Source: a virus
Taxonomy: Duplodnaviria; Caudoviricetes
Reading direction: 5' to 3' (one strand)
IMG/VR virus record: IMGVR_UViG_3300025015_000022
Span: 1 to 64,000 of that record
DNA length: 64,000 nucleotides
The position numbers and the translations under genes are program-made. The notes under the pieces were generated by a model. The model had not been told where the DNA came from and made no database searches. It saw nothing but the letters and a program-made list of their open reading frames with translations. Below are positions 1 through 64,000 of this stretch, piece after piece. Each line of letters opens with the position of its first letter. Position 1 is the first letter of the stretch.

Positions 1-203
1 TGGGGGACAGCCTGGGGGACAGCCTGGGGGACAGCCTGTGGGACAGCCTGCGGGACAGCCTGCGGGCCAGCCTGCGGGACAGCCTGGGGGACAGCCTGGG
101 GGACAGCCTGGGGGACAGCCTGTGGGACAGCCTGCGGGACAGCCTGCGGGCCAGCCTGCGGGCCAGCCTGGGGGCCAGCCTGTGGGACAGCCTGGGGGAC
201 AGC
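1..203 (+). repeat. 12-bp tandem repeat TG(G/T/C)GG(G)(A/C)CAGCC, 17 units, coding (G/W/R)(D/A)SL
   Basis: Units read directly from 1-203. Units 1-7 and 8-14 are a near-exact 84-bp higher-order duplication. Confidence 0.95.
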
Positions 204-410
204 GGCTGGACGGCGTTCTACGCCGCCGGGCGCGACGTTATCGGCGTCGAGTACGATCCGAAGTACGCCGAGATCCTGCGGCTACATGAAGAGATCGGCG
301 CCTCGTGCTTCGCGCTGTGGATCGTGCCTGGCGCGGTAATCCTGTGCGAGCGTCCGAGCAAGTGCGATGTCGTCGACGGGCGCCTCGTCAACATCGAGTG
401 GGAGGAATAA
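3..410 (+). CDS. 3' end of a tetrapeptide-repeat phage protein (DUF6745-like), 5'-truncated by the window
   Basis: Frame 3 is open from base 3 to TAA 408-410: GDSL repeats, then SGWTAFYAAGRDVIGVEY...FALWIVPGAVILCERP. Not in the ORF track because it has no start. Family recalled from motif. Confidence 0.7.
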   Translation, partial: GDSLGDSLGDSLWDSLRDSLRASLRDSLGDSLGDSLGDSLWDSLRDSLRASLRASLGASLWDSLGDSGWTAFYAAGRDVIGVEYDPKYAEILRLHEEIGASCFALWIVPGAVILCERPSKCDVVDGRLVNIEWEE

Positions 411-413
411 GCG

Positions 414-1682
414 ATGGCCATCTTCACCGTTCAGACCCCGCTGATCGTCGCAGGCACCGAGGGCAAGCTGCGCGTGTCCAACAGCTCGCGCAACGCCTAC
501 ACCCGCTGCCGCAGGTACTACCACCTGCAGAACGTGGTGGGGCTCCGGCGCAAGGTCGACCCCATGCCCCTGTCCGCGGGCAAGCTGGTGCACGAGATGC
601 TCGCCCGCTGGTACCTGGGCGCCGACGTGCTCGAGTGCGAGGCGGCCATCGACGAATGGCGTACGAAGGAACTCGAGATCGCCAACGCCAGCGAGTACGG
701 CGACCCCGTCAAGATCGAGACCACCGCCAACATGGCCCGCGATGTGCTCGACCGCTTCGTGGCGAAGTACCACGCCGACCGCGAGCACTTCGAGGTGCTG
801 GCCGTCGAGGCGCCGTTCGTGGTCCCGCTCCCCGCGCCCACCAAGACGGGCGCCTGGCGGGCGGATCGCCGGTACGCGTACACCGGCGTGTTCGACCTGG
901 TCGTGCGTGACCTGCGCACCGGTCAGGTGGTCATCTACGACCACAAGACCACCACCGACACCAACCTCGACGCCTTCGAGAGGAACGCCCGTGACGGTGG
1001 CCACGGCCAGCGCGTGGGCTACGTCTACGCGGCCCGCTACTTCTTCGGCTCGGACGTGTGTGCGCTGGGCTACGACGTGATCCGCAAGAAGATCCCCGGC
1101 CGCGTGGAGCCGACGCAGTGCCCGACGTGCAAGGGCGTGGGCAGCATCGACGGCGAGCCGTGCGTGGCCGGCGCGTCGTTCGCCCTCTACAAGGCGGGCG
1201 AGAAGAAGGGCCAGGCCAAGCCGACGTGCAACGGCTCAGGCATCGGTGGCCTGTCGTCGAAGGTGCCCGACACCACGGCGGCGCTGTACCGGCAGGCGGT
1301 CGACGCGCTGCTGGCGAAGAACCCCGGGCTCGACATCGTGAACTTCGACCCTGCGCTGGCAGAGTTGCTCACCCGCGGCGACAGGTTCCTCTACCGCTTC
1401 GTCATGGCGGTGGCAGAGGACGAGATCTGGCGATGGGCCCGCGACCTGCACGCCATCGTGCACGAGATGGGGCGGTCGGTGGCGAAGACCACCAAGAAGC
1501 CCGGCGACACGGCGGGCTGGTACCGGAACCTCGAGGCCTGCGACACCGTGTTCGGCAAGTGCGTCTACTACCACGTCTGCAGCCACGGATGGGACGGCAA
1601 CACGAACTTCGAGATCGTGCCGATCGACCCGATGCGCCCGCAGGAAGCGGCGTTCGACGAAGAGAGCAACCAGCCGCTGTAG
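414..1682 (+). CDS. PD-(D/E)XK (RecB-like) exonuclease
   Basis: SNSSRNAYTRCRRYY N-terminus, GVFDLV...IYDHKTT catalytic motifs, C-terminal C-x5-C-xY-xxC. Confidence 0.85.
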   Translation: MAIFTVQTPLIVAGTEGKLRVSNSSRNAYTRCRRYYHLQNVVGLRRKVDPMPLSAGKLVHEMLARWYLGADVLECEAAIDEWRTKELEIANASEYGDPVKIETTANMARDVLDRFVAKYHADREHFEVLAVEAPFVVPLPAPTKTGAWRADRRYAYTGVFDLVVRDLRTGQVVIYDHKTTTDTNLDAFERNARDGGHGQRVGYVYAARYFFGSDVCALGYDVIRKKIPGRVEPTQCPTCKGVGSIDGEPCVAGASFALYKAGEKKGQAKPTCNGSGIGGLSSKVPDTTAALYRQAVDALLAKNPGLDIVNFDPALAELLTRGDRFLYRFVMAVAEDEIWRWARDLHAIVHEMGRSVAKTTKKPGDTAGWYRNLEACDTVFGKCVYYHVCSHGWDGNTNFEIVPIDPMRPQEAAFDEESNQPL

Positions 1683-1704
1683 CGGCGCAGATTGGGAGGG
1701 GTCC

Positions 1705-2988
1705 ATGGGAATCCTGGATAGAGCCTTCGTGGCATCGAAGGCGACGCGCCAGCAGGCGCACGTGAACGTGCTGCTCTACGGCAACAGCGGTACCGGCAAG
1801 ACGACGTTCGGATCGCGGTGCGGGAAGCGCCCGTTCATCGTGCTCAGCGAGCAGCAGGCGGTGCTGCCGATCCGCGAGGCCAACCCCGAAGCGACCATCC
1901 TCGTGGTCGAGACGTGGGAGGCGTTGCAGGAACTTTACCGCGCGATCAACGAGGCCATCACGAAGGGCGCGTGGCCGTACGACGTGATCGTGCTCGACTC
2001 GCTGACCGAGATGCAGCGCAAGCTGAAGGACGAGATCGTGGCGAAGGGGCTGAAGGCCACGGCGGCCGGCGGCAAGAACGAGCCCACGGTGCAGGCCGAC
2101 GGCACGCTCAGCATGAAGGGCTGGGGCGTGCTCATCGACAAGACCTTCAACCTCGTGCGGGCGTTCCGCGACCTGAGCAGCGACTTCGTGTGCGTGGCGC
2201 TGTGCAACGAGTCGACGGAAGACGACAAGCGGTACTTCCGCCCGATGGTGAACGGACAAGCGCTGCCGGGCAACCTGGCGGGGCTGTTCAACGTGGTGCT
2301 GTACTCGTTCGTCACGAAGTCGAACCCGCTGGAGGTGGAAGGCTTCGTCGAGGGTGCGCAGCAGTTCGTGGTGTTGACCAACGGCGCGAGCGATCGGTAT
2401 CTGATCAAGGGGCACCGGTCGTTGAAGCCGTACGAGAACCCGGAGCGTGCCTCCGACATGCTGGCGCGGCTGCGGGGTGCGTGGGAGACGAGCGCGGTGG
2501 AAGGTGTAGACGAGCAGATGGTGAAGGTGGAGCACGCGGCCACCGTCGTGCCCGTCACCGTGGCCACCACCGCCGTGGTCGAAGCCACCGACGAGCATCC
2601 GCCCGTCGAGGCATACGCCGACGATGTGGCGCGCGAGCAGTCGCATGCCACCGACTCGACGACAACCGAGACAGCCGGCTCCGATGCGCAGACGGCGATG
2701 GCCACCGACCCCGCGCCGGTGATCCAGCACGTCGAGGGGCCCACGTTGGCGCCGCCCGAAGAACACGTCGAGAAGCTGGTCAACGCGCAGACCATGGTGA
2801 ACATCCGCGAGGCGCTGAGGAAGCACGCGGTCGACGAGGTGGCGGTGCTGAAAGCGTACGGGATCGCGAAGCTCGAAGACCTTCCCATGAAGAAGTACGT
2901 GGGGGTCATGGGTCGCATCGCGAAGAGCGGGCCGAAGAGCGAGAAGAAGACCACCGCCGACGTCGGCGCGGTCATGGGCGCGAAGTAG
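1705..2988 (+). CDS. AAA_24/Sak4-like ATPase (single-strand annealing module)
   Basis: Walker A GNSGTGKTT, Walker B VIVLDSLT, low-complexity linker and a small C-terminal domain. Lies between exonuclease and SSB. Confidence 0.8.
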   Translation: MGILDRAFVASKATRQQAHVNVLLYGNSGTGKTTFGSRCGKRPFIVLSEQQAVLPIREANPEATILVVETWEALQELYRAINEAITKGAWPYDVIVLDSLTEMQRKLKDEIVAKGLKATAAGGKNEPTVQADGTLSMKGWGVLIDKTFNLVRAFRDLSSDFVCVALCNESTEDDKRYFRPMVNGQALPGNLAGLFNVVLYSFVTKSNPLEVEGFVEGAQQFVVLTNGASDRYLIKGHRSLKPYENPERASDMLARLRGAWETSAVEGVDEQMVKVEHAATVVPVTVATTAVVEATDEHPPVEAYADDVAREQSHATDSTTTETAGSDAQTAMATDPAPVIQHVEGPTLAPPEEHVEKLVNAQTMVNIREALRKHAVDEVAVLKAYGIAKLEDLPMKKYVGVMGRIAKSGPKSEKKTTADVGAVMGAK

Positions 2989-3018
2989 ACCACCAACAAG
3001 GAACGGGAGGGAACGCAG

Positions 3019-3537
3019 ATGGCGAGACAGGTGAGCGTCGGGACCGCGAAGAACGAGTTCAAGCTGTGCCCGGTCGGCCGGCACGTGGCCCGCGTGGTCA
3101 AGGCCGAGTACCGCAAGACCGACAGCGGCGACAAGGAACTAAACGAGGTGACGTTCCGGGTGCTGGAGGGGCCCGCGACGGACTGCACCGTGCGCGAGGC
3201 GTTCTGGCTCACGAGCGACAAAACGTACGAGCGCTACGACCTGTTCTGCGCGGCGCTCGGCATCAAGCCGGGGACCACGGTGGACCCCAACGACCCGCAC
3301 GACGCGCTGGTCGGGCGCACCATCGCGGTCAAGGTGGCGCACAAGGACCACGAGTACAAAGGCGAGACGCGCACCGACGCGATCCTCTCGGGCTTCGTGG
3401 GCTGGGACGCGGTCGACAAGGCGAAGTACCCCGACGTGCCCGCGGGCGAGAAGGGTGGCCACGCGAACCCCGATCCCACGGGCGGCGGGACGACGGCCGC
3501 GCAGGACGACGACTCCAGTGACGACCTCCCGTTCTGA
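3019..3537 (+). CDS. SSB-like protein (DUF669-like)
   Basis: Beta-rich OB-like core and acidic tail ending DDDSSDDLPF. Confidence 0.75.
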   Translation: MARQVSVGTAKNEFKLCPVGRHVARVVKAEYRKTDSGDKELNEVTFRVLEGPATDCTVREAFWLTSDKTYERYDLFCAALGIKPGTTVDPNDPHDALVGRTIAVKVAHKDHEYKGETRTDAILSGFVGWDAVDKAKYPDVPAGEKGGHANPDPTGGGTTAAQDDDSSDDLPF

Positions 3538-3640
3538 GTAATATCAACGACTTGCCACGCAGCGCGACTCGCCTACGGGTGGCCAGCTCGCAACTGGCGC
3601 GTGGCCCAAGTGCTGAACCGACAACCGGGAGGGGTCCCAG

Positions 3641-5860
3641 GTGGCAGAGCGAATCGAAGCGACCATCACCGACGTGTTCCAGCCCACCAAGGGCGAGACC
3701 TGGGGCGTGGCCACCTGCACCGATGGACGCATGGTCGGCACGCGCCCGCTGACGATCTCGGTGGTTGGCGCGGTTGGCATGGCGAAGATCGGCGAGACGC
3801 TGGTGGCAGATGGCACGTGGGTCAACCACCCCACCTACGGCCGGCAGTTCAAAGCCGAGACGGTGGCGTTCAAAGCCCCCACCAAGCGCGAGCCCCTCAT
3901 CCGCTTCTTGGCGTCCACAGTGTCGGGCATCGGCGAGACGCGGGCTGCAATGATCGTCGACCACTTCGGAACCGACGCGATGCGCATCCTCGACGCACGC
4001 CCCGACCTGCTGCGAATGGTTCCCGGGCTGCCGCGCTCGCTGGTTCCCAAGATGGTCGAGGCGTACAAGGTCGCGCGCTGCACGAAGCACCGCGACATCC
4101 TGCTGTACCTGCAGACCGCTGGGGTGGGGCCCAAGCTGGCCGGGCGCATCGTCGAGAAGTACGGCACCCAGGCAGAAGCCAAGATCGCGGAGGATCCCTA
4201 CATCCTGATGACCGACTTCTCGGGGGTGGGCTTCTTGACCTGCGACAAGATCGCTGACCAGCTTGGGATACCAGCCAACGACCGGCGCCGCGTGCGAGCT
4301 GCGCTGGTGCACCACATCACCGAGGACTGCGAAGGCCAAGGGCACACCCACCTACCGACCGAGGGGCTGGTCGGCCGCCTGGGCGACAAGATGCGCAAGA
4401 CGCGCGACGTGGAGACGACCGCGATCCGCACGTACCTCAAGGAGCTGCTCGACGAGGGGACGATCGTTTTCGAGGACGGCCGGCTGTACCTGAGCAGGAC
4501 GCACCAGACGGAGGTCACGGTGGCCACGCGGCTGGTGGAGATCGCGCAGTCGCGACGGGCGGTGGTACCTGGTGTGGCTGACGAGGCGATCGCATGGGCA
4601 GAGGCCACCGATGGTGTGACGCTGACGGATGAGCAACGGGCGGCGGTGCTTGCAGCTACAGCGGGCGGGCTGCTGTGTTTGTCTGGAAATCCGGGCACGG
4701 GCAAATCGCTTTGTACCCGGGCCATCGTCCGCGCCCTCGACAACCTGCGGATCTCGTACGCGCTGTGCGCTCCCACGGGGAAGGCGGCGCAGCGGTCCAC
4801 CGAGGCCACGGGTCGCCACGCCACGACGATCCACCGGCTGCTGGGCTTCAAGGGCGACGGCTTCGAGATGAACGCGGGGAACCAGTTGTCGGCTGGCGTG
4901 GTGCTCATCGACGAGACGTCGATGGTGGACCTCACGCTGGCTCGCGCGCTCCTGGTGGCCATGAGGCCGGGGGCTGCGCTGGTGCTGGTTGGCGACGTCG
5001 ACCAGCTCCCAAGCGTGATGCCTGGCTCAGTCCTCGACGACGTGATCTCGAGCGGGCTCGCCACGGTGGTTCGGCTCACGACGATCCACCGGCAGGGCAA
5101 GGGCTCGGCGATCTCGCTGGCGGCTGCCACGGTGAACGCTGGCGGGCGTCCGGAGGGGCCCAGCCCCTACAGCGAGCCCACCGCGGAGTTCGGTGTGGTC
5201 GCGCTGAAAGAGAGCGAGCGGATCGCGGACGCCACGGTCGACCTGGTGCTGCGCGCTCGCGAGGTGTGGGGCTTCGACCCCGTGCGCGAGGTGCAGGTCA
5301 TCACGCCGATGAAGAAGTACGCGTCGGGGGTCCACGAACTGAACAAGCGGCTGCAGGAGGCGTTGAACCCCCTGCGGCTGGGGATGGGCGGCGAGGATGG
5401 TGGCGGCGAGGTGCGAGCGCACGGCGACGCGTTCCGGCCTGGTGACAAGGTGATGCAGACCAAGAACGACTACCAGCGCATGGTGTTCAACGGCATGGTG
5501 GGCTACGTGGCCTCGGTGGACCCGCAGAGCAACCGGCTCACGGTGGCGTTCGCGGACGGTGATGACGAGGTGGTGGCGTACGACCGGGAGGACCTGGCGC
5601 ACCTGGTGCTCGCGTACGCCAGCACGGTTCACAAGTTCCAGGGGGATCAGCAGGTGGCGATCGTCATGCCTCTTGATCCATCACACTGGTTCATGCAGTT
5701 CCGCGCGCTGGTTTATACCGGCATCACGCGGGCTCGCAAGCGCTGCGTGCTGGTGGGCGACGTGGCGAAGGCGCAGTCGAGGTACCGCGCCAAGAAGCGC
5801 GACGAGCGGATCACGTGGCTGGCGTCGAGGATGCGCGAGATCGCTGCGACGAGGGGGTGA
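3641..5860 (+). CDS. recD2: RecD2-like SF1B 5'-3' helicase
   Basis: N-terminal HPTYGRQF and HhH repeats (GIGETRA, GVGPKLA), GNPGTGKS, APTGKAA, LIDETSM, GDVDQLPSV, YASTVHKFQG, YTGITRAR. Confidence 0.92.
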   Translation: MAERIEATITDVFQPTKGETWGVATCTDGRMVGTRPLTISVVGAVGMAKIGETLVADGTWVNHPTYGRQFKAETVAFKAPTKREPLIRFLASTVSGIGETRAAMIVDHFGTDAMRILDARPDLLRMVPGLPRSLVPKMVEAYKVARCTKHRDILLYLQTAGVGPKLAGRIVEKYGTQAEAKIAEDPYILMTDFSGVGFLTCDKIADQLGIPANDRRRVRAALVHHITEDCEGQGHTHLPTEGLVGRLGDKMRKTRDVETTAIRTYLKELLDEGTIVFEDGRLYLSRTHQTEVTVATRLVEIAQSRRAVVPGVADEAIAWAEATDGVTLTDEQRAAVLAATAGGLLCLSGNPGTGKSLCTRAIVRALDNLRISYALCAPTGKAAQRSTEATGRHATTIHRLLGFKGDGFEMNAGNQLSAGVVLIDETSMVDLTLARALLVAMRPGAALVLVGDVDQLPSVMPGSVLDDVISSGLATVVRLTTIHRQGKGSAISLAAATVNAGGRPEGPSPYSEPTAEFGVVALKESERIADATVDLVLRAREVWGFDPVREVQVITPMKKYASGVHELNKRLQEALNPLRLGMGGEDGGGEVRAHGDAFRPGDKVMQTKNDYQRMVFNGMVGYVASVDPQSNRLTVAFADGDDEVVAYDREDLAHLVLAYASTVHKFQGDQQVAIVMPLDPSHWFMQFRALVYTGITRARKRCVLVGDVAKAQSRYRAKKRDERITWLASRMREIAATRG

Positions 5861-6189
5861 TCTTGGACGCCACCGACCGTCGCATCCTCGTGGCGCTGCT
5901 TCCGTTCGAAGCCACCGCCGCGACGATCGCGCGTGCTCTCGGCGTGGCCCGCTCGACACCAGGGCGCCACCTGCCTGCGCTCGAAGCTGCGGGGCTTGTG
6001 AGGTCGCGGTGGGACGAGGGCGCGTCGGCGATCGGCGCGCTGGTGTGGCGGTTGACGGGCAAGGGACGATCGCTCGCTGAGGGGATCGCGCGGGGCAACG
6101 AGGGGCTCGCGGCAGAGGCGATCGGGGCGGGTGACGACGTGGCCACTGAGGGCGCTGGTGACGTGGCTGGCGAGGGGTCGCGATCGTGA
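5857..6189 (+). CDS. winged-helix (ArsR/HTH-like) DNA-binding protein
   Basis: GTG overlaps the recD2 stop (GTGA). LDATDRRILVALL...ATIARALGVARSTPGRHLPALEAAGLV. Confidence 0.7.
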   Translation: MILDATDRRILVALLPFEATAATIARALGVARSTPGRHLPALEAAGLVRSRWDEGASAIGALVWRLTGKGRSLAEGIARGNEGLAAEAIGAGDDVATEGAGDVAGEGSRS

Positions 6190-6236
6190 CCGCGCAAGCC
6201 TCGCAGGCTGACACGACGGCGATCGCGAGATTGGCG

Positions 6237-6266
6237 TTGACGGGGATCGGCGGGGTGGCGTATGGT
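6237..6266 (+). promoter_or_regulatory. sigma70-type promoter of the replication operon
   Basis: TTGACG 6237-6242, 18-nt spacer ending GGCG, TATGGT 6261-6266. Confidence 0.65.
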
Positions 6267-6273
6267 CAGCACC

Positions 6274-6383
6274 GCTTGCCGTTCTGTGCCACAAAAAATG
6301 AACTCGCGCCTCCCGGTGGTGGGACGTCTACTCAGGACGGCAAGCACCCACCACCGGGAGATACGCGAGCGCTTGTGCGTCTG
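6274..6383 (+). ncRNA. structured leader RNA 1 (hairpin plus pseudoknot)
   Basis: Perfect 14-bp stem 6310-6323/6347-6360. 6274-6286 pairs with loop 6333-6345 (13 bp, one G-U). A second imperfect complement lies at 6371-6383. Confidence 0.6.
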
Positions 6384-6417
6384 GGGTGAGCGTCACGGAG
6401 GGGTCCAAGACGCGGGG

Positions 6418-6753
6418 ATGTGTGGGATGGGTGCCAAGAAGTGCGAAAGATCGAGCGGTCTGGATGCGAACACGGAAGCGATCTTGAACGAACTTGAACT
6501 GGCAATTCTTGACGACGACGATCCAGTTGATCGGGCTGTCGATGAGTACGTCGCCCGTGAGAAAGAAGCAGAGCAGATCCCGGTGGTTGTGTCGGTGCAT
6601 GGAAAGCTGACTTGCAGCCAGTGCCGTGACCATCGCGTGCGGGTGGCGGCGTTCTTCCGCACCGAAGACTGCCGACGCACGATCTGCGTGTGCGCGGCGT
6701 GCTTGAATGCCACGAGCGAAGCGGCAGACGTTGCAGGGGGCACGAATGGGTAA
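6418..6753 (+). CDS. small acidic protein with CxxC...CxxC zinc-finger; start uncertain (6262/6298/6418)
   Basis: CSQC and CAAC pairs. Stop overlaps the next gene start. Confidence 0.6.
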   Translation: MCGMGAKKCERSSGLDANTEAILNELELAILDDDDPVDRAVDEYVAREKEAEQIPVVVSVHGKLTCSQCRDHRVRVAAFFRTEDCRRTICVCAACLNATSEAADVAGGTNG

Positions 6754-7684
6754 TGTCCCCTGGGTACGCATGGACGCTGGCTTCGACTTCCACCCAGACG
6801 TGCGCCGAGCCGGTCACAACGGGTCGTCGGTGTTCCAAACGCTGGTGCGCTTGTCAAAGCTGTTGGGTCTCGACGGCCATCTGAAGGATAAGACACTCGA
6901 CCCCGATTACCTGTCGGACGTGATGCGCTGGGACACGGAGAGCGTCGAGAAAGGGATCGAAGCGTGCGTCCGAGTCGGGTTGCTGATCAGCGATGGGCAA
7001 GGCGGGGCCACAATTCCAGGCTGGGACAAGTACCAGAATCCGGACGCGCTACGCAAGCAGCTATCCAGATCGGAACGTCCGGACGAGGGCGGACAAGTCC
7101 GGACGCGGGCGGACTGTCCTGCTACGAGACGTGACGGGACGGGACAGGACGTGACGGGACGTGACGCAGATCAACCCCCCCTACCCCCCGCGAGCGGGGG
7201 GAGTCTCGCGCTTGCCGCTGACGCCACGGAATCACCTGCCGACGCACCGGCTGAACGTGGCGAGAGGAAGACACGCTGGACGGCTACTGCGTTCACAGAG
7301 AAGGACGCCACTGAGTTGTTCGATCGGTGGCGTGCGTACTTTGGCAAGGGCGAGCGGACGAAGTTCTCGTCAGACCGCATGCGCACCATCCATGCCAGGG
7401 CCAAGAAAGACACGACGCTGATGGAAGCGAAGATGGCTGTGATCGGGTGCTACGAAGAGAGCAAGAAAACCCTGTCGGACGGTCGCAAGCGCTCGGAAGA
7501 CGAAACGATGATCGCGTGGAACCTGATCTTCCGCAGCCGGTCCAACGTCGAGCGCTTCCGAGACATCGGCATGGCCAAGTTGAGGGCGGCGGGGTACCGG
7601 ATCAGCGACGATGGAACACAGGTGCTTCATGCAGACGGTACCGTGGCAACTGGAGCGGAGGTGGCCCGTGCACTTCGACGCTGA
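6746..7684 (+). CDS. replication initiator / replisome-organiser-like protein
   Basis: PWVRMDAGFDFHPDV N-terminus, repetitive central linker ending PPLPPASGG, helical C-terminal domain. Directly precedes primase-helicase. Confidence 0.7.
   Translation: MGNVPWVRMDAGFDFHPDVRRAGHNGSSVFQTLVRLSKLLGLDGHLKDKTLDPDYLSDVMRWDTESVEKGIEACVRVGLLISDGQGGATIPGWDKYQNPDALRKQLSRSERPDEGGQVRTRADCPATRRDGTGQDVTGRDADQPPLPPASGGSLALAADATESPADAPAERGERKTRWTATAFTEKDATELFDRWRAYFGKGERTKFSSDRMRTIHARAKKDTTLMEAKMAVIGCYEESKKTLSDGRKRSEDETMIAWNLIFRSRSNVERFRDIGMAKLRAAGYRISDDGTQVLHADGTVATGAEVARALRR
7039..7200 (+). repeat. iteron-like repeats inside the initiator gene (candidate origin)
   Basis: TCCGGA at 7039, 7078 and 7098 (palindrome CGTCCGGACG 7076-7085). 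GGCGGAC at 7088 and 7108. GACGTGACGGGAC at 7128 and 7148. Confidence 0.6.
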
Positions 7685-9677
7685 GCACGACGTCCGCGCG
7701 CTGGTCACCGAGAAGGGCTGGGAGGTGCTGTTCGAGGCCGCCCGTGAACTGTGGCTGAAGGTGTGCCCGCTCTGCGGTGGCGAGAGCCGTGACGTGAGCG
7801 ACAAGGCGTGCAGCTTCAACCTCGACAGCGGGGCGTTCCGCTGCTTCCGCGGTGGCTGTGCAGGTGGAGGTGGCAAGGGCCAGGGGCTCAACATCTGGAC
7901 GCTGCGCAAGGCCATCGGCGACGTGCTCGACATCGGCAGCTACACGCCGGGGAAGGTCGAGAAGGCGAAGGCCGCGGAGTACGTGCAGCGCTTGGCCACC
8001 GCCAAGGCGAAGCTCGCCAACGCCGATGGACCGGAGGCGTGGCACCGGCTGCTACTGGAGACGCCAGCCGCGCTGGAGTGGCTGGCGACGTGTGGCGGAC
8101 CGCTGAAGGGGCGAGGGCTCACACGGGAGACGGTCGAGCGCTTCCACCTCGGTCTGCACAAGGACGGACCGGAGCCGAAGGATCGGCGGTGGCTCACGAT
8201 CCCGTACTACCACGACGGCGAGCCCGCGCTCGTGAAGGAGCGCGCCATCGGGAACGTGGCGAAGGACGATTCGAGGTTCCGCCGCAGTCCTGCAGGTGCG
8301 CCATCGCTCATGTGGAATGCGGACGCGATCGCAGCGGGTGGCAGCCACGTGTACCTGTGCGAGGCCGAGATCGATGCGATCAGCCTGGAGCAGCTCGGGT
8401 TTTCGCCAGCGGTGGCAGCTAGCGCAGGCGCAGGTGCGTTTCCCGACGAGTGGCGCGAGCAGCTCGAGGCCGTCGAGAACATCGTGATCGTGTACGACAA
8501 CGACGCGATGGACGAGACGAGGACTGACGGGAAGAACCCCGGGGAGGATGGCGCCAGGAAGGTCGCGGAGGAGTTGGGCCCGTGGCGGTGCTACCGAGTG
8601 CAGCTCCCGCGAAAGGACGTCAACGACTGCCTGGTGCACTACGGGCCCACGGCGGCAGACGAGATCCGCAAGGCGATGGCGGCGGCGAAGCGCATGGGCG
8701 GGACGGGCATCGTGCACGTGAGCGAGGCCTTCGACGAGCTGCTGGCAGACCCGCTGGCGTCGGACTCGGGGTGGCAGACGGAATGGGATGGGTTGAACGC
8801 TGCGATCGGCGGCATCCGCAACGAGCTGATCGTGGTGACGGGCGACACCGAGGCGGGCAAGACGACGTTTTGCAACGCGCTGTTGCTGTGCCTGGCGAAG
8901 GCTGGGGCGCCTGGGTTGATGATCTCGCCGGAGATGACCCGCAAGCAGATCGCCCGCAAGCAGGGGTCCATGGTCGCGGGCAAGTCGTTTTTCCTGATGG
9001 ACGAGAGCGAGCGCCGGGCGGCCCGTGACGAGTTGGCGGAACTGCCGGTGCACGTCGGGCACTTCGAGGGCATGGTCGGTCTGAAGGTGGTCGAGAAGAC
9101 GATCGAGGCCTTCGTGCGTCGGCACCGCGGTCGCGTGGTGTTCGTCGACCATCTGGATTTCATCATGGACTGGCAGGCGCGGGACGAGCGGCACGAGATC
9201 AACCGCGTGGTGTTGGAAGTGCAGGGGTGGCCGGCGAAGTACGGGGTGGCGCTGGTGCTGGTGGCGCACCCGACGAAGAACCGGGTCAACCAGGTGACGG
9301 GGAAGAGCCGGCGCATCACCCGCGACGACATCCGTGGGTCGGCGGCGATCAAGCAGATGGCGATGACAATCCTGAGCCTCGACCGCGTTGGCGGCTCGCG
9401 GCTGAAGGTGTACGACGAGAAGGTCAGGTGGGACGGCATCCGGGTTCCTGGTGCGGTGCTGCTGGAGTACGACACGCGGACCATGCGCTACGTCGAGGTC
9501 GAGGAAGAGCAGGTCGTGAAGCGCCCACCGAAGGGCGCGAAGGCGAAGGGCAGCAACGGCCAGGCGGATCTCGAGGTCGGGACGACGAGTGGCCGGGATG
9601 GGGTCGACGGTGTGATCGATGCGCTGGAGGCGGCCGTGTTGGCCGACACCGGTGACGATGACGAAGCTGGGAGGTGA
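7668..9677 (+). CDS. primase-helicase (zinc finger + TOPRIM + T7 gp4/Twinkle-like helicase)
   Basis: GGAGGT RBS before GTG 7668. CPLC...CFRGGC, YLCEAEIDAIS, VYDND, GDTEAGKTT, FVDHLD, LVAHPTK, DIRGSAAIKQ. Confidence 0.9.
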   Translation: MHFDAEHDVRALVTEKGWEVLFEAARELWLKVCPLCGGESRDVSDKACSFNLDSGAFRCFRGGCAGGGGKGQGLNIWTLRKAIGDVLDIGSYTPGKVEKAKAAEYVQRLATAKAKLANADGPEAWHRLLLETPAALEWLATCGGPLKGRGLTRETVERFHLGLHKDGPEPKDRRWLTIPYYHDGEPALVKERAIGNVAKDDSRFRRSPAGAPSLMWNADAIAAGGSHVYLCEAEIDAISLEQLGFSPAVAASAGAGAFPDEWREQLEAVENIVIVYDNDAMDETRTDGKNPGEDGARKVAEELGPWRCYRVQLPRKDVNDCLVHYGPTAADEIRKAMAAAKRMGGTGIVHVSEAFDELLADPLASDSGWQTEWDGLNAAIGGIRNELIVVTGDTEAGKTTFCNALLLCLAKAGAPGLMISPEMTRKQIARKQGSMVAGKSFFLMDESERRAARDELAELPVHVGHFEGMVGLKVVEKTIEAFVRRHRGRVVFVDHLDFIMDWQARDERHEINRVVLEVQGWPAKYGVALVLVAHPTKNRVNQVTGKSRRITRDDIRGSAAIKQMAMTILSLDRVGGSRLKVYDEKVRWDGIRVPGAVLLEYDTRTMRYVEVEEEQVVKRPPKGAKAKGSNGQADLEVGTTSGRDGVDGVIDALEAAVLADTGDDDEAGR

Positions 9678-10633
9678 GGATCATGGGCGACGAGAAGTTG
9701 GTGGCGACTGGGTCGGTGGACGTGAAGGCCCGGGGGCACGCGGAGGCGAAGTGCGCGAAGTGCCACGGCACGGAGTGGAACGACCCCCGCATGAGCCACA
9801 CAGGGGGCATGGTGTCGATCGAGTGCGCGGCGTGCCAGCGGCGCAAGAAGGTGTTTCCGCCGATGCTGATCCTGCTGGCGGATGGCGCGGTGCACGAGGT
9901 GCTGTGGCACGAGGACGAGATCCAGCGCAAGCCGAAGCTCGAGGGCGACCTCGACGACGAGAAGTTCGTCACGGTCACATTCAAGGTCCCCAAGGCGGTG
10001 CGCGGGCGGCTGCGGTTCGCGGGTGCGATCGCTCGCGTGCTGAACGGCATCGACGCCGAGGGTGCGTGGCCGGTGTCGGTCATCGAGGCCATCGCAGAGG
10101 ACTACATCCAGGGCAACGAGCACCTGGTGACGGGCGTGACGCTTACGGAGACCGACGACGGCGACTTCGTGGCCGAGATCGCGGACGACGCGACGACGAC
10201 GCAGCACGAGCGGTCGGAGAGCGTGCGGCGCAAGATGACCGAGATGGGCACCGACCAGGTGGCGAAGGCGACGATGGCGCTCGCGGAGGAAGAGGGGCTG
10301 GCGGGTGACGAGCCCACGGTGGCGGACCTCGACGACGACGGCCCGCTGGGCGGCGAGACCACCGAGACCACCGCCGAGACCACCGCCGAGCAGCCGGCGA
10401 AGGGCTGGACGCCGCGGGTGGTGGGTGACGACGACCGGGCTGTGAGCGACGGCCAGCCGGTGGACGCGAAGACGGTGGGGCGCGCGGGGGAGCTTGAGCA
10501 GATGACGAACGAGTCGCTGGTGAAGCTGGCGCACGGGATGGGGCTGGTGGCCACGCCGCGCATGCCCAAGCGGCTTCTCGTGAGGATGATCATCGACGTC
10601 GAGTTCCCCCACACCGAAGCGCGGGGCGAGTAG
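9674..10633 (+). CDS. hypothetical protein: N-terminal zinc finger, C-terminal Rho-N-like helical domain
   Basis: CAKC/CAAC. LEQMTNESLVKLAHGMGL...PKRLLVRMII. Confidence 0.6.
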   Translation: MRIMGDEKLVATGSVDVKARGHAEAKCAKCHGTEWNDPRMSHTGGMVSIECAACQRRKKVFPPMLILLADGAVHEVLWHEDEIQRKPKLEGDLDDEKFVTVTFKVPKAVRGRLRFAGAIARVLNGIDAEGAWPVSVIEAIAEDYIQGNEHLVTGVTLTETDDGDFVAEIADDATTTQHERSESVRRKMTEMGTDQVAKATMALAEEEGLAGDEPTVADLDDDGPLGGETTETTAETTAEQPAKGWTPRVVGDDDRAVSDGQPVDAKTVGRAGELEQMTNESLVKLAHGMGLVATPRMPKRLLVRMIIDVEFPHTEARGE

Positions 10634-10888
10634 ATGGCAACGCCGATCATCGTGGGCGAGGGGTCCGCACGGTACCTGGAGCGCATGGCTGCGAACGCCG
10701 CGCGAGCCGAGGGGATCTTGCGCTACCTCTCGCCCGCGGTGCGTCGGCTGCACGGGTGGGAGCGCGAGATGGTGGAGCGCGTGATTGGCGAGGTTCGCGC
10801 GTGGCGGGCTGGCGGGGCGGTGCCCGGTATTGGCGACGAGACGCTGGTGAGGCTCGCGAGGATCGCAGAGCGGATGGACGGGGTGTAG
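10634..10888 (+). CDS. hypothetical protein
   Basis: Abuts both neighbours; phage-like codon use. Confidence 0.6.
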   Translation: MATPIIVGEGSARYLERMAANAARAEGILRYLSPAVRRLHGWEREMVERVIGEVRAWRAGGAVPGIGDETLVRLARIAERMDGV

Positions 10889-11605
10889 GTGATGATCCTG
10901 CTGAAACCTAGCGTGGTGCTGGAGTTCGGGCCGACCAATGAGGAAGCGGTGCGCATCTTGGAAGCGGCCGGGCGCGTGTGCTACAAGAGCGAGGCCAAGA
11001 GCGACGGGTCGCTGGCAGGTGCCGAGGCCTTCATCCGGAGGATCATCGAGCGCGGTCACGAGTCGGTGCTGGAGCACGTCGGCTGGACCCTGCGTTTCAT
11101 CACCGACCGAGGGGTCACGCACGAGTTGGTGCGTCACCGGATCGGGGTGGCGTTCTCGCAGGAGAGCACCCGGTACGTCGACCAGACGGCAGAGGGACAC
11201 GGCGGGCACTGCCAGTTCATCATTCCAAGCGGCATGTTCTACCGGTGTGCCATCACCCCAGGCCAGTACGAGAAGGGCCATCGTGCAGGTGTCGGGCTGA
11301 TCGGCGCTGACGACTTCGAGTTCGGGTGGGACTGGCTGGAGTGCCGGTGGTTCAACGTCATGCTGGAGGCAGAAGAGGCGTACAGCATCATGCGTCAGCA
11401 GGGGGTCTCACCGCAATGGGCTCGGGCGGTCCTGCCCAACTCGACCAAGACCGAGATCGTCATGACCTGCAACGCACGCGAGTGGCGGCACATCTTGAAG
11501 CTGCGTACCTCGTCGGCGGCGCACCCGCAGATGCGCGAGGTCATGGACGTAGCTCAGGCGCTGCTCGCCGAGCGGTGCCCGGTGCTGTTCGGTGTGACGC
11601 CATGA
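10889..11605 (+). CDS. thyX: FAD-dependent thymidylate synthase
   Basis: AGRVCYKS, GHESVLEH, ELVRHR-x5-SQESTRYV signature, ARAVLPNSTKTEIVMT.N.REWRH. Confidence 0.95.
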   Translation: MMILLKPSVVLEFGPTNEEAVRILEAAGRVCYKSEAKSDGSLAGAEAFIRRIIERGHESVLEHVGWTLRFITDRGVTHELVRHRIGVAFSQESTRYVDQTAEGHGGHCQFIIPSGMFYRCAITPGQYEKGHRAGVGLIGADDFEFGWDWLECRWFNVMLEAEEAYSIMRQQGVSPQWARAVLPNSTKTEIVMTCNAREWRHILKLRTSSAAHPQMREVMDVAQALLAERCPVLFGVTP

Positions 11606-11994
11606 CCACCCCCGCGCGCTCCCCCCGCCACCTCGCCACCGTCCGCACCCGCCCGTGCTGCCTTCGTGGTCTCGGGATGGGGCACTGCTTGGGGCCCGTC
11701 GAAGCGCACCACGCGTTCGGGAGCGCGACGGGTGGGGGCAAGGCGTTGAAGGGGTCGGACTTCGCGGCGGTCCCGCTGTGCCACCTGCACCACCAACGCC
11801 TGCATTCGGAGGCGGTGCCGGCTGTGTGGCTGGTCGAGATCGCGGCGGCGGCGATTCGGGGGGCGGTGGATGCGCTGGGCGAGGAAGGCGTCGAGGTGTC
11901 GGCGCTGGGCACGAAGGCGTTGCGGCTGGCGATCGGGCGGGCGGTGGGCGAGGTGGTCGAGACGGTGGACGAACTGGCGGGAGGTGGCGAGTGA
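11602..11994 (+). CDS. DUF968/Ref-like HNH-type protein
   Basis: RSPRHLATVRTRPCC...EAHH...GSDFAAVPLCHLHHQRLH. ATGA overlap with thyX. Confidence 0.7.
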   Translation: MTTPARSPRHLATVRTRPCCLRGLGMGHCLGPVEAHHAFGSATGGGKALKGSDFAAVPLCHLHHQRLHSEAVPAVWLVEIAAAAIRGAVDALGEEGVEVSALGTKALRLAIGRAVGEVVETVDELAGGGE

Positions 11995-12884
11995 GTTACA
12001 TGAGCATGGAGAACCTGTACAGGCCGCGTGCGCAGCGGATCCTGGAGTTCCGGCGGCTGTACGCGATGGAGAAGGTGCACGGCACGAGTGCGCACGTGAT
12101 GTACCGCGGCGGGGTTGTGCACGGCTCGTCGGGAGGCGCCGGAGCCAAGGCGTTCGAGGCGTGCTTCGACCGGCTGGCGCTGTGCGAGGCATTTCGTGCG
12201 CTGGGCCACGACAATGTGACCGTCTACGGCGAGGCATACGGCGGCAAGATGCAGGGGATGCGGCACACCTACGGCGACGCGCTGCGCTTCATCGCGTTCG
12301 AGGTGAAGATCGGCGAGACGTGGCTCGACGTGCCGAATGCCTGCGACGTTGCGACGAAGCTCGGTCTGGAGTTCGTGCCGTGGGTGGAGGTCGAGGCGCC
12401 GACGCGTGAGGCCATGATCGCGGCGCTGGACGAACAGCGCGACGCGCCGTCGCAGGTGGCGGTTTGGCGTGGCGTCAATGTCGAGAAGCCCCGCGAGGGG
12501 ATCGTGATTCGCCCGCCGTTCGAGTGCGTGAGCAGCGACGGGACGCGGTTGATCGCGAAGCACAAGGGCGCTGCGTTCGCCGAGCGCGCGCACCCGCCGA
12601 AGGTGGTCGACCCGGGGGATCTCGAGATCCTGCGTGACGCGGAGGCCATCGCCACCGAGTGGTGTACCGGAGAGCGTCTGCGACACGTGCTCGACGCGCT
12701 GGGGGTCGTCGACCTTGCGCCGGAGCACACGGGCAAGGTGATCGCTGGCATGGTCGCGGACATCGAACGCGAGGCCAGCGGTGAGGCGGAGTTAACGCGC
12801 GAGGCTCGGAAGGCCATCGGGACGGCGGCTGCGCGGCTGTACAAGGAAGCGCAGAAGGCTTCGTTGGCTGGAGGTGGCGATTGA
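11991..12884 (+). CDS. Rnl2-like RNA ligase
   Basis: Nucleotidyltransferase motifs EKVHGTS (I), YGEAYG (III), FIAFEV (IIIa), EGIVIRP (IV), IAKHK (V). GTG 11991 overlaps the upstream stop. Confidence 0.85.
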   Translation: MSYMSMENLYRPRAQRILEFRRLYAMEKVHGTSAHVMYRGGVVHGSSGGAGAKAFEACFDRLALCEAFRALGHDNVTVYGEAYGGKMQGMRHTYGDALRFIAFEVKIGETWLDVPNACDVATKLGLEFVPWVEVEAPTREAMIAALDEQRDAPSQVAVWRGVNVEKPREGIVIRPPFECVSSDGTRLIAKHKGAAFAERAHPPKVVDPGDLEILRDAEAIATEWCTGERLRHVLDALGVVDLAPEHTGKVIAGMVADIEREASGEAELTREARKAIGTAAARLYKEAQKASLAGGGD

Positions 12885-13138
12885 ATGTGCTGACCACGGA
12901 CAGGACTGGCGCGAAGAAGCTCGGCATGTACCCGCCTGGCGCGGTGGTCCAACTGCGCGAAGGGGTCGAAGGTCCAGACCAGCGCGTGGGCCACGTGGTC
13001 AGGACGTTCCTGGCGCCGATTGGGTACAGCGTTCAGCATGGCCGCGCTGGCGACAAGTGCCCGTTCAATTGGGGGCAGGCAGAGGTCGAGCGCGTTGGGT
13101 GGCGGCGGGCGCTGCGGTACCGCGTGACGGGGAGGTGA
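12881..13138 (+). CDS. hypothetical SH3-like small protein
   Basis: Overlaps the ligase stop; beta-rich sequence. Confidence 0.5.
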   Translation: MNVLTTDRTGAKKLGMYPPGAVVQLREGVEGPDQRVGHVVRTFLAPIGYSVQHGRAGDKCPFNWGQAEVERVGWRRALRYRVTGR

Positions 13139-13142
13139 CGAC

Positions 13143-13511
13143 GTGAATGTTGGACGCGACTTCAAGGTGATCGACGGGTTGCCGGTGTGCCAGACGCCGC
13201 GGGCGTTCGAGGCGTGCTGTGACGACTGCGCTGGGCTGGGGAACGACGGCGACGGAACGCCCCTGTGCATGGGCGAGGTGCGTGACGACCGCGCACGCCT
13301 GGTCGAGATCGCGCGGGTGGTCTACGGCCCCGACTACAGCGAGGCGTACGACAGCGAGCGGTCGCTGGCTGGGCTGGCGCAGGCGGTGGCGGCTGGGTGG
13401 GGCGAGAAGGAGCGGCTGCGGGGGGTGGCAGAGCTCTACGCGCGCTCCGACGACCTGGTGACTGCCGGCTGCCACTGCGACGGCGGCTGTGACGGGGGTC
13501 ACCATGGCTGA
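13143..13511 (+). CDS. hypothetical Cys-rich protein
   Basis: GGAGGT RBS; CCDDC and CHCDGGC. Confidence 0.55.
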   Translation: MNVGRDFKVIDGLPVCQTPRAFEACCDDCAGLGNDGDGTPLCMGEVRDDRARLVEIARVVYGPDYSEAYDSERSLAGLAQAVAAGWGEKERLRGVAELYARSDDLVTAGCHCDGGCDGGHHG

Positions 13512-14256
13512 CACCATGCGTCTGCGCGTCCAGCCCGCGAGCGTCGACACCCTCTCACGTGCCATCGTCACGGGGACGATTCGCGCGCTGTCGGTGCGGC
13601 AACCATGGGCCACTCTGCTCGTGGCAGGCTACAAGACGACGGAAAATCGCGATTGGCGCCCGCATGAGCGACTGCTGACCGACGCGGGCGGCTGGCTGTT
13701 GGTGCACGCGTCGAAGATCGCTGACACCCCGCGAGCTCACCGCGAGATCGACGACGTGGCTCGTCAGCACGTGGGACCGCTGCCACGCGAGGACGTCGAC
13801 ACCATCCTGCGGGCGATCGCGGGGGTGGACGTGGCTGCACTCGACGAATGGATGCAGTCGCGGGTTGCGGGGTGCGTCGAGGACCTGCGGATGGCGGACA
13901 CGACGTGTCTCCACTACCTGCTGGCGGCGAAGCAAGCGGTCGACGGGAAGGGTGGTGGCCAGAGGACAGGCGCCATCCTCGGAGCTGTGCACGTCGAGGG
14001 CTTCTCCGGTGGCGAGATGGGCGAGTGGGAGCCCGCGGACCCGTGGAAGGAAGACGGATCGATCGGGTGGCACGTGGACGCGGCGATCGACTTCCACGTG
14101 GGTGTCGCGGCGAATGGGTCGCTGGGGTTGTGGGCGCCCGACGACGCAACGCGGTTGGAGATCGGCGTCACCCGCCCGCTGTGGCGGTTGACCAGGTACA
14201 ACGGGGCGTTGGTGTTGCCCGCGACGGCGCTGGTAGAGTGCAACGCTGCGCGATGA
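13504..14256 (+). CDS. ASCH domain protein with long insertion
   Basis: ALSVRQPWATLLVAGYKTTENRDW, LLVHAS, GAILGAV, GSLGLW. Confidence 0.8.
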   Translation: MADTMRLRVQPASVDTLSRAIVTGTIRALSVRQPWATLLVAGYKTTENRDWRPHERLLTDAGGWLLVHASKIADTPRAHREIDDVARQHVGPLPREDVDTILRAIAGVDVAALDEWMQSRVAGCVEDLRMADTTCLHYLLAAKQAVDGKGGGQRTGAILGAVHVEGFSGGEMGEWEPADPWKEDGSIGWHVDAAIDFHVGVAANGSLGLWAPDDATRLEIGVTRPLWRLTRYNGALVLPATALVECNAAR

Positions 14257-14753
14257 TGGGGGGGGTGGCGATGTTCCACGCGATGTTTGAGATCCCTGGC
14301 GAACCGAAGGCCAAGCAGAGCGGGCGCCTGGGCACCGTACCGGACGCGCACTCGAAGACGGGGTTCCGCGCGATCATGTTCCCCGACAAGGACGTGAAGC
14401 AGTGGCAGAACCTCGTGGTGATGGCCGGGCGGTCGGTGACGCCGTTGGTTCCGCTGGCGGTTCCCCTGCGCGTCGAGGTCGTGGCCACGTTCGCCAGGCC
14501 GAAGAACCTGACCGAGCGCTACAAGGACGGCAGGCTCAAGAACGGGGCGCTCGAAGGGCGCATGTACTACGACCAGAAGCCCGATGGCGACAACGTGCTC
14601 AAGGGGATCAAAGATTCTCTACAGCAGGCGGGGTTCTGCGACGACGACAAGCGGTTCGTGGTCGAGGTGGTCTGCCGGTACTACGTGGCGATCGGTGAGG
14701 CACCGGCGGTGACGGTGGAGATCGAAGAACTGGACGCCAGCGACCCGGTGTGA
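14253..14753 (+). CDS. rusA: RusA-like Holliday junction resolvase (start may be 14271)
   Basis: FEIPGEPKAK, KPDGDNVLKGIKDSL...DDDK. Confidence 0.88.
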   Translation: MMGGVAMFHAMFEIPGEPKAKQSGRLGTVPDAHSKTGFRAIMFPDKDVKQWQNLVVMAGRSVTPLVPLAVPLRVEVVATFARPKNLTERYKDGRLKNGALEGRMYYDQKPDGDNVLKGIKDSLQQAGFCDDDKRFVVEVVCRYYVAIGEAPAVTVEIEELDASDPV

Positions 14754-14878
14754 CGATCCGCGTCTACAAGAGCGAGAAGGGCGTTTTGACGATGGTGATT
14801 TTCCAAACGGGTCGTCGGTAGGGTTCGCGGCTGGTCGTCGCGGATCGATACGGCGCGTTGCAAGCGGAGGGGCGATCG

Positions 14879-15643
14879 ATGGGCACGAGGGCGAGAGCGA
14901 ATGGCAAGAAGCGGGTGACGTGCTACCGGCAGCCGGCGGTGTCGGAGGCGGTGAAGCTGGCTGCGGAGGTGTCCACGCTGCGCCTGGCCAACGAGCGTCT
15001 GGGCCACGAGGTCGAGGCGCTGCGTGCCACGGTCGAGACGTACGACCATGTGGCAGAGGCGCGGGCGGCGTCCACCGAGGTCGCGGCCGTCGAGGCGTCG
15101 CTGCGCCGGATGGCCGACGAGCTGACCGCGGCGGTGGAGCGGGCGACCGCGGGGATGCAAGCCTCGGTGGCCGACGCGATCCGCCTGGGCGACGAGTACG
15201 GGCAGGTCGCGAAGTCGGCGCTGTCGTCGGCGCGGTCGGTGCGGAGTGATGCTCGGAAGGCGGTCGACCTGGTGCTCGTGGCGCAGTCGGTGGAGCGTGG
15301 GCAGTTGGAGCGGGCGTTGGTGGAGAACGGCCACCTTGCGGTGATGCTCGACGAGGTGGTGACGAGCGAGGGCCTGGCGCCGGCGTGGATGCTCGCGGAG
15401 TTCGAGAAGCTGACGAAGCAGCCGCGCGGTGAGACGCTGAACAAGGCGAAGATCCGCTACGTCGAGAAGGTGATCACGTGGTCGCTGAACCAGCGGGCAC
15501 GGGCTGCGGGTCGTGCGCCGGTGGTGGGTGAGCAGGCGGTTGAGCGGGTGGCATCCGAGCCCGTGGCCGTCGTCGAGAGCGTCTCTTCCCCCGTCGTCGA
15601 GCCCATCACCGAGCCCGTGCAGGTCGACCAGCCCGTCGCGTGA
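14879..15643 (+). CDS. coiled-coil hypothetical protein
   Basis: GGAGGGG RBS; heptad-rich Ala/Glu/Arg sequence. Confidence 0.6.
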   Translation: MGTRARANGKKRVTCYRQPAVSEAVKLAAEVSTLRLANERLGHEVEALRATVETYDHVAEARAASTEVAAVEASLRRMADELTAAVERATAGMQASVADAIRLGDEYGQVAKSALSSARSVRSDARKAVDLVLVAQSVERGQLERALVENGHLAVMLDEVVTSEGLAPAWMLAEFEKLTKQPRGETLNKAKIRYVEKVITWSLNQRARAAGRAPVVGEQAVERVASEPVAVVESVSSPVVEPITEPVQVDQPVA

Positions 15644-15681
15644 CCAACTCAACAAAAGTTACGTCGGCCTCCGATTTTTTG

Positions 15682-15710
15682 TTGCCACGTCCACCGATCT
15701 GGGGTATCTT
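15682..15710 (+). promoter_or_regulatory. sigma70-type promoter with AT-rich upstream element
   Basis: TTGCCA 15682-15687, 17-nt spacer, TATCTT 15705-15710; upstream CAAAAGTT and ATTTTTT. Confidence 0.65.
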
Positions 15711-15716
15711 CAAGCC

Positions 15717-15995
15717 ATGGAAGAGACGAACACCAGCAAGGGGACGACGATGGCCACGATGACGCAGACTGAAGCCCGCCGCGTGTTCGACGAGGTGATC
15801 GCCAAGTCGACCGATGCAGACCAGGTGGCCAAGGTCGAGATGCTCCGCGAGTTCTTCTGCAACCCTGGCTTCCGCGCGGCGATGGCCGACGAGGTCGCCC
15901 GCATCAATGACGCACAGCCCGTGTGGGTGATTGCCTGCGGTAAGCCGGACGGTACGACGAGCGGCGGCTTCCGCATCCCCCGCCCCACGCTGTAG
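15717..15995 (+). CDS. small helical protein, paralog A (start 15717, 15750 or 15759)
   Basis: 54-aa block matches 16214-16378. Confidence 0.7.
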   Translation: MEETNTSKGTTMATMTQTEARRVFDEVIAKSTDADQVAKVEMLREFFCNPGFRAAMADEVARINDAQPVWVIACGKPDGTTSGGFRIPRPTL

Positions 15996-16004
15996 GAGAC
16001 GACG

Positions 16005-16217
16005 ATGGCCAGCACGACGAGCACGGCGCGAGTCCAGGTGTGGAACCACAAGGGCAACGGTCGGACCACGTGGCGCGCGTGCACGGTGACGGGTCGTCGC
16101 CCGGCGCCGTTCTCGTTCGCAGCGCGCGGCAAGACGTGTGATTGGTTTGACGTGGTGACCAGCGACGGCGTGACGTACCGCAACTGCAACCCCGAGTGCG
16201 TGCGGGTGGCAGGATGA
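16005..16217 (+). CDS. hypothetical protein
   Basis: AGGAG RBS; stop overlaps the next ATG. Confidence 0.6.
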   Translation: MASTTSTARVQVWNHKGNGRTTWRACTVTGRRPAPFSFAARGKTCDWFDVVTSDGVTYRNCNPECVRVAG

Positions 16218-16378
16218 CGCGGGACGAAGCTCGCGCCATCTTCGACGACGTGATCGCCAAGTCGACGGACGCCGACCAGGTGGCCAAGGTCGAGTTGCTG
16301 CGCGAGTACTTCTGCAACGACGCATTCCGCGTGGCGATGGAAGACGAGATCGCCCGCATCAACGACGTTCAGCCGTAG
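16214..16378 (+). CDS. small helical protein, paralog B
   Basis: 41/54 aa identical to paralog A. Confidence 0.75.
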   Translation: MTRDEARAIFDDVIAKSTDADQVAKVELLREYFCNDAFRVAMEDEIARINDVQP

Positions 16379-16389
16379 GAGACGATGGC

Positions 16390-16725
16390 ATGCCCCCCAC
16401 CAAAAGCGAGCGCAGGCTCCACGAGACCATCCATCGACTGCGCAGCGAACTGGCCACGTCGAATGCGACGGTGGCGTACCTGCGCAAGCGGCTGCGGGAG
16501 GCTGCGATCGTGGTCGAGCCGGCGGGGGCGTCACGTGCCGAGGCGTTCGTTGATCCGCTGTACCGTGACGTGTTGCAGGCGTTTGGCATGGAAACGGCGT
16601 TGGCACTCACGAGCGACCCCGCGGACTGCGACGACGACCCCGCAGCCCACGCCGACGATTGCGGGCGTTGCGCGCTGTGCCCAGGCTTCGGCGACTGCGA
16701 CGACAACGAGAAGCACGGGGGGTGA
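16390..16725 (+). CDS. hypothetical protein with Cys-rich C-terminus
   Basis: AGGAG RBS; CGRCALC...C. Confidence 0.55.
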   Translation: MPPTKSERRLHETIHRLRSELATSNATVAYLRKRLREAAIVVEPAGASRAEAFVDPLYRDVLQAFGMETALALTSDPADCDDDPAAHADDCGRCALCPGFGDCDDNEKHGG

Positions 16726-16729
16726 CGAG

Positions 16730-17503
16730 GTGAAAAGGATTTTCGTGTGCAGTCCGTACGCGGGCCAGGTGCCCGGTGAAACCGAAGTCAACGTGATGGT
16801 GGCACGTCGCCTCTGCGCGGAGGTGCTATCCGCAGGCCACGCACCGTTCGCGCCGCATTTGCTGTACCCGCAGATGCTCAACGACCGCGACCATACCCAG
16901 CGCGCCAACGGCATCGCAGCAGGCCAGGCGTTCCTGATGGTCTGCGACGAGGTGTGGTGCTGGTCGATGGACGGCGGGTTCGTGAGCGCTGGCATGTACG
17001 CTGACCTGCGTGTGGCGATGAAGCTGGGCAAGCCGATACTGTACCCATGGGGCAAGCCGGATGGTCCGTGTCCGCTCGATCCTGCGGAGTGCGATGCGTT
17101 CGTGGCGATGGCTGCGATGTACGGCCCGCTGAGCGGCGAGATGCGCACGCTCCCGGTGAGCGGTGGCACGTTCGTGATCCGCAAGTCGACGCCGGAGATG
17201 GCTGCGAAGGTCGCGGTGATCACGCCCACGCCGTCACGCAAGCCGGTGCCCGTCGAGCCGATGCCCGACGACTTCCGCGACACCGACGTGCTGGACTCCG
17301 ACGTGGCCGACTTCGTTGCAGAGGTGGACGCGGCGATCGTGCTGTCGCATCAGCTCCCGTCGAAGGCCGACGACTTCTCGAGCAGCGTGCGCGAGAAGCT
17401 CCAGAGCATGCGCGAGTGGTGCGTCGAGAACAACGCCTACACGGAAGCGCAGCAGACCGCGGTCGACAACATGGACGCGGGGATGCGGAGGTGGATTCGA
17501 TGA
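16730..17503 (+). CDS. DUF4406-like (nucleoside deoxyribosyltransferase-fold) protein with extra C-terminal domain
   Basis: IFVCSPYAG, PFAPHLLYPQ, FLMVCDEVW, SAGMYADL...GKPI. Confidence 0.75.
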   Translation: MKRIFVCSPYAGQVPGETEVNVMVARRLCAEVLSAGHAPFAPHLLYPQMLNDRDHTQRANGIAAGQAFLMVCDEVWCWSMDGGFVSAGMYADLRVAMKLGKPILYPWGKPDGPCPLDPAECDAFVAMAAMYGPLSGEMRTLPVSGGTFVIRKSTPEMAAKVAVITPTPSRKPVPVEPMPDDFRDTDVLDSDVADFVAEVDAAIVLSHQLPSKADDFSSSVREKLQSMREWCVENNAYTEAQQTAVDNMDAGMRRWIR

Positions 17504-18075
17504 GCGACCAGGCAGAAGGCAACGGGACGATCGTCATCAGGCATGCGTGCGGTCACGTGTGGCGCTACCAGCCTCCGGAGTTCGTGGAGTGGGAGAAGCA
17601 CTACTGGACGTTGTTCGTCGACCACGCGCCGGAGACCAGGTGCTCGCACTGCCACAACGAAGAACCTCGCTACGGTGGTACGCCCACGGAAGCCACCAAG
17701 CTCGAGATCCAGGAGCGCGCATCTGTGCTCGCGGATCTGAACCGGCACTTCTCGAGGTGGCGGGAAGCTCTCGGTCAGCCTGACGACGGCTGCAAGGTGA
17801 CGCGCATCTACGGGCGGGCGATCGACACGTACACCACAGACCAGCTTCGAATCCATGCGACCAGGATGCGGGAGCGCGCAGACGTCGAGGTCGAGCAGCA
17901 CCGCCAGTACCGGGAGGTCACCCGCGAGCTGCGGAAGCTTCGTGAGCCCGATGACGGCGAAGGCCTGCGCGACCACCCGTGCTACTCGCGGGAGGCGGGC
18001 GTGCTCGTCGACTGCGAGGGTGACGGCTGGTACGGGTGCCGCGAGTGCACGCGCAAGAGCAGGAGCGCGGGATGA
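17500..18075 (+). CDS. hypothetical zinc-binding protein
   Basis: HACGHxW...CSHC; C-terminal HPC...CEGDGWYGCREC. Confidence 0.6.
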   Translation: MSDQAEGNGTIVIRHACGHVWRYQPPEFVEWEKHYWTLFVDHAPETRCSHCHNEEPRYGGTPTEATKLEIQERASVLADLNRHFSRWREALGQPDDGCKVTRIYGRAIDTYTTDQLRIHATRMRERADVEVEQHRQYREVTRELRKLREPDDGEGLRDHPCYSREAGVLVDCEGDGWYGCRECTRKSRSAG

Positions 18076-21000
18076 CCGCGGCCCATCGCAAGTATCTGGA
18101 GCGCGTCGAGTACGCGCTGCGAGCGCTGCCGCTTCCGTGTGCGGGATCTGGTACGCAGTCGCAGGGCATCGAGGGCTTCATCAGCTTCGGCCACGACATG
18201 GGCGTCGCGAAGCCGCTGGTCGAGGTGGCGATGCGGTTGATCCGCGGGCTGGGCACGCCGATGTTCGACGAGTGGGACCAGGAGCAACTCGACGAAGCGA
18301 TCGTGAAGCTTGAGGAGTTTATCGCGCGGCGGAAGGTAGAGCAGTGGTGCAACTGGTCGAAGCGAACCAGGCAGAGCCGGATGGAGGATGAAGCATGAGC
18401 ACGGTTGACAGGCTGCGCAGGTGCATCGGCACGACGTCGAGCGGGAACCGGTTCTTGCGGACGCCTCCGCAGCTTGATGATCTGCAGCGGGTGTTGGACT
18501 TCGTCGACCACGTGCGCCCGAAGACCGAAGACGGCTACTACGACATCGCGCTGCGTGTGATTGACGGGCTGAAGAAGCTGGACGGAGGCGACCGTGGCTG
18601 ACACCGATCCGCTGTGCCTGTTCATCGGCGGGCACCAGCATATGAAGCGCATCCGTGTTCCTCGCGGCATGGAGTGCGTCGAGGCGGCGGTCATTCAGAA
18701 GCGACCACTCGATAGCGATTTGCTCGGGACCGAAGTCGACACGAAGGTCACCACCGAGGTCTACCGGGTGATGGTGGTGTCGATGGGTGGGCTTCGATAT
18801 GGATACAGCATGGTGGTCTACGCGCCGGCCGCGTGGACTGCGGAGATGGCGATCAGTGAGATGGAGTCGATGCGCATCATCCTGGCGTCGACGGCCGCTC
18901 GGTGGTGGCTGCATCCGTGCAGGTGTTCGTGTCACAAGGAGTTGCGCGGGCTGTGGGCTGGCCAGTTGTACATGGATCTGTGGAAAGTGCTCGAAGATCT
19001 CTGCTCGCCGTCGATGGTGGAGTCGATGGACCCGGCGTCCGGTGTGCCCATGTCTTCGCTGCTGAGTGCGTTTGAAGCCGAACGGCAGGGGCCGTGCGGT
19101 GGCGAGTGTGTTCCGTTCGTTTTGCCACAGGCCACGATGACGATCAACGTGCTCGACCTGACGGTGATGGTGAGCGAGCACGGTGGACCCGAGACCGACG
19201 TTGACCTGGTCGATGGAGACGGGAGGCCGTACCCATGACTGACACCGATCGTGAGTTGCCAGAGATCATCGATGCGACGGTGCTACCTCCCGACGAGGTG
19301 GAGCGGCGTCGGCTGCACGACGTCGAGGTGTACGGCAACGCGTTCGTGCTGAAGCCACAACCTGAGTTTCCGCAGTGGTGCTTGCGAGCGCTCCGGAGCA
19401 TCGGAACGCCGATCTTCGAGTTGGATGATGGCAGGCGGGCGGTTTGTGTTGCGAGCCGCCCGTTGCGCGCTGGCGATGACGAGCACGTGCGCAGGATAAT
19501 CGAAGGCATGCGCATTTGTTGTCCGAAACACGTGGTGTCGGTCAGCACTGTGCCGCCGGAGGGCTTGAGCGCCGCCAGGTTCGACCAGTTCGATGAGCGC
19601 AAGTTGTACGGCGATTACGTCGACCAGATCATCATGGACGAGCCACCGTTCGAGCCGCCCGCCAGCGGGTACGGACCGCCCGCCATCCAAGAAGCGATGC
19701 GTGCGATCTCGACGCTGCGAGCCATCGAAGACGCCTACGGGCTGGGGCACACCACCGCCATCGACGCGCTCGCGTTGAAGCCACGCACCGACGATCTCGG
19801 CCCGCATCCAACGCAGGACGCGCTGACCCCCGCCAAGCTGACGCCAGCAGAGGCGCGGGTGGCTCGCAAGTTGGCGGGGCCGTGGCACGACGACAAGCCG
19901 TGGAAGCACCGCAAGAAGGGAGGGCGCTGACCATGCTGATCTCCGAAGTGCGCCGCTGGTACACGGACTGGTTCAAGATCAACCATGTCGTCGCTCGCGA
20001 GGATCGTGGGTGGGTGACGACGCTCTGCGGTGACTACACGACGGGCGCGGGGCATGCAGATCCCACCGCGAACAAGGCGGGCAAGGCTCGCGTGTGCTCG
20101 AAGTGCCGGAAGCGGTTGGCGGTGGCGAAGCCTGCGACGGGAGGTGAAGCGTGATGGACCGACCCACCGAGGCGATTGAGTACCTGGCGTCGTCGCTCAT
20201 CCCGTGCGCGAGCCTGGTGGTCAGCTATGCGCGTGCGCTCGAAGCTGAGCGGGCGTCGCTGGTCGAGAAGGCATGTACCATCGCAGACGAGCGCGATCGG
20301 AACGTCAAGCTGCTGGGCCACGTCGCCGTTGCGCTCGGCTGCCCGGGTGTGAGTGGCGAGGCGCTTGTCGAGCGGGCAGTCAGGATGGGGCGCTACGTTG
20401 GTGCGTCCATCGTCGCAGCGATGCGCGACACGCAGGGAGCACGAGACGCCGCGGCGGATGCGCTGCGGCTGTTGTTGGAGGCCACGCGATGATCAAGCCT
20501 GGTGACGAGATCACGGTGAATGGAACGAAGTTGCGAGCGACGTCGGTGAAGATCCCGCTGGCGGAGCGGTCTCCGGTCGGTGGCGCTGACGACCCAGACC
20601 GCCCATGGATACGCACCGTGTACGAGAGGAAGCCACGCGTCATCGTGTCGTTCGAGTTCGTGGACGAAGGAAGTATGCAGACGGTGTACCGATGAACCTG
20701 ACGATCACCTACGCCACCTCGCCGCGCGGTGGGCAGCCGGTGCCGATCTGTACCCACTCGAAGGCCACGCCGTGCGCGCACTACGTCGAGATCCGCGTGC
20801 GTGCGTTCAGGGGGCGTTGTGCGAATCTGGGTGCGACGAGCGGGGCCTGCATGATCGCGCCGATGAAGCCAGCGGGGAGGTGAGCGTGCTCGAAGTTCAC
20901 TGCCCCGTCTGCGGCAAGCTGGCGACGGTCTCGACGGACGCGAAGGTCGTGGTGCAGGGCGTCGTGCTCCTGGCCACGTTCACCGCCAACCACGTGTGCC

Positions 21001-21390
21001 TCGACGACCACGCCGGCACGGGCAAGACGTGCGCGTCGTGCGTGATGTGGCACGGCTGGAACCCGTGCGAGCCGGCGGGGAGACACACGGGCGCAACCGA
21101 TGCTGCGTGCCAGGCGTGGCGCGCTGCGCCTGCGTGGAGGGGGTGACGTGAAGTCCTACTACCAGCGCGAGCCCGAGATCGCCCACGTCACCCCCCCGCT
21201 GATCGCTGGCGCTCCCCGGGGTGCATCGGCGTCCATCCGCTGCGACAACGGGGCGGTGTACGATCGCTTCGACGATGGTGATGGTGGCCCACTCCAGTCG
21301 CGCAGGTGGCGGTGGGAGCGTCGAGAGGGATGCGGTCCACGTGACCCGTGGGGGTCGGTGCTGGGTGGGGTGCAGGGGTCGTTGCTGTAG
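18072..21390 (+). other. run of ten small overlapping hypothetical genes (18072-18398, 18395-18601, 18594-19238, 19235-19930, 19933-20154, 20151-20492, 20489-20695, 20692-20883, 20880-21146, 21148-21390)
   Basis: ATGA/GTGA stop-start overlaps and GGAGG-type RBSs; no recognisable families. Confidence 0.6.
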
Positions 21391-21403
21391 GCGAGGGAAG
21401 TTC

Positions 21404-21431
21404 TTGACGCGGTGGGTGGGAGGCGTACAGT
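21404..21431 (+). promoter_or_regulatory. sigma70-type promoter upstream of the methylase
   Basis: TTGACG 21404-21409, 16-nt spacer ending GGCG, TACAGT 21426-21431. Confidence 0.65.
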
Positions 21432-21437
21432 GCAGGC

Positions 21438-21534
21438 GTTGGCCCGCTGTTTCACAAGCAATCGAGCATCCGTCCCCGGTGGAGGTGCCGTCTCACCGGC
21501 GGGCCAACCGCCGAAGCCGGGGGCGGGTGCTTTT
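21438..21534 (+). ncRNA. structured leader RNA 2 (hairpin plus pseudoknot, followed by UUUU)
   Basis: 16-bp stem 21465-21480/21516-21531 (three G-U). 21438-21449 pairs with 21497-21508 (12 bp, one G-U). Inner hairpin GAG-N7-CTC. Confidence 0.6.
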
Positions 21535-21548
21535 CCAGCAGGTGTGCG

Positions 21549-22373
21549 ATGAAGCCCTATCTGCGTTTGGTCGGAGGCAAGAGCAAGCTGGCAGACCGCA
21601 TCCTGTCCATGATGCCAGCGAGCTTCGAGACATACGTCGAACCGTGCGTGGGTGGTGGCGCGGTGGCCATGGCGCTGCTATCGGAACCGCCGCGGCGGTT
21701 CAAGCGCATGGTGCTCGCGGACGCCAACCCCGACTTGATCTCGGCGTGGTCGGCGGTGAAGTCCGAGGTCGAGGCCACGATCGCGCTGCTGCGGACGTGG
21801 GCGGACACGCCGGAGACGTTCGCGGCGGTGCGTGCACTGGAACCTTGCGACGACGTGACGAGGGGTGCGCGCTGGGTCTGGCTCAATCGGTGCAGCTTCA
21901 ACGGGCTCATGCGTCTCAACCGCGCCGGCAAGTTCAACGCTCCGTACGACGCCACCCGTCAGGGGAAGCGCGACGTGGTGCGGGCGGACCTGCTGCGTGA
22001 GGTGTCGCGGGGGCTGAAGGGCGTCGAGATCTGGCAGCTCGACGTGTTGGAGACGCTGTCGAGGGTTCGCGATGGTTGGTGCGCGTACGTCGATCCACCA
22101 TACCCGTCGCAGGGGTCGAGCACGGGGGACTTCACCGCGTACACCGCGGGCGGCTTCTCGCTGGTGCAGCACCGTGAGTTGCGGGATGCGTGCGAGGCGG
22201 CCACCGAGCGTGGAGCGCGGGTGGTCGTTAGCATGGGTGCCTGTTTCTACGCCGACAAGCTGTGGCGCCGGCCGCCGTGGACCGTGTACGACGTCACGAT
22301 GAGGCGCAACGTGTCGTGCAATGGCGACGGGCGCGGGGCTGTGGGCGAGATGCTCATCACGAGGGAGGTGTAG
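21549..22373 (+). CDS. dam: Dam-like (D12 class) N6-adenine DNA methyltransferase
   Basis: LVGGKSKL, YVEPCVGGGAV, ADANPDL, GKFNAPY, YVDPPY. GATC specificity is not proven. Confidence 0.88.
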   Translation: MKPYLRLVGGKSKLADRILSMMPASFETYVEPCVGGGAVAMALLSEPPRRFKRMVLADANPDLISAWSAVKSEVEATIALLRTWADTPETFAAVRALEPCDDVTRGARWVWLNRCSFNGLMRLNRAGKFNAPYDATRQGKRDVVRADLLREVSRGLKGVEIWQLDVLETLSRVRDGWCAYVDPPYPSQGSSTGDFTAYTAGGFSLVQHRELRDACEAATERGARVVVSMGACFYADKLWRRPPWTVYDVTMRRNVSCNGDGRGAVGEMLITREV

Positions 22374-22375
22374 CG

Positions 22376-23752
22376 ATGCTGAAGCTTACGGACGCGGCGA
22401 CGCTGAAGCCGTGCTACGTGTTCGAAGAGGTGACGGGCGTGCAGCCGATGCTGGCGTCGACCGCAGGTGTTGTCCCGCGGGGGTTGGTGGCCACGACGCG
22501 GGTGTGGTTCGGCTGCGCGTGCGTCGACGTGCGTGAGTCGGTCGACGAGGTGATCGGGCTGCTGGCAGCGGAGAGGTCGCGTGCGATGGAGTCGTCGCAC
22601 GGACGCAGCGGCACCACGTATGTGTGCGATGGCGACGACCCCACGAAGCCCTGCGACGACGTGATGGTTCCCGCGTGGCTGCACAACCGCGTGACGGGGA
22701 TGGCCAAGGCGATCACCGACATCCTCGACCTGGCCAACGACTGCAAGCCCGGGGAGGCGTCGGCGTGGTCGCTGGACGACCCCGAGGCGGTGGTGCGGAT
22801 GGTGTGCGAGCGGATGGTGCGGCGCGACGAAGCGCTTGTGGACGGCGCGACGCACAAGACGCTCGGTGGCTACGAGAAGATGCGCCAGGCGCTCGACGAC
22901 ATCTGGTCGCTGATCATGGGCGTTGGAACGGACCGCTGGCATAAACCGCAGGACGTGATCGACGAGGTGCTGCATCTGGTGGGCACGAATGATGACCTGG
23001 ACGCGCGGACGAAGGCAGACGGTCACGCCGGCTGTACCACCTGCTCCACCCCGACCTGCCTGCACGACAACGGCTGCGCGCACGGCCACGTGGCCAACGA
23101 CGTGCCGGCGGCGACGGAGCGCGAGCCCGTGCTGCACGACATCACGGTCGAAGAGGCTGCGCTGGCCGCCACCTACGAGCGGAACGCGCGCCCTGGCTGC
23201 TACACCACCGAGCCCGTGAGCGCCCACGCTTGCAAGGGCTACGGCGACACGCGGTGCGATGGGTGCACGGGGCTGGCGACGGAAGCCGACCCCTTCGTGG
23301 GCGTCGACGTTGGCGCCAACGGTGCGCGCGTGGAAGCGGAGCCCGTGCTGCCCGACTGCGACGACGGGGAGCCGCCGGTGCTTACGCTGCAAGCGTCGGA
23401 GATCGCGCGCGGGCTGAGCGATCACGCGAGCACGGTGGTCAAGCTGCTGGCTGACTGCGGTCCGCAGACGGAGTTGCGGATCTTGGGCAGCGTGTTCGGC
23501 GTGACGGTTGGCGAGATGGATCGCGGAGACTTCAACCGTGTGGGCGTCAGCGGACTGGAGAACGAGAAGGCGCGGGCGTTCCAAGCCACGTGGTCGGTGT
23601 TGGAGGATTGGCAGGCGTTCCAAGCGCCAGGCGTCAATGCGCTGGTGCAGTCGGTTGACCCGCTGCCGCACGACGTCGGCAAGCCGCTGATGGACCGCTG
23701 GACGTTGACGGCGCTGGGCCGCGAGGTCGCTCGCGTGTTGGCGAGGGCGTGA
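22376..23752 (+). CDS. mosaic hypothetical protein with FlbD-like N-terminus
   Basis: MLKLTD...VDVRESVDEVIGLL; internal Cys clusters. Confidence 0.55.
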   Translation: MLKLTDAATLKPCYVFEEVTGVQPMLASTAGVVPRGLVATTRVWFGCACVDVRESVDEVIGLLAAERSRAMESSHGRSGTTYVCDGDDPTKPCDDVMVPAWLHNRVTGMAKAITDILDLANDCKPGEASAWSLDDPEAVVRMVCERMVRRDEALVDGATHKTLGGYEKMRQALDDIWSLIMGVGTDRWHKPQDVIDEVLHLVGTNDDLDARTKADGHAGCTTCSTPTCLHDNGCAHGHVANDVPAATEREPVLHDITVEEAALAATYERNARPGCYTTEPVSAHACKGYGDTRCDGCTGLATEADPFVGVDVGANGARVEAEPVLPDCDDGEPPVLTLQASEIARGLSDHASTVVKLLADCGPQTELRILGSVFGVTVGEMDRGDFNRVGVSGLENEKARAFQATWSVLEDWQAFQAPGVNALVQSVDPLPHDVGKPLMDRWTLTALGREVARVLARA

Positions 23753-26237
23753 TGGGCTGTAGTGGCAATCCTGCGCTGGCGACGTTGACGGGCGTGGCGA
23801 TCGGGCTGGCGATCTTCCTCGCGGCGATCGGGCTGGTGTTCTTGATGGTCGAGGTGTCGCGGTGGCTGCCGCGTGACGTTCGGCGCATCATGCCACCGGT
23901 CGACGCACCGGCCACCGTGCGGTTGTCGCAGACGCGCTGCTCGTGCGGACGGACGGCCAAGAACGGCAAGACGCAGTGCGGGCTATGCTCCCGTGGCGAG
24001 CGCTACTGCGCACCGATCGGCGGGCAGCCCGTGGGAGGTAGTTGATGATGTACGATCCGCTGATGGCCGAGTGGACGGGCTACGCTGGCGTCTTGGCGGT
24101 GGGCGCGTGTGCGATCGGGCTCGTGGCGCTGGGCGTGCACGTCTGGCGGCAGTGGGGTGTGTGGTGATCGATGGGTGGACCGTTTTAGGGGGTGACGATG
24201 ACGGGGTGGCTGTCTCCATCGGGCGTGCTGACGACGTGTGCGCCGAGCGACAAGGTACAGCGGGCGTGCGAGATTGCGCGACCGGTTGACGTGGCGAACG
24301 CCGTTGACCGGATGGAGCGCGCCGGCTGGCTGTGGGTCGAGGGTGTCGTCGATGCGGCGCGCTTCAACAACGCCACCGACGACCAGCGGTGGGTGCTACG
24401 AGCCGAGCGCAAGCGGCTGAGGGGTGGCCAGCGATGAACGGTAACAAGAAGGAACGGGCGAAGGCTGAAGCACTGGCGACCCGCAAGCTGGCGTGCACGT
24501 GCGAGTGCGACGGTCCAGAGTGCGATCGCGCGTGGTGGGCTCCTGCTGACACGGTGAACCAGCATATCGAGTTCGACTGCGACCGGATGACGCTGCGAGC
24601 GGAGCCGGACGGGCGTGTGGTGTGCATCGCGAGGCACGAGGAACGGATCGCAGACGACAGCGACGAGGCGCCCGACGCGGACGACCTCGCGGCGCTGTAG
24701 GGGATGATCGTGGACGATCGAAACGACATCGAAGTTGCGTGGCCATGGTGGCAGGCGATCTTGCTGTTCGCGCTCATCGTGCTATGCGCTGGGACGCCTG
24801 ACCTGCTGGACGCGATCATCGAAGTGGTGCGGTCATGGGCGACGTGCAGATAACCCCCGCCACCGTCTCGACGCTCGCGACGTGCCAGCACTGCCAGTCG
24901 ACCCTGCGCGTGTTCGACCAGGGGCCCGCTGGTCGTCACGGCCACCGGTACGCGGCGGTCTGCACGCGCTGCGGGGTGGGGTTGGAGTTCGTGGTGACGG
25001 GGGTGGCTGGGGAGCCGGCGCACGAGCGGGCCCGCGAGGCGATGCTGCGCGGGGCGTTCACGCGGGCGGCGGTGCAGGTGGCGATCGGGAGGGGGATGCG
25101 CGGGGATCTGGCGTGGCTTGCGGGAAGTGTCGAGAGCGTGGGAGGTGGTGCGTGAGGAAGGACTTTCTCGACATGCGGTACGTGTGCGGGTGGGATGAAG
25201 TGAGCGACGGCCGTGTGGAAGCCATCCGCACGGCGGGTGGAGCGTGGCGGGCTGGCGACGGGCTCATGGCGCTGACCGACGCGTGGCCGCTGGCGTTCCT
25301 GCCGATCCGAGTCGTTGCGGTGCTTCTGCGCCACGTGGGGATCGAAGCGCTGATGAAGCTGCGTCGCGTGCAGAGCGACGAGTGGGATCGCAGGCGTTCC
25401 GCACGGAAGTCGGCGCGAGCATGAGCAACGCCAAGGGGATGCAGGCGAAGCACGTACCAGACGACCCCGTGCTGGTGTTCATCGCCGAGCACGCGACGGC
25501 CACGTACAGCGAACCGATCTACGACAACAGCGTGCTGCACGCGATGCCAGAGGGGACGCCGCTGAAGGTGGCGCTGGCGAAGATGAACGCGCTGATACGG
25601 CGAGGGCTGGTCGACGGGTGCGGTTGCGGGTGCATGGGTAGCTTCACGCTGACAGACACAGGCAAGAGGCGAATCGAGGTGACACCATGACCCGCGACGA
25701 GTGGAACGCCCTGGTTGCCCGCTACACCTACGCGCTCACCACGCGCGTGAACACGCACGACCCGGCGCTGCTGCCGGCTCGCGACCTGGCGGTGGCCGAC
25801 GCGCTGCTGGCGGTGCTGGAAGGCGAGCGACGGCTGCGGGAGGCTGGTCGCGGAACCTGCTTGAACTGCGCCACCGAGCCATGCACCGACCTTGAAAACC
25901 TACGGGACTGCGAAGACTGGACGAGGCAGCCATGAGCCGCTCTCGCAAGCGCGTCGCAGTCCACGCCAACGCCACGGGAGCGCACCCCGACGACGGGAAG
26001 CGGGTCACGTCCCGCCAGCTACGCAGGAAGGCGCACGTGGCACTTCTGGACTCCACTGACCCGGGGCACGTGGACGACCCTCGCGACAAGGTGAGGGGCA
26101 AGGCGGGCTCGCGGTCGCGCGATTGGGGTGCGCTGTACTTCGGCGACGGGCTGGCGCACTACTGGACGCGACACCGGCTGTCGAACCGATCGGACGAAGA
26201 CTACGCCGCGTTCGTCGCGCGGCTGCGGAGGAAGTGA
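23749..26237 (+). other. run of small hypothetical genes, several single-TM (23749-24045, 24045-24167, 24192-24437, 24434-24700, 24704-24853, 24835-25155, 25152-25424, 25421-25690, 25687-25935, 25932-26237)
   Basis: Stop-start overlaps. Hydrophobic stretches in 23749, 24045, 24704 and 25152; GCGCGCMGSF in 25421. Confidence 0.55.
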
Positions 26238-26240
26238 GGG

Positions 26241-26672
26241 ATGATCGCCGCGCTGCTCCTCTCGCTCCTCCTCTACGAGCCCGGAGCGCCGTCGCTACCC
26301 CAACGGCTGTACCGTGGCGCGATCGTGGCTCGCGAGTGCGAGGCGGTGGGGGTGCACCCGGTGGAGTGCGTGGCCACGGCATGGGTCGAGTCGCGGTTCA
26401 AGCAGGGGGTCGTGAGCAAGGCGGGCTGCCGTGGCATGCTTCAAGTCTGCGGACGGTATGCCAGCGCAGACCTGGTGGTCAACGCTCGCCAGGGGGCAGC
26501 GAAGCTCGCGGAGTGCCACGAAGCGTTGCCCGCTCACCCCTGGCGCTGCTACTCGTGCTCGACGGCGGGAGCCAGGAGTGGCAAGGCGGGGTGCCGCTTG
26601 CACGAGCGCCGGGTGCGTGCGACGATAGCGAGGGTGGGGTGGCTACTGCGGTGGGCGGGTGGCGAAGTCTGA
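26241..26672 (+). CDS. SLT-type lytic transglycosylase with N-terminal signal
   Basis: Hydrophobic N-terminus; AWVESRF...VSKAGCRGMLQV...NARQGAAKL. Confidence 0.75.
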   Translation: MIAALLLSLLLYEPGAPSLPQRLYRGAIVARECEAVGVHPVECVATAWVESRFKQGVVSKAGCRGMLQVCGRYASADLVVNARQGAAKLAECHEALPAHPWRCYSCSTAGARSGKAGCRLHERRVRATIARVGWLLRWAGGEV

Positions 26673-26686
26673 GACGGGGGGATTCG

Positions 26687-28162
26687 ATGGCGTACGACAT
26701 GAGCCCGGTGGCGTTGGTATCTTGGCTGCGAGCACGTGCGCGTGGCTGCCGCACCGAGGCGGACCACCTCGACGCCGCAGCGGATCGGCTGGTGATGCTG
26801 GCGGATCGCGTGGTATCGGTGCCCACGGTGCAGCGCGAGGTCGCGGAGGTGCCGTTGCCATCGAAGCTGACGGTTACGCACGTAGAGGCCACCGTGCCAC
26901 GTGTCGTCACCGCCATCCCGCACGCGCCCACTCCACCCATCGAAACCAGCGCGATGACCGCCGACGAGGTGTGCCGGCGCCTGGGCTGCGCTGGCCACTA
27001 CATCACCCCGCTCACGAAGCACGGGATCATCGTCCGCAGCGATCACGTGGGTCGCATGGGCTCGGTGCTGTTCGATCGCGAGTCGGTGGAGCAAGCCCGG
27101 GGGACGTGGCACGCGCGGCTGCTGAAGGCTGCACCCTCCGTCGAGCCACCCGCGCCGGCCACGGAACCCACGCAGACCGTGGACACCATGAGTGCCGTCG
27201 ACGTGGCTGAGTTGCTGGGCTGCTCGCGAGCGTACGTCACGATCATGCTTCAGCACGGGGTGATCACGGGGACGAAGATCGCCACGAAGACCGGCGGCTA
27301 CTGGCGCATCGACAAGCCCTCGGTGGACGCGGTGCGCGATGGTGACGCGTGGCGTGGGCTGCTGAAGGCGGCGATGGAGCGGGCGAAGGTGGAGAGGAGC
27401 GAGCGGCTGGCGGGGCGCGTTCCCGTGGTCGAATCGACACCTGCACCGACGCTCGTACCTGCGATCCCTGGACCCGTCGTCACTGCGAGTCTCCCGCCGG
27501 TGGACGAAGCAGACCACAACGGCCCGCAGAGCGCGGTTGCTGAAACGTCCGATCCGGTGGCTGCGAAGGCGCCGAACTGGCGCACGGGCCCCACGATCCC
27601 GGACGGCCACAATGGGCGGGTGCAAGCCGCGTTGCACCTCGGGATCTCGGTGAAGCACCTCGACAAGCTCGTAGCGGGTGGCGTCGTGCGTGTGGCGCGC
27701 GAGGGGCGCCCCGGGCTGGCGACGCTCATCACCGATGCGGAGGTGGCGCGGGTGAAGGCGCTCGGACCCGAGGCGCTGGCATTGCTCCCGGGCGAGCGCG
27801 GGCCGGACCAACCAGCCAACCCCACGAAGCACGTCGACGACTCGGGTTGCAAGCCGCGCGCACCCGTGCACCGCCAGAAGCCCACCAACTACTGCGATCC
27901 CGTCGAGCCCTTCCCCGAGGGCCCCACGGTGACCTCGCTGGCGCTCGTCATGCGCTGGGGACTCACCATGCGGCAGTTGCGAGCGATCATCGCGGAGGGC
28001 TGGGTGCGAGCCAACGGTGACGGCGAGGTGCTGGAAGCCGACGCGCTGTGGTTCGAGAAGGGGACGGGGCCCGGCTCGCTGCGCCAGTGGAAGAAGGACA
28101 ACGTGGGCAAGGGCTACGGCAGCACCGCAACGTCGTCTCTCGGTGGCCAGGAGATCGGTTGA
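26687..28162 (+). CDS. protein with four excisionase/HTH_17-like domains
   Basis: MTADEVCRRLG, MSAVDVAELLGCSRAYV, GRVQAALHLGIS, VTSLALVMRWG, separated by Pro/Thr linkers. Confidence 0.7.
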   Translation: MAYDMSPVALVSWLRARARGCRTEADHLDAAADRLVMLADRVVSVPTVQREVAEVPLPSKLTVTHVEATVPRVVTAIPHAPTPPIETSAMTADEVCRRLGCAGHYITPLTKHGIIVRSDHVGRMGSVLFDRESVEQARGTWHARLLKAAPSVEPPAPATEPTQTVDTMSAVDVAELLGCSRAYVTIMLQHGVITGTKIATKTGGYWRIDKPSVDAVRDGDAWRGLLKAAMERAKVERSERLAGRVPVVESTPAPTLVPAIPGPVVTASLPPVDEADHNGPQSAVAETSDPVAAKAPNWRTGPTIPDGHNGRVQAALHLGISVKHLDKLVAGGVVRVAREGRPGLATLITDAEVARVKALGPEALALLPGERGPDQPANPTKHVDDSGCKPRAPVHRQKPTNYCDPVEPFPEGPTVTSLALVMRWGLTMRQLRAIIAEGWVRANGDGEVLEADALWFEKGTGPGSLRQWKKDNVGKGYGSTATSSLGGQEIG

Positions 28163-28164
28163 CC

Positions 28165-28865
28165 ATGCGGCACTACGGCGATCGCTCCATGGCTGGCGAG
28201 GTGGTGGGTGCAGTCGTCGAGGCTGCGTGGTACGTGGCGAGCGAGGCTGTGGGGCTGGCTGTCGCTGGGGCGGTCGCGATGATCGCTGCACCGCCGATCC
28301 TGGCGATCGTGGTTTGGGATCGCTGGCAGGCTCGGGCGAGCCGCGAGGCGTTGAAGCGTAGGACGAGCGCCGCCGGGCATACCGCTCGGGGCTGAACGTG
28401 GAGGGTACTACGATGCGACACACGACGATGGACATGCAGACGAGCGCGACGATCGTGATCCGGCTCGACGACGGCTCGAAGGTCGGGTTCAACGGGGGGC
28501 CGCTCGACTACACGCCGGACCAGGGGCTCGACTTCGAGCGCAGGCTGGAGGAGATGGGCCCGGTCGATGCGTGCGCCTACCTGGACCAAAACGGCTGGAC
28601 GCGCTTCGGTGTCGAGCAGGAGCCGTGCACCGACCATCCCGTGCCCCGCGATCGGGCCGAGGCGGCCCTGCGCTTCCTGATCGCTCGCCTGAGCCTGGAG
28701 GCACTGGACCGGTCGTCGCGGGCTGGCTTGGCGGCGATTCTCGACAGGTGCCCGTGGGGGTGCCCGCACGGAGACCGCTGCACGCTTGGCCTGGGGCACG
28801 AGGGCGGTCACAACTTCACGAAGTGCGGCTGCAACGAGCCGCTGGTGGACACGCGCCAGGCGTGA
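28165..28865 (+). other. two small hypothetical genes (28165-28395 membrane protein; 28413-28865 with C-terminal Cys/His motif)
   Basis: TM stretch; CPWGCPHGDRCTLGLGHEGGH. Confidence 0.5.
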
Positions 28866-28890
28866 CGCCGGCGCTTGAAAGGAAAGGACG

Positions 28891-29112
28891 ATGGGCGACG
28901 TGGCGAAGAATCTAGGCCATCGTATTCATGCTCGCGAGATCGGTAAGCGACTCGGCGTGGCGACGAACACCGTGATCAATCTCTGCAAGGCGGGGAAGGG
29001 CCCGAGGCACGTTCGGCTTCCACCTGCGAACGATGGCGGCAACACGACGTGGCTTTTCTATGAAGCTGACGTCGATGCATGGATCTTGAAGCACACAGTG
29101 GAGGAGGGCTAA
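28891..29112 (+). CDS. AlpA/excisionase-like HTH protein
   Basis: AREIGKRLGVATNTVINLCKAGKGP...WLFYEADVDAWI; AGGA RBS. Confidence 0.8.
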   Translation: MGDVAKNLGHRIHAREIGKRLGVATNTVINLCKAGKGPRHVRLPPANDGGNTTWLFYEADVDAWILKHTVEEG

Positions 29113-29115
29113 TCG

Positions 29116-29964
29116 TTGAAGCGAACGACCGAGACGAAGTGCCCGCTGTGCGGAGTGTTCTTCGAGGTGACGTTCGGAGAACTACACGTGGCGGAAGGCC
29201 GCGACGAGCGCGTGGTCGCGATGCGCCTGCGCTGCCCAGGCTGCGGCATGGGTGATCGCGTGGCGGACGCGGAGTTCGTCGAGAGCATGCCAGTCGAGGA
29301 GCAGCAGTGGGCCGTCGAGATGCTGTGCGAGACGGTCTTGCGCGACCTGGCAGACGAAGCGGAGGATCAGCGCGTCGACGAACGAAGGCGGGGTTGCTGT
29401 GGCGCCATCTGCTACAGCGACGGCAAGTTCACGTGCTCCAACGGCGCGACGGGCCAATTCCACGGTAAGACGGCGGGCAGGTTGACCGTCGCATTGCCGG
29501 GCTGCGCTCCGTTCGACGCGCCCGGATGCAATTCCGAGCCTGGCGTGTTCACCATCGAAGCCGCCCGGGTCGTCATGCGCGCGGTCAACGCCGTCTCCCC
29601 CGAGGTGGCGTGCTCCATTCTCGACGTGCCCGGTGGGTACGCGGCGGTGAAGCTGGGCGAGTAGCAGGGGGCACACGTGAGCGAGCGCATCCCGATCGTC
29701 ACCCACGCATGCGGCCATCGCTGGGATGTCCCACGCTCGACGCCAGAGCAGCGTGTGCAGATGGAGCGGGATCCGTGCCCAACGTGTGGGGTGGGGATCA
29801 CCGTCTCGTGCTTGTCGCCGGACGATGCGTTCGCTGAAGCCTGCGCGCTCGTGGCTTCGTTCGAAGGCTTGGTGGACACGGCAGCAAACCGGGCAGGCTT
29901 GGTTGTTGCGCGGCGCATCCGAGCGCTCGTCTACCGCCAGGCCACCGATGGGCGCCATCGATGA
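29116..29964 (+). other. two zinc-binding hypothetical genes (29116-29664, 29677-29964)
   Basis: CPLC/CPGC; HACGHRW...CPTC. Confidence 0.55.
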
Positions 29965-30956
29965 CCCCCGCAGAGCGCGTCCACCGCCGAGGCTGCTGCG
30001 CCTGCGAGCACGCACCCAAGGGCACCCCCCGCGGCACCGTCCCTCAGCCAGAGATCCCGCTACCTTGCGGTCGTACCCCAGGCACCTGCACCTACGGCCT
30101 CGACGCCGCCCTGGCCATCGACGACAAGCAGGCCCCGATCTTCGACGAGGTGAGCGAGGAGGACGGTTCCTGGCGTACCGAGGAAGCTGGAGCCTGGCAC
30201 GAGTCGAAGGAAGACTACGCCGATCGCCAGAACACCGCCGCGTCCATCGCCCCATACCTCGCGGTGCTCCCTCACCTGGCGGGCGTCCTCTCCGACAAGC
30301 AGCGCGAGGTGGTCAACGCGCTTCTCGACGATCGCAGGCAAGCCGACCTCTCCCGAGGCAGGGACGTGATCAGGCAGACTACCGGCGTCCACTTCAAGCG
30401 GGCCAAGACCCGCCTGGGCGACATCTTCACCACGCTCCGGCGGGAGTCGTGCGCCTGCGCCGTTGGGAGGACCACGCTCGAAGACGGCTTGCAGTCGCTT
30501 GCCAGGATCGCCAACACGATGACCGCGCACCAGGCGCTGGTCATGCTGGAACTCGTGGCAGGCAACCACACCTCGTGGTACCAACTCGGCGCGTTCTTTC
30601 ACGTCGACCCTGCCGCAGTGACGTACCTGGTGCTTCGGGTGGTCGCTCGGATCGAGGCGGTGGTCGACGGTGCTGCAGACCCAATGTCGTGGAAGTCTGG
30701 CATCCCCAGCAGGGTGTGCACGGAGGGTGGCGTGCTCGCTGAGCTTCGTCACCCAGCTTCTGCCACCGACCTGCCGATCAAGATCCGTCGAACGCTCGCC
30801 ACCCAACTGGCTGGAATCTACGTGTCCAGGTGTCGCGTCGAGGATGTCAACCCAGACCGAAAAGCGGTGTGGGCTGGCAAGAGGATCTTGAAGCTCATCC
30901 ATGCTGACTTCGCGTTAGCGGCAGCTAACTCCATCGCTGCTCTCGACACGCTCTAG
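29961..30956 (+). CDS. putative late-gene regulator with sigma70 region-4-like HTH
   Basis: LSDKQREVVNALL...QADLS...RQTTGVHFKRAKTRL; last gene before the terminase. Confidence 0.5.
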   Translation: MTPAERVHRRGCCACEHAPKGTPRGTVPQPEIPLPCGRTPGTCTYGLDAALAIDDKQAPIFDEVSEEDGSWRTEEAGAWHESKEDYADRQNTAASIAPYLAVLPHLAGVLSDKQREVVNALLDDRRQADLSRGRDVIRQTTGVHFKRAKTRLGDIFTTLRRESCACAVGRTTLEDGLQSLARIANTMTAHQALVMLELVAGNHTSWYQLGAFFHVDPAAVTYLVLRVVARIEAVVDGAADPMSWKSGIPSRVCTEGGVLAELRHPASATDLPIKIRRTLATQLAGIYVSRCRVEDVNPDRKAVWAGKRILKLIHADFALAAANSIAALDTL

Positions 30957-30977
30957 CATCCCACGCGATCGCGGCGC

Positions 30978-31042
30978 TTGACGCCAGTTCGAGATTCCCC
31001 TAAACAGATTGGTGAACAGAGCCAGCAGATCACTGGTTTTTT
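30978..31042 (+). promoter_or_regulatory. candidate late promoter followed by a weak terminator
   Basis: TTGACG-N17-TAAACA, then CCAG-N7-CTGG-TTTTTT (31022-31042). Confidence 0.4.
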
Positions 31043-31060
31043 GTTGTTGGCGGGGGGTGC

Positions 31061-31783
31061 ATGGCGACGAAGGACGGATCTAAGGGCAACGGTTCCGCGT
31101 CGGCAGAGATCGCGCCAGCCATCCAACCCAAGCCGAAGCGGAAGTACCGGCGTGCGAACATGCACCCCTGGGAAACCATCAAGCGTGAGTACCTCTACGG
31201 GTTCATCAACGACGCAGGTACGCGGGTGTACCCCAACCTGCGCCAGTTGGCAGAGCGCTACCACGTCCCGTTGAATTCGATCGGGGGCGTGGCGGTTCGC
31301 GGCAACAGCACCGTCACGGGCGAGTGGGCCAAGGAACGCGACCAGGCGCAGGTGGCGATCGAAGAGGAGGCCAAGAAGCGGGCGGTGGCGCAGTTCGGCG
31401 CGGAGTTGGCGAAGACCGAGGCGCGGCACCTGCGCGGACACCACGCGGCAGAGGCGGCGATCGCGATGGCGCTGTACGAGACGGACGCTGACGGGCACTT
31501 CATCCAGCCGAATCGCTTCCGCAAGGAACTGAGCCCGCAGGACATCAAGGCGCTCTACTCGGTCTACTGCGAGGCGACCGACCGGCAGCGGATCCTCATG
31601 GGCCAGCCCACGCAACGAATCGAGATCATCGAGCAGCAGCAGAGCGAGCCCGCGGTGCTGCGGCTGCTGACGATGGAAGACCTGGCGAACGCTGGCCGGC
31701 AGTTGGCGGCGGCGATGACTGCCAGGAAGCGGGTGACGCTCATGCTGCCCGACGACCCCAACGACGTAATCGTGGAGCAGTAG
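31061..31783 (+). CDS. terS: terminase small subunit (putative)
   Basis: Position upstream of TerL; N-terminal HTH-like segment (WETIKREY...LRQLAERYHV); helical body. Confidence 0.65.
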   Translation: MATKDGSKGNGSASAEIAPAIQPKPKRKYRRANMHPWETIKREYLYGFINDAGTRVYPNLRQLAERYHVPLNSIGGVAVRGNSTVTGEWAKERDQAQVAIEEEAKKRAVAQFGAELAKTEARHLRGHHAAEAAIAMALYETDADGHFIQPNRFRKELSPQDIKALYSVYCEATDRQRILMGQPTQRIEIIEQQQSEPAVLRLLTMEDLANAGRQLAAAMTARKRVTLMLPDDPNDVIVEQ

Positions 31784-31875
31784 ATGGCGGTCTCCACGCG
31801 GTGGACGAACCAGACTCGGGCCGCCTGTAGAGCGGCGGTGCGCGATCTGGTATTTTTGGCTTCGTCGTGCCATCC

Positions 31876-33615
31876 ATGACGCTCGCCAGCCGGCAGACGC
31901 GCGCAGAGGTAACGCCGCTCGACCTGGTGGCAGAACCGAGCGGACGCAGATGGATGGTCAAGGCGTCCCCGGGGTTCTTCGCGCACTACTATCTGGGTCG
32001 CGACTTCGTGGCGCACCAGGACCGCTGGTACGACATGTTCATGCAGCACCGGCGGCTGTTGCTGCTGGCCCCCCGTGGCCACGGCAAGACCGAGGCGCTG
32101 GTCCGCGTGTTCGCTGAGTCGCGGATCTGCGTCGACCGCTCGGTGCGCATCCTCGTGATCTCGAAGACCAAGGATGAGGCCAGGAAGCGTGTCGACCAGG
32201 TGCGACGCGACCTGGAGAGCAACTCGCGGATCATCGAAGACTTCGGGTCGTTTTCGCCGCGGGTGGTGCCCGACAGTAGGAACCGCAGGCCCGGGCGCAG
32301 CTCGGAGCGGTGGTCCAGCACGCAGTTCTACGTGACCGGGCGCAAGTCCTCTCGCGACGCCACGATGGAGTCAGTAGGCGTGGGCGGGGCCATCACGGGC
32401 GGGCACTTCGACCTGATCATCCTCGACGACCCGATCGAACTCAGTGATGCGCGAAGCCAGGCCAAACGTGATTCGGTGTGGGACTGGTTCCAGGGCACCG
32501 TGCTGAAGCTGGTCGAGCCGCACGGGAAGGTGGTCGTAATCGGCACCAAGAAGCACGCCGACGACCTGTACGGGCGGATCATCGCGGGGGACGGGCGGTT
32601 CGAGGCCATCACCGACCGGGCCATCCCCGACGAGGAGTGGCTGAGTCGTGGGGAGTGGAAGTACCTCACGCGCAAGGGCGAGGGAGGGCGCGTCGTGACC
32701 TACGGGGCGGAGGTCATTGGGGAGCGCACGGAGCCCTTGTGGCCTGAGCGGTGGTCCCTCGAAAATCTGCTGTTGGAGTACAAGGAATCGAGCCTGACGT
32801 TCATGCGGGAGTTGCAGAACCGTATGATGGACGACGCCAAGACGGTGTTCAAGCGCGCCTACTTCACCGGTGGCACGGTCGAGAGCCTGCCTGGGATCGT
32901 GCTTCCGGGCTGCTACGAGCCGACGTACACGCTGAGCCCCCCGGGTGCGGAGTACCGACCTCATCCGGCGCTGGCGCACCTGCACATCTTGCAGGCGTGG
33001 GATCTGAGCCTGGTGGACTCGAAGGAGAAGGCAGAGCGTGACGACAGCGACTTTATGGTCGGGCTGACGATCGGCTACGACCCCTCGACAGAGGAGCGCT
33101 GGTTGCTGGGGTTCTACCGGGACCGCGGGGTGTTGCCTTCCCAGGTCACGGGTGCCATCAAGCTGGAGTGCGCGCGGTTCGGGGGGGGAGGGCAGGTCAG
33201 GTTCGTGGCGGTCGAGCGGAACGCGTTCGGGCGGCTGCACGAGTTGAAGCTGCGGGCCACCACGGCGCTTCCCCTGGTCGGGCACACCACGGGGAAGAAC
33301 AAGGCGGACCCCGACGACGGCGTGTTCAAGCTGGTCGGACTTTTAGAGAATGGCAAGTGGCGGATCCCGACTGGGGACCTCTACAGCCGGCAGGTTGCCC
33401 AGCTTGTGGAGAACGAGTTCGTGGGCTACGGGGTGGAGAGTCACGACGACATTGTGCTGGCGAGTTGGATCGCGGAGTGCCTGGTGGCGCGGTACGAGCG
33501 GTTCCTGTTCGCGCGGGGGTCTCGCGGTGCTTCTGGTGCCGATGGTGTGGACCGGGGAGAGATGAAAACGCAGCGGCCGTCAGTGGGCGTGCGCCCGTCG
33601 CGAGCCGACGCATGA
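31876..33615 (+). CDS. terL: terminase large subunit
   Basis: APRGHGKT, GGAITGGHFDLIILDDP, VIGTKK, QAWDLS, VAVERNAF, HDDIVLA. Confidence 0.93.
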   Translation: MTLASRQTRAEVTPLDLVAEPSGRRWMVKASPGFFAHYYLGRDFVAHQDRWYDMFMQHRRLLLLAPRGHGKTEALVRVFAESRICVDRSVRILVISKTKDEARKRVDQVRRDLESNSRIIEDFGSFSPRVVPDSRNRRPGRSSERWSSTQFYVTGRKSSRDATMESVGVGGAITGGHFDLIILDDPIELSDARSQAKRDSVWDWFQGTVLKLVEPHGKVVVIGTKKHADDLYGRIIAGDGRFEAITDRAIPDEEWLSRGEWKYLTRKGEGGRVVTYGAEVIGERTEPLWPERWSLENLLLEYKESSLTFMRELQNRMMDDAKTVFKRAYFTGGTVESLPGIVLPGCYEPTYTLSPPGAEYRPHPALAHLHILQAWDLSLVDSKEKAERDDSDFMVGLTIGYDPSTEERWLLGFYRDRGVLPSQVTGAIKLECARFGGGGQVRFVAVERNAFGRLHELKLRATTALPLVGHTTGKNKADPDDGVFKLVGLLENGKWRIPTGDLYSRQVAQLVENEFVGYGVESHDDIVLASWIAECLVARYERFLFARGSRGASGADGVDRGEMKTQRPSVGVRPSRADA

Positions 33616-33625
33616 GGAGACGACC

Positions 33626-35281
33626 ATGGACGAGAAGCAGCGACTGGTGCTGAGCGCGCGGTCCTACGGCACGAAGAAGCGCGGGGGGGACAGCGACCGG
33701 AGCCAGCAGACCGACCCGTTCAAGCAGTCGTACGCGAATGGCAAGATCCTCGAACCCCCGTGGAGCCCGGACAACTTCGCGGCGCTGAACGAGACGGTGG
33801 ACATCATGCCCCCGATCGTCGACGCGCTGCGGATCAACATCGAGCAGCAGGGCGCTGGGCTGCGGAAGCGGCACGAGGAAATCAACGAGGGAGACCCCCT
33901 GGTTGTGGCTGAGTGGGACGTGGCGACGGACCTACTGGAGTCGTGCACGGAAGACGGCGTGGAGAGCCTGCGAGGCTTCGTGCGTGATGATCTCACGTTG
34001 ACGGGGTCGGGGTACATCGAGGTGCTCCGGGAGACGGCGAGCATGGCCCGTGCGCGGAAGCGAGCGGCGGGAGATGACGGCCAGGCCAACGCTGGTTCCA
34101 AGCGGCGCCCGTACTTCTTTCTGCACGCGCCCTCGTACCGTACGCGGATCTGCGTGCCGGACGAAGACGCGTCGAAACCGATCGATGCTACCCGGTGGGT
34201 GCTGGTCGACGGCGAGTGGACCGAGCGGAAGGTACTTCGGACGTTCCGCAAGTTCGCGCAGATCAAGCCTGGGTCCAGTGAGTTGCGGTATTTCAAGGAG
34301 ATGGACGACCCCCGGACGCTGAACGCGTTGACGGGGAAGTACGACGAGGGCACGTCTGCGGCAGAGCGGGCGACCGAGATCTGGATGACGGGGTTCTTCA
34401 ACGGGCGCTCGGCGTACGGCATCCCGAAGTTCGCGGCGGCGCATTACGCCATTGGAGGCCTGGTCGAGAGCGAGCGGGGGAATTACGAGTACCTGTTCAA
34501 CAACGGCATCCCGGCGATGGTGGTCCTGGTCTCGGGGGGTGTGTTGACGGGCGAGGCGAACCAAGCAGTGATGGAGCGCTTCGACGAGGTGCGGGGCAAG
34601 ATCGGCGCGGTGCTGGTTCTGGAGGCCAAGCCGTTCGACAAGCCGGGCATGGACGCGATGGAGCCCGGGAGCCCGGCGGGGCAGGTGAAGATCGAGATCA
34701 AGCCGCTGGCGGAGTTGATTCGTGAGGACGCGCTGTTCTTGAAGTACATCGCGGCACAGCACAAGATCATCCGAGGCGTCTGGCGCGTCCCGCCCCTGCT
34801 GATGGGCATGGCCGACGACTACAGCTACGCGACGGCATACGTGAGCATGACGATGTTCGAGGACCAGGTCTGCCAGCCCGAGCGTGGGCGGTTCGACTCG
34901 TTCATGAACCTGCGCGTGTTCCCGCAGATCGGTGTGAGTTCGTGGTTGTACCAGAGCAAGGGCGTGAAGAGCGGGCAGATGGCGGAGATCGCGGCGTTGG
35001 TCAACGCTGGGGTCGCGGCTGGTGCCGGGAACCCGAACGTGTGGGGACAGGTGATCGGCGATCAACTCGGGTACGACATCCCGCAGGTCGACGGCCCAGA
35101 TGGGGAGCAGGCGTTCGCGCTGACGTTGAAGAAGCTGGAGCAGACGCAGGCGCTGTTCTCGGGGACGGCGAAGGCGACGGCGGCCAACGAGGTGGCGGAC
35201 CTGGTGATCGCCGGGCTGACCGAGGCGGGGCGGAAGTGGGAGCGCATGACCGACGCAGAGAGGAAGGCTGTACGTGGCTGA
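33626..35281 (+). CDS. portal protein (PBSX/HK97 type)
   Basis: LTLTGSGYIEVLR, YGIPKF, YLFNNGIPAMVV, WRVPPLLMG; position after TerL. Confidence 0.88.
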   Translation: MDEKQRLVLSARSYGTKKRGGDSDRSQQTDPFKQSYANGKILEPPWSPDNFAALNETVDIMPPIVDALRINIEQQGAGLRKRHEEINEGDPLVVAEWDVATDLLESCTEDGVESLRGFVRDDLTLTGSGYIEVLRETASMARARKRAAGDDGQANAGSKRRPYFFLHAPSYRTRICVPDEDASKPIDATRWVLVDGEWTERKVLRTFRKFAQIKPGSSELRYFKEMDDPRTLNALTGKYDEGTSAAERATEIWMTGFFNGRSAYGIPKFAAAHYAIGGLVESERGNYEYLFNNGIPAMVVLVSGGVLTGEANQAVMERFDEVRGKIGAVLVLEAKPFDKPGMDAMEPGSPAGQVKIEIKPLAELIREDALFLKYIAAQHKIIRGVWRVPPLLMGMADDYSYATAYVSMTMFEDQVCQPERGRFDSFMNLRVFPQIGVSSWLYQSKGVKSGQMAEIAALVNAGVAAGAGNPNVWGQVIGDQLGYDIPQVDGPDGEQAFALTLKKLEQTQALFSGTAKATAANEVADLVIAGLTEAGRKWERMTDAERKAVRG

Positions 35282-36368
35282 GCACGTCTGCGGCTGTGGC
35301 GAGCACGGGGCGTGGTGGGGCTGTGGCTGCGGGCATGACCTGCACACGCTGTCGCTGGGTGAGGCCACACGTGTACGCAGGCTTGCGACGGGGCTGAGGT
35401 TGCTCACGGGGCAGATGCGCGAGGCGGACCCGTACACGCTGGAATGGCTACTGGAGCGCGAGGCGCTGCTGGCGGAGGAGCTGGAGCCGCAGGTCGTACA
35501 GATGGGGGGCGACCTCATCGACGAGATCATGAAGGAGCTGAGCGAGTTGAAGGCGCTCGACGGTGAGTTGACGCCCCGCGAGATCAAGGGGATCGCCAAC
35601 GACACCGAGGCCATGCTGCAGAAGGCGTCGGAGATGTTCTCGACGGACCTGGCTCCTACAGTGGGCGAGCACGCGGCGCGGGTGTACAAGAACGTCAGGA
35701 CCATCAAGGGCACCATCGGCGTCGACTTCTCGCTGGTCGACAAGAAGGCGATCGCGTGGATGAAGAAGGACCCCGCGGTCTGGGTGAAGAAGCACTTCGC
35801 CGACGACGTGACGGCGCGGGTCAAGACGATCTCCGCCAACGCGTTGAAGGAAGGCTGGGGGCGCGTGGAACTGGCGCGCGTGATGGAAGCGGAGTTGCAG
35901 AACCAGGTGGTGGGGTACGGGTATTGGGAGGTGCTGGCGGCGGCGAACCTGAACCGCTCGCGGACTTGGAGCGCGTACGAGTCGATGGTGGAGCAGGGGG
36001 TCTCTAAGAGCCTCTGGTCAGCGACGGGCGATGAGCGCATGTGTCCTACGTGTTCTGCGCTCGACGGCACGGTGTTCTCGGTAGCCACTGCGGTCGACCA
36101 GCACCGGGCGATTGTCGACGCGGACCCCAGCCCAGAGGAGTACATCGACCTCAATCCGTGGGTGGGGACGGGGGTACGCGAGAATGCCGACGGCGAGAAG
36201 GAGCCGTGGTTCTACACGACGGACTCGGCGAAGGTGAAACACGACGTGACGGCGCAGTTCAACGCGCTGACGCCTGGGAAGGCCGACGACGGGAAGGCGA
36301 TCCAGGAGTTGGGGATCACGTGTCCCGCTCACGGCAGATGTCGTTGTTCAGTTGAGCCCGTCGACTGA
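35274..36368 (+). CDS. Mu gpF-like head morphogenesis protein
   Basis: WSATGDERMCPTCSALDG...PAHGRCRCS. Confidence 0.85.
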   Translation: MAEHVCGCGEHGAWWGCGCGHDLHTLSLGEATRVRRLATGLRLLTGQMREADPYTLEWLLEREALLAEELEPQVVQMGGDLIDEIMKELSELKALDGELTPREIKGIANDTEAMLQKASEMFSTDLAPTVGEHAARVYKNVRTIKGTIGVDFSLVDKKAIAWMKKDPAVWVKKHFADDVTARVKTISANALKEGWGRVELARVMEAELQNQVVGYGYWEVLAAANLNRSRTWSAYESMVEQGVSKSLWSATGDERMCPTCSALDGTVFSVATAVDQHRAIVDADPSPEEYIDLNPWVGTGVRENADGEKEPWFYTTDSAKVKHDVTAQFNALTPGKADDGKAIQELGITCPAHGRCRCSVEPVD

Positions 36369-36401
36369 TCGCAGCCTGCAATCTCGACTTCCTCACCACG
36401 C

Positions 36402-36429
36402 TTGACACCTAGAAAAACCTCGGCACCAT
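36402..36429 (+). promoter_or_regulatory. candidate promoter
   Basis: Perfect TTGACA at 36402-36407 in an AT-richer gap; -10 only CACCAT at 16 nt. Confidence 0.4.
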
Positions 36430-36508
36430 GTAGGGAAATCACAGGCGATACGAACGTGGCACGCGTTCTCCGTGCTGCTCCGCACCGCCGGAAGGCCTGG
36501 GCTGTGGC

Positions 36509-37342
36509 ATGTCTAGGACGTTCGACCAGACCCTGGAAGACCTGGCCCTGCGGATCGCGGAGAGGCTTGGGAAGACGGGGGGCGGGGCGTTGCCTGTGGC
36601 GGCGTTGGCGGTGGAACCGCTGCCCATTGTGGCTGGCGGGGCGCTTCCGATCGTAGCCACCGGACCGTTGCCGATCGTGGCGGTCGAGTCCCTGCCGACG
36701 GTCATTGCAGCCCCGGTGGTGGTGGCGTCGGCGTCGACGATCGCGCTGAGGCGGCACGAGCTGGGCGACCCCGGTGAGTGCTGCGACATGGCGACAGAGG
36801 CCACGCTGGCCGCCGTGCTCGACCACCTGCTCGGGTGCGCCACCGAGGATACGCTCTCGGACCTGCTGAACCGCATCCCGGCAGACCTCGACCCTGCCAC
36901 GCAGGCGACGCTGGCCGACCTGCTGGCGACGGCCCGATCGGTCGTGGCCGACGGGCGCGTTGCCGTGCGTGTGACGAACTTGCCCGCGGTCCAGCCCGTG
37001 ACGGTGGCGAGCCTGCCGCTTCCCGCTGGTGCCGCGTCGGAGGTGACGCTCGCGGGCATCCTGGCGGCGCTCGAAGCGATGGTCCCGGCGACGCACCTGG
37101 CGCACATCACAACCGCTGGGACGCGCACGCTGAAGGTCGGGACCGGCGTGCTGCGCGGCGTGACGTGCAACGGCAAGGCCGGCATCAAGGCCACCATCTA
37201 CAACGGGGTCGACGCTGGCGGAGAGGTGATCGCCGAGATCACAGCGAACGGCTGGGCGGCGCTCCCGTACGAAGGCGAGTTCACCGTGGGGCTGACCATC
37301 GTGACGACGGGCACGTGGGATCTCACCGTGGCGTGGAAGTAG
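36509..37342 (+). CDS. hypothetical protein with LP(I/V)VA repeats and C-terminal beta domain
   Basis: Five roughly 8-aa repeats; beta-strand-rich last 80 aa. Confidence 0.65.
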   Translation: MSRTFDQTLEDLALRIAERLGKTGGGALPVAALAVEPLPIVAGGALPIVATGPLPIVAVESLPTVIAAPVVVASASTIALRRHELGDPGECCDMATEATLAAVLDHLLGCATEDTLSDLLNRIPADLDPATQATLADLLATARSVVADGRVAVRVTNLPAVQPVTVASLPLPAGAASEVTLAGILAALEAMVPATHLAHITTAGTRTLKVGTGVLRGVTCNGKAGIKATIYNGVDAGGEVIAEITANGWAALPYEGEFTVGLTIVTTGTWDLTVAWK

Positions 37343-37497
37343 ACGCCCTCTCGCCTGCCGATCGCGTTGCCACCCGCTTGCCACCCCTCCGACGCCTACC
37401 GCCACCGCTCGCCTGTCCGTCTCCACCGTGACGCCCCCGCTTGTCGGACGCTCGACGCATAGATGAGACCGTGTGGCGAACCAACCGGGGGTATTCC

Positions 37498-39465
37498 GTG
37501 GCGAAGAAGACGAAGCGCACGATCGCGAAGTTCGTCGACGTGTCCCCCATGTTCGTCAGCCTCGTGTCGAATCCCGCCAGCAAGCGTTACTTCACCGACG
37601 TTCTCCGCTCGGAAGACCTGACGCACGCCGAGGGCATGGCTGGCGTGGTCTACCGCTCGGACGAGCCCGGGGTTGCCGAGGCGATCGCGTTCCTGCGTGA
37701 CGGCAAGGCAGGCGTGGTCCAGGTGGGTGGTGTCGAGCGGTCGGCTCGTCGGTTGGTCATGCCGATCGTGCGTATCGATCGCGAGAAGCGCACCGTCTAC
37801 GGGTCCGCCTACTGCCCGCCCCTCGACGTGCAGGCCGGCGCGGACATCACCCGGGCGGAACTCGACGAGAAGGTCGACACGTACGGGACGTTCATGGACT
37901 CCGAGACATTGGAGACCCTGGCGCACACGTACATGGAGGTTTCCCGGGGCGTCGACGTGATGCACTCGTTCAAGGCGGTTGGTGCCGTGCCGGTCGAGAG
38001 CACGATCATCCGCGAGGGCGAGACGACCGAAGACTACCCGCACGTCGGGATGTGGAAGCTCGGCGTGAAGGTCAACGACGACGCCGTGTGGGCGCGGGTC
38101 GACAGCGGGGAATTGAACAGCTACAGCATCGCGGTCATGGCCGCGTTCGAGTCGATGGACGTGTTCGTGGTCGACGACGAGGCAGGTGAGGCCACGGCTT
38201 CGGCGCGGTCTGCCGACGAGCCCGCCGAGATCCCTGCCCCCGACGCGAGCCCCGAACCGCCCCCCGCCCCCGCGGTCAAGCGGACCTGCGTGGCGTTCCA
38301 GGACCTGCCGATCGCCCCCGAGGATACCGCCTGGGACGGCGCAGCGGCGGACCAGCGGTTGCGTGAGCTGTGCAGCGACGACGGTTCCGGCGACGCCGAC
38401 AAGATGGATTGGGAAGCCTACACGCGCGGTTTCCTGTGGGTCGACGAAGCGGCGCCCGAGAACTTCGGCTCGTACAAGCTCGGCGTGGCCGACGTGGTCG
38501 ACGGCGAGTTGCTGGCGGTGCCCGCGGGGATCTCCGCGGCTGCCGGGCGGTTGAACCAGATCGAGATCAGCGAGGAAGACCAGGCCATGTGCCAGGCGCA
38601 CCTCGGGAATTACTACGTGAAGATGGGCAAGCCCGCCCCGTGGGAAGGCAGCGCTGACCGTGGCGTCGCTCCCACCCCGGCGGAGGAGCCCGCTGCTCCT
38701 GCTCCAGTGGCAGACGACGTCCCGGCCCCCGCCGCTCGCGGCAAGTTCATGGACGAGGTCAACGAGAAGCTCGTGACCGCCGAGCCGATGAACCGGCTGT
38801 GGTTGGCGATGTACGCGCTCGAGGACTTCCTGACCGACCATCTGTGGAGTTGGGACGGCGAGTACACCACCGAAGACGTGGGCGTGGCCTTCGACGAATG
38901 CCGGGCCTTCGTGCTCGAGCAGTTGGCGATGCTGGACGGGCTCCGGGACGCCGATGCGAAGACGACGCTGGCGCATGCCATGCTCGAAGCCCGCTACACG
39001 CTGGCAGAGCGCGTGGGCAAGAAGATCGCCAAGGCCCGCTTGGACAAGATCGACCAGGCCAAGCGCCTGCTGGACGAGGTGATCGCGGACGCCACCGACA
39101 TCGTGGAAGAGTCGGCGGGCCCCGCGGCAATCGACGCTCCCGCCCCTGCACCTGCGGTCGACCCCGCTACTCCCGCTGACCCCCTGGCCGCCGTTCGTGG
39201 CGATCTCGCGGGGCTGATCGAGCGCGTGGCCAAGGTCGAAGGCTTCTCCACCCGCCTCGACGAGTTGGTGGCACGCATGGACGCCATGCCCACGGGCGAG
39301 GTGCTCATGAAGCTGCGGGAAGACCTCGACGACATCATGGAAGACCTGGGGCTGGCGACTCCTGAGAACCGTCAGGCGGAAGCCGAAGACGGCACGCCCC
39401 AGACTCGTGAGGAGAAGAAGGCAGTGATTCGCGGCGCCGACTTCGGTCGGTTCTGCCGCCGGTAG
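37498..39465 (+). CDS. XkdF-like prohead protease / scaffold fusion
   Basis: FVSLVSNPASKRYF, RTVYGSAY, VDTYGTFM, GELNSYSI; acidic Pro/Ala linkers; coiled C-terminus. Confidence 0.8.
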   Translation: MAKKTKRTIAKFVDVSPMFVSLVSNPASKRYFTDVLRSEDLTHAEGMAGVVYRSDEPGVAEAIAFLRDGKAGVVQVGGVERSARRLVMPIVRIDREKRTVYGSAYCPPLDVQAGADITRAELDEKVDTYGTFMDSETLETLAHTYMEVSRGVDVMHSFKAVGAVPVESTIIREGETTEDYPHVGMWKLGVKVNDDAVWARVDSGELNSYSIAVMAAFESMDVFVVDDEAGEATASARSADEPAEIPAPDASPEPPPAPAVKRTCVAFQDLPIAPEDTAWDGAAADQRLRELCSDDGSGDADKMDWEAYTRGFLWVDEAAPENFGSYKLGVADVVDGELLAVPAGISAAAGRLNQIEISEEDQAMCQAHLGNYYVKMGKPAPWEGSADRGVAPTPAEEPAAPAPVADDVPAPAARGKFMDEVNEKLVTAEPMNRLWLAMYALEDFLTDHLWSWDGEYTTEDVGVAFDECRAFVLEQLAMLDGLRDADAKTTLAHAMLEARYTLAERVGKKIAKARLDKIDQAKRLLDEVIADATDIVEESAGPAAIDAPAPAPAVDPATPADPLAAVRGDLAGLIERVAKVEGFSTRLDELVARMDAMPTGEVLMKLREDLDDIMEDLGLATPENRQAEAEDGTPQTREEKKAVIRGADFGRFCRR

Positions 39466-39521
39466 GTAATTGGATCGTGCGGCACGTGGCCGCGTGAACT
39501 TGGCAACCTGAGGAGGATCAC

Positions 39522-40511
39522 ATGAGGACGCGGGAAGAGATGCTGGAGGCCAAGCGCGTGATCGCTGCGGCCGTACGCGGAACGGGCACTGGAACCACCG
39601 ACGACTTCAGCGCGCAGGGCGGGTTGAAGGTCGAGGAGGTGAAGGCGTTCATCACGGTCATGCAGGAGGCTGGCAAGCTCGGCGGCCTGGTCAACTGGAA
39701 GCAGGTCGGCGCCAAGAGTGGCACGCTGCCCCGCCGGCAGTTCGGCTCGCGGCTCCTGCGCGGCGCCGGTGAGGGCGTGGCCCCCGGCAGCTACGTGAAG
39801 CCCGACGTTTCGCACATCGATTTCGCGTGCAAGAAGGTCCGCCTGGCCTGGGACACCACCGAAGAGGTCTTCCTCTACGGCGTCGAGGGCGAGGACTATG
39901 AGGCTTCGGAGCTCGAAGGGTTCATGAACACCTTCGGCCTGGACCTCATCGACATGGGGCTGAACGGCGAGACGGCGACGGACCCCAGCGACCCGGACTA
40001 CGACTTCCTCAAGGTCGTGAACGGCTGGCTGTACAAGGTTGCCAACGGCGGCGGCAACGTCGTGGACGCGACGGCGCTCGCGGGTGGCACGGCCATCGGC
40101 AAGCACATCTACACGGCGGCCATCAACGCGCTGCCGAACACGTGGCAGTCGCGGCTGGACAAGTACATCTGGATCCACAACCCGACTCTGCTGAACACGT
40201 TCATCGACGTGCTCTCCGACGTGCCGTCGAGCATGGGCGACCTGGCTACGATGAACAACACGATCGAGAACGAGACGATCAAGGGCGTGAAGTACATCCG
40301 CGAGGCGTCGATGCCCGTGGACCAGCTTCTGCTCGTGGACCCGGCGCAGCTCGCGATGATCTACAACCGCAACATGAAGCTGCGGCGTACGAGCGAGGGC
40401 GTGACGGCGGCGAGCGAGGACAAGCGCTTCAGCTTCCTGATCGGCGACTACGACCCCGTCGTGTACTGGCCGGAAGCGTGCGTGCTGGTGACGGGCATCA
40501 CCCTGGTGTAG
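39522..40511 (+). CDS. major capsid protein (HK97 fold, XkdG-like)
   Basis: GAGGAG RBS, high-expression codons, position after the protease, FGLDLIDMGLNG...FLKVVNGW. Confidence 0.85.
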   Translation: MRTREEMLEAKRVIAAAVRGTGTGTTDDFSAQGGLKVEEVKAFITVMQEAGKLGGLVNWKQVGAKSGTLPRRQFGSRLLRGAGEGVAPGSYVKPDVSHIDFACKKVRLAWDTTEEVFLYGVEGEDYEASELEGFMNTFGLDLIDMGLNGETATDPSDPDYDFLKVVNGWLYKVANGGGNVVDATALAGGTAIGKHIYTAAINALPNTWQSRLDKYIWIHNPTLLNTFIDVLSDVPSSMGDLATMNNTIENETIKGVKYIREASMPVDQLLLVDPAQLAMIYNRNMKLRRTSEGVTAASEDKRFSFLIGDYDPVVYWPEACVLVTGITLV

Positions 40512-40578
40512 CCCGGGGCGTGCGAGTGCTGGTGCTGACGACCTGACGACTTGACGCCCGCGAGGGCAGGAGGATTTC

Positions 40579-40968
40579 ATGAGGCTGAACGTACTCCCGG
40601 ACTTCGGGACTCCCGGATCGCCGAAGACGGCCGTGATCGAGATCGGGTTCGAGGACTACGACACCAACGTGCTGGGCGAGGCGACGGGGCTCGTGCTGCC
40701 GGCGAACTGCCTGGCGACGTTCCGGCCGTTCCTGACCGAGGTGTTCAACTCGGGCGCGAGCGACACGATCACGGTGGGCAAGCTGGGCACGCTGACCGCG
40801 TACCTGGCCGGCGGCGACATCAACGAAGCGGCGGCCACGGTGCAGGCGGCGGTGGGTCCGTACCACATCACCGCCGAGACCGAGGTCTACGTCGACTACC
40901 AGTCGACCGGGACCGCTCCGACGACGGGTCGGCTGTTCGTGGCCGTCGACGTCGTGCGGCTGGCGTAG
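40579..40968 (+). CDS. capsid decoration/cement protein (putative)
   Basis: 129-aa beta-rich protein directly after the MCP. Confidence 0.55.
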   Translation: MRLNVLPDFGTPGSPKTAVIEIGFEDYDTNVLGEATGLVLPANCLATFRPFLTEVFNSGASDTITVGKLGTLTAYLAGGDINEAAATVQAAVGPYHITAETEVYVDYQSTGTAPTTGRLFVAVDVVRLA

Positions 40969-40988
40969 CCGAAGAGCGGGCGCAGTGA

Positions 40989-41014
40989 CCCCCGCCGGCA
41001 TGGGTCGGCGGGGG
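40989..41014 (+). terminator. GC-rich 11-bp stem-loop without U-tract (terminator or processing site)
   Basis: CCCCCGCCGGC-ATGG-GTCGGCGGGGG. Confidence 0.45.
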
Positions 41015-41045
41015 GCAGCGCTACCGCGATGGATGGAGGGGTAAG

Positions 41046-41570
41046 ATGGGCGTGTTTCTGAAGCTGCGAGCGGGTGTGGGCCCTGGCAAGTACGTCTGCG
41101 GCAAGACGGTGTTCCTGCGTACCTCGGGTCGCGGGGGTCCGAACGTCGCGGAGGTGGAGCGGGGCATGGCGGATCGCCTGTTGGGCACGGGGTGGTTCGA
41201 GCGGGTGGAAGCGCCCGTCGAGCGCGCAGTGTCGGAGCAGGCGACGGTGACAGTGCGCAGGGGACGCGTGGTGGTCTCCGAGGCGCTCGAAGCGTCGGAG
41301 TCCGTCGCCAATTCCGTCGAGGCCACCCAGGTCGCCGAGCCCGTCGAATCCATCGAAGAGCACGAAGTCGACCCGATGGACGAGATGGAGGCGATCGCCG
41401 CTCGTGCGGAACGTGAGCCTGCCCATCCGAAGTACACGCGGTCGGTGCTGTCGAAGATGACGAAGAGCGAACTCGAGGCCATCGCGAAGACCGTGAGCCT
41501 CCAGAACCTCGTTGGCCAGAGCATCCGCAAGGACCTGGCCGACGCGATCGCCGAGAAGCTTGGGCTCTAG
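41046..41570 (+). CDS. hypothetical protein with C-terminal Rho-N/HeH-like domain
   Basis: LSKMTKSELEAIAK...RKDLADAI. Confidence 0.6.
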   Translation: MGVFLKLRAGVGPGKYVCGKTVFLRTSGRGGPNVAEVERGMADRLLGTGWFERVEAPVERAVSEQATVTVRRGRVVVSEALEASESVANSVEATQVAEPVESIEEHEVDPMDEMEAIAARAEREPAHPKYTRSVLSKMTKSELEAIAKTVSLQNLVGQSIRKDLADAIAEKLGL

Positions 41571-41598
41571 TTGCCCCTGTGACCGCGATCGCGAGTAA

Positions 41599-43713
41599 AT
41601 GGAGATGACCATGACCACCACCGCGCGCACCAATCTGACGACAAAACTTGCGAAGGGCATCAACTCCGGTATCTTCGGGCGTGACCCCTCGACCAAGAAG
41701 CTGCTGCTGGAACTGGCGACGACGGAGCAGGTCGCGGCAGAGACGGCGCTGACCGTTCGCGTGGCAGCGGCAGAGGCGCTGATCGCCGGCGCCAAGGAAG
41801 TAGCCGACGCGGCCGCACTCGCGGCTCTCGACACGACCCTGTTCGTCGACGGGCAGTTGGTGGCGCTGAACAGCACGGGCGTCCTGTACCGCTTCAACCT
41901 CGGGGAAGCGACGGGCTCCGAAGACCCGCCCAACACCTACGACGCGACGGACGGCGGCGGCGTGTACCACGAGGCCGTGGCGAACGACGTGGGCATTCAC
42001 CTGCCCGTGGCCGACATCGCGACGCTGAAGGCCATCGTGGCGGCGGCTCGCTCCGAGGGTATGCTGTGCCTAGTCACCAACAACGGCGCCGCCATGGCTG
42101 ACATCTACCACTACGACGCGACCAGCGTCTCGGCGCAGACGCTTCCCGGCGTCGTGTCGCCCGACGATGCGATCGGGCGGTGGTTCGCGGTCGGCGTTTT
42201 CGACTTCAAGACGTACTACGACACGTTGTACGCTGCGGTGTCGCACACGCAGACCGCATCGACCATCACCGACCTCTCGACGGCCGTCGACGCCATCGTG
42301 GCGACGAAGGTGCTGACCCCCGTGGCCGACACCGCGGCCCTCGCGGCCCTCGACGTGGCCGGCGTACTGACGGCCGGTGCGTCCTGCCTCGTGGTCGACC
42401 GTGGTGACGGCTACGCGTGGCGCTACCGCTACGTCGTCGGCGCCGTGCCGAACCCCGACTACGGGACCATCGGCGGCGTGCGTGTCTACACGGCCGGGAC
42501 CAACGGCTACTGGACGCCGGAGGATCTGCCCGCGTACCTGCTGGCGGCCGAAGGATTCGACCGCCAGCGCCTCGGCGCGCTGGGTGGCGCGGTGAAGGGA
42601 ACCGCCTCGGCGTGGTTCCTGTCGTCCGAGGGCGCCGACGTCAACGGTCACGGCTTCACGCTCGATTGGGACGGTGCGCACCCCGAAGAAGTGGTCGTCA
42701 CCGACGCCATCAAGGACCTGTGCCTGAGCGTTGCGCTGACCGAGACGTACCTGAACCTCGCGATCGTGAGCCAGTGCGCCGTGGCGAACAACGCCAGGGC
42801 ACGCGTTGTCTATGACGACGTGGCGGGGGCATACTGCATCGTGTTCCCGTCCGACGTGACGACCGCCGCGACGGCGATCACCGCTCCGGCGGTTGCGAAC
42901 GACATCAGCGTCGGCGCGAAGCTGGCGCTGGAGACGGGCGCGACCGGCGTCCGCACGTTGCCCCGCAGCCGAAGCATGATCGACTCCGCGCTCGCGCACC
43001 CTGCCGAGAGCGGATCGAGCCACGCCGACGTGCTGGCCGCCACGACCGCGCTGACGACCCTGCCGAGCAAGGGTGCCATCGCGACGGCGATCTTGTCAGA
43101 GGGCACGGCCGTCGACTTCGCCGTCAACGACAGTCTGACGGTCGGCGCCGACATCTACGTCGGCAAGGATGCGCCCGCCGCTCCGTTCGAGTTCCTGCGC
43201 GGGACCAATCGCGCGACTTCGATCGCGGCTCTCGTCGCAGAGGCAGCGATCAGCGGGACCGCGCTCGTCAAGTTGACCGCGGATGGCAACAACATCCTGG
43301 CGCAGTCGGCCAGTGCGCCGCAGGGGCCCCTGGTCGCTGGCGGCGGCGGCAACATCGCGCTGGCGTGCAGCATCGCGGCCGATGCTACGTCGGTGTGGGA
43401 TCACGGAAATATGAACGAGTCCGGTGCGGCGCCGTCGACGGAGATGGCGCACGCGAACATCGTCGTGTCGGCAGCGATGGCAGCCGCGTTGGCCGTTGGC
43501 GCGGGGGCGGCGTGCATTCTGCTCACGGTGCCGTTCAACACGTCTGCCGCGACGTTGCTGAAGGTGTCCGTCCGCACGACTGCCGGCGCCTGCCGATACG
43601 ATGTGACGGACCTGTTCATGCTCGACACGGTCCTGAACTTGGTGGTCGTCGAGAACGCCGGGGTTACGCACCTCGTGGCCGGCAACATCTTGGACGTCAT
43701 CATCGTCGCGTAA
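41599..43713 (+). CDS. large virion appendage (head fibre/decoration) with three repeats
   Basis: VAD.A.L.AL repeats at 41800, 42007 and 42322; Ala/Val/Thr-rich. Confidence 0.6.
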   Translation: MEMTMTTTARTNLTTKLAKGINSGIFGRDPSTKKLLLELATTEQVAAETALTVRVAAAEALIAGAKEVADAAALAALDTTLFVDGQLVALNSTGVLYRFNLGEATGSEDPPNTYDATDGGGVYHEAVANDVGIHLPVADIATLKAIVAAARSEGMLCLVTNNGAAMADIYHYDATSVSAQTLPGVVSPDDAIGRWFAVGVFDFKTYYDTLYAAVSHTQTASTITDLSTAVDAIVATKVLTPVADTAALAALDVAGVLTAGASCLVVDRGDGYAWRYRYVVGAVPNPDYGTIGGVRVYTAGTNGYWTPEDLPAYLLAAEGFDRQRLGALGGAVKGTASAWFLSSEGADVNGHGFTLDWDGAHPEEVVVTDAIKDLCLSVALTETYLNLAIVSQCAVANNARARVVYDDVAGAYCIVFPSDVTTAATAITAPAVANDISVGAKLALETGATGVRTLPRSRSMIDSALAHPAESGSSHADVLAATTALTTLPSKGAIATAILSEGTAVDFAVNDSLTVGADIYVGKDAPAAPFEFLRGTNRATSIAALVAEAAISGTALVKLTADGNNILAQSASAPQGPLVAGGGGNIALACSIAADATSVWDHGNMNESGAAPSTEMAHANIVVSAAMAAALAVGAGAACILLTVPFNTSAATLLKVSVRTTAGACRYDVTDLFMLDTVLNLVVVENAGVTHLVAGNILDVIIVA

Positions 43714-43773
43714 TCCGACCGGGCGTGTGGCCCGCCCGGCACGGGCCAACCGCCCGACTCGCTGGGAGGGGCT

Positions 43774-44472
43774 GTGGGTAACTACGTCACCAGAGAGCAG
43801 ATCGTCGCGGAGGGGTTCACCGACTCCGATCGCATCGACACGCTCATCGCAGGGGCAGAGCGGTACGTCGAGCGGGTGACCGGTCGGTGGTTCTACCGCA
43901 AGCTCACGGCGCTGAAGGTCGACGGCAACGGACGGGAGTTGCTGCATCTGCCGCACTGCATCTGCCAGGGCGACTCGCAGATCACGAAGGTCGAGAGCGG
44001 GGTTGCGACGCTAACGGAGTTGGACCTGGACTCCATCATCGTGTGCAACACCGACGACGACCGCTGGAATCCGAAGCTCGTCTGGAACAACGAGACGGGC
44101 GTGCTGGTCGACGACGACGTGATTTACACGTGGCCCAGGGGTCGGCGGAACATCACGGTCACGGGGTACTTCGGGTTTGTGGATTACGAGCTGGTCGCGC
44201 CCGTGGCGCCCGCGACTGAGTACACCCCGACGTGGACGACGCCCCCCGAGATCGCCGAGGTGGTCAAGCGCCTGGTGGCCCGGGGACTTCCGCTGCTGAG
44301 TGACGTGGACGGCCAGGCCGACAGGCAGGCGCACCGCATCACGAGCGAGACGACGGTTGGGCGCTCGGTGAGCATGGGCGCCTTGCTGGCCACGGGGGGC
44401 ATGACCGGAGACCCCGACATCGACACAGTGCTGGCCATGTTCCGCCGGCCCATGAGCGGCGGCGTGGTCTGA
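43774..44472 (+). CDS. head-tail adaptor (gp6/gp15-like)
   Basis: IDTLIAGAERYVERVTGRWF...NITVTGYFG...PPEIAEVV. Confidence 0.75.
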   Translation: MGNYVTREQIVAEGFTDSDRIDTLIAGAERYVERVTGRWFYRKLTALKVDGNGRELLHLPHCICQGDSQITKVESGVATLTELDLDSIIVCNTDDDRWNPKLVWNNETGVLVDDDVIYTWPRGRRNITVTGYFGFVDYELVAPVAPATEYTPTWTTPPEIAEVVKRLVARGLPLLSDVDGQADRQAHRITSETTVGRSVSMGALLATGGMTGDPDIDTVLAMFRRPMSGGVV

Positions 44473-44488
44473 GGCTGAGGAGGAGCGC

Positions 44489-45261
44489 ATGAGGAGCACC
44501 TACGTGGGATCGATGGACGTGACGTACTTGGTGATCGTGCCGGTGAACAGGGGCCCGGTGCGGGTCAAGCTGTTCGGCGGGGTGCAGGTGCAGGTGCTGA
44601 GGGCTGGGACGTCGACGCCGATGCAGTTGGGGCAGAGCGACATTGCGGCGCTGTACGCGGCGTGTCCGGACGTGCGGATCAAGCCGCTGGTGTCGTCGCG
44701 GGTGGTGACGCGTGCGGCGGCGGTGGCACAGGCTGCCCTGGTGGTCGAGGCGAACCCGCAGACCCCCGAGAGCACGCTGGCCATCGAGAGCGCCGAGGCT
44801 GCGCGGCCAGAGACGACCGAGAAGAAGTTGAAGCGCCGCAAGCCGGAGGTCACCGAGTGAGGACGCGCCTGCTGTTCGCCGAGACCGTGACGATCGCGCC
44901 CGTGGCTACGGCTACCGGAGCAACGGTCGACCCCCATCGCAGGACGCCACGGATGGCTGACGCTGGGGGCGCGCAGGTGGTGATTCGCGCGCAGGTGGAG
45001 TTCGCGTTGTCCGAGAGCAAGAGCGACGGCGGGTCTGACGTGACGGTGGTTGGCGAGATCACGTTCAAGAAGGCCGACTGCGCGGCGCTGAGCTACACCC
45101 CCGCGAAGGGCGATCGGTTGGTCACCACGGTGTTCCGCGACTACGCCACCCCCGAGGGCGCGGAGTTGCGGATCGGCGCGAGGCCTGGGCGACTGGACCG
45201 CGGGCGACTCGTTCATGCGCCGTTGGAGCTGCGGCACCCCGAGCGGCGGGTGAGCGCATGA
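44489..45261 (+). other. two neck-region genes (44489-44860 hypothetical; 44857-45261 head-closure-like)
   Basis: Position, size and GTGA overlap. Confidence 0.5.
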
Positions 45262-45731
45262 CGATCGGCGGGGACTGGGACAAGCTCATCAGCGCGATGG
45301 GACCGCAGTTCGAGAAGAACCTGGAGGCTGCGGCGGTCGAAGAGTTGAACCGCGTGGGCCGGCTCACGGTGCGGGTGGCCAAGAAGATGATCCGTGACCG
45401 GGAGTACGCGAAGAACGCGGCGAAGACGATCGCGATGAAGCGCGGGTCGACGATGCCGTTGGTGAATCATCGTGATCTGATGAACTCCATCCGACACGTG
45501 CTCGCGGGACGCAAGGAGATGAGCGCGATCGTCGGCGCGAACAAGAAGGACCTGGCTGGAAAAAACATCGCCAAGAAGCTGAGCGACGGCGTGAGGGGGA
45601 AGGGCGGCGGCTGGTTCATCCCGCCGCGGCCGTTCATGTCGAGGCCGTTGCAGTCCGCTGAGGTGCAGAAGGGGCTACGTGCTGCGGCGTTGGAGACGGT
45701 GCGTAAGGCCATCGCGAAGGGGAAAGCGTGA
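45258..45731 (+). CDS. virion morphogenesis / tail completion protein (HK97 gp10-like)
   Basis: PLVNHRDLMNSI, IPPRPFM. Confidence 0.7.
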   Translation: MTIGGDWDKLISAMGPQFEKNLEAAAVEELNRVGRLTVRVAKKMIRDREYAKNAAKTIAMKRGSTMPLVNHRDLMNSIRHVLAGRKEMSAIVGANKKDLAGKNIAKKLSDGVRGKGGGWFIPPRPFMSRPLQSAEVQKGLRAAALETVRKAIAKGKA

Positions 45732-47038
45732 GATACCACCACCTACCGAGGCAGTTCGGGTTCCTGGGGTGGAAGACCCCCGGACGGCCGACGTTCGACG
45801 CGACGAAGATCCGCGTGGGTACGCAGCCGGTCTACTGCCGTGGTGGCATTCAGTACCCCGCGAGCGCGACGCTGGTTCGCGACCCCGACGCCGAGGTTGA
45901 GCAGCCCGTCTCTGGGTGGCAGACCATCACGTGGCCGTTCGTGGCGCTGACGGCGCTGCGGAGCGTGCTTCGCGGGCGTGTGGATTACGAGGCCACGGCG
46001 ACCGAGAGCGAGGTCGAGGTTCGGCTGGTCGGAGCCACTGAGCAGAAGGTCTGGAGCGGCACGGCGTGGGTCGCGGCGACGACCACGTGGAACACCCCGG
46101 CGCAGGTCGAGGCTGGCCTACCGTCGTGGCCTGAGCGCGGCTTGGGCTTGGCGGTGAGGATGCGCACGGTCGACGGCCTGGCGTCACCGGTGTTCGTCGG
46201 GCTCACGGTGCACCTTGAACTGGAGCTGTCGCGGGTGTCGTCGAACGTGCTGCTCCCCAGTGGTTGGTTCGACGACGCGATCTATCGCGGGCTGATCCCG
46301 CTGTTCAACGCAGGCCTGTCGGTGTGGTTCGACACGGAGTTGACCTCGTTCGCGCAGACGCAGGCGGGCAAGTTCAACCTGGTCGACCTCACTGCGGGGG
46401 TGGGAACGCAGAAGGTCACGGTCACGGAGATCGGCGCGGTCTACAACGTCACCGACGATGCGACCCGCACGACGCCGCTTCCTGGTGTTGCCACGGCTAC
46501 GACGTTCACGCTCACGACTCCGATCGTGGTCGGCAAGCGCCTGGCCATCCGTTACAAGGCCAATCCCGACATCGTGACCGGTGGCGACCCAGACGAAGAC
46601 CTGTACGTCGAGCGCATGCCCGCGATGGTCCTCGACGGCTTCCGCGTGCGGGAGCGGGTGCAGGGTGTCGGACGATCGGTGGTAATTGATGAGGGGGCAG
46701 AACTGGCCTACGTCATCGACGCGCCGACGATTGAAGACCTGGGCTTCACGCTGGCGGCCATCGCGGAGAGCAACGGGGAGGCTGCGGACGTGATTGAGGC
46801 GGCGTGCGAGGTGATCGGCAGGACCGGCCGGCGCATGGTCTCCGCGGGCACGGGGATCGGCTACGACGTGCTGGAAGTCGGCGCGCTGGAATTCGGGCGC
46901 CGGGGCGACCTGCACGAGGCTTCGATCGGGCTGCTCTTGCAGGGCGTGCAGCGGTGGGACACGGCAGAGCGATCGGTGCCGTACATGGTTGAACCCAGCG
47001 TCGGCGACGTAACGCTCGACGCGTGGCAAAGAACTTAG
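45728..47038 (+). CDS. tail terminator-like protein with long N-terminal extension
   Basis: Immediately before the sheath gene; MPAMVL...DLGFTLAAIA in the C-terminal third. Confidence 0.45.
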   Translation: MRYHHLPRQFGFLGWKTPGRPTFDATKIRVGTQPVYCRGGIQYPASATLVRDPDAEVEQPVSGWQTITWPFVALTALRSVLRGRVDYEATATESEVEVRLVGATEQKVWSGTAWVAATTTWNTPAQVEAGLPSWPERGLGLAVRMRTVDGLASPVFVGLTVHLELELSRVSSNVLLPSGWFDDAIYRGLIPLFNAGLSVWFDTELTSFAQTQAGKFNLVDLTAGVGTQKVTVTEIGAVYNVTDDATRTTPLPGVATATTFTLTTPIVVGKRLAIRYKANPDIVTGGDPDEDLYVERMPAMVLDGFRVRERVQGVGRSVVIDEGAELAYVIDAPTIEDLGFTLAAIAESNGEAADVIEAACEVIGRTGRRMVSAGTGIGYDVLEVGALEFGRRGDLHEASIGLLLQGVQRWDTAERSVPYMVEPSVGDVTLDAWQRT

Positions 47039-47047
47039 GAGGACCCC

Positions 47048-49855
47048 ATGAGTACGTTCGTCTACGGACCCCAGGCTGGCGGCGCCGGTGTGCGCGTGTT
47101 CCGTCGTGACGCTTCCATCCCGTCGATGCCCGGCGCGTTCGGTTCGAGCGTGGCCATCGGGGCGTTCCGCAAGGGGCCCGTAGGGGTCGTTCTTCATCAG
47201 GGCGGCGCCGACGACGTGAATCGCGTGCGCAAGGATGACCTGATCGTCGAGGACCCGACGCCGCTGGCGGTGCGGCACTTCTTCGACGCGGGCAAGGGGT
47301 CGGGCGTGCTGGCGACGTTGCGGGTGACGGACGGCAACGAGCGTGCGGCGTCGCTGCGGCTGTTCGACAGGTACGTGGATACCACGGTGCGGGCACTGGC
47401 CCCCGACACGCGGACCAACGGCACGGTGGGGCAGTTGGACGCGGCGTCCCCTGGGACGTGGGCGGGCAAGGGGCTGGAGTACGGTGGTTCGGTGGCGGAC
47501 GGTGCGGCGGCCGAGACGGGCCCGACGTTCGCGACGGGCTCGATTGCCTTCGCCAAGGACGAGTTGAAGGGCGGCGTCTTCACGCTCACCGGGCACACGC
47601 GCGAGTGGGCGATCACGGGCAACACCGCGGTGGGCGTCGTGACGGTCCAGGGCGACTTCGTGGCCGAGGCGCTGGCTGCAGTGCCGATCCGCTGGCACGT
47701 CTCGGTGCCCAGCGTGCGCTACGACGGCACCAAGAGCGACCTCACTGTCAGGCTGCGCGACGGCTCGCAGAACCCCGACCTGTCGTTCGGCGTGGTGCTC
47801 TCCGAGGACGGCGGCGAGTACAGCCTGCCGAAGCTCCTGGAACTGAGCCTCGACAGCGACGACACGCGGCACTGGCAGAAGACGATCGACGAGCTGCTGA
47901 GGCAACACGAGCAGTGGGAAGTGGACGCGGCCGACGTGTTCGCCGGAGACCCCGTGTTGGCGCACCTGAAGCCTGCGAACTTCGCCGAGATCCCGTTCCC
48001 GGGCGGCGTGTCCGGCAACACGGTCAAGCTCGAGACCTTCCGCTACAAGCGCACGGGCACGGGCGAGGGCTACATCGCGCGCACCGCGTTCACGGTGGGC
48101 TCGGCGGTGAAGCCGCACTACCTGGTGCTGACCTTCACCGACGCCACCCACTACACGGTGGAGGCGTACGACTTCAACGACATGGCGATCGCTGAAGACC
48201 TGCCGGCCGGCGAGGTGGCGGTGGCCTACGGCCCGCCCGAGCCGCACCTGTCCGGGCACACGGTCACAGCGGCCGGCGCGGCTCACGTCGAAGGCGACAC
48301 CATCACGATCTTCTGCCGCGTGCTGCCGACCGACCTGAAGGCGCGCAAGGCGTGGCTGTACCCGAACGCGTTCGCCTCGACGCACACGGGCTCGAAGGAC
48401 GTGACGCAGCGCTTCCGCGTGACGAAGGTGACGCAGAACGCCGACGGCTCGCAGACGCTGACCCTCGGCTTGAACGACGACCTGGCCGGCATCGCGGTTC
48501 CCCCGGGTCTGCCGCAGGCAGTGGGTACGACCTCCGGGACGTACGCGAACAACGCAATCAAGACGGTCATGTGCTCGCTGGAAGTCGACGGGGTGATCTC
48601 CGGTGTGGCGATCAACGTCTCGACCGCGGGCACGGGTGGCGCCACGGACACCGCTACCCAGGAGGCGGCGGCCATCAACGCGGCGCTGGCAGCCGAGCCC
48701 CGCGTCGAGGCCTTCGTGCACACCGACGACGCCGGGCTGGAGTACGTGGGGCTCCGTGCCACCGCGGCCTGGGGGAACTACGGGCCGAACGCCTCCATCG
48801 TCGTCGACAAGGACGGCACGATCAATACCATCATCGGCTTCTCCGCGGCGGCCGACACCGAGGAAGAGGGCGAGAACCCGACCACCTGCCGGGTGGAGTA
48901 CGAGCAGCCGCTGACGGGTGGCATCGACGGGCACCACGACTTGGCGGACGAAGACTACACCAGCTCGGCCTTCGACCTGGAGGACTCGCCGCTCTTGGAC
49001 CTGCCGCAGTACAACCTGGGGCTGATCACGCTGTTCGCCCCCGGGCAGTACGGCGGCGACATCCAGGACGCTGCCCAGGCCTTCTGCGAGCGGCACGGCT
49101 TCTGGTGGAACGGCACCGTGCAGTCGACGATCACGACGGAGCAGTCCGCGGGCAAGTGGCAGCGGGACAACCTCTCGTCGTTCCTGGAGCACGGCTGGCT
49201 CACCTTCCCGAGCTACTGCGACCTGGCCGACAACCCCTTCGGTGGGTCGACGGCGTATCAGGCCGACATGATGGGGCTGATCACGGGGCTCGAGGCGAAC
49301 CTGTCCGTGCGGCGCAAGGGCTACCAGAAGGCCCCCGCGGGTGCGGACCTGCGGCTCGATGGCTGGGTGCGCCGGCTGACGACCGACGCGACCGACGACC
49401 CGAACCCGATGAACGACGCGATCCTGAACGGGTACGGGATTCGCACGATCATGCACCAGGGGTCGAGCATCTACCTGTTCGGCGACGAGGCCCCTGGGTT
49501 GAACGGCAAGGGGACGATCTGGGTGCACAAGGCGAAGAGCATCCTGCACCTGGTGGCCGAGATCCGGGCGAACATGTACCAGTACGTCTACGAGGTGGTG
49601 GACGACGACCTGCGCAAGAAGGTGGTCTCGGCGTTGCGGAGCATCTTCCGCCCGCACCACAAGGACGGCTGGTTCAAGGGTACGGGGGAGTTCGACAGCG
49701 ACGTGCAGATCGTCGCGAACGACACGAACAACCCTCCCGAGGTGCAGGCGCTGGGCAAGGTGGTTGCCACCTGCACGTTCGAGATCGTAGAGACGGCGAA
49801 GGTCGTCGAGGTGGTGCTTGGGACGAAGGGCATGGCGGTTCGCGCGGCGGCGTAA
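47048..49855 (+). CDS. contractile tail sheath protein (enlarged)
   Basis: N-terminal AIGAFRKGPV; C-terminal LNGYGIRTI...IWVHK...VYE...GWFKG...VATC.FEIVETAKVV. Confidence 0.85.
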   Translation: MSTFVYGPQAGGAGVRVFRRDASIPSMPGAFGSSVAIGAFRKGPVGVVLHQGGADDVNRVRKDDLIVEDPTPLAVRHFFDAGKGSGVLATLRVTDGNERAASLRLFDRYVDTTVRALAPDTRTNGTVGQLDAASPGTWAGKGLEYGGSVADGAAAETGPTFATGSIAFAKDELKGGVFTLTGHTREWAITGNTAVGVVTVQGDFVAEALAAVPIRWHVSVPSVRYDGTKSDLTVRLRDGSQNPDLSFGVVLSEDGGEYSLPKLLELSLDSDDTRHWQKTIDELLRQHEQWEVDAADVFAGDPVLAHLKPANFAEIPFPGGVSGNTVKLETFRYKRTGTGEGYIARTAFTVGSAVKPHYLVLTFTDATHYTVEAYDFNDMAIAEDLPAGEVAVAYGPPEPHLSGHTVTAAGAAHVEGDTITIFCRVLPTDLKARKAWLYPNAFASTHTGSKDVTQRFRVTKVTQNADGSQTLTLGLNDDLAGIAVPPGLPQAVGTTSGTYANNAIKTVMCSLEVDGVISGVAINVSTAGTGGATDTATQEAAAINAALAAEPRVEAFVHTDDAGLEYVGLRATAAWGNYGPNASIVVDKDGTINTIIGFSAAADTEEEGENPTTCRVEYEQPLTGGIDGHHDLADEDYTSSAFDLEDSPLLDLPQYNLGLITLFAPGQYGGDIQDAAQAFCERHGFWWNGTVQSTITTEQSAGKWQRDNLSSFLEHGWLTFPSYCDLADNPFGGSTAYQADMMGLITGLEANLSVRRKGYQKAPAGADLRLDGWVRRLTTDATDDPNPMNDAILNGYGIRTIMHQGSSIYLFGDEAPGLNGKGTIWVHKAKSILHLVAEIRANMYQYVYEVVDDDLRKKVVSALRSIFRPHHKDGWFKGTGEFDSDVQIVANDTNNPPEVQALGKVVATCTFEIVETAKVVEVVLGTKGMAVRAAA

Positions 49856-49877
49856 CCCTGGCGAGTCGTGAGGATCG

Positions 49878-50837
49878 ATGGACGCTCAGACCTACAACGC
49901 GAAGCAGGCCGGCGCCGTCTGGAAGGTCGAGGATCTTCCGTGGTGGCTGCGCAGCCTCACCCCTTCCGGGCTCCAGTTTGCCAAGGAGGTGAGGCGCTTC
50001 CAGGCGGCGCACGGCTTGTTCCCGCAGGACGGGAAGCTTGGTCCGGCGACGTGGGCAGCGGTGCGGGAGGTGGAGCGTCTGCGTGTGGGTGTGGCTGGGG
50101 ACTTCGGGCCGACGCACCTGGCGAACACGGAGATCGTGGCTTCGGCGCGTGAGGAGCGCACGCGGCGGGTCAATGTGGCCGGCGTGGGGATTCACACCAC
50201 GGGCTGCGGCATCTACAACGCGGCGGTGCAGCACGGGTGGACGGGAGAAGCGGGGTTGGAGCGCGTGCTGCGCAACCTGCTGTCTGCGCCGTTGAGCTAC
50301 GTGAGCCACGCGTACGTGCTGCCGAGTGGCAAGACGCTGTTGGCGGTCCCGGTGGACGAGTGCGCGGTGCACGGGGCGATCTCGCCGTACCGCGACCTGT
50401 ACGCCAGGGGCTTCGACGTCTGGCGATGGTGGCGTGGGACGACGCCGACGGACTTGCGCAAGCACACGCAGGAGCATCGGTACGACGACTGGAAGGCGCT
50501 GGCGGACCGGTACGGGTGGGTGAGTCCCTTCGACGTGTGCGCCGACCCCAACAACCTGCTGTGGGCGTTCGACCTGGTGCCGGTGATTGCTGAGGGCCGC
50601 GAGGTATTCAGCGCGGCGCAGTTCCAGCGGGCGGCCGAACTGCTGGCGTGGGCTGGCGAGGCGTTCGGACTGAAGCTGGGGATGGAGACCGTCCACCTTC
50701 ATTGCGAGTGGTCGCCTATTACAAGATGGCACTGGGACCCTGGCGCCAACTGGAGCCGGAAGCGCGTGGGCGCGCTGCTCCGGGGCATTGCTGGGCACGA
50801 GGGCGAGTACCTCGGCGACGACGACGTGGAGGCGTGA
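49878..50837 (+). CDS. endolysin: peptidoglycan-binding domain + Amidase_2-like amidase
   Basis: EVRRFQAAHGL..DGKLGPATW, GIHTTG, SHAYV, HLHCEW...WDPG. Confidence 0.8.
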   Translation: MDAQTYNAKQAGAVWKVEDLPWWLRSLTPSGLQFAKEVRRFQAAHGLFPQDGKLGPATWAAVREVERLRVGVAGDFGPTHLANTEIVASAREERTRRVNVAGVGIHTTGCGIYNAAVQHGWTGEAGLERVLRNLLSAPLSYVSHAYVLPSGKTLLAVPVDECAVHGAISPYRDLYARGFDVWRWWRGTTPTDLRKHTQEHRYDDWKALADRYGWVSPFDVCADPNNLLWAFDLVPVIAEGREVFSAAQFQRAAELLAWAGEAFGLKLGMETVHLHCEWSPITRWHWDPGANWSRKRVGALLRGIAGHEGEYLGDDDVEA

Positions 50838-51271
50838 TGCAGCGTAGGACGGCGGCGATCGGCGCTGGGGTCGTACTCGTGCTCATCGTGGGATGTATGG
50901 GTGCGACGGCGCTCGCGAACGGCGCCGCGACGGCCACCGACCCGAACACGTGGACGGCCATGAACGCGATCGTCAACGCTGCAAGCCTCATTGGCGGCGT
51001 GCTGGCGTCGGTCGTGGCGTGGGTCGTGCGATCGATCAACATGCGGCTCAAGCGGATGAACGAGTTGCTGGAGGCGTGGGGCGACTGGCAGCGCGAGCAC
51101 TACGAGGCCACGCGGGCGAACGTGACGCTGCTGGCCACGAAGCAGAACGGCCACGAGGTAGCGTGTGTGGGCGAGCATGGCCCGATGGCTGGGCGTCCGT
51201 CAGTGCCAGAGGTTCCGATGTTCGACTGGCCGGCGCCCCCGCGGCGCAGGTCGAATGACCAAACGTTCTGA
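50837..51271 (+). CDS. membrane protein (holin/antiholin-like)
   Basis: TGATG overlap with the endolysin; two hydrophobic segments; IVGC possible lipobox. Confidence 0.55.
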   Translation: MQRRTAAIGAGVVLVLIVGCMGATALANGAATATDPNTWTAMNAIVNAASLIGGVLASVVAWVVRSINMRLKRMNELLEAWGDWQREHYEATRANVTLLATKQNGHEVACVGEHGPMAGRPSVPEVPMFDWPAPPRRRSNDQTF

Positions 51272-51282
51272 GGAGGATCGAC

Positions 51283-51846
51283 ATGAACTTCAAGGCGGTT
51301 GCGCAACTCGTGGCCCTGGTGCTGTACCTGGGCGCGTGGTGGGTCAAGAAGGCGTTCGGCTGGGACGTGCAGCCCTCGGTGCTCGTGGCGGTGGGCGGGA
51401 TGCTCGTGACGTTCATCATGCACGCGCCGGCCATGACCGGGAAGTGGGCACCGACGATCGCGAAGGTGCTGGGCGTGGCGTTCGCCTGTGTCGCGGTGGC
51501 GTTCACGGTGGCACCCGTCGAGACGGCTGGGGCGTTGAAGCTCTCGGACCAGATCGCGGCAACCGAGGTGATCGTCAACCCGACCCCTGCGGAGCCCGAC
51601 GCCAGCAACGAGGCGGCCCCGTCCGTCGCTCCAGACGTCATTGGCGGTATCTCCGAGGCCACCGACGCCCCCGAGACGCTCCTGGCGCATCCTGACGCTT
51701 CGCCTGCCACCGTTCCAGCGGTTCCCCCCGTTCTCACCACCGACATCATCGGCGCCAAGCCCGTGACCGATACCGATCCTGTGATCGATCCCAAGACCAA
51801 CGAACCCTCCGGTGCGGGGCAGGGCCTCGACACCGCGGGCCAGTGA
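51283..51846 (+). CDS. three-TM holin-like protein with acidic Pro/Thr tail
   Basis: Three hydrophobic helices in the first ~80 aa. Confidence 0.55.
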   Translation: MNFKAVAQLVALVLYLGAWWVKKAFGWDVQPSVLVAVGGMLVTFIMHAPAMTGKWAPTIAKVLGVAFACVAVAFTVAPVETAGALKLSDQIAATEVIVNPTPAEPDASNEAAPSVAPDVIGGISEATDAPETLLAHPDASPATVPAVPPVLTTDIIGAKPVTDTDPVIDPKTNEPSGAGQGLDTAGQ

Positions 51847-51859
51847 GAAGGAGGAACCC

Positions 51860-52342
51860 ATGTCGACCCCCACCCGCAGCGACGGCGAGCGCCATCCCAA
51901 CGTCGCGAACTTCGAGCTGGGCATCGGCGGCCCAGGCATCCCCGACGGCAAGGGCGGATTCCTGCCGGGAACCCTGACGCCGATCTCCGTCAGCGGTCTG
52001 GAGACGTCTCTCGTGACGTTCGAGACCACCGACGGCAAGGCGCACTCGGGCGGACGCATCAAGAGCGCCGAGGTGTCGCTGGAGTTCTACGCCAACGACC
52101 CCATCCAGATGGGCATCCTGCTCGCGTGGTGGCTGGCGTCGAAGATGGGGCTTCCCGGACACAACCCGCCGGGGATCCTCACTGTCCGCGGGACCGACGA
52201 GAAGGTGCTGGCGACGTGGGAGGTCGAGCGCATGTTCCTCACCAGCCCGCCGAACCCGCCCAGCCTCGACCGTGGCTCCCCCGCGGCGGCGAAGATCGCG
52301 GTCAAGGCCAGCGCGTACAACTGCGTCTACATCCCCGGGTAG
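51860..52342 (+). CDS. tail tube protein (T4 gp19/Afp1-like)
   Basis: ANFELGIGG, ISVSGLETSLVTFETTDG, VLATWEVERMF...PSLD. Confidence 0.8.
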   Translation: MSTPTRSDGERHPNVANFELGIGGPGIPDGKGGFLPGTLTPISVSGLETSLVTFETTDGKAHSGGRIKSAEVSLEFYANDPIQMGILLAWWLASKMGLPGHNPPGILTVRGTDEKVLATWEVERMFLTSPPNPPSLDRGSPAAAKIAVKASAYNCVYIPG

Positions 52343-52372
52343 TACCGGGCGAGAGCGGAGAGGGGTAATCCC

Positions 52373-53227
52373 ATGACCGGAACGAACGGAGCGCAGGAAC
52401 CCAAACTCACGCGGGGCACACTCGCGGAGATGGGCCAGCGTCTTCCCCACGGGCGAAAGCTCGGCGACGAGTGCAGGCAGGACTTCGAGTTGAAGCCCGC
52501 GTCGACTCGGGTGGAGATCGCTGTCGGTGACGTCAGGGCCAACCGGGAGCACGTCGGAAACTCCAACCGAATGCTGGTCTACGCGCTGAAGGAATGCCTC
52601 GCGTCGGTGGGGGGGCGAACAATCGAAGAGATCGCCAAGCCCGGAGGCGACATCGTCGTGCCCACCATCGCGGGGTTGCCGTTCGTCGACATCATCACGA
52701 TGCTGTACTACCGGCAGTGGAAGCAGCGAAAGCGCGTGGTCTTCACTGCGGAGACGAACACCTGCCCGAGGTGCAGGCATCCGATCCCGGCAGGAACGGA
52801 GTTGGACCTTGGCGACATGGTCGTCTACTACCACGAGCCGTGGAGTACCCCGCCGACGATCACCGTAGAGATCGAGCCACAGAAGATCCCGGGACTCGGT
52901 GAGGTGAAGTCGCTGACCCTCAAAGTCCCGGCGTGGATGGAGTCGCATTTCACGCTGAGCGACCAGGACATGCGGAACGACACGCGGCAGAAGCTGGCCA
53001 TCGTGGAGGGCGCCGTCTGTGGCACCGACACGAGGCCTGTCGAGGCGTTCGTTCGACCGCCCAAGGGCTACATGATTGACCTTCCCCCGGACACCATAGA
53101 CTCGCTCGTGGTCGACGTGTTCGGGCTTTCCGGGGGCCCTGTCCCCATGCTGCCTGCCAAGTGCGGACGCGATGGCTGCTCGGGTGCCGTTGACGTCCCT
53201 TTTTCGTGGCGGGAGACGATCTCGTAG
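52373..53227 (+). CDS. tail assembly chaperone (G), Zn-binding
   Basis: Between tube and TMP; CPRC and CGRDGC; slippery site at the 3' end. Confidence 0.75.
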   Translation: MTGTNGAQEPKLTRGTLAEMGQRLPHGRKLGDECRQDFELKPASTRVEIAVGDVRANREHVGNSNRMLVYALKECLASVGGRTIEEIAKPGGDIVVPTIAGLPFVDIITMLYYRQWKQRKRVVFTAETNTCPRCRHPIPAGTELDLGDMVVYYHEPWSTPPTITVEIEPQKIPGLGEVKSLTLKVPAWMESHFTLSDQDMRNDTRQKLAIVEGAVCGTDTRPVEAFVRPPKGYMIDLPPDTIDSLVVDVFGLSGGPVPMLPAKCGRDGCSGAVDVPFSWRETIS

Positions 53228-53424
53228 ACTGCATGGGCGGGCACACGTTCTCTGACTTGTACGAGCACCTCCTGGACTGGATTCTACGAGCACGGCGGGG
53301 AGGTGTGACGTTGTCCGACCTGCTGGATATGCCGCTGTGGCAGGTGGAGCAGATCATGGATTCGATCCGGGGGAATGAGCAGCGCGTGCGGGATTGGGTG
53401 AAGAACCACCCGAACGGAGAGTGA
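53197..53424 (+). CDS. -1 frameshift extension (T) of the tail assembly chaperone
   Basis: C CCT TTT heptamer 53197-53203 is in register. The -1 frame stays open to TGA 53422-53424, just before the TMP ATG. Confidence 0.8.
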   Translation, partial: PFFVAGDDLVDCMGGHTFSDLYEHLLDWILRARRGGVTLSDLLDMPLWQVEQIMDSIRGNEQRVRDWVKNHPNGE

Positions 53425-53425
53425 G

Positions 53426-55507
53426 ATGGGCGCGACAAGCGAGCAGTTCGACCTATGGGTTGCGCTCCGGCTGAAGGACCAGGGCCTGAAGGCGGGGATG
53501 GCCCAGGCCGGGGTTGCAGCCAAGGGAACCCGGCAGGAAGTCGACGGTCTCGGGAAGTCCATCGTCTCGACATCTGGCTCCATGCTGAAGATGGTGGGCG
53601 CTCTCTCGGGCGTCTCCGGGCTGGTCGGGCTGGTCGCGAAGGGCACACGGGAATTCACCAAACTTGAAGACGGCTTGGCGAAGGTCGACACGCTGCTCGC
53701 AGAGGGCCAGAATGCTGCGATCATGTACGGCGACGCCATGGAGTCGATATCCGTACGCTTCGGGACGGACATCAGCGTGGTCACGACGGGGCTGTACCAG
53801 GCGATCTCCGCGTCGGTGGACACGAGGCAGGCGCTTGATTTCATGACCGTGGCTGGCAAGACGGCCATCGGCGGTCTCACCGACACGGCCACAGCGGTCG
53901 ACGGGTTGACGAACGTAATCAATGCCTACGGGCTGGGCACCGAGAGGGCGACGCATGTAGCCGACGTGTTCGCGCTGGCGCAGAAGCGGGGCAAGACGAC
54001 CATCGGCGAGATGGCTGCGGTGATCGGGCAGATTGCGCCGCTGGCCGCGTCGATGGGCGTGTCGTTCGAGTCCGTTGGGGCTGCGCTAGCCACTGCCACG
54101 AAGCAAGGCATCAACATCGCATCGGCTACGACCTCTCTCAGGATGGTGATCGCTTCGATCGTGAAGCCCCCCGAGGAAGCAAAGAAGGTGTTGAAGGAAC
54201 TTGGGATCGAGTGGGGCGCGCAGACGCTGAAGACGAAGGGCCTGGCTGGGTCGCTGAAATACCTGAAAGAGGGACTCGGCGGTAACACCGAGATGATGTC
54301 CAAGGTGCTCGGAAGCGTCGAGGCGTTGAATATCGCGCTGGCGCTGACCAGCGATCGGGGCATGAAGGACTTCGTTGAGATCCAAGACGAGATGGTCACG
54401 AAGTCGGGTGAGATCGAGGTGGCGTTCGGGAAGATGGAGGCAACGACGGGGCACAAGATCCGGTCGATGGAGCAGGCGTTCAACCGGGCGAGTCGGCAGA
54501 TCGGCGTGGCGTTCTTCGACGCGATCGGGCTGAAGAGCGGCGACTTCGAGAAGAACGTTGTTGGGATGGCCGATCAGATCGGGAAGGCCGTCGGAACGCT
54601 GGCGAAGAACATCGGGTTGCTGGTGGACGTAAGCGAGCGACTGTTTTTAATCTGGGGCGCGGCGAAGCTGTCAGGCGCTGCCAGGGCGTATCTCGGGAGC
54701 ATCGGCGCTGCGGCGGCAGTGAGCGGTGCCGCCGGGGGGGTGGGTACTACTGGAACCGCTGCAACCTTCGACGCGAATACAAGGACCTCTGCGATGGCAG
54801 CGCCAGCAGTGACGCAGGGGCTCGGTGTACGTGCTGCCGGTTTTGCCTCGAAGGCGATCGGCGTGGCCGCCGGGATTGGCATCACCTACGAAGTGGCGAG
54901 CATCATCGCTGGCGTAATCGAGACGGGTAGTATCCAGAACGCAGAGAACGAGCGCGCATTGTCGACGTCGCGGTTGACCGTGGACCAAGCACGGATGGCG
55001 GTGTCGAAAAAGGGTGGTGGCGTAGAAGGTACGCGTGAGTTTGCGATGTACATGGCGTTGAAGGAGATCGACTACCAGCGTGCACAGGTATCCGCTGGCG
55101 CAGGTGTTCTCACCCGCGCGGATTTGTTGACCGAGTTCGACCGCGGCGCCGGAGAGCGTCTCACGAAACTGACCGACAAGTATTTTCAAGATTACGGTGC
55201 GCTGATGGACAAACCGGCCGGCGCGTTTTCTGGACTGCTATCCGCCGGTGATCGGATCGCCGGGTCGTTCAAGAACCTGGGAATGACGCTCAGGATGCAA
55301 CTCGACCACACCATTACGGACAAGACAAAGAAGCCCGTCGACCACAATTCATCCGTCCGCGCTCGTGTCGACCGTGGCGAGGGCCAGGCGCGGCTCGTCT
55401 CCCCCGAGTACCGCATGACCCTGGTTCGCGAGGGCGCTGGCGGGCTGGTGACGCAGCCCCTGCAAGACGACGTGATCGATCTCACCATGCTGGACGCACG
55501 GAGGTAG
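53426..55507 (+). CDS. tape measure protein
   Basis: TP901-like core (AGKTAIGGLTD, ADVFALAQKRGKTTIGEM); Ala/Gly-rich. Confidence 0.9.
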   Translation: MGATSEQFDLWVALRLKDQGLKAGMAQAGVAAKGTRQEVDGLGKSIVSTSGSMLKMVGALSGVSGLVGLVAKGTREFTKLEDGLAKVDTLLAEGQNAAIMYGDAMESISVRFGTDISVVTTGLYQAISASVDTRQALDFMTVAGKTAIGGLTDTATAVDGLTNVINAYGLGTERATHVADVFALAQKRGKTTIGEMAAVIGQIAPLAASMGVSFESVGAALATATKQGINIASATTSLRMVIASIVKPPEEAKKVLKELGIEWGAQTLKTKGLAGSLKYLKEGLGGNTEMMSKVLGSVEALNIALALTSDRGMKDFVEIQDEMVTKSGEIEVAFGKMEATTGHKIRSMEQAFNRASRQIGVAFFDAIGLKSGDFEKNVVGMADQIGKAVGTLAKNIGLLVDVSERLFLIWGAAKLSGAARAYLGSIGAAAAVSGAAGGVGTTGTAATFDANTRTSAMAAPAVTQGLGVRAAGFASKAIGVAAGIGITYEVASIIAGVIETGSIQNAENERALSTSRLTVDQARMAVSKKGGGVEGTREFAMYMALKEIDYQRAQVSAGAGVLTRADLLTEFDRGAGERLTKLTDKYFQDYGALMDKPAGAFSGLLSAGDRIAGSFKNLGMTLRMQLDHTITDKTKKPVDHNSSVRARVDRGEGQARLVSPEYRMTLVREGAGGLVTQPLQDDVIDLTMLDARR

Positions 55508-55510
55508 GCC

Positions 55511-56377
55511 ATGAGCGTCGCTCCGATCGCCGGGATGGGTCTGGGGGTTCTGCAGCGCACGGGAGCCTTGGACAAGATCATGTCCAAACTGGGCTTCCGC
55601 CCGGACGTGTGGACGCTGCAGGTCGACGGCGCCGACTTCATCCGCGGGGCCGGTGCCTTCGAGAACGCCGTGGTCTCGCAGACGCCCCCCGACAACATCG
55701 CCTGGACGCTCTCGGGGCAGACCACCCGCCGGAAGATGGTGGGGGACTACGCCCCGCCGACGATGGCCGCCGGTGGAGACCCGGAGACCTGCACCTTCGG
55801 CGCACTGTTCGTGGCGGGCCACGCGTACGAGGATCTCGAGCCCCTGCGGCTGGCGTTGGAAGCGTTCTGGAAGAAGGACGCGAACCTCGGCAGGCGGCCG
55901 GTGTGCCTGTTCTCGTACGGCAAGCGAACGTTCCGCTGCTACTTGTCCAACCTGGGCACCAAGACGCCGCACGGGCATTGGGAGGCCTCGGGGAACCCCA
56001 TTGCGTACCAGTTCGACATCACGCTCGAAGCCGCGAACCACCGGTCGCTGGATAGGACGACCCCGGGGGAGCGCGAGCGGGAGACGATGTACTGGACGCT
56101 CCGTGCCAGCGAGACGCCGGAGTTGGTGGCCTGGCGCGTCTACGGGGACGCGAGCCTCGGCGTGAGGGTGCGGCAGTTGAACGCCGACCTGTACCCGTCT
56201 CCTGCAGTGGGAGACAGGCTCAGGCTGTTGGACCGCACGCACTCGGATATGCAGGGGGCGATCAAGCCGCGGGCCGTTCCGTTCGGCACGTCGGCAGGGG
56301 TTGCGCGGTTCGAAGCGATCGCGCAGGCACGGCTCGAAGAGGAAGCGATCGCGGTGCCCGGGGTGACCTACACGTGA
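55511..56377 (+). CDS. tube initiator with LysM-like domain (Afp7/gpU-X-like)
   Basis: YAPPTMAAGGDPETCTF, YQFDITLEA, TLRASETPELVAWRVYGD...QLN. Confidence 0.75.
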   Translation: MSVAPIAGMGLGVLQRTGALDKIMSKLGFRPDVWTLQVDGADFIRGAGAFENAVVSQTPPDNIAWTLSGQTTRRKMVGDYAPPTMAAGGDPETCTFGALFVAGHAYEDLEPLRLALEAFWKKDANLGRRPVCLFSYGKRTFRCYLSNLGTKTPHGHWEASGNPIAYQFDITLEAANHRSLDRTTPGERERETMYWTLRASETPELVAWRVYGDASLGVRVRQLNADLYPSPAVGDRLRLLDRTHSDMQGAIKPRAVPFGTSAGVARFEAIAQARLEEEAIAVPGVTYT

Positions 56378-56378
56378 G

Positions 56379-57782
56379 GTGGCGGTGAGGAACCAGAACG
56401 AAGACGCCGAGTGCCCGGTCTACCGCCTGAGCGTGGACGGTACGCTGCTCGGCGACGACCTGCTGTCGGCGCTGCAGCCCTTCAGCCTGCATCGGACGTT
56501 CGACGGGGCCTCGCAACTCACGCTGTCCTTCGACTGCGTCGACCCCGACACGATGGACTACCGGATCGTCAACGAGGCGATGTTCCTGCCCGGTGCTGAA
56601 GTGAGCCTGTGGGCTGGCTACGGCGGGACGTTGATGCACCAGGGCTACTTCAGGATCAAGAGCCGCCTGCCGAAGTACCGACCGGACGGCGTGACGATGG
56701 ACGTCGAGGCCTTCGACGCCTTGGACGAGTTCATCGCGGACCAGAACGGCCGGCTGGTGCAGGGCGTCTCGACACACGCAGACGCGATCAAGGAGGTTTT
56801 GGACCGCGACTACCCGCAGATGGGCTATTTGCTGATGCCGTCGAAGGCCAAGAAGGGCGACCGCTTCAAGGAGGTGCTGACCTCGGATCTGCTGTGGCTG
56901 AAGCACATGGCCATCGCGGACGGCTACGCATATCCGCAGGTCTGGAGCGACGAGCAGCTCATGGTGATTGAGGCCGACGCCCGGGAGCGCCTGGGTGACG
57001 AGCCGTTCGCAGGGTGCCACCGGAAGCAGCGGCGGAACAACCTGGTGTACCTGCCGCTCTCGACCGCCTACGGGCTGATCGAACCCGTGACCCTGTGGTA
57101 TTCGCTGAAGGGCGAGAGCGATTGGGAGTCGGGGCCCGACATCGTGGAGTCCACGTCGGGAATGCCCACGGCTCTGGAGGTCTACGGCTGGAGCAACCGC
57201 CTCGGAACCCGGGCGCTCGTGCGGGCCATCGTGGAGTACGCATCGGGGGTTCCGCGGCTGGTTGAAATCACTGACGACTGGCAGGGCGACAAGTGGGCGC
57301 GTGAGCAGGGCATCAAGGCAGAGATCAAGAGCGGGGCTGCGCTGAAGTTCTACGCGTTGGGCGAGGGCACGCAGGACGTGGAGTCTGGGAAGAACAAGAC
57401 GCGCAACCAGAAGGGCGTGCTGGTCGCAGGGGAAGCGCACCGGGCGGCGCGTGAGGTGCTCTCCGCTGGGGCTTTGGTGCACACCGAGGAAGACGTCGTT
57501 GACTTCGCCATGCGGTGGTTTCTCCAGCGAGCGGCAGGCTACCTGGGTGGCCAGGGGGCGATCTCCAACGTCCCAGGCGCGGAGTTGTTCGGGCCCAACC
57601 AGATCCATCGCATTCGCGGGGTCGTCCCCCAGCACGAGGGCCTGTACGTGTGGAAGACCGCGAGCCACACGTGGGGGGAAGACCGACACGAGGTGCAGAT
57701 GAGCTTCCAGAAGTTGGTCGAAGAGAAGGACTTGACGACCAACGGGGCCGCACCCACGAAGCAGATTCGAGAGGTGGCATGA
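56379..57782 (+). CDS. baseplate hub (gpD/gp27-like)
   Basis: PGAEVSLWAGYG...GYF, SDLLWLKHMA..DGY, YVWKTASHTW; position. Confidence 0.78.
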   Translation: MAVRNQNEDAECPVYRLSVDGTLLGDDLLSALQPFSLHRTFDGASQLTLSFDCVDPDTMDYRIVNEAMFLPGAEVSLWAGYGGTLMHQGYFRIKSRLPKYRPDGVTMDVEAFDALDEFIADQNGRLVQGVSTHADAIKEVLDRDYPQMGYLLMPSKAKKGDRFKEVLTSDLLWLKHMAIADGYAYPQVWSDEQLMVIEADARERLGDEPFAGCHRKQRRNNLVYLPLSTAYGLIEPVTLWYSLKGESDWESGPDIVESTSGMPTALEVYGWSNRLGTRALVRAIVEYASGVPRLVEITDDWQGDKWAREQGIKAEIKSGAALKFYALGEGTQDVESGKNKTRNQKGVLVAGEAHRAAREVLSAGALVHTEEDVVDFAMRWFLQRAAGYLGGQGAISNVPGAELFGPNQIHRIRGVVPQHEGLYVWKTASHTWGEDRHEVQMSFQKLVEEKDLTTNGAAPTKQIREVA

Positions 57783-58399
57783 AGATCACGGCTGTGCACC
57801 GCGCGACGATAGCCGACGACACGCACCGTGACGAGGCTGGGGTGCTGGTGCTGGACGGCGCGGTGAAGCTGTCGGCGCAGACCTACTCTGGACCGAGCCG
57901 TGAGGGGTGGCCGGAGCACGTGATCGGATGGATCTCGCCTGCGATGGGGCAGGTGTTGCAGGTGCCCGCGGTGGGGTCGGACGTGCTGTTGCTGCAGTTC
58001 GACGGCGGCGAGCTTCGGTGGGCGAACATCGGGCTCGACCGACCGCTGGCGAGTTGGTTCACGCTGAGCATGACGGCGATCGCTTCGAAGGGCGGGGCGA
58101 CGCAGTTGGTGCTCGACGAAGAGGGCGTCAAGGCCGGCGCGTTCGATGCGAGCGACCCGGTGGCACTGTGGCCCGGGACGAAGGGCTACGTGAACGACGA
58201 GATCGGGACGCCTTACAATGGGCACACGCACCAGGTCCCGGTTGCCGCGTTGGCTGCAGCGCTGGCGATCTATTTCGTGGAGATCGCCCCGCCGCCTGCG
58301 CCTCCCGTCCCGCCCGTGACGATTCCGACCGCCGGCCCACTTCCGCAGATCGTAGCAGCGGACGCAGAGGGCGCGGCCACCAAGATGAAGGCGGTGTAG
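57779..58399 (+). CDS. baseplate central spike (gpV-like)
   Basis: VPAVGSDVLL; C-terminal HTH motif (NGHTHQV). Confidence 0.75.
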   Translation: MKITAVHRATIADDTHRDEAGVLVLDGAVKLSAQTYSGPSREGWPEHVIGWISPAMGQVLQVPAVGSDVLLLQFDGGELRWANIGLDRPLASWFTLSMTAIASKGGATQLVLDEEGVKAGAFDASDPVALWPGTKGYVNDEIGTPYNGHTHQVPVAALAAALAIYFVEIAPPPAPPVPPVTIPTAGPLPQIVAADAEGAATKMKAV

Positions 58400-58401
58400 C
58401 G

Positions 58402-58767
58402 ATGGCGCAGACCATGCGATGGCCACCCCAGCGAACCCCCCAGGGCGGCGTGGCGCTGACCTCGACACCCGCCGAGGCAACGGAGCAGTCCATCATGCTC
58501 ATGCTCACCCCCGGGATCTCGGCGCACCCCTGGGAGCGGCAGGACGGGATCGGCTACGAGAGCGGGGTTTACGAGGTGATGTCCAACGACCTGAGCCCCG
58601 AGGAACGCGACCGGGTAGCGCGGACGTTCCAAGCGATGGAGCGCGAGCGCCGGGCCAAGCTGGTGTCCGCGGCGGTGAGTACGGGCGAGAGCGGCGAAGG
58701 CAAGCGGCGGCTGGTCGTGGAGTACCTCGACCTGGAGACCTCGACGAAGCACGTGGTGGAGGCGTAG
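58402..58767 (+). CDS. baseplate gp25/gpW-like protein
   Basis: EQSIMLMLTPG; size and position. Confidence 0.7.
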   Translation: MAQTMRWPPQRTPQGGVALTSTPAEATEQSIMLMLTPGISAHPWERQDGIGYESGVYEVMSNDLSPEERDRVARTFQAMERERRAKLVSAAVSTGESGEGKRRLVVEYLDLETSTKHVVEA

Positions 58768-61020
58768 ATGGCAACGCGACCGACCCGATCCGGCATCAAG
58801 TTCGCGCGGTTCTACTACCGCGCGCTACAGCGGATGATCAGCGAGTTCAAGAAGATTGAGCTTCCGTGGCACACGGAGACCTCCGACGACGACCCCGTCA
58901 ACGGGATCAACCGGGTGCAGGCGGCGGTTGGGCACACGACGCTCTGCGCGATCGATCGCGGGGTGGAGTCGTTCTCGTGGCGGCACTTCGCGACCCGTGG
59001 GGAGGCGCTGTCGCTGGCGAGGCTGAAGGGCTTCTCGCTGCGGCGGGACGTGCCGGCGAGTGCGCGGATGGTCGGCAGGCTCTCGGGGCTGCTGACGGCG
59101 CCGACGCTGCTGCTCCAGACCGGGGCGTTGGTGGCCACGAAGTCGACGGACTCGGCGCCTTCGGTGGAGTACGAGCACCTCGACGCAGCGGTGACCGCCG
59201 ACGCGACGACGTTGCTGGTGTACACGCGTAAGTGGGACGTGGGGGCGGGGGCGTTCGTGTTCGCGGCGTGGGTGCCGGGGGCTGACCTGTTTTCGACGCC
59301 CCCCGTGTACGGCGAAGCGGTCTACGTGGGGCACCGGCACCTGGCGTTCGACGCGATGACGTGGGCGTTCACGACGCCGAATCCGGGGACGGTGGACCTG
59401 TCTCTGGAGTACATGGACGAAGGCTACGTCGGGACGCCCGCTGTCGTCACGAAGGACGGCGACGGGCCTGGCACGCTGACGTTCCACGTGGGGACATTCG
59501 TGGACGGCGCGACCAGGTGGCGCACAGGCCTCGGCGTGGAGGTGACGTACCTACCTACGGGCCGAGTGGCCACGGGAACCATGGGCGCGAGCCTGACCGT
59601 GCTGACCATCGGCGGGTACATGGGGCAGACGATCCCCTCCGAGGTGGCGTCGGACTACAGCGTCAAGACCACGTGGACGCCGATCCCGGTGGACGACGTG
59701 AGCGGTTCTGCTGGGGATACCCTGGCAGCCTCGGGCTCCACGGAGATCGTGCTTCCGCTCACCACCTCGCGCACGTGGACCACCGACTCTACGCCGGGGG
59801 TCGAGGGCTTCTGGCTACGCTTCCGCGTGGCGAAGGTCACGGGGGGAGCCTCCGCGAAGCCCACGACGGTCGACGGGGACGACGGCGACTGGTACCTGCC
59901 GTGGGAAGCCACGCAGGGGCGCACGGTGTCCGACGAGCTCGGAACGTCCACGGGCGACGCCTGGCAGGAGTTCTCGCTTCCGACCGAGCCCTACGTGGAC
60001 GGGTCGGTGTCCGAGTTGCGCGTGGGGACGGACGCGGACTGGAGCGAGATCGAAACGCTGTACGACGCCGATTCGTCGTCGAAGGTGTTCCAGGTCCTGG
60101 AGATGGACGACGAGGTCGTGAGGCTGGTGACCGGCAACGGGACCAACGGGCAGATCCCGCCCGCGGGCCAGGTCGTGAGGTCCACCTACCGCGTGGGTGC
60201 CGACCAGAACGGCAACGCGGGGGCAGGGACGATCGAAGTGCAGCGCACGGGGGTCTCTCTCGTAGCAGCGGTGTGGAACCACCGAGCGGCTTCGGGCTGG
60301 ACGTACCGGGAAGCCGGGACCGCGATCTCGTTGGAGGAGCTTCGGTACGTGGGCCCTGCTCGCGTTCGAGCTGTGCAGCGGGTGGTGACCGTCGAGGACT
60401 ACGAGACGGCGGCGCAGGACGACTTCATGCTCGCGGCTGGGGGCAACCCGGTTTCGCGAGCGATTGCCGTCGAGAACGGCGCTGGTGACCAGTCGGTGAT
60501 GCTCGTTGTCGTGGGTGAGGATGGGGCAGCTCTGACCACGTCGGACCTCGCGGAGATGGACACGTGGTTCAACGGGCAGCAGGTCGACCTGCAACGCGTC
60601 GGCGGGCGAACGATGGCGGGGCTTCGGTGCTGGCCGGTGAACTACACGCCGGAGCCTATCGACGTGGCGATCGAAATCATGTGCCAGCCCGGGACTGCAA
60701 CGGGCAAGTCTGGTGCGGTGCAAGAGGCGCTGACCAGCGTGCTTCGCCCTGACGCGACGCTGGCCGACTGGAAGATCGCTGCGGGCCGGGAGAGCGAGGT
60801 GGTATCGTCGGATTACGCCGAGTGGCTGTGGACGCTGGGGGGCGAGGTGCAGCGCTTCCGCTTGGCTGTGGTGGCGTTGGCTGCTGCGGGATATGGAGCC
60901 TACGACATCGCGGTGCTCACGATGGACGACGGTGGGGGCCCGGGGGTGGCGAACATAGTGTTGACCGGCACCGAGCTACCGTTCCCCGGGACGGTGGCGG
61001 TGACCATCACGGAGGCCTGA
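58768..61020 (+). CDS. baseplate wedge J / Afp11-like protein
   Basis: STGDAWQEF, GNGTNGQIPPAG, YRVG...GN, RAVQRVVTVEDYE. Confidence 0.85.
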   Translation: MATRPTRSGIKFARFYYRALQRMISEFKKIELPWHTETSDDDPVNGINRVQAAVGHTTLCAIDRGVESFSWRHFATRGEALSLARLKGFSLRRDVPASARMVGRLSGLLTAPTLLLQTGALVATKSTDSAPSVEYEHLDAAVTADATTLLVYTRKWDVGAGAFVFAAWVPGADLFSTPPVYGEAVYVGHRHLAFDAMTWAFTTPNPGTVDLSLEYMDEGYVGTPAVVTKDGDGPGTLTFHVGTFVDGATRWRTGLGVEVTYLPTGRVATGTMGASLTVLTIGGYMGQTIPSEVASDYSVKTTWTPIPVDDVSGSAGDTLAASGSTEIVLPLTTSRTWTTDSTPGVEGFWLRFRVAKVTGGASAKPTTVDGDDGDWYLPWEATQGRTVSDELGTSTGDAWQEFSLPTEPYVDGSVSELRVGTDADWSEIETLYDADSSSKVFQVLEMDDEVVRLVTGNGTNGQIPPAGQVVRSTYRVGADQNGNAGAGTIEVQRTGVSLVAAVWNHRAASGWTYREAGTAISLEELRYVGPARVRAVQRVVTVEDYETAAQDDFMLAAGGNPVSRAIAVENGAGDQSVMLVVVGEDGAALTTSDLAEMDTWFNGQQVDLQRVGGRTMAGLRCWPVNYTPEPIDVAIEIMCQPGTATGKSGAVQEALTSVLRPDATLADWKIAAGRESEVVSSDYAEWLWTLGGEVQRFRLAVVALAAAGYGAYDIAVLTMDDGGGPGVANIVLTGTELPFPGTVAVTITEA

Positions 61021-61021
61021 C

Positions 61022-61756
61022 ATGGACGATTTCAATGCCTGGTGTCTTCGAGTCGCGGGAGAGTTCGAGCCCGAGGTGAAAGCCGCTGCTGTGGACGTGA
61101 TGATCGCTGCGTCGGCGGTGGTCATGGCGTCGAAGGCGGATCGGCAGGTCTGCCAGTCGCTGCTCTTGGAGGCGCTGGCGCGGGCTGAGAAGCGGGGCAA
61201 CGAGTTGGGCATCGAGATCGGCGGGCGTCTGGCTGCGCTCGTGCTGAAGACTGTCATGGAGGTGCTGTGATGAAGGCCACGAAGATCCTGGCTGCGTTCG
61301 TGCTCGTGATGATCGGTGGGTGCTCGTCTGCGCAGGACGCCGCGGCAGTGGACACGCAGTGGGACGGTGCGTGCTTCCAGCGAGCGGTGTTCGCGGACTG
61401 CTTTCGTACTGTTGGCGAAGACGCACGCGTGTGCTGGCCGGGCGCTCCGACGTTCACCCGGGCGCAGGCGATGTTGCGTGTGAAGCTCGCGGGTGAGCGG
61501 CTTGACCGCCTGGGGATGACCTGTGACGGGTGGCAGCCGTGAGAACGATCCGCCTACTGGCGGCGTTCGTGTTGTGGCGGGCCATCGGGGCGGTGGTGCA
61601 GTTCGCTCCGAGAAGTGGGATATGGAAGCGCGTAGACGCAGGGGGCCCGACGTGATGGCCGTTGCGGTGGCTGGGGTTGTTGGCGCTGTGCTGGCGCTGC
61701 TGGGTTTCGCGTGGGTCGTGACGCCACGTGAGCACCGCCCGCGCTTGAAGGGGTAG
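61022..61756 (+). other. four small genes: 61022-61270 helical, 61267-61542 lipoprotein, 61539-61655 and 61655-61756 single-TM
   Basis: MKATKILAAFVLVMIGGC lipobox; overlapping starts and stops. Confidence 0.55.
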
Positions 61757-61759
61757 ACG

Positions 61760-64000
61760 ATGGCCGACAGGCTGATCCCGACGACCTACAGCGGCGCCGC
61801 GGCCGTGACCGACGCCCTCGCAGCATGCGGCGTTGGCGACCGCATCGTGTTCGAGGCCGGGGCCGCGCTGTCCTACGTCGGACAGACCCTCTCGAAGCCT
61901 GCGACGGCCAACATCCAGTGGATCAACCAGCGCGGCGCCAACATCACGCTCACCCCCGCGAACAACACCAGCTTTGCGCCGGGAAGCGGATGGATCGTCG
62001 GCGAGGCGGCGGGCAGTGGGTTCGGCTTCGACATCACTCTCACGGCGGGCAACTCCCCGGGAGCCTCGGGCGGTGTGGTCTACATCGCCTCCGCGAAGTC
62101 CTGCACCTTCTACGACTCGACGATCACGGGCACATCTCTTGGAGCCAACGCGATCCGCGTCGAGGGCGGCGCCAGCGCTGCGGCGTGCGTGCTGCGCAGA
62201 TGCACGGTCAAGGAGTACGCTGCCAGCCCGAACAACCCCGCGGCTGGCGAATGGGGCGTGGCGCTCGTCGTCAACGGGGGAGGCGCTGTCTGCTCCGTAG
62301 ACGCCAAGGACTGTACTTTCTACGGCGACGGAGCGTCCGGCGGCGTCGGAATCTATGCGCAGGTCGCGGGACGATCGCGGGCGACCATCGAGCGCTGCAC
62401 CTTCCGCACGCAATCGTGGGGAATCTACCTGACCGGAGCGGACGCGACCGGCGTCAACGTGCGCTACTCGCAGTTCTACGCGCACAACCACTACGGTATC
62501 GAGCACGCTGCGGCTACCGACCCGCCGCTCGTGGTCAAGCGCTGCATTTTCGCGAACAACACGCTCGGCGACTACCTACCAAACGGCGCCAAGGGCGGCG
62601 TCAACGTCGACTCGTGCTATTTTGAGGCTATGGAGGTCCAGGTCGGCGCGACATGGGCGAAGAACCACTACGACGCTGTGATCGGGGCTCCAGGTGGCAC
62701 CGACGTCAACACGCTGATCGCGGCGGCCGACTTCGCGAACTTCGCCGGAAACGACTTCGAGATCGGCGGCGCGAGCGCGCTGATCAACGTCGGTAACGAC
62801 GCGGGCGGAGACGGGCTTGATGCTGCGGGCGTGACGGCCGTCCGCGGGACATCTGCGGACGTTGGCCCCTACGAATACCAGGGTGTCGACGTTGACGTTG
62901 ACGAGCCGTCGTCGTCGTTCATCGACCAGGTAACAGTAGACGTGGTGTTTGTCGACTCGTTCGGCGGAACCGCCATCGTCACGCAGGTCAGCGCGGAGAA
63001 CGTGGCCAACTGGGACGTGGTGAGCGCCGATCCGACGCTTGCGGTCACGGGCTCCGCTCGCCAGTCCGATACCACCTACCGGTTGACGCTGAACCACGCG
63101 GCGCCCGGCGGGACGTGGAACGAGTTCTCGCCGCTCGGCGTCGTGACCAACTACGGTGGCGTAGTCAACGGCTCGGCGACGCTCCTGGCGCCCGTCACCG
63201 ACTGCGGGATCGCGTCGCTGGCGCAGACAGGTGCGAGCACGGTGCGCGTGACGTTCGTGGCTTCGGGGGGCGGGGCGCAGATCCCGCTACAGGCCTCGGC
63301 CGAGACGGAAGGCAACTGGGCAGTGGCGGGGGACGCTGGGCCGCTGGCGCTGGTGACGGCGGCGCGCGTGTCCGACCTCGTGTACGACCTCACGCTCGAT
63401 CGGAGCATCGAGCCAGGGGAGACGGTCGGCGTCGACTCGTCGCTGGTGGCTACGGACTCGGGGGGGCTCTGCGACGACCCAGGGGTTGACGTGCTCGTGA
63501 GCGTCTGGGGTGGCTTGCTGTCGGCGACGATGGACGACGCGGAGACGCTGCGCCTCACCTACATCGACGGCGGGCCCAACACGGCGCCGGTCGAGGCCGA
63601 CGCGGTCGACGTGGCGAAGGTGGTGGTGCAGGGTGCGCTTGGCGGGCTGGCGGCGACGGTGATCGTGAAGGCCTCGACGTTCGTGTACGTCGCCACGCTC
63701 TCGCGGCCGACCGCACCGGGCGAGGCGTGCACCGTCGACCTCACCGCAGGGGGCGTCGTGGCCACCATTGGCGGTGGGGAGGTTGCCGCGCCTGGCGACC
63801 TGCCGTTCGTAGGGGTGCAGTGGGACGGAGGTGTCGCCAAGCGCGCCGAGGCCATCACGCCCACGGAGATTCGCGTGGAGTTCGATGACGCTTCCTGGTA
63901 CTCCTGGCCATCCCTGGCGAGCGCTGGACGGGCGGCGAGTTGGACCGTGCAGTTGCAGGGCGGGGCTGTCGTTCCCGTAGCCGCAGCCCGGGAAGAGTCG
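61760..64000 (+). CDS. tailspike/receptor-binding-like protein: right-handed beta-helix then tandem Ig-like repeats; 3'-truncated
   Basis: Open from ATG 61760 to the window end (747 codons, absent from the ORF track). CTF/CIF/GIY beta-helix rungs, GNDFEIGGASALINVG...DVGPYEY, repeated ~100-aa beta modules. Confidence 0.75.
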   Translation, partial: MADRLIPTTYSGAAAVTDALAACGVGDRIVFEAGAALSYVGQTLSKPATANIQWINQRGANITLTPANNTSFAPGSGWIVGEAAGSGFGFDITLTAGNSPGASGGVVYIASAKSCTFYDSTITGTSLGANAIRVEGGASAAACVLRRCTVKEYAASPNNPAAGEWGVALVVNGGGAVCSVDAKDCTFYGDGASGGVGIYAQVAGRSRATIERCTFRTQSWGIYLTGADATGVNVRYSQFYAHNHYGIEHAAATDPPLVVKRCIFANNTLGDYLPNGAKGGVNVDSCYFEAMEVQVGATWAKNHYDAVIGAPGGTDVNTLIAAADFANFAGNDFEIGGASALINVGNDAGGDGLDAAGVTAVRGTSADVGPYEYQGVDVDVDEPSSSFIDQVTVDVVFVDSFGGTAIVTQVSAENVANWDVVSADPTLAVTGSARQSDTTYRLTLNHAAPGGTWNEFSPLGVVTNYGGVVNGSATLLAPVTDCGIASLAQTGASTVRVTFVASGGGAQIPLQASAETEGNWAVAGDAGPLALVTAARVSDLVYDLTLDRSIEPGETVGVDSSLVATDSGGLCDDPGVDVLVSVWGGLLSATMDDAETLRLTYIDGGPNTAPVEADAVDVAKVVVQGALGGLAATVIVKASTFVYVATLSRPTAPGEACTVDLTAGGVVATIGGGEVAAPGDLPFVGVQWDGGVAKRAEAITPTEIRVEFDDASWYSWPSLASAGRAASWTVQLQGGAVVPVAAAREES

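Follow-up and report, generated by a model that had tools for sequence, protein, structure and literature searches.

Two leader regions in an uncultured phage, one ahead of the replication genes and the other ahead of a methylase operon, raise the question of whether they are built to one plan and what such a leader would do for the message that it heads. The source is a high-GC phage with an 84-kb genome (67% G+C; record rated 100% complete), and the window, the whole stretch of DNA that was analysed, covers 64,000 nucleotides of it. The initial annotation had described at each site a promoter of a common type followed by a pseudoknot of the same layout. All the parts that it described were present where it had placed them in both elements, which we call E1 and E2, and the common promoter type and pseudoknot layout were confirmed.

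Promoters and architecture of the two leaders

The features of the two elements are as follows.

5863..6189, + strand: winged-helix (ArsR/MarR-like) regulator gene; Pfam HTH_20 and HTH_5, PHROG 'transcriptional regulator'
6237..6266, + strand: E1 promoter; TTGACG (-35, 6237-6242), 18-nt spacer ending GGCG, TATGGT (-10, 6261-6266)
6274..6286, + strand: E1 P1a, nt 1-13 of the predicted transcript and 5' strand of the pseudoknot helix; pairs with 6333-6345
6287..6302, + strand: E1 A-rich single-stranded linker; CUGU-N3-ACAA-N2-AAU, its CUG lying within P1a
6303..6369, + strand: E1 long hairpin; 6-bp outer stem and 14-bp inner stem around a 23-nt loop
6303-6308 with 6364-6369, + strand: E1 outer stem
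6310-6323 with 6347-6360, + strand: E1 14-bp inner stem
6333..6345, + strand: E1 P1a', loop segment complementary to the transcript 5' end
6376..6426, + strand: 3' part of the E1 leader, nearly invariant between phages; stops at ATG 6427
21404..21431, + strand: E2 promoter; TTGACG (-35, 21404-21409), 16-nt spacer ending GGCG, TACAGT (-10, 21426-21431)
21435..21449, + strand: E2 P1a, first ~15 nt of the predicted transcript
21450..21463, + strand: E2 linker, carrying CUGU-N3-ACAA-N2-AAU as in E1
21464..21534, + strand: E2 17-bp hairpin; stem 21464-21480 with 21516-21532, 35-nt structured loop, UUUU at its end
21497..21512, + strand: E2 P1a', loop segment that pairs with P1a

The promoter pattern TTGACG-N16/18-TAnnnT occurs at two sites only in the whole 84-kb genome, ahead of E1 and ahead of E2. 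A relative, G002, has the same -35 box as the E1 promoter and the same 3' portion of the spacer, with TATCTT as its -10 box. The putative start sites of both leaders were placed from promoter geometry alone; P1a would thus begin 3-8 nt past the -10 box in E1, in E2 and in the E1 orthologue. The winged-helix gene directly 5' of E1, which has in-frame indels relative to G002, may encode a regulator that acts on the E1 promoter.

Each element heads an operon of about 9 kb, which in the case of E1 carries the replication genes and in the case of E2 begins with a Dam-type methylase gene. A hairpin followed by six U closes each operon, at 15663 for E1 and at 31018 for E2; the latter, which precedes the genes for terminase and portal, is the sole terminator-like site between 21.5 and 33 kb. 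The clear terminators of this phage have six U and then GUUGUUG. No tyrosine integrase or serine recombinase (resolvase) was found in the complete-rated record, so the phage is probably virulent, as judged from its gene content, although a plasmid lifestyle is also conceivable. A comparison of ThyX gave no informative host.

In E1 the two stems, 20 bp in total, are split by an asymmetric internal loop (6309 versus 6361-6363); no U-tract follows the stem, and 57 nt separate the end of the fold from the start codon. In E2 the terminal UUUU sits 14 nt ahead of the start codon. The helix between loop and 5' end, which had been put at about 12 nt, can reach 13 bp in E1 and, in E2, grow from 12 contiguous pairs to 15 bp with one bulge; with this many pairs it competes with the small inner hairpin.

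The folds against chance and in a related phage

Pairing of the loop with the 5' segment was far beyond chance at both elements. The duplex energy was better than that of all 5000 shuffles (5000/5000) for E1 and of ~4993/5000 for E2, and the z-scores of the folds were -4.3 to -4.4 and -2.7 to -2.8, respectively. When all hairpins of the genome with stems of 12 bp or longer were scanned on both strands, complementarity of more than 10 bp between the loop and upstream sequence was seen only in E1 (13 bp) and E2 (12 bp contiguous), and in none of 366 hairpins from dinucleotide-shuffled genomes. A hairpin near 69.6 kb, considered as a third member, has 10 bp of complementarity, which is within the shuffle range, and was rejected. 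The pseudoknot helix is stronger on the + strand in E1, E2 and the E1 orthologue through G-U pairs, and the 3-4 G-U pairs of the E2 hairpin likewise make that fold specific to the + strand. In all three copies, the distance from the start of P1a to the base of the stem is exactly 29 nt. When a loop pairs with a tail over more than one helical turn, the helix forms easily only if the free end is short. It is clear that the folds at E1 and E2 are non-random.

For E1 a comparison was available with one independent relative lineage (G001 and G002 are the same across the leader). Of 96 leader positions, 25 are changed in the orthologue (26% divergence), yet 33/33 pairs are retained, with five double compensatory changes and three of the G-U type; retention of this kind was matched in 0 of 200,000 simulations. 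Each helix was also significant by itself (pseudoknot helix, P = 3.6e-4; long stem, P = 6.4e-4). In G002 the pseudoknot helix has three substitutions in P1a and four in the partner strand, and 13/13 pairs are intact, while the inner stem has three double compensatory changes. The E1 fold is under selection, and both its helices are retained through compensatory change in this one orthologue. A nested pairing of the E1 5' end, which the minimum-free-energy fold shows, is not conserved.

It could be argued that such complementarity arises by chance in GC-rich intergenic DNA and has no function, as the genome has 67% G+C and E2 is without comparative support. The shuffle tests, the compensatory changes and simulations for E1, and the detection of E2 by a covariance model made from E1 (see below) oppose this, making it highly improbable overall and close to refuted for E1. 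For the E2 fold the support comes from statistics and from its likeness to E1.

The two phages also differ in a particular way around this locus. The promoter block is conserved, and the leader varies in sequence while its structure stays fixed. The 3' part of the leader is nearly invariant, whereas the genes after ATG 6427 are different in DNA sequence, the mosaic junction lying exactly at the start codon. We also considered a leader peptide starting at an AUG in the E1 linker, which shares the reading frame of the gene in both phages, and abandoned the idea, since the peptide sequence is not conserved and E2 lacks an AUG.

Kinship of E1 and E2 and their distribution

The two elements had been taken to be unrelated in sequence, which did not hold. 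They have in common the CUGU-N3-ACAA-N2-AAU linker and the 29-nt 5' segment, and a covariance model built from E1 and its orthologues alone had E2 as its best other match and aligned the linker motif. This motif, including the AAT, occurs in the 84-kb genome at E1 and E2 only. The sequence comparison suggests that E1 and E2 represent a single leader type in two copies, a class made up of these two and one orthologue. A role for CTGT-N3-ACA as a DNA operator is unsupported, the remaining copies sitting in a coding 12-nt tandem repeat.

No Rfam family, riboswitch families included, matches E1 or E2. A complete scan of IMG/VR for the promoter followed by CTGT-N3-ACAA gave 117 matches, with the fold in the known relatives only; the same type of pattern had two matches in 185,579 prokaryote genomes, both due to chance. 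Two metagenome scans found nothing, and 25 matches to an 18-mer were all chance. Homologues of E1, sought in IMG/VR by the helicase, primase and wHTH proteins as well as by the DNA pattern, came from the one independent relative lineage only. None was found there for E2, and G002 begins just beyond the E2 site; methylases 82% identical to that of the E2 operon were present on Logan contigs only. Cultured phages gave no DNA match, and their primase proteins were at most 28% identical. The motif is thus found solely in this phage lineage, which has no cultured relative. As for the proposal of a new class of regulatory RNA, the fold is indeed uncatalogued, but only two copies in one phage and one orthologue are on hand to define the class.

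What the leaders may do

The initial annotation had mentioned a 5'-end-protecting or attenuating fold as an alternative, and this is the reading that we favour as a best guess. Tentatively, and at somewhat less than even chances, we take E1 and E2 to be cis-acting leaders that sequester the 5' end and prolong the life of two long messages; the start sites, the order of folding and the stabilising role are all inferred. Host sigma-70 RNA polymerase would transcribe both leaders at the heads of the ~9-kb operons. The long hairpin would form first, and the free 29-nt 5' tail would then wind into its apical loop, giving a helix of 13-15 bp with the triphosphate end buried beside the top of the hairpin. 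Such an RNA, having no single-stranded 5' end, would be a poor substrate for decay by RppH followed by RNase E or by RNase J, and because of this the two messages would last longer. RppH and RNase E require single-stranded 5' ends, which explains how 5' structure stabilises a message (PMC3997798). The stem-loops of ompA and papA and the Bacillus stabilisers (PMC3997798) likewise have paired first bases at the head of a long message; in E1 and E2, however, it is the apical loop of a distant 17-20 bp hairpin, and not a local hairpin, that takes up the 5' end, and a conserved unpaired linker belongs to the element.

Other leaders of the phage bear on this reading both ways. In two more promoter-proximal leaders the first bases are part of long closing stems, as they are in one leader of a relative, and at 71722, the sole such leader with an orthologue, the closing stem is retained by compensation while the loops change. 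Three further sigma-70-type promoters show no 5' pairing, which counts against 5' sequestration. In addition, a simple 5' hairpin suffices for protection, and protection alone does not explain the pseudoknot and the conserved linker; the latter probably has a second role, in tertiary contacts or as a protein-binding site. If the helices were coaxially stacked, the linker of 14-16 nt would barely span them, and a bent geometry would be needed, or else the pairing would be intermolecular. Pairing in trans of P1a with the CGGCCAG loops of the leaders at 71.7 kb and 77.4 kb was rejected, as the relative has not conserved that loop.

Among the other explanations, processive antitermination seems to us unlikely, though less so than those taken up after it: the leader alone, or a boxA-like linker loading NusB/S10, would let the polymerase pass downstream terminators. 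HK022 put acts as RNA alone, while the lambda nut and rrn leaders act via boxA. E1 and E2 directly follow the two strongest early/middle promoters, in the manner of putL/putR and nutL/nutR (boxA and boxB) and of rrn boxA, where two related elements likewise stand behind two promoters. As in nut-type sites, they combine a boxA-resembling linear motif with a hairpin and have terminators downstream, here the hairpin and U6 sites at 15663 and 31018; moreover, neither a phage RNA polymerase nor a sigma factor was found when looked for. The E2 linker agrees with E. coli boxA in 10 of 12 bases, and the 64 kb of the window has just one other match as good. The boxA consensus is GYTCTTTAANA (PMC5725501), also given as UGCUCUUUAACA (PMC13753749). 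E2 has two mismatches, including position 4, and E1 and its orthologue have three, including position 6, so positions critical in E. coli are missed, although the boxA of the host may differ. The double mutation C4T/T6C, which changes both of these positions, destroys function in E. coli. The boxA-like motif overlaps the pseudoknot helix, the number of such matches in the genome is within chance, and the boxA idea came only after the motif had been seen. E1 and E2 also differ from nut-type sites in their 5'-end pseudoknot and in that no known N-like gene accompanies them. Also unlikely, to about the same degree as antitermination by itself, is the wider proposal of a new promoter-proximal RNA, one copy heading each long early/middle operon, whose 5' end is threaded into the loop to give a compact, knot-like module that acts on the polymerase during transcription (antitermination, factor-independent or Nus-assisted) or resists 5' exonucleases.

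An attenuator or sensor, in which the 5' pairing, under the influence of a protein or small ligand, decides whether the long hairpin terminates transcription (E2) or hides signals for translation further downstream, is doubtful. The E2 stem is followed by UUUU shortly before the start codon, P1 formed first would topologically hinder completion of the 17-bp stem, and the conserved linker could make a binding pocket; but E1 has no U-tract, E2 has only UUUU against the six U of clear terminators, no mutually exclusive alternative pairing is conserved and no riboswitch family matches. A terminator scan called 15663 and 31018 and neither E1 nor E2, their stems being too long and their loops too large. 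The pseudoknots of the T4 gene 32 leader and the rpsO (S15) operator likewise lie in an mRNA 5' leader; these, however, are small and control translation as protein-bound operators at or close to the ribosome-binding site, whereas the E1 fold stops 57 nt short of the start codon. RNase III sites are known behind early promoters (the T7 R sites) and in the lambda N leader. Cleavage here of the 17-20 bp helix, perhaps with the stacked helix of 13-15 bp, would leave a stable and well-defined 5' end of the mRNA, and both the two helical segments of E1 around their asymmetric loop and the position between promoter and first gene would suit it. As this lacks a sequence criterion and leaves the pairing of loop and 5' end and the conserved linker unexplained, we consider it improbable. 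We hold in no higher regard a self-antisense RNA of the kind suggested by the comparison with P4 CI and P1 c4, in which the hairpin, excised as a stable small RNA, would act in trans, its loop binding the 5' end of transcripts newly made from the same promoter and thereby switching the operon off or excluding related phages. As in P4 CI and P1/P7 c4, the loop is complementary to a more 5' site on the same transcript, target and antisense co-vary between relatives, and the operon that follows encodes a primase-helicase, as it does in P4. Duplexes between cognate partners are the more stable (-25.4 and -26.9 kcal/mol, against -20.1 and -13.8 kcal/mol across phages), and intermolecular pairing escapes the problem of linker length. 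RNAs of the CI/c4 family have targets on either side of the antisense segment (seqA and seqC; a2 and b2), are freed by RNase P and PNPase as stable small RNAs and serve the immunity of a prophage or plasmid prophage. Membership of that family found no support: the Rfam C4 and isrK models, which pick up CI and seqA relatives (PMC10111431), matched neither element at the gathering threshold or up to E = 10. The pairing of a second, downstream target, 'seqC', was significant in the window (21/2000 shuffles) and not in the relative, where 1566/2000 shuffled loops did equally well, and no other genomic target was found. Lysogeny genes were not found in this probably virulent phage, and a second copy before a methylase is unsuited to an immunity role. 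The PeSL cassettes of T4-type phages (PMC2839356, PMC4122927) likewise join a conserved promoter and a stem-loop at a mosaic junction with non-homologous genes, but their stem-loop lies upstream of the promoter and serves as a terminator, whereas that of E1 follows the promoter and is transcribed.

Structured leaders are a main means by which phages time and protect their transcripts, and few types are known beyond the model coliphages. E1 and E2 present an uncatalogued fold, with clear selection on the long loop-to-5'-end helix in E1. If they stabilise messages or modify the polymerase, they would be a compact, portable control part and would offer a way into the gene regulation of phages that have no cultured relative.

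Pseudoknot fold of the two leader elements

The initial annotation described two leader RNAs, E1 (6237-6383) and E2 (21404-21534), with one promoter type and one pseudoknot layout, and all the parts that it named were found where it had placed them. For the promoter pattern TTGACG-N15-19-TAnnnT, 0.33 occurrences would be expected in the window and two were found; with a looser -35 box the E1 and E2 sites were still the sole + strand matches in the whole genome. The transcript start sites are those predicted from the promoter geometry.

Structural features of E1 and E2
6303-6369, + strand: E1 long hairpin, 6-bp outer stem and 14-bp inner stem, 23-nt loop
6333-6345, + strand: E1 loop segment complementary to 6274-6286 (pseudoknot helix)
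21464-21532, + strand: E2 long hairpin, 17-bp stem
21497-21512, + strand: E2 loop segment complementary to 21435-21449 (pseudoknot helix)

The nested fold was more stable than shuffled controls (z -4.3 to -4.4 for E1, -2.7 to -2.8 for E2), and its unpaired 5' side measured exactly 29 nt in all three copies (E1, the E1 orthologue and E2). The loop-to-tail duplex of E1 (-25.4 kcal/mol) was equalled by 0 of 5000 shuffles and that of E2 (-33.2 kcal/mol) by 6-8 of 5000. Both strands of the whole genome were scanned for hairpins whose stem is 12 bp or longer and whose loop measures 12-50 nt. Just two of the 35 hairpins obtained had an upstream-to-loop complementarity above 10 bp, E1 with 13 bp and E2 with 12 contiguous bp, while none did among the 366 hairpins from 10 dinucleotide shuffles, and the pairings at both sites are thus beyond chance. 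In each of the three copies, G-U pairs give the + strand the stronger pseudoknot helix. E1 and E2 are a strand-specific RNA fold in which a helix of 13-15 bp joins the apical loop to the segment right after the promoter.

Conservation, kinship and spread

E1 was compared with the only independent lineage found to share it, the related IMG/VR records G001 and G002 being identical across the leader. Between the two phages, the 67 nt at 6180-6246, including the -35 box, show 100% identity, and the leader's 3' portion (6376-6426) is nearly invariant; of the 96 positions separating these two blocks, 25 differ. All 33 proposed E1 pairs are standard in both phages, with both-side changes in five (three of them in the long stem, the other two in the pseudoknot helix) and changes to or from G-U in three more. 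Partner columns shifted by 1-3 positions gave only 41-49% pairing. When the same number of substitutions was placed at random, 0 of 200,000 trials kept all pairs, and about 12 were broken on average; taken separately, P was 3.6e-4 for the pseudoknot helix and 6.4e-4 for the long stem. It is clear that the E1 fold is under selection, and chance complementarity is nearly excluded. A nested alternative, which pairs the 5' end with 6386-6393 in the minimum-free-energy fold of the window, is lost in the relative.

For E2, no homologue was found in IMG/VR, and the related contig G002 starts just beyond the site. Two metagenome scans were blank as well, and two 82%-identical methylases are known from Logan contigs only. 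Comparative support is good for E1; for E2 the case is a statistical one.

The two elements had been called unrelated in sequence, and this was refuted by a covariance model made from the two E1 orthologues alone, with nested stems only. Its best other + strand match in the window was E2, at full length (17.8 bits, rough E-value 0.03), and the alignment covers the first transcribed segment (P1a), CUGU, ACAA and the CCCCGG/CCGGGG stem core. The linker motif is also common to both: the 84 kb contain three copies of CTGT-N3-ACAA, and only those in E1 and E2 have AAT following. The two elements are best regarded as paralogues of a single element or, alternatively, copies under the same constraint.

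Rfam gave no match at gathering thresholds, and what appeared up to E = 10 was noise. This holds for the C4 and isrK models, which were used in a published survey to detect relatives of P4 CI and seqA (PMC10111431). When IMG/VR (2.9 million contigs) was scanned in full for the promoter with CTGT-N3-ACAA, there were 117 matches, with the fold in known relatives only, and a stricter pattern gave two matches in 185,579 prokaryote genomes, both by chance. Within reach of such exact-pattern searches, the element appears confined to this phage lineage; of the suggested new RNA class, two copies in one phage and one orthologue are seen.

Genomic setting and other leaders

Genes and leaders around the elements
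5863-6189: winged-helix ArsR/MarR-like regulator gene, its end 48 nt upstream of the E1 -35 box
31867-33615: presumed terminase gene without Pfam match, downstream of the 31018-31050 site
33626-35281: portal gene, downstream of the same site
71722-71805 and 77361-77463 of the whole record, G000 (outside the window; L191, L192): multi-hairpin leaders with closing stems starting right after the promoters and loop sequences in common

E1 stands before a replication operon and E2 before a methylase operon. E1 is followed by genes for a small CxxC protein, a weak replication-initiator homologue, a Toprim/DnaB-type primase-helicase, ThyX and an RNA-ligase-domain protein, and E2 precedes a D12-class adenine methylase gene. 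The E1 operon ends at 15663 with a hairpin and U6 terminator overlapping the -35 box of the next promoter, a sigma-70-type TTGCCA-17-TATCTT (15663-15710); the leader behind this promoter is short and unstructured. The E2 operon ends at 31018-31050, and no other terminator-like site lies within 21.5-33 kb. Here a hairpin and U6 come immediately after the late promoter TTGACG-17-TAAACA (30978-31050), an arrangement like lambda PR'-tR', and promoter and hairpin are both kept in the relative (L014:1501-1565) with compensating stem changes.

Two CGATCG-centred palindromes (6180-6187, 6222-6229) inside the identical 6180-6246 block may be operators. The start codon that follows the E1 leader is the exact site of a mosaic junction (6427-7684; L010:1729-3016 in G002); in both phages gene 1 encodes a small CxxC...CxxC protein and gene 2 a replication-initiator-like one, neither of which aligns at the DNA level. 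G002 also has an insertion of ~1.08 kb (L010:60-1146) between the RecD2-like helicase and winged-helix genes, with internal 45-nt tandem repeats and a protein weakly similar to the D12 methylase N-terminus.

Unlike E1 and E2, the leaders at 71722 and 77361 pair their first bases in ordinary closing stems. In the G002 orthologue of the former (L194, ~1570-1690) the closing stem is kept by compensation, the loops are changed and the CGGCCAG loop is lost. An 880-bp insertion in the relative (G002 57399; L016:1501-1660) carries an extra promoter, and the first bases of its leader pair with a segment ~100 nt downstream, enclosing two hairpins, with the direct repeat ACCACCTCTGG flanking the 3' strand. 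Leaders at three further phage promoters are unstructured. Pairing of the 5' terminus is the sole feature common to four otherwise different leaders of this phage.

The IMG/VR record (84,464 bp, rated complete, the window being its start) is circularly permuted. Both its ends lie in a 12-nt tandem repeat (window 1-205; G000 84340-84464) that is part of a gene and encodes xDSL repeats, and the assembly probably broke inside this repeat. The window has 64-70% G+C and nearly all genes on the + strand. No DNA-level match to cultured phages was found, and primase identity was at most 28%. Since searches for a tyrosine integrase, a serine recombinase and a sigma factor were negative, the phage looks virulent and reliant on the host polymerase. 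Short direct-repeat clusters in an ORF-poor gap outside the window (G000 72640-72790; ~4 copies like CCAACTTGGCG, 3 of GAACAGACCA) resemble iterons and are a candidate origin marker.

Possible roles

An antitermination signal seems unlikely. The elements do stand behind two promoters with terminators downstream, and the E2 linker shares 10 of 12 positions with the boxA of E. coli. However, E2 departs from the published consensus at position 4 and E1 at position 6, and when both positions are mutated together, boxA loses its function in E. coli (PMC5725501); the likeness was also noted only after the motif had been seen. An attenuator is quite improbable: four U after the E2 stem would suit it, but E1 does not fit. 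Self-antisense control of the P4 CI or P1 c4 kind, raised in the initial annotation, is slightly more doubtful still: cognate duplexes are stronger than cross-phage ones, yet we found no other pairing target, no Rfam model match and no lysogeny gene, and the 'seqC' pairing, significant in the window, is not so in the relative. A family tie to these RNAs was therefore not upheld. We give an equally low chance to a candidate RNase III site.

The reading we favour, tentatively, is that the leader sequesters the 5' end of the message against RppH and RNase E, or against RNase J, because these decay routes need single-stranded 5' ends (PMC3997798) and four leaders have 5'-terminal pairing. Our confidence is modest since a plain hairpin would suffice and the conserved linker has no explanation; with the helices coaxial, 14-16 nt of linker would barely span them. 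A short free 5' end would wind into the hairpin loop, as only so would a loop-tail helix of more than one turn be topologically easy, and this need would explain the position of the element at the extreme 5' terminus. In sum, one phage has two copies of a genuine, uncatalogued pseudoknot leader, and we rate the element as a variant of the structured 5' leader of phage mRNAs.

Follow-up and report, generated by a model that had tools for sequence, protein, structure and literature searches.

Which function is carried by the 237-nt gap that follows the gene of a winged-helix regulator in a phage genome and precedes its replication operon, and at what level, that of RNA, protein or DNA, is this gap selected? 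The initial annotation had described here a target-antisense-target layout, that is, an antisense loop flanked by two targets as in the seqA-seqB-seqC logic of P4, and had suggested an RNA switch for replication or immunity. The window considered below is the whole stretch analysed, the initial 64 kb (G+C 67%) of an 84,464-bp IMG/VR virus record with CheckV completeness of 100%. Nearly all genes of the phage are on the + strand, and there is no close relative among cultured phages, GenBank phages showing at most ~25-28% protein identity. No tyrosine or large serine recombinase (PF00589, PF07508) was detected in this complete genome, so the phage is probably not temperate. The genes surrounding the gap and those located further downstream are as follows.

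3641-5860: RecD2-like helicase
5863-6189, + strand: winged-helix (ArsR/MarR-like) regulator (Pfam HTH_20/HTH_5; PHROG transcriptional regulator)
6427-6753, + strand: small Cys-rich protein, the first gene of the operon
6707-7684: O-like replication initiator
7611-9677: primase-helicase
10889-11605: ThyX

The gap itself holds a promoter and, downstream of it, a structured region, Leader 1, in which two long helices (P1 and P2) and a short one (P0) were recognized:

6190-6236, no strand assigned: invariant block upstream of the -35 box, with the palindrome AGCCTcgcAGGCT at 6197-6209
6237-6266, + strand: sigma-70-like promoter TTGACG-18-TATGGT, found by consensus scan
6274-6286, + strand: P1a, the predicted 5'-terminal 13 nt, pairing with P1b
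6287-6302, + strand: A-rich linker CACAAAAAAUGAA, by direct reading
6303-6308, + strand: 5' strand of P0 (CUCGCG), from the MFE fold, extending the hairpin beneath a small internal loop
6310-6323, + strand: 5' arm of P2, the 14-bp hairpin
6333-6345, + strand: P1b, the loop segment complementary to P1a, 9 nt past the 5' arm of P2 and 1 nt before its 3' arm
6347-6360, + strand: 3' arm of P2
6364-6369, + strand: 3' strand of P0 (CGCGAG), from the MFE fold
6376-6426, + strand: nearly invariant 3' leader block, with 3 substitutions in 51 nt between lineages

Direct reading of the sequence confirmed the perfect 14-bp hairpin of the initial annotation, in which CTCCCGGTGGTGGG (6310-6323) pairs with CCCACCACCGGGAG (6347-6360) around a loop of 23 nt. 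It likewise bore out the complementarity of the loop segment CAGGACGGCAAGC (6333-6345) to GCTTGCCGTTCTG (6274-6286), which amounts to 12 Watson-Crick pairs and one G-U pair. In the 64-kb window the 13-mer has two zero-mismatch matches, one per strand, and no others. The energies of the isolated helices are -22.7 kcal/mol for P1 and -31.2 kcal/mol for P2. As P1 and P2 do not overlap, they can coexist, but only as a pseudoknot. In nested folds of both lineages compared below, the partner of P1a is instead 6394-6409, with a gain of only 2.7-5.5 kcal/mol. The linker at 6287-6302 is the sole AT-rich stretch of the leader, and its A-rich character is kept in the related lineage and in a second leader of the same phage (Leader 2, see below). 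Two further candidate elements were discarded: a small hairpin inside the loop, whose register is not kept in the relative, and an intrinsic terminator or attenuator, since a U-tract after P2 is absent in either lineage.

The placement of the transcript start at 6274-6286 in the initial annotation is reasonable, as 6274 lies 7 nt past the -10 box of the 6237-6266 promoter; with this spacing, transcription is expected to start at ~6273-6274, the first base of P1a, although the start is only predicted. The -35 box is preserved in the relative, whose -10 box reads TATCTT. Sites of the form TTGACN-16/18-TAnnnT occur only twice on the + strand of the 84-kb genome, ahead of Leaders 1 and 2. Immediately upstream, the 61 nt at 6190-6250, from the 3' flank of the regulator gene through the -35 box, are 100% identical between the two lineages, whereas the flanking coding DNA is ~82% identical. 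Judging from this conservation, the block at 6190-6236 is a candidate operator for the winged-helix regulator. The arms of P1 and P2 were also considered as the operator and were rejected: the two lineages share one and the same recognition helix of the regulator but show 13 differences in the arms, which makes 6190-6236 the better candidate. Another promoter-like sequence, TTGCCA-17-TATCTT, was noticed at 15682-15719 of the window with an ATG just 6 nt past its -10 box; a message starting there would be leaderless or nearly so. Similar sequences are present twice in the relative (G001, ~51640 and 54328).

Two IMG/VR contigs, mutually identical in this region, share the module: 5864-6434 aligns at 82% identity, and the similarity is lost on either side. 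The comparison therefore involves two distinct lineages, the window phage and one related lineage. The regulator gene adjoins the leader upstream and both are inherited as one module; the homologues of the regulator begin at a TTG or ATG equivalent to 5863. Two more distant regulator homologues, P0003 and P0004, which come from Logan assemblies, have 65-69% identity. The regulator protein retrieved the same two records again from viral contigs, no matches from metagenome contigs, and solely matches of 37-43%, in Planctomycetota MAGs, from genome contigs. No relatives of the initiator protein were found in viral contigs; a search with the exact hairpin pattern gave no matches, one with a conserved 21-mer gave the known relative only, and a 19-mer had 17 matches in metagenome contigs, all by chance. 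The relative has an extra DNA-methylase-like gene between helicase and regulator (L005, 7100-8302) that is absent from the window phage and contains four tandem 14-residue repeats (QLPHVGDPGMGINR).

Homologue covariation, which the initial annotation had named as a way to check the structure, was found in both long helices, P1 and P2 together showing five compensatory double changes, three single wobble-compatible changes and no broken pair. The 13 pairs of P1 account for two of the double changes and for all three single, G-U-compatible ones in comparison with the one relative, with three substitutions in the 5' segment and four in the loop partner. In P2 there are three changes per arm, all of them compensatory (U-A to C-G, C-G to U-A and U-A to C-G), and its pairs are all Watson-Crick in both lineages. 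P0 is invariant in both lineages and is thus uninformative for covariation. Taken over P1, P0 and P2, 33 of 33 pairs are intact in both lineages, while sliding the 3' partner by 1-3 columns left just 41-49% of cells paired. When the same number of substitutions was placed independently on each arm in simulations, the chance of all pairs being kept was 0.006-0.07 for P1 and 0.005-0.05 for P2, or jointly 3e-5 to 3e-3. The non-Watson-Crick pairs are all three G-U on the + strand and would be A-C on the opposite strand, which favours an RNA of the + strand over a protein-binding inverted repeat. By the evidence of these alignments, Leader 1 is a selected RNA fold, with both helices under RNA-level selection in two lineages.

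How often such an arrangement arises by chance was assessed in several ways. Stems of at least 12 bp are not enriched in the genome, with six observed on the + strand against 8.0 +/- 2.7 in 25 dinucleotide shuffles. Interleaved pairs of stems of at least 12 bp never occurred in the 25 shuffles, and at a cut-off of 10 bp a few arose by chance. As controls, other viral contigs supplied 115 sites with the shared promoter pattern, and 575 positions were taken at random. None of the 115 and none of the 575 had a comparable interleaved pair (13+14 or 12+17 bp); weak interleaved helices (9+11 bp) followed three of the 115 promoter-pattern matches and six of the 575 random positions. Several unrelated windows of the genome match the real P1 in duplex energy, which means that energy alone identifies no target. 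The case for the structure is carried by contiguity and covariation, not by duplex energy.

Where translation of the first gene begins was also reconsidered. The nucleotide similarity to the relative ends exactly after the ATG at 6427, the ATG at 6418 is AGG in the relative and the ATG at 6262 is absent there, all of which indicates that the gene starts at 6427. The GGAGGGG at 6397-6403, taken for the ribosome-binding site in the initial annotation, sits 23 nt before this conserved ATG and probably does not serve as such; GGGGAUG at 6414-6420, which reads GGAGG in the relative with 6 nt left to the ATG, is the likelier Shine-Dalgarno sequence. The start codon is at the same time a mosaic boundary (window, 6427 on; L005, 8884 on). 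Past this boundary, the Cys-rich gene and most of the initiator gene are unrelated between the lineages at the nucleotide level; the module of regulator plus leader and the primase-helicase are conserved between them. A frame of 67 codons at 6186-6389 overlaps the regulator stop (GTGA) and has the same start and stop in both lineages; it is shifted mid-way and thus is probably not a gene.

The architecture of Leader 1 recurs elsewhere in the window with an unrelated sequence:

21404-21532, + strand: Leader 2, ahead of a DNA methylase gene

Its promoter, TTGACG-16-TACAGT, occupies 21404-21431, and its P1a (21438-21449), beginning 6 nt past the promoter, forms 12 bp with 21497-21508, a segment located inside the loop of a 16-17-bp stem (21464-21479/21517-21532). 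The stem is followed by TTTT and then by the ATG of the methylase gene at 21549, leaving a gap of 16 nt between stem and ATG. The sequence likeness of Leaders 1 and 2 is limited to the promoter and the A-rich linker. A search with the methylase found no relatives of Leader 2, and the two related contigs lack that region. In the window phage, in the relative and in Leader 2 alike, P1a begins 6-7 nt past the -10 box, the start site being predicted. A third leader, outside the window at genome positions 71691-71840, has the promoter TTGAAA-17-TACTAT followed by a multi-hairpin fold, the closing stem of which (13-15 bp) starts 2-3 nt past the -10 box and covaries in the relative, where the counterpart is at ~48910-49075 of G001 (~8910-9075 of L032). 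In this third leader, a UUUCCU...GGGAGG hairpin sequesters the Shine-Dalgarno sequence just upstream of the ATG. Taken together, the three leaders suggest that base-pairing of the nucleotides transcribed first recurs among the leaders of this phage and is under selection.

As the best explanation, which we hold tentatively and with slightly less than even confidence, we propose that Leader 1, as the 5' leader of the early mRNA of the replication operon, folds in cis into a pseudoknot and shields the 5' end of this message. We infer the transcription start, the simultaneous presence of P1 and P2 and the stabilising function. Host RNA polymerase would start at ~6273-6274, and the first 13 nt, P1a, would pair with P1b, made 47 nt later, after which the 14-bp hairpin P2 would close around P1b. 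P1b is transcribed before the 3' arm of P2, so P1 can form first, and the single nucleotide between P1b and the 3' arm of P2 means that P1 can stack on P2 with a continuous strand. By geometric reasoning, the 9-nt stretch of the loop would lie across the deep groove of P1 and the 23-nt linker would span the length of the stack, placing the 5' terminus at the helix junction; with P0 formed, a linker of 16 nt would be barely long enough. Most probably, the 5' end would have no unpaired nucleotides and would be shielded from 5'-end-dependent decay, be it by RppH with RNase E or by RNase J. How long the message for the small Cys-rich protein, the O-like initiator and the primase-helicase lasts, and how much is made from it, would then depend on this shielding. 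RppH requires a 5' end with two or more unpaired nucleotides, and a base-paired 5' terminus is protected from RNase E (PMC3997798). On account of these enzymatic requirements, we give first place to protection of the 5' end, or to control over how long the message lasts, followed by a toggle in cis, by a put-like element and, in fourth place, by a P4-like antisense RNA acting in trans. At the same time, a plain 5' hairpin would suffice for protection, and thus the pseudoknot and the near-invariant 51-nt block suggest an additional or a different function.

One alternative is a switch in cis, with P1a alternating between P1b as a decoy and the Shine-Dalgarno-like block at 6394-6409 or the translation-initiation region. 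Translation of the replication operon would then be set by a trigger, be it a protein, a ligand or the sequence of folding events during transcription. We regard this as unlikely, though several observations agree with it: the nested MFE folds described above give P1a this partner in both lineages, all three substitutions in P1a stay compatible with this pairing, A6408G, one of just three substitutions in the 3' block, would agree with a shift of the register by one base, P1b resembles the Shine-Dalgarno-like block, and the 3' block is nearly invariant. However, the energy gained by the alternative helix is small, a single fitting substitution is no test, the GGAGGGG, 23 nt from the start codon, is probably no working Shine-Dalgarno sequence, and Leader 2, with 16 nt from stem to ATG, has no equivalent block. 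Processive antitermination as by put RNAs, in which the nascent leader would bind RNA polymerase and cause read-through of long one-directional operons, is improbable in our judgement. It would agree with the location of the two leaders, each of which immediately follows one of the only two strong sigma-70-type promoters in the genome, and with the almost complete co-directionality of the genes in these 84 kb. HK022 putL is ~70 nt long and lies just downstream of PL, and put RNAs consist of two tandem stem-loops (PMC9378689), whereas a 5'-end pseudoknot is proposed here; moreover, Leaders 1 and 2 have no sequence similarity that could provide a common polymerase-binding surface, and terminator-like sites in the operon do not exceed the shuffled expectation.

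The reading closest to the initial annotation is that ~6303-6369 is excised as a small RNA, like P4 CI or P1 c4, and that its loop, acting in trans, base-pairs to the 5' segment of transcripts newly made, shutting off the replication operon. The loop is indeed complementary to an upstream site, this complementarity is kept by covariation, and the element lies upstream of replication genes, as in P4. P4 CI RNA pairs with both seqA and seqC (PMC4825925); here a bulged duplex of the loop with 6370-6394 is formed in the window sequence alone (-25.6 kcal/mol, ~-3.5 sd relative to genome windows), the equivalent duplex of the relative being at background level (-21.9 kcal/mol, ~-1 sd). The second target at 6371-6383 has four ungapped mismatches to the motif and, in the relative, has not changed in step with the four substitutions of the loop, so that this part of the initial annotation is not upheld. 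No Rfam family was found in the whole window at gathering score, and at E<=10 the region 6150-6480 gave a single chance match, to a plant miRNA on the minus strand, and none on the + strand. No terminator-like sites were found in 5500-7500 and thus after the leader, the complete genome has no integrase, and no further target to which the loop would be near-perfectly complementary was found in it. With the downstream target unconserved and with neither an Rfam match nor a terminator-like site, the seqA-seqB-seqC logic is not supported, and we consider an antisense RNA of the P4 type very improbable, the more so as folding in cis is the simpler reading of complementary segments 47 nt apart in one transcript. 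What stands of the proposed switch for replication or immunity is a selected, structured leader of the replication operon, in which the helix of loop and 5' segment is the feature with the strongest backing; a role in lysogenic immunity has no context in a complete genome without recombinases. Finally, the stretch might be translated, as an extension from the ATG at 6298 or as the 6186-6389 frame, or might act at the level of DNA, for instance as an operator or an origin hairpin, which seems to us hardly probable at all. Both frames are open in the relative, that of ATG 6298 with equal length, among the three substitutions falling within 6376-6426, two are silent in the latter frame, and inverted repeats bound by one protein can mimic covariation. 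Yet two compensating 1-nt indels flank the hairpin and shift the frame of ATG 6298 across it, so that ~24 residues are unrelated and every base pair is kept, which argues for selection on the RNA fold and not on the peptide; open frames are common at 67% GC, and neither ATG 6262 nor ATG 6418 is conserved. A DNA-level site is at odds with the 13 arm differences facing an identical recognition helix, with mismatches that are G-U on one strand only and with the beginning of the element at the predicted +1 in three independent cases. The outcome that the initial annotation had set against itself, translation from 6262/6298 with the structure unconserved, is thus the reverse of what we observed, since the pairing is conserved and the peptide is not.

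The element fits no described leader family and belongs to the broad kind of structured phage leader RNAs. It shares with P4 CI and P1/P7 c4 a leader hairpin whose loop is complementary to an upstream site of the same transcript, ahead of replication genes; it differs from them in having no conserved downstream target, Rfam match, following terminator or lysogeny genes, and in a pairing that is most simply read as intramolecular and in which the extreme 5' end takes part. In pairing at or next to the predicted first nucleotide, it would resemble the 5'-terminal stabilisers of the ompA type, which counteract RNase E, RppH or RNase J. The known stabilisers of this kind are simple hairpins, whereas here the partner of the 5' end is within the loop of a second long hairpin, which makes a pseudoknot. 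With HK022 putL and putR it has in common a structured RNA of ~70-100 nt immediately downstream of an early phage promoter. The put RNA acts on its own transcript, and its tandem stem-loops share sequence; it has neither 5'-end pairing nor a pseudoknot, unlike the long hairpin combined with a helix between 5' end and loop described here. A leader that carries a pseudoknot at its 5' end, in a phage message related to replication, is also known from T4 gene 32, the translational operator of which consists of a small H-type knot and an unstructured A/U-rich tract and is bound by the gene's own protein. In contrast, the helices of Leader 1 have 13 and 14 bp, the downstream part of the leader is GC-rich, structured and nearly invariant, and the relative has retained the leader but has another first gene in its place downstream. 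The order of strands, P1-P2-small hairpin-P1-P2, resembles that of HDV-like ribozymes, which have a nested double pseudoknot with a P1 of ~6-7 bp and a conserved catalytic C in the joining segment before the 3' strand of P2. An HDV-like ribozyme was nevertheless rejected, given the lack of an Rfam hit, the 13 bp of P1, the small loop hairpin that is out of register and the single joining nucleotide, an A in the window sequence but a C in that of the relative.

Structured leaders are a main means by which phages time their early genes, and to our knowledge few types of phage leader have been characterised, namely put, the gene 32 operator and P4 CI / P1 c4. It is possible, though we consider it doubtful, that Leaders 1 and 2 represent an uncatalogued class of promoter-proximal 'self-capping' pseudoknots, which is defined by architecture, not by sequence, and in which the initial 12-13 nucleotides of the transcript would pair into a long hairpin's loop and the 5' terminus would be buried where the helices join. 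If such a class exists, the fold could be a bacterial counterpart of exonuclease-resistant RNAs or a polymerase-modifying element. Should the buried 5' end protect the message or alter its handling by the polymerase or the ribosome, the leader would constitute a compact, portable module determining mRNA fate, and its architecture would also provide a sequence-independent pattern with which such leaders may be searched for in uncultured phages.
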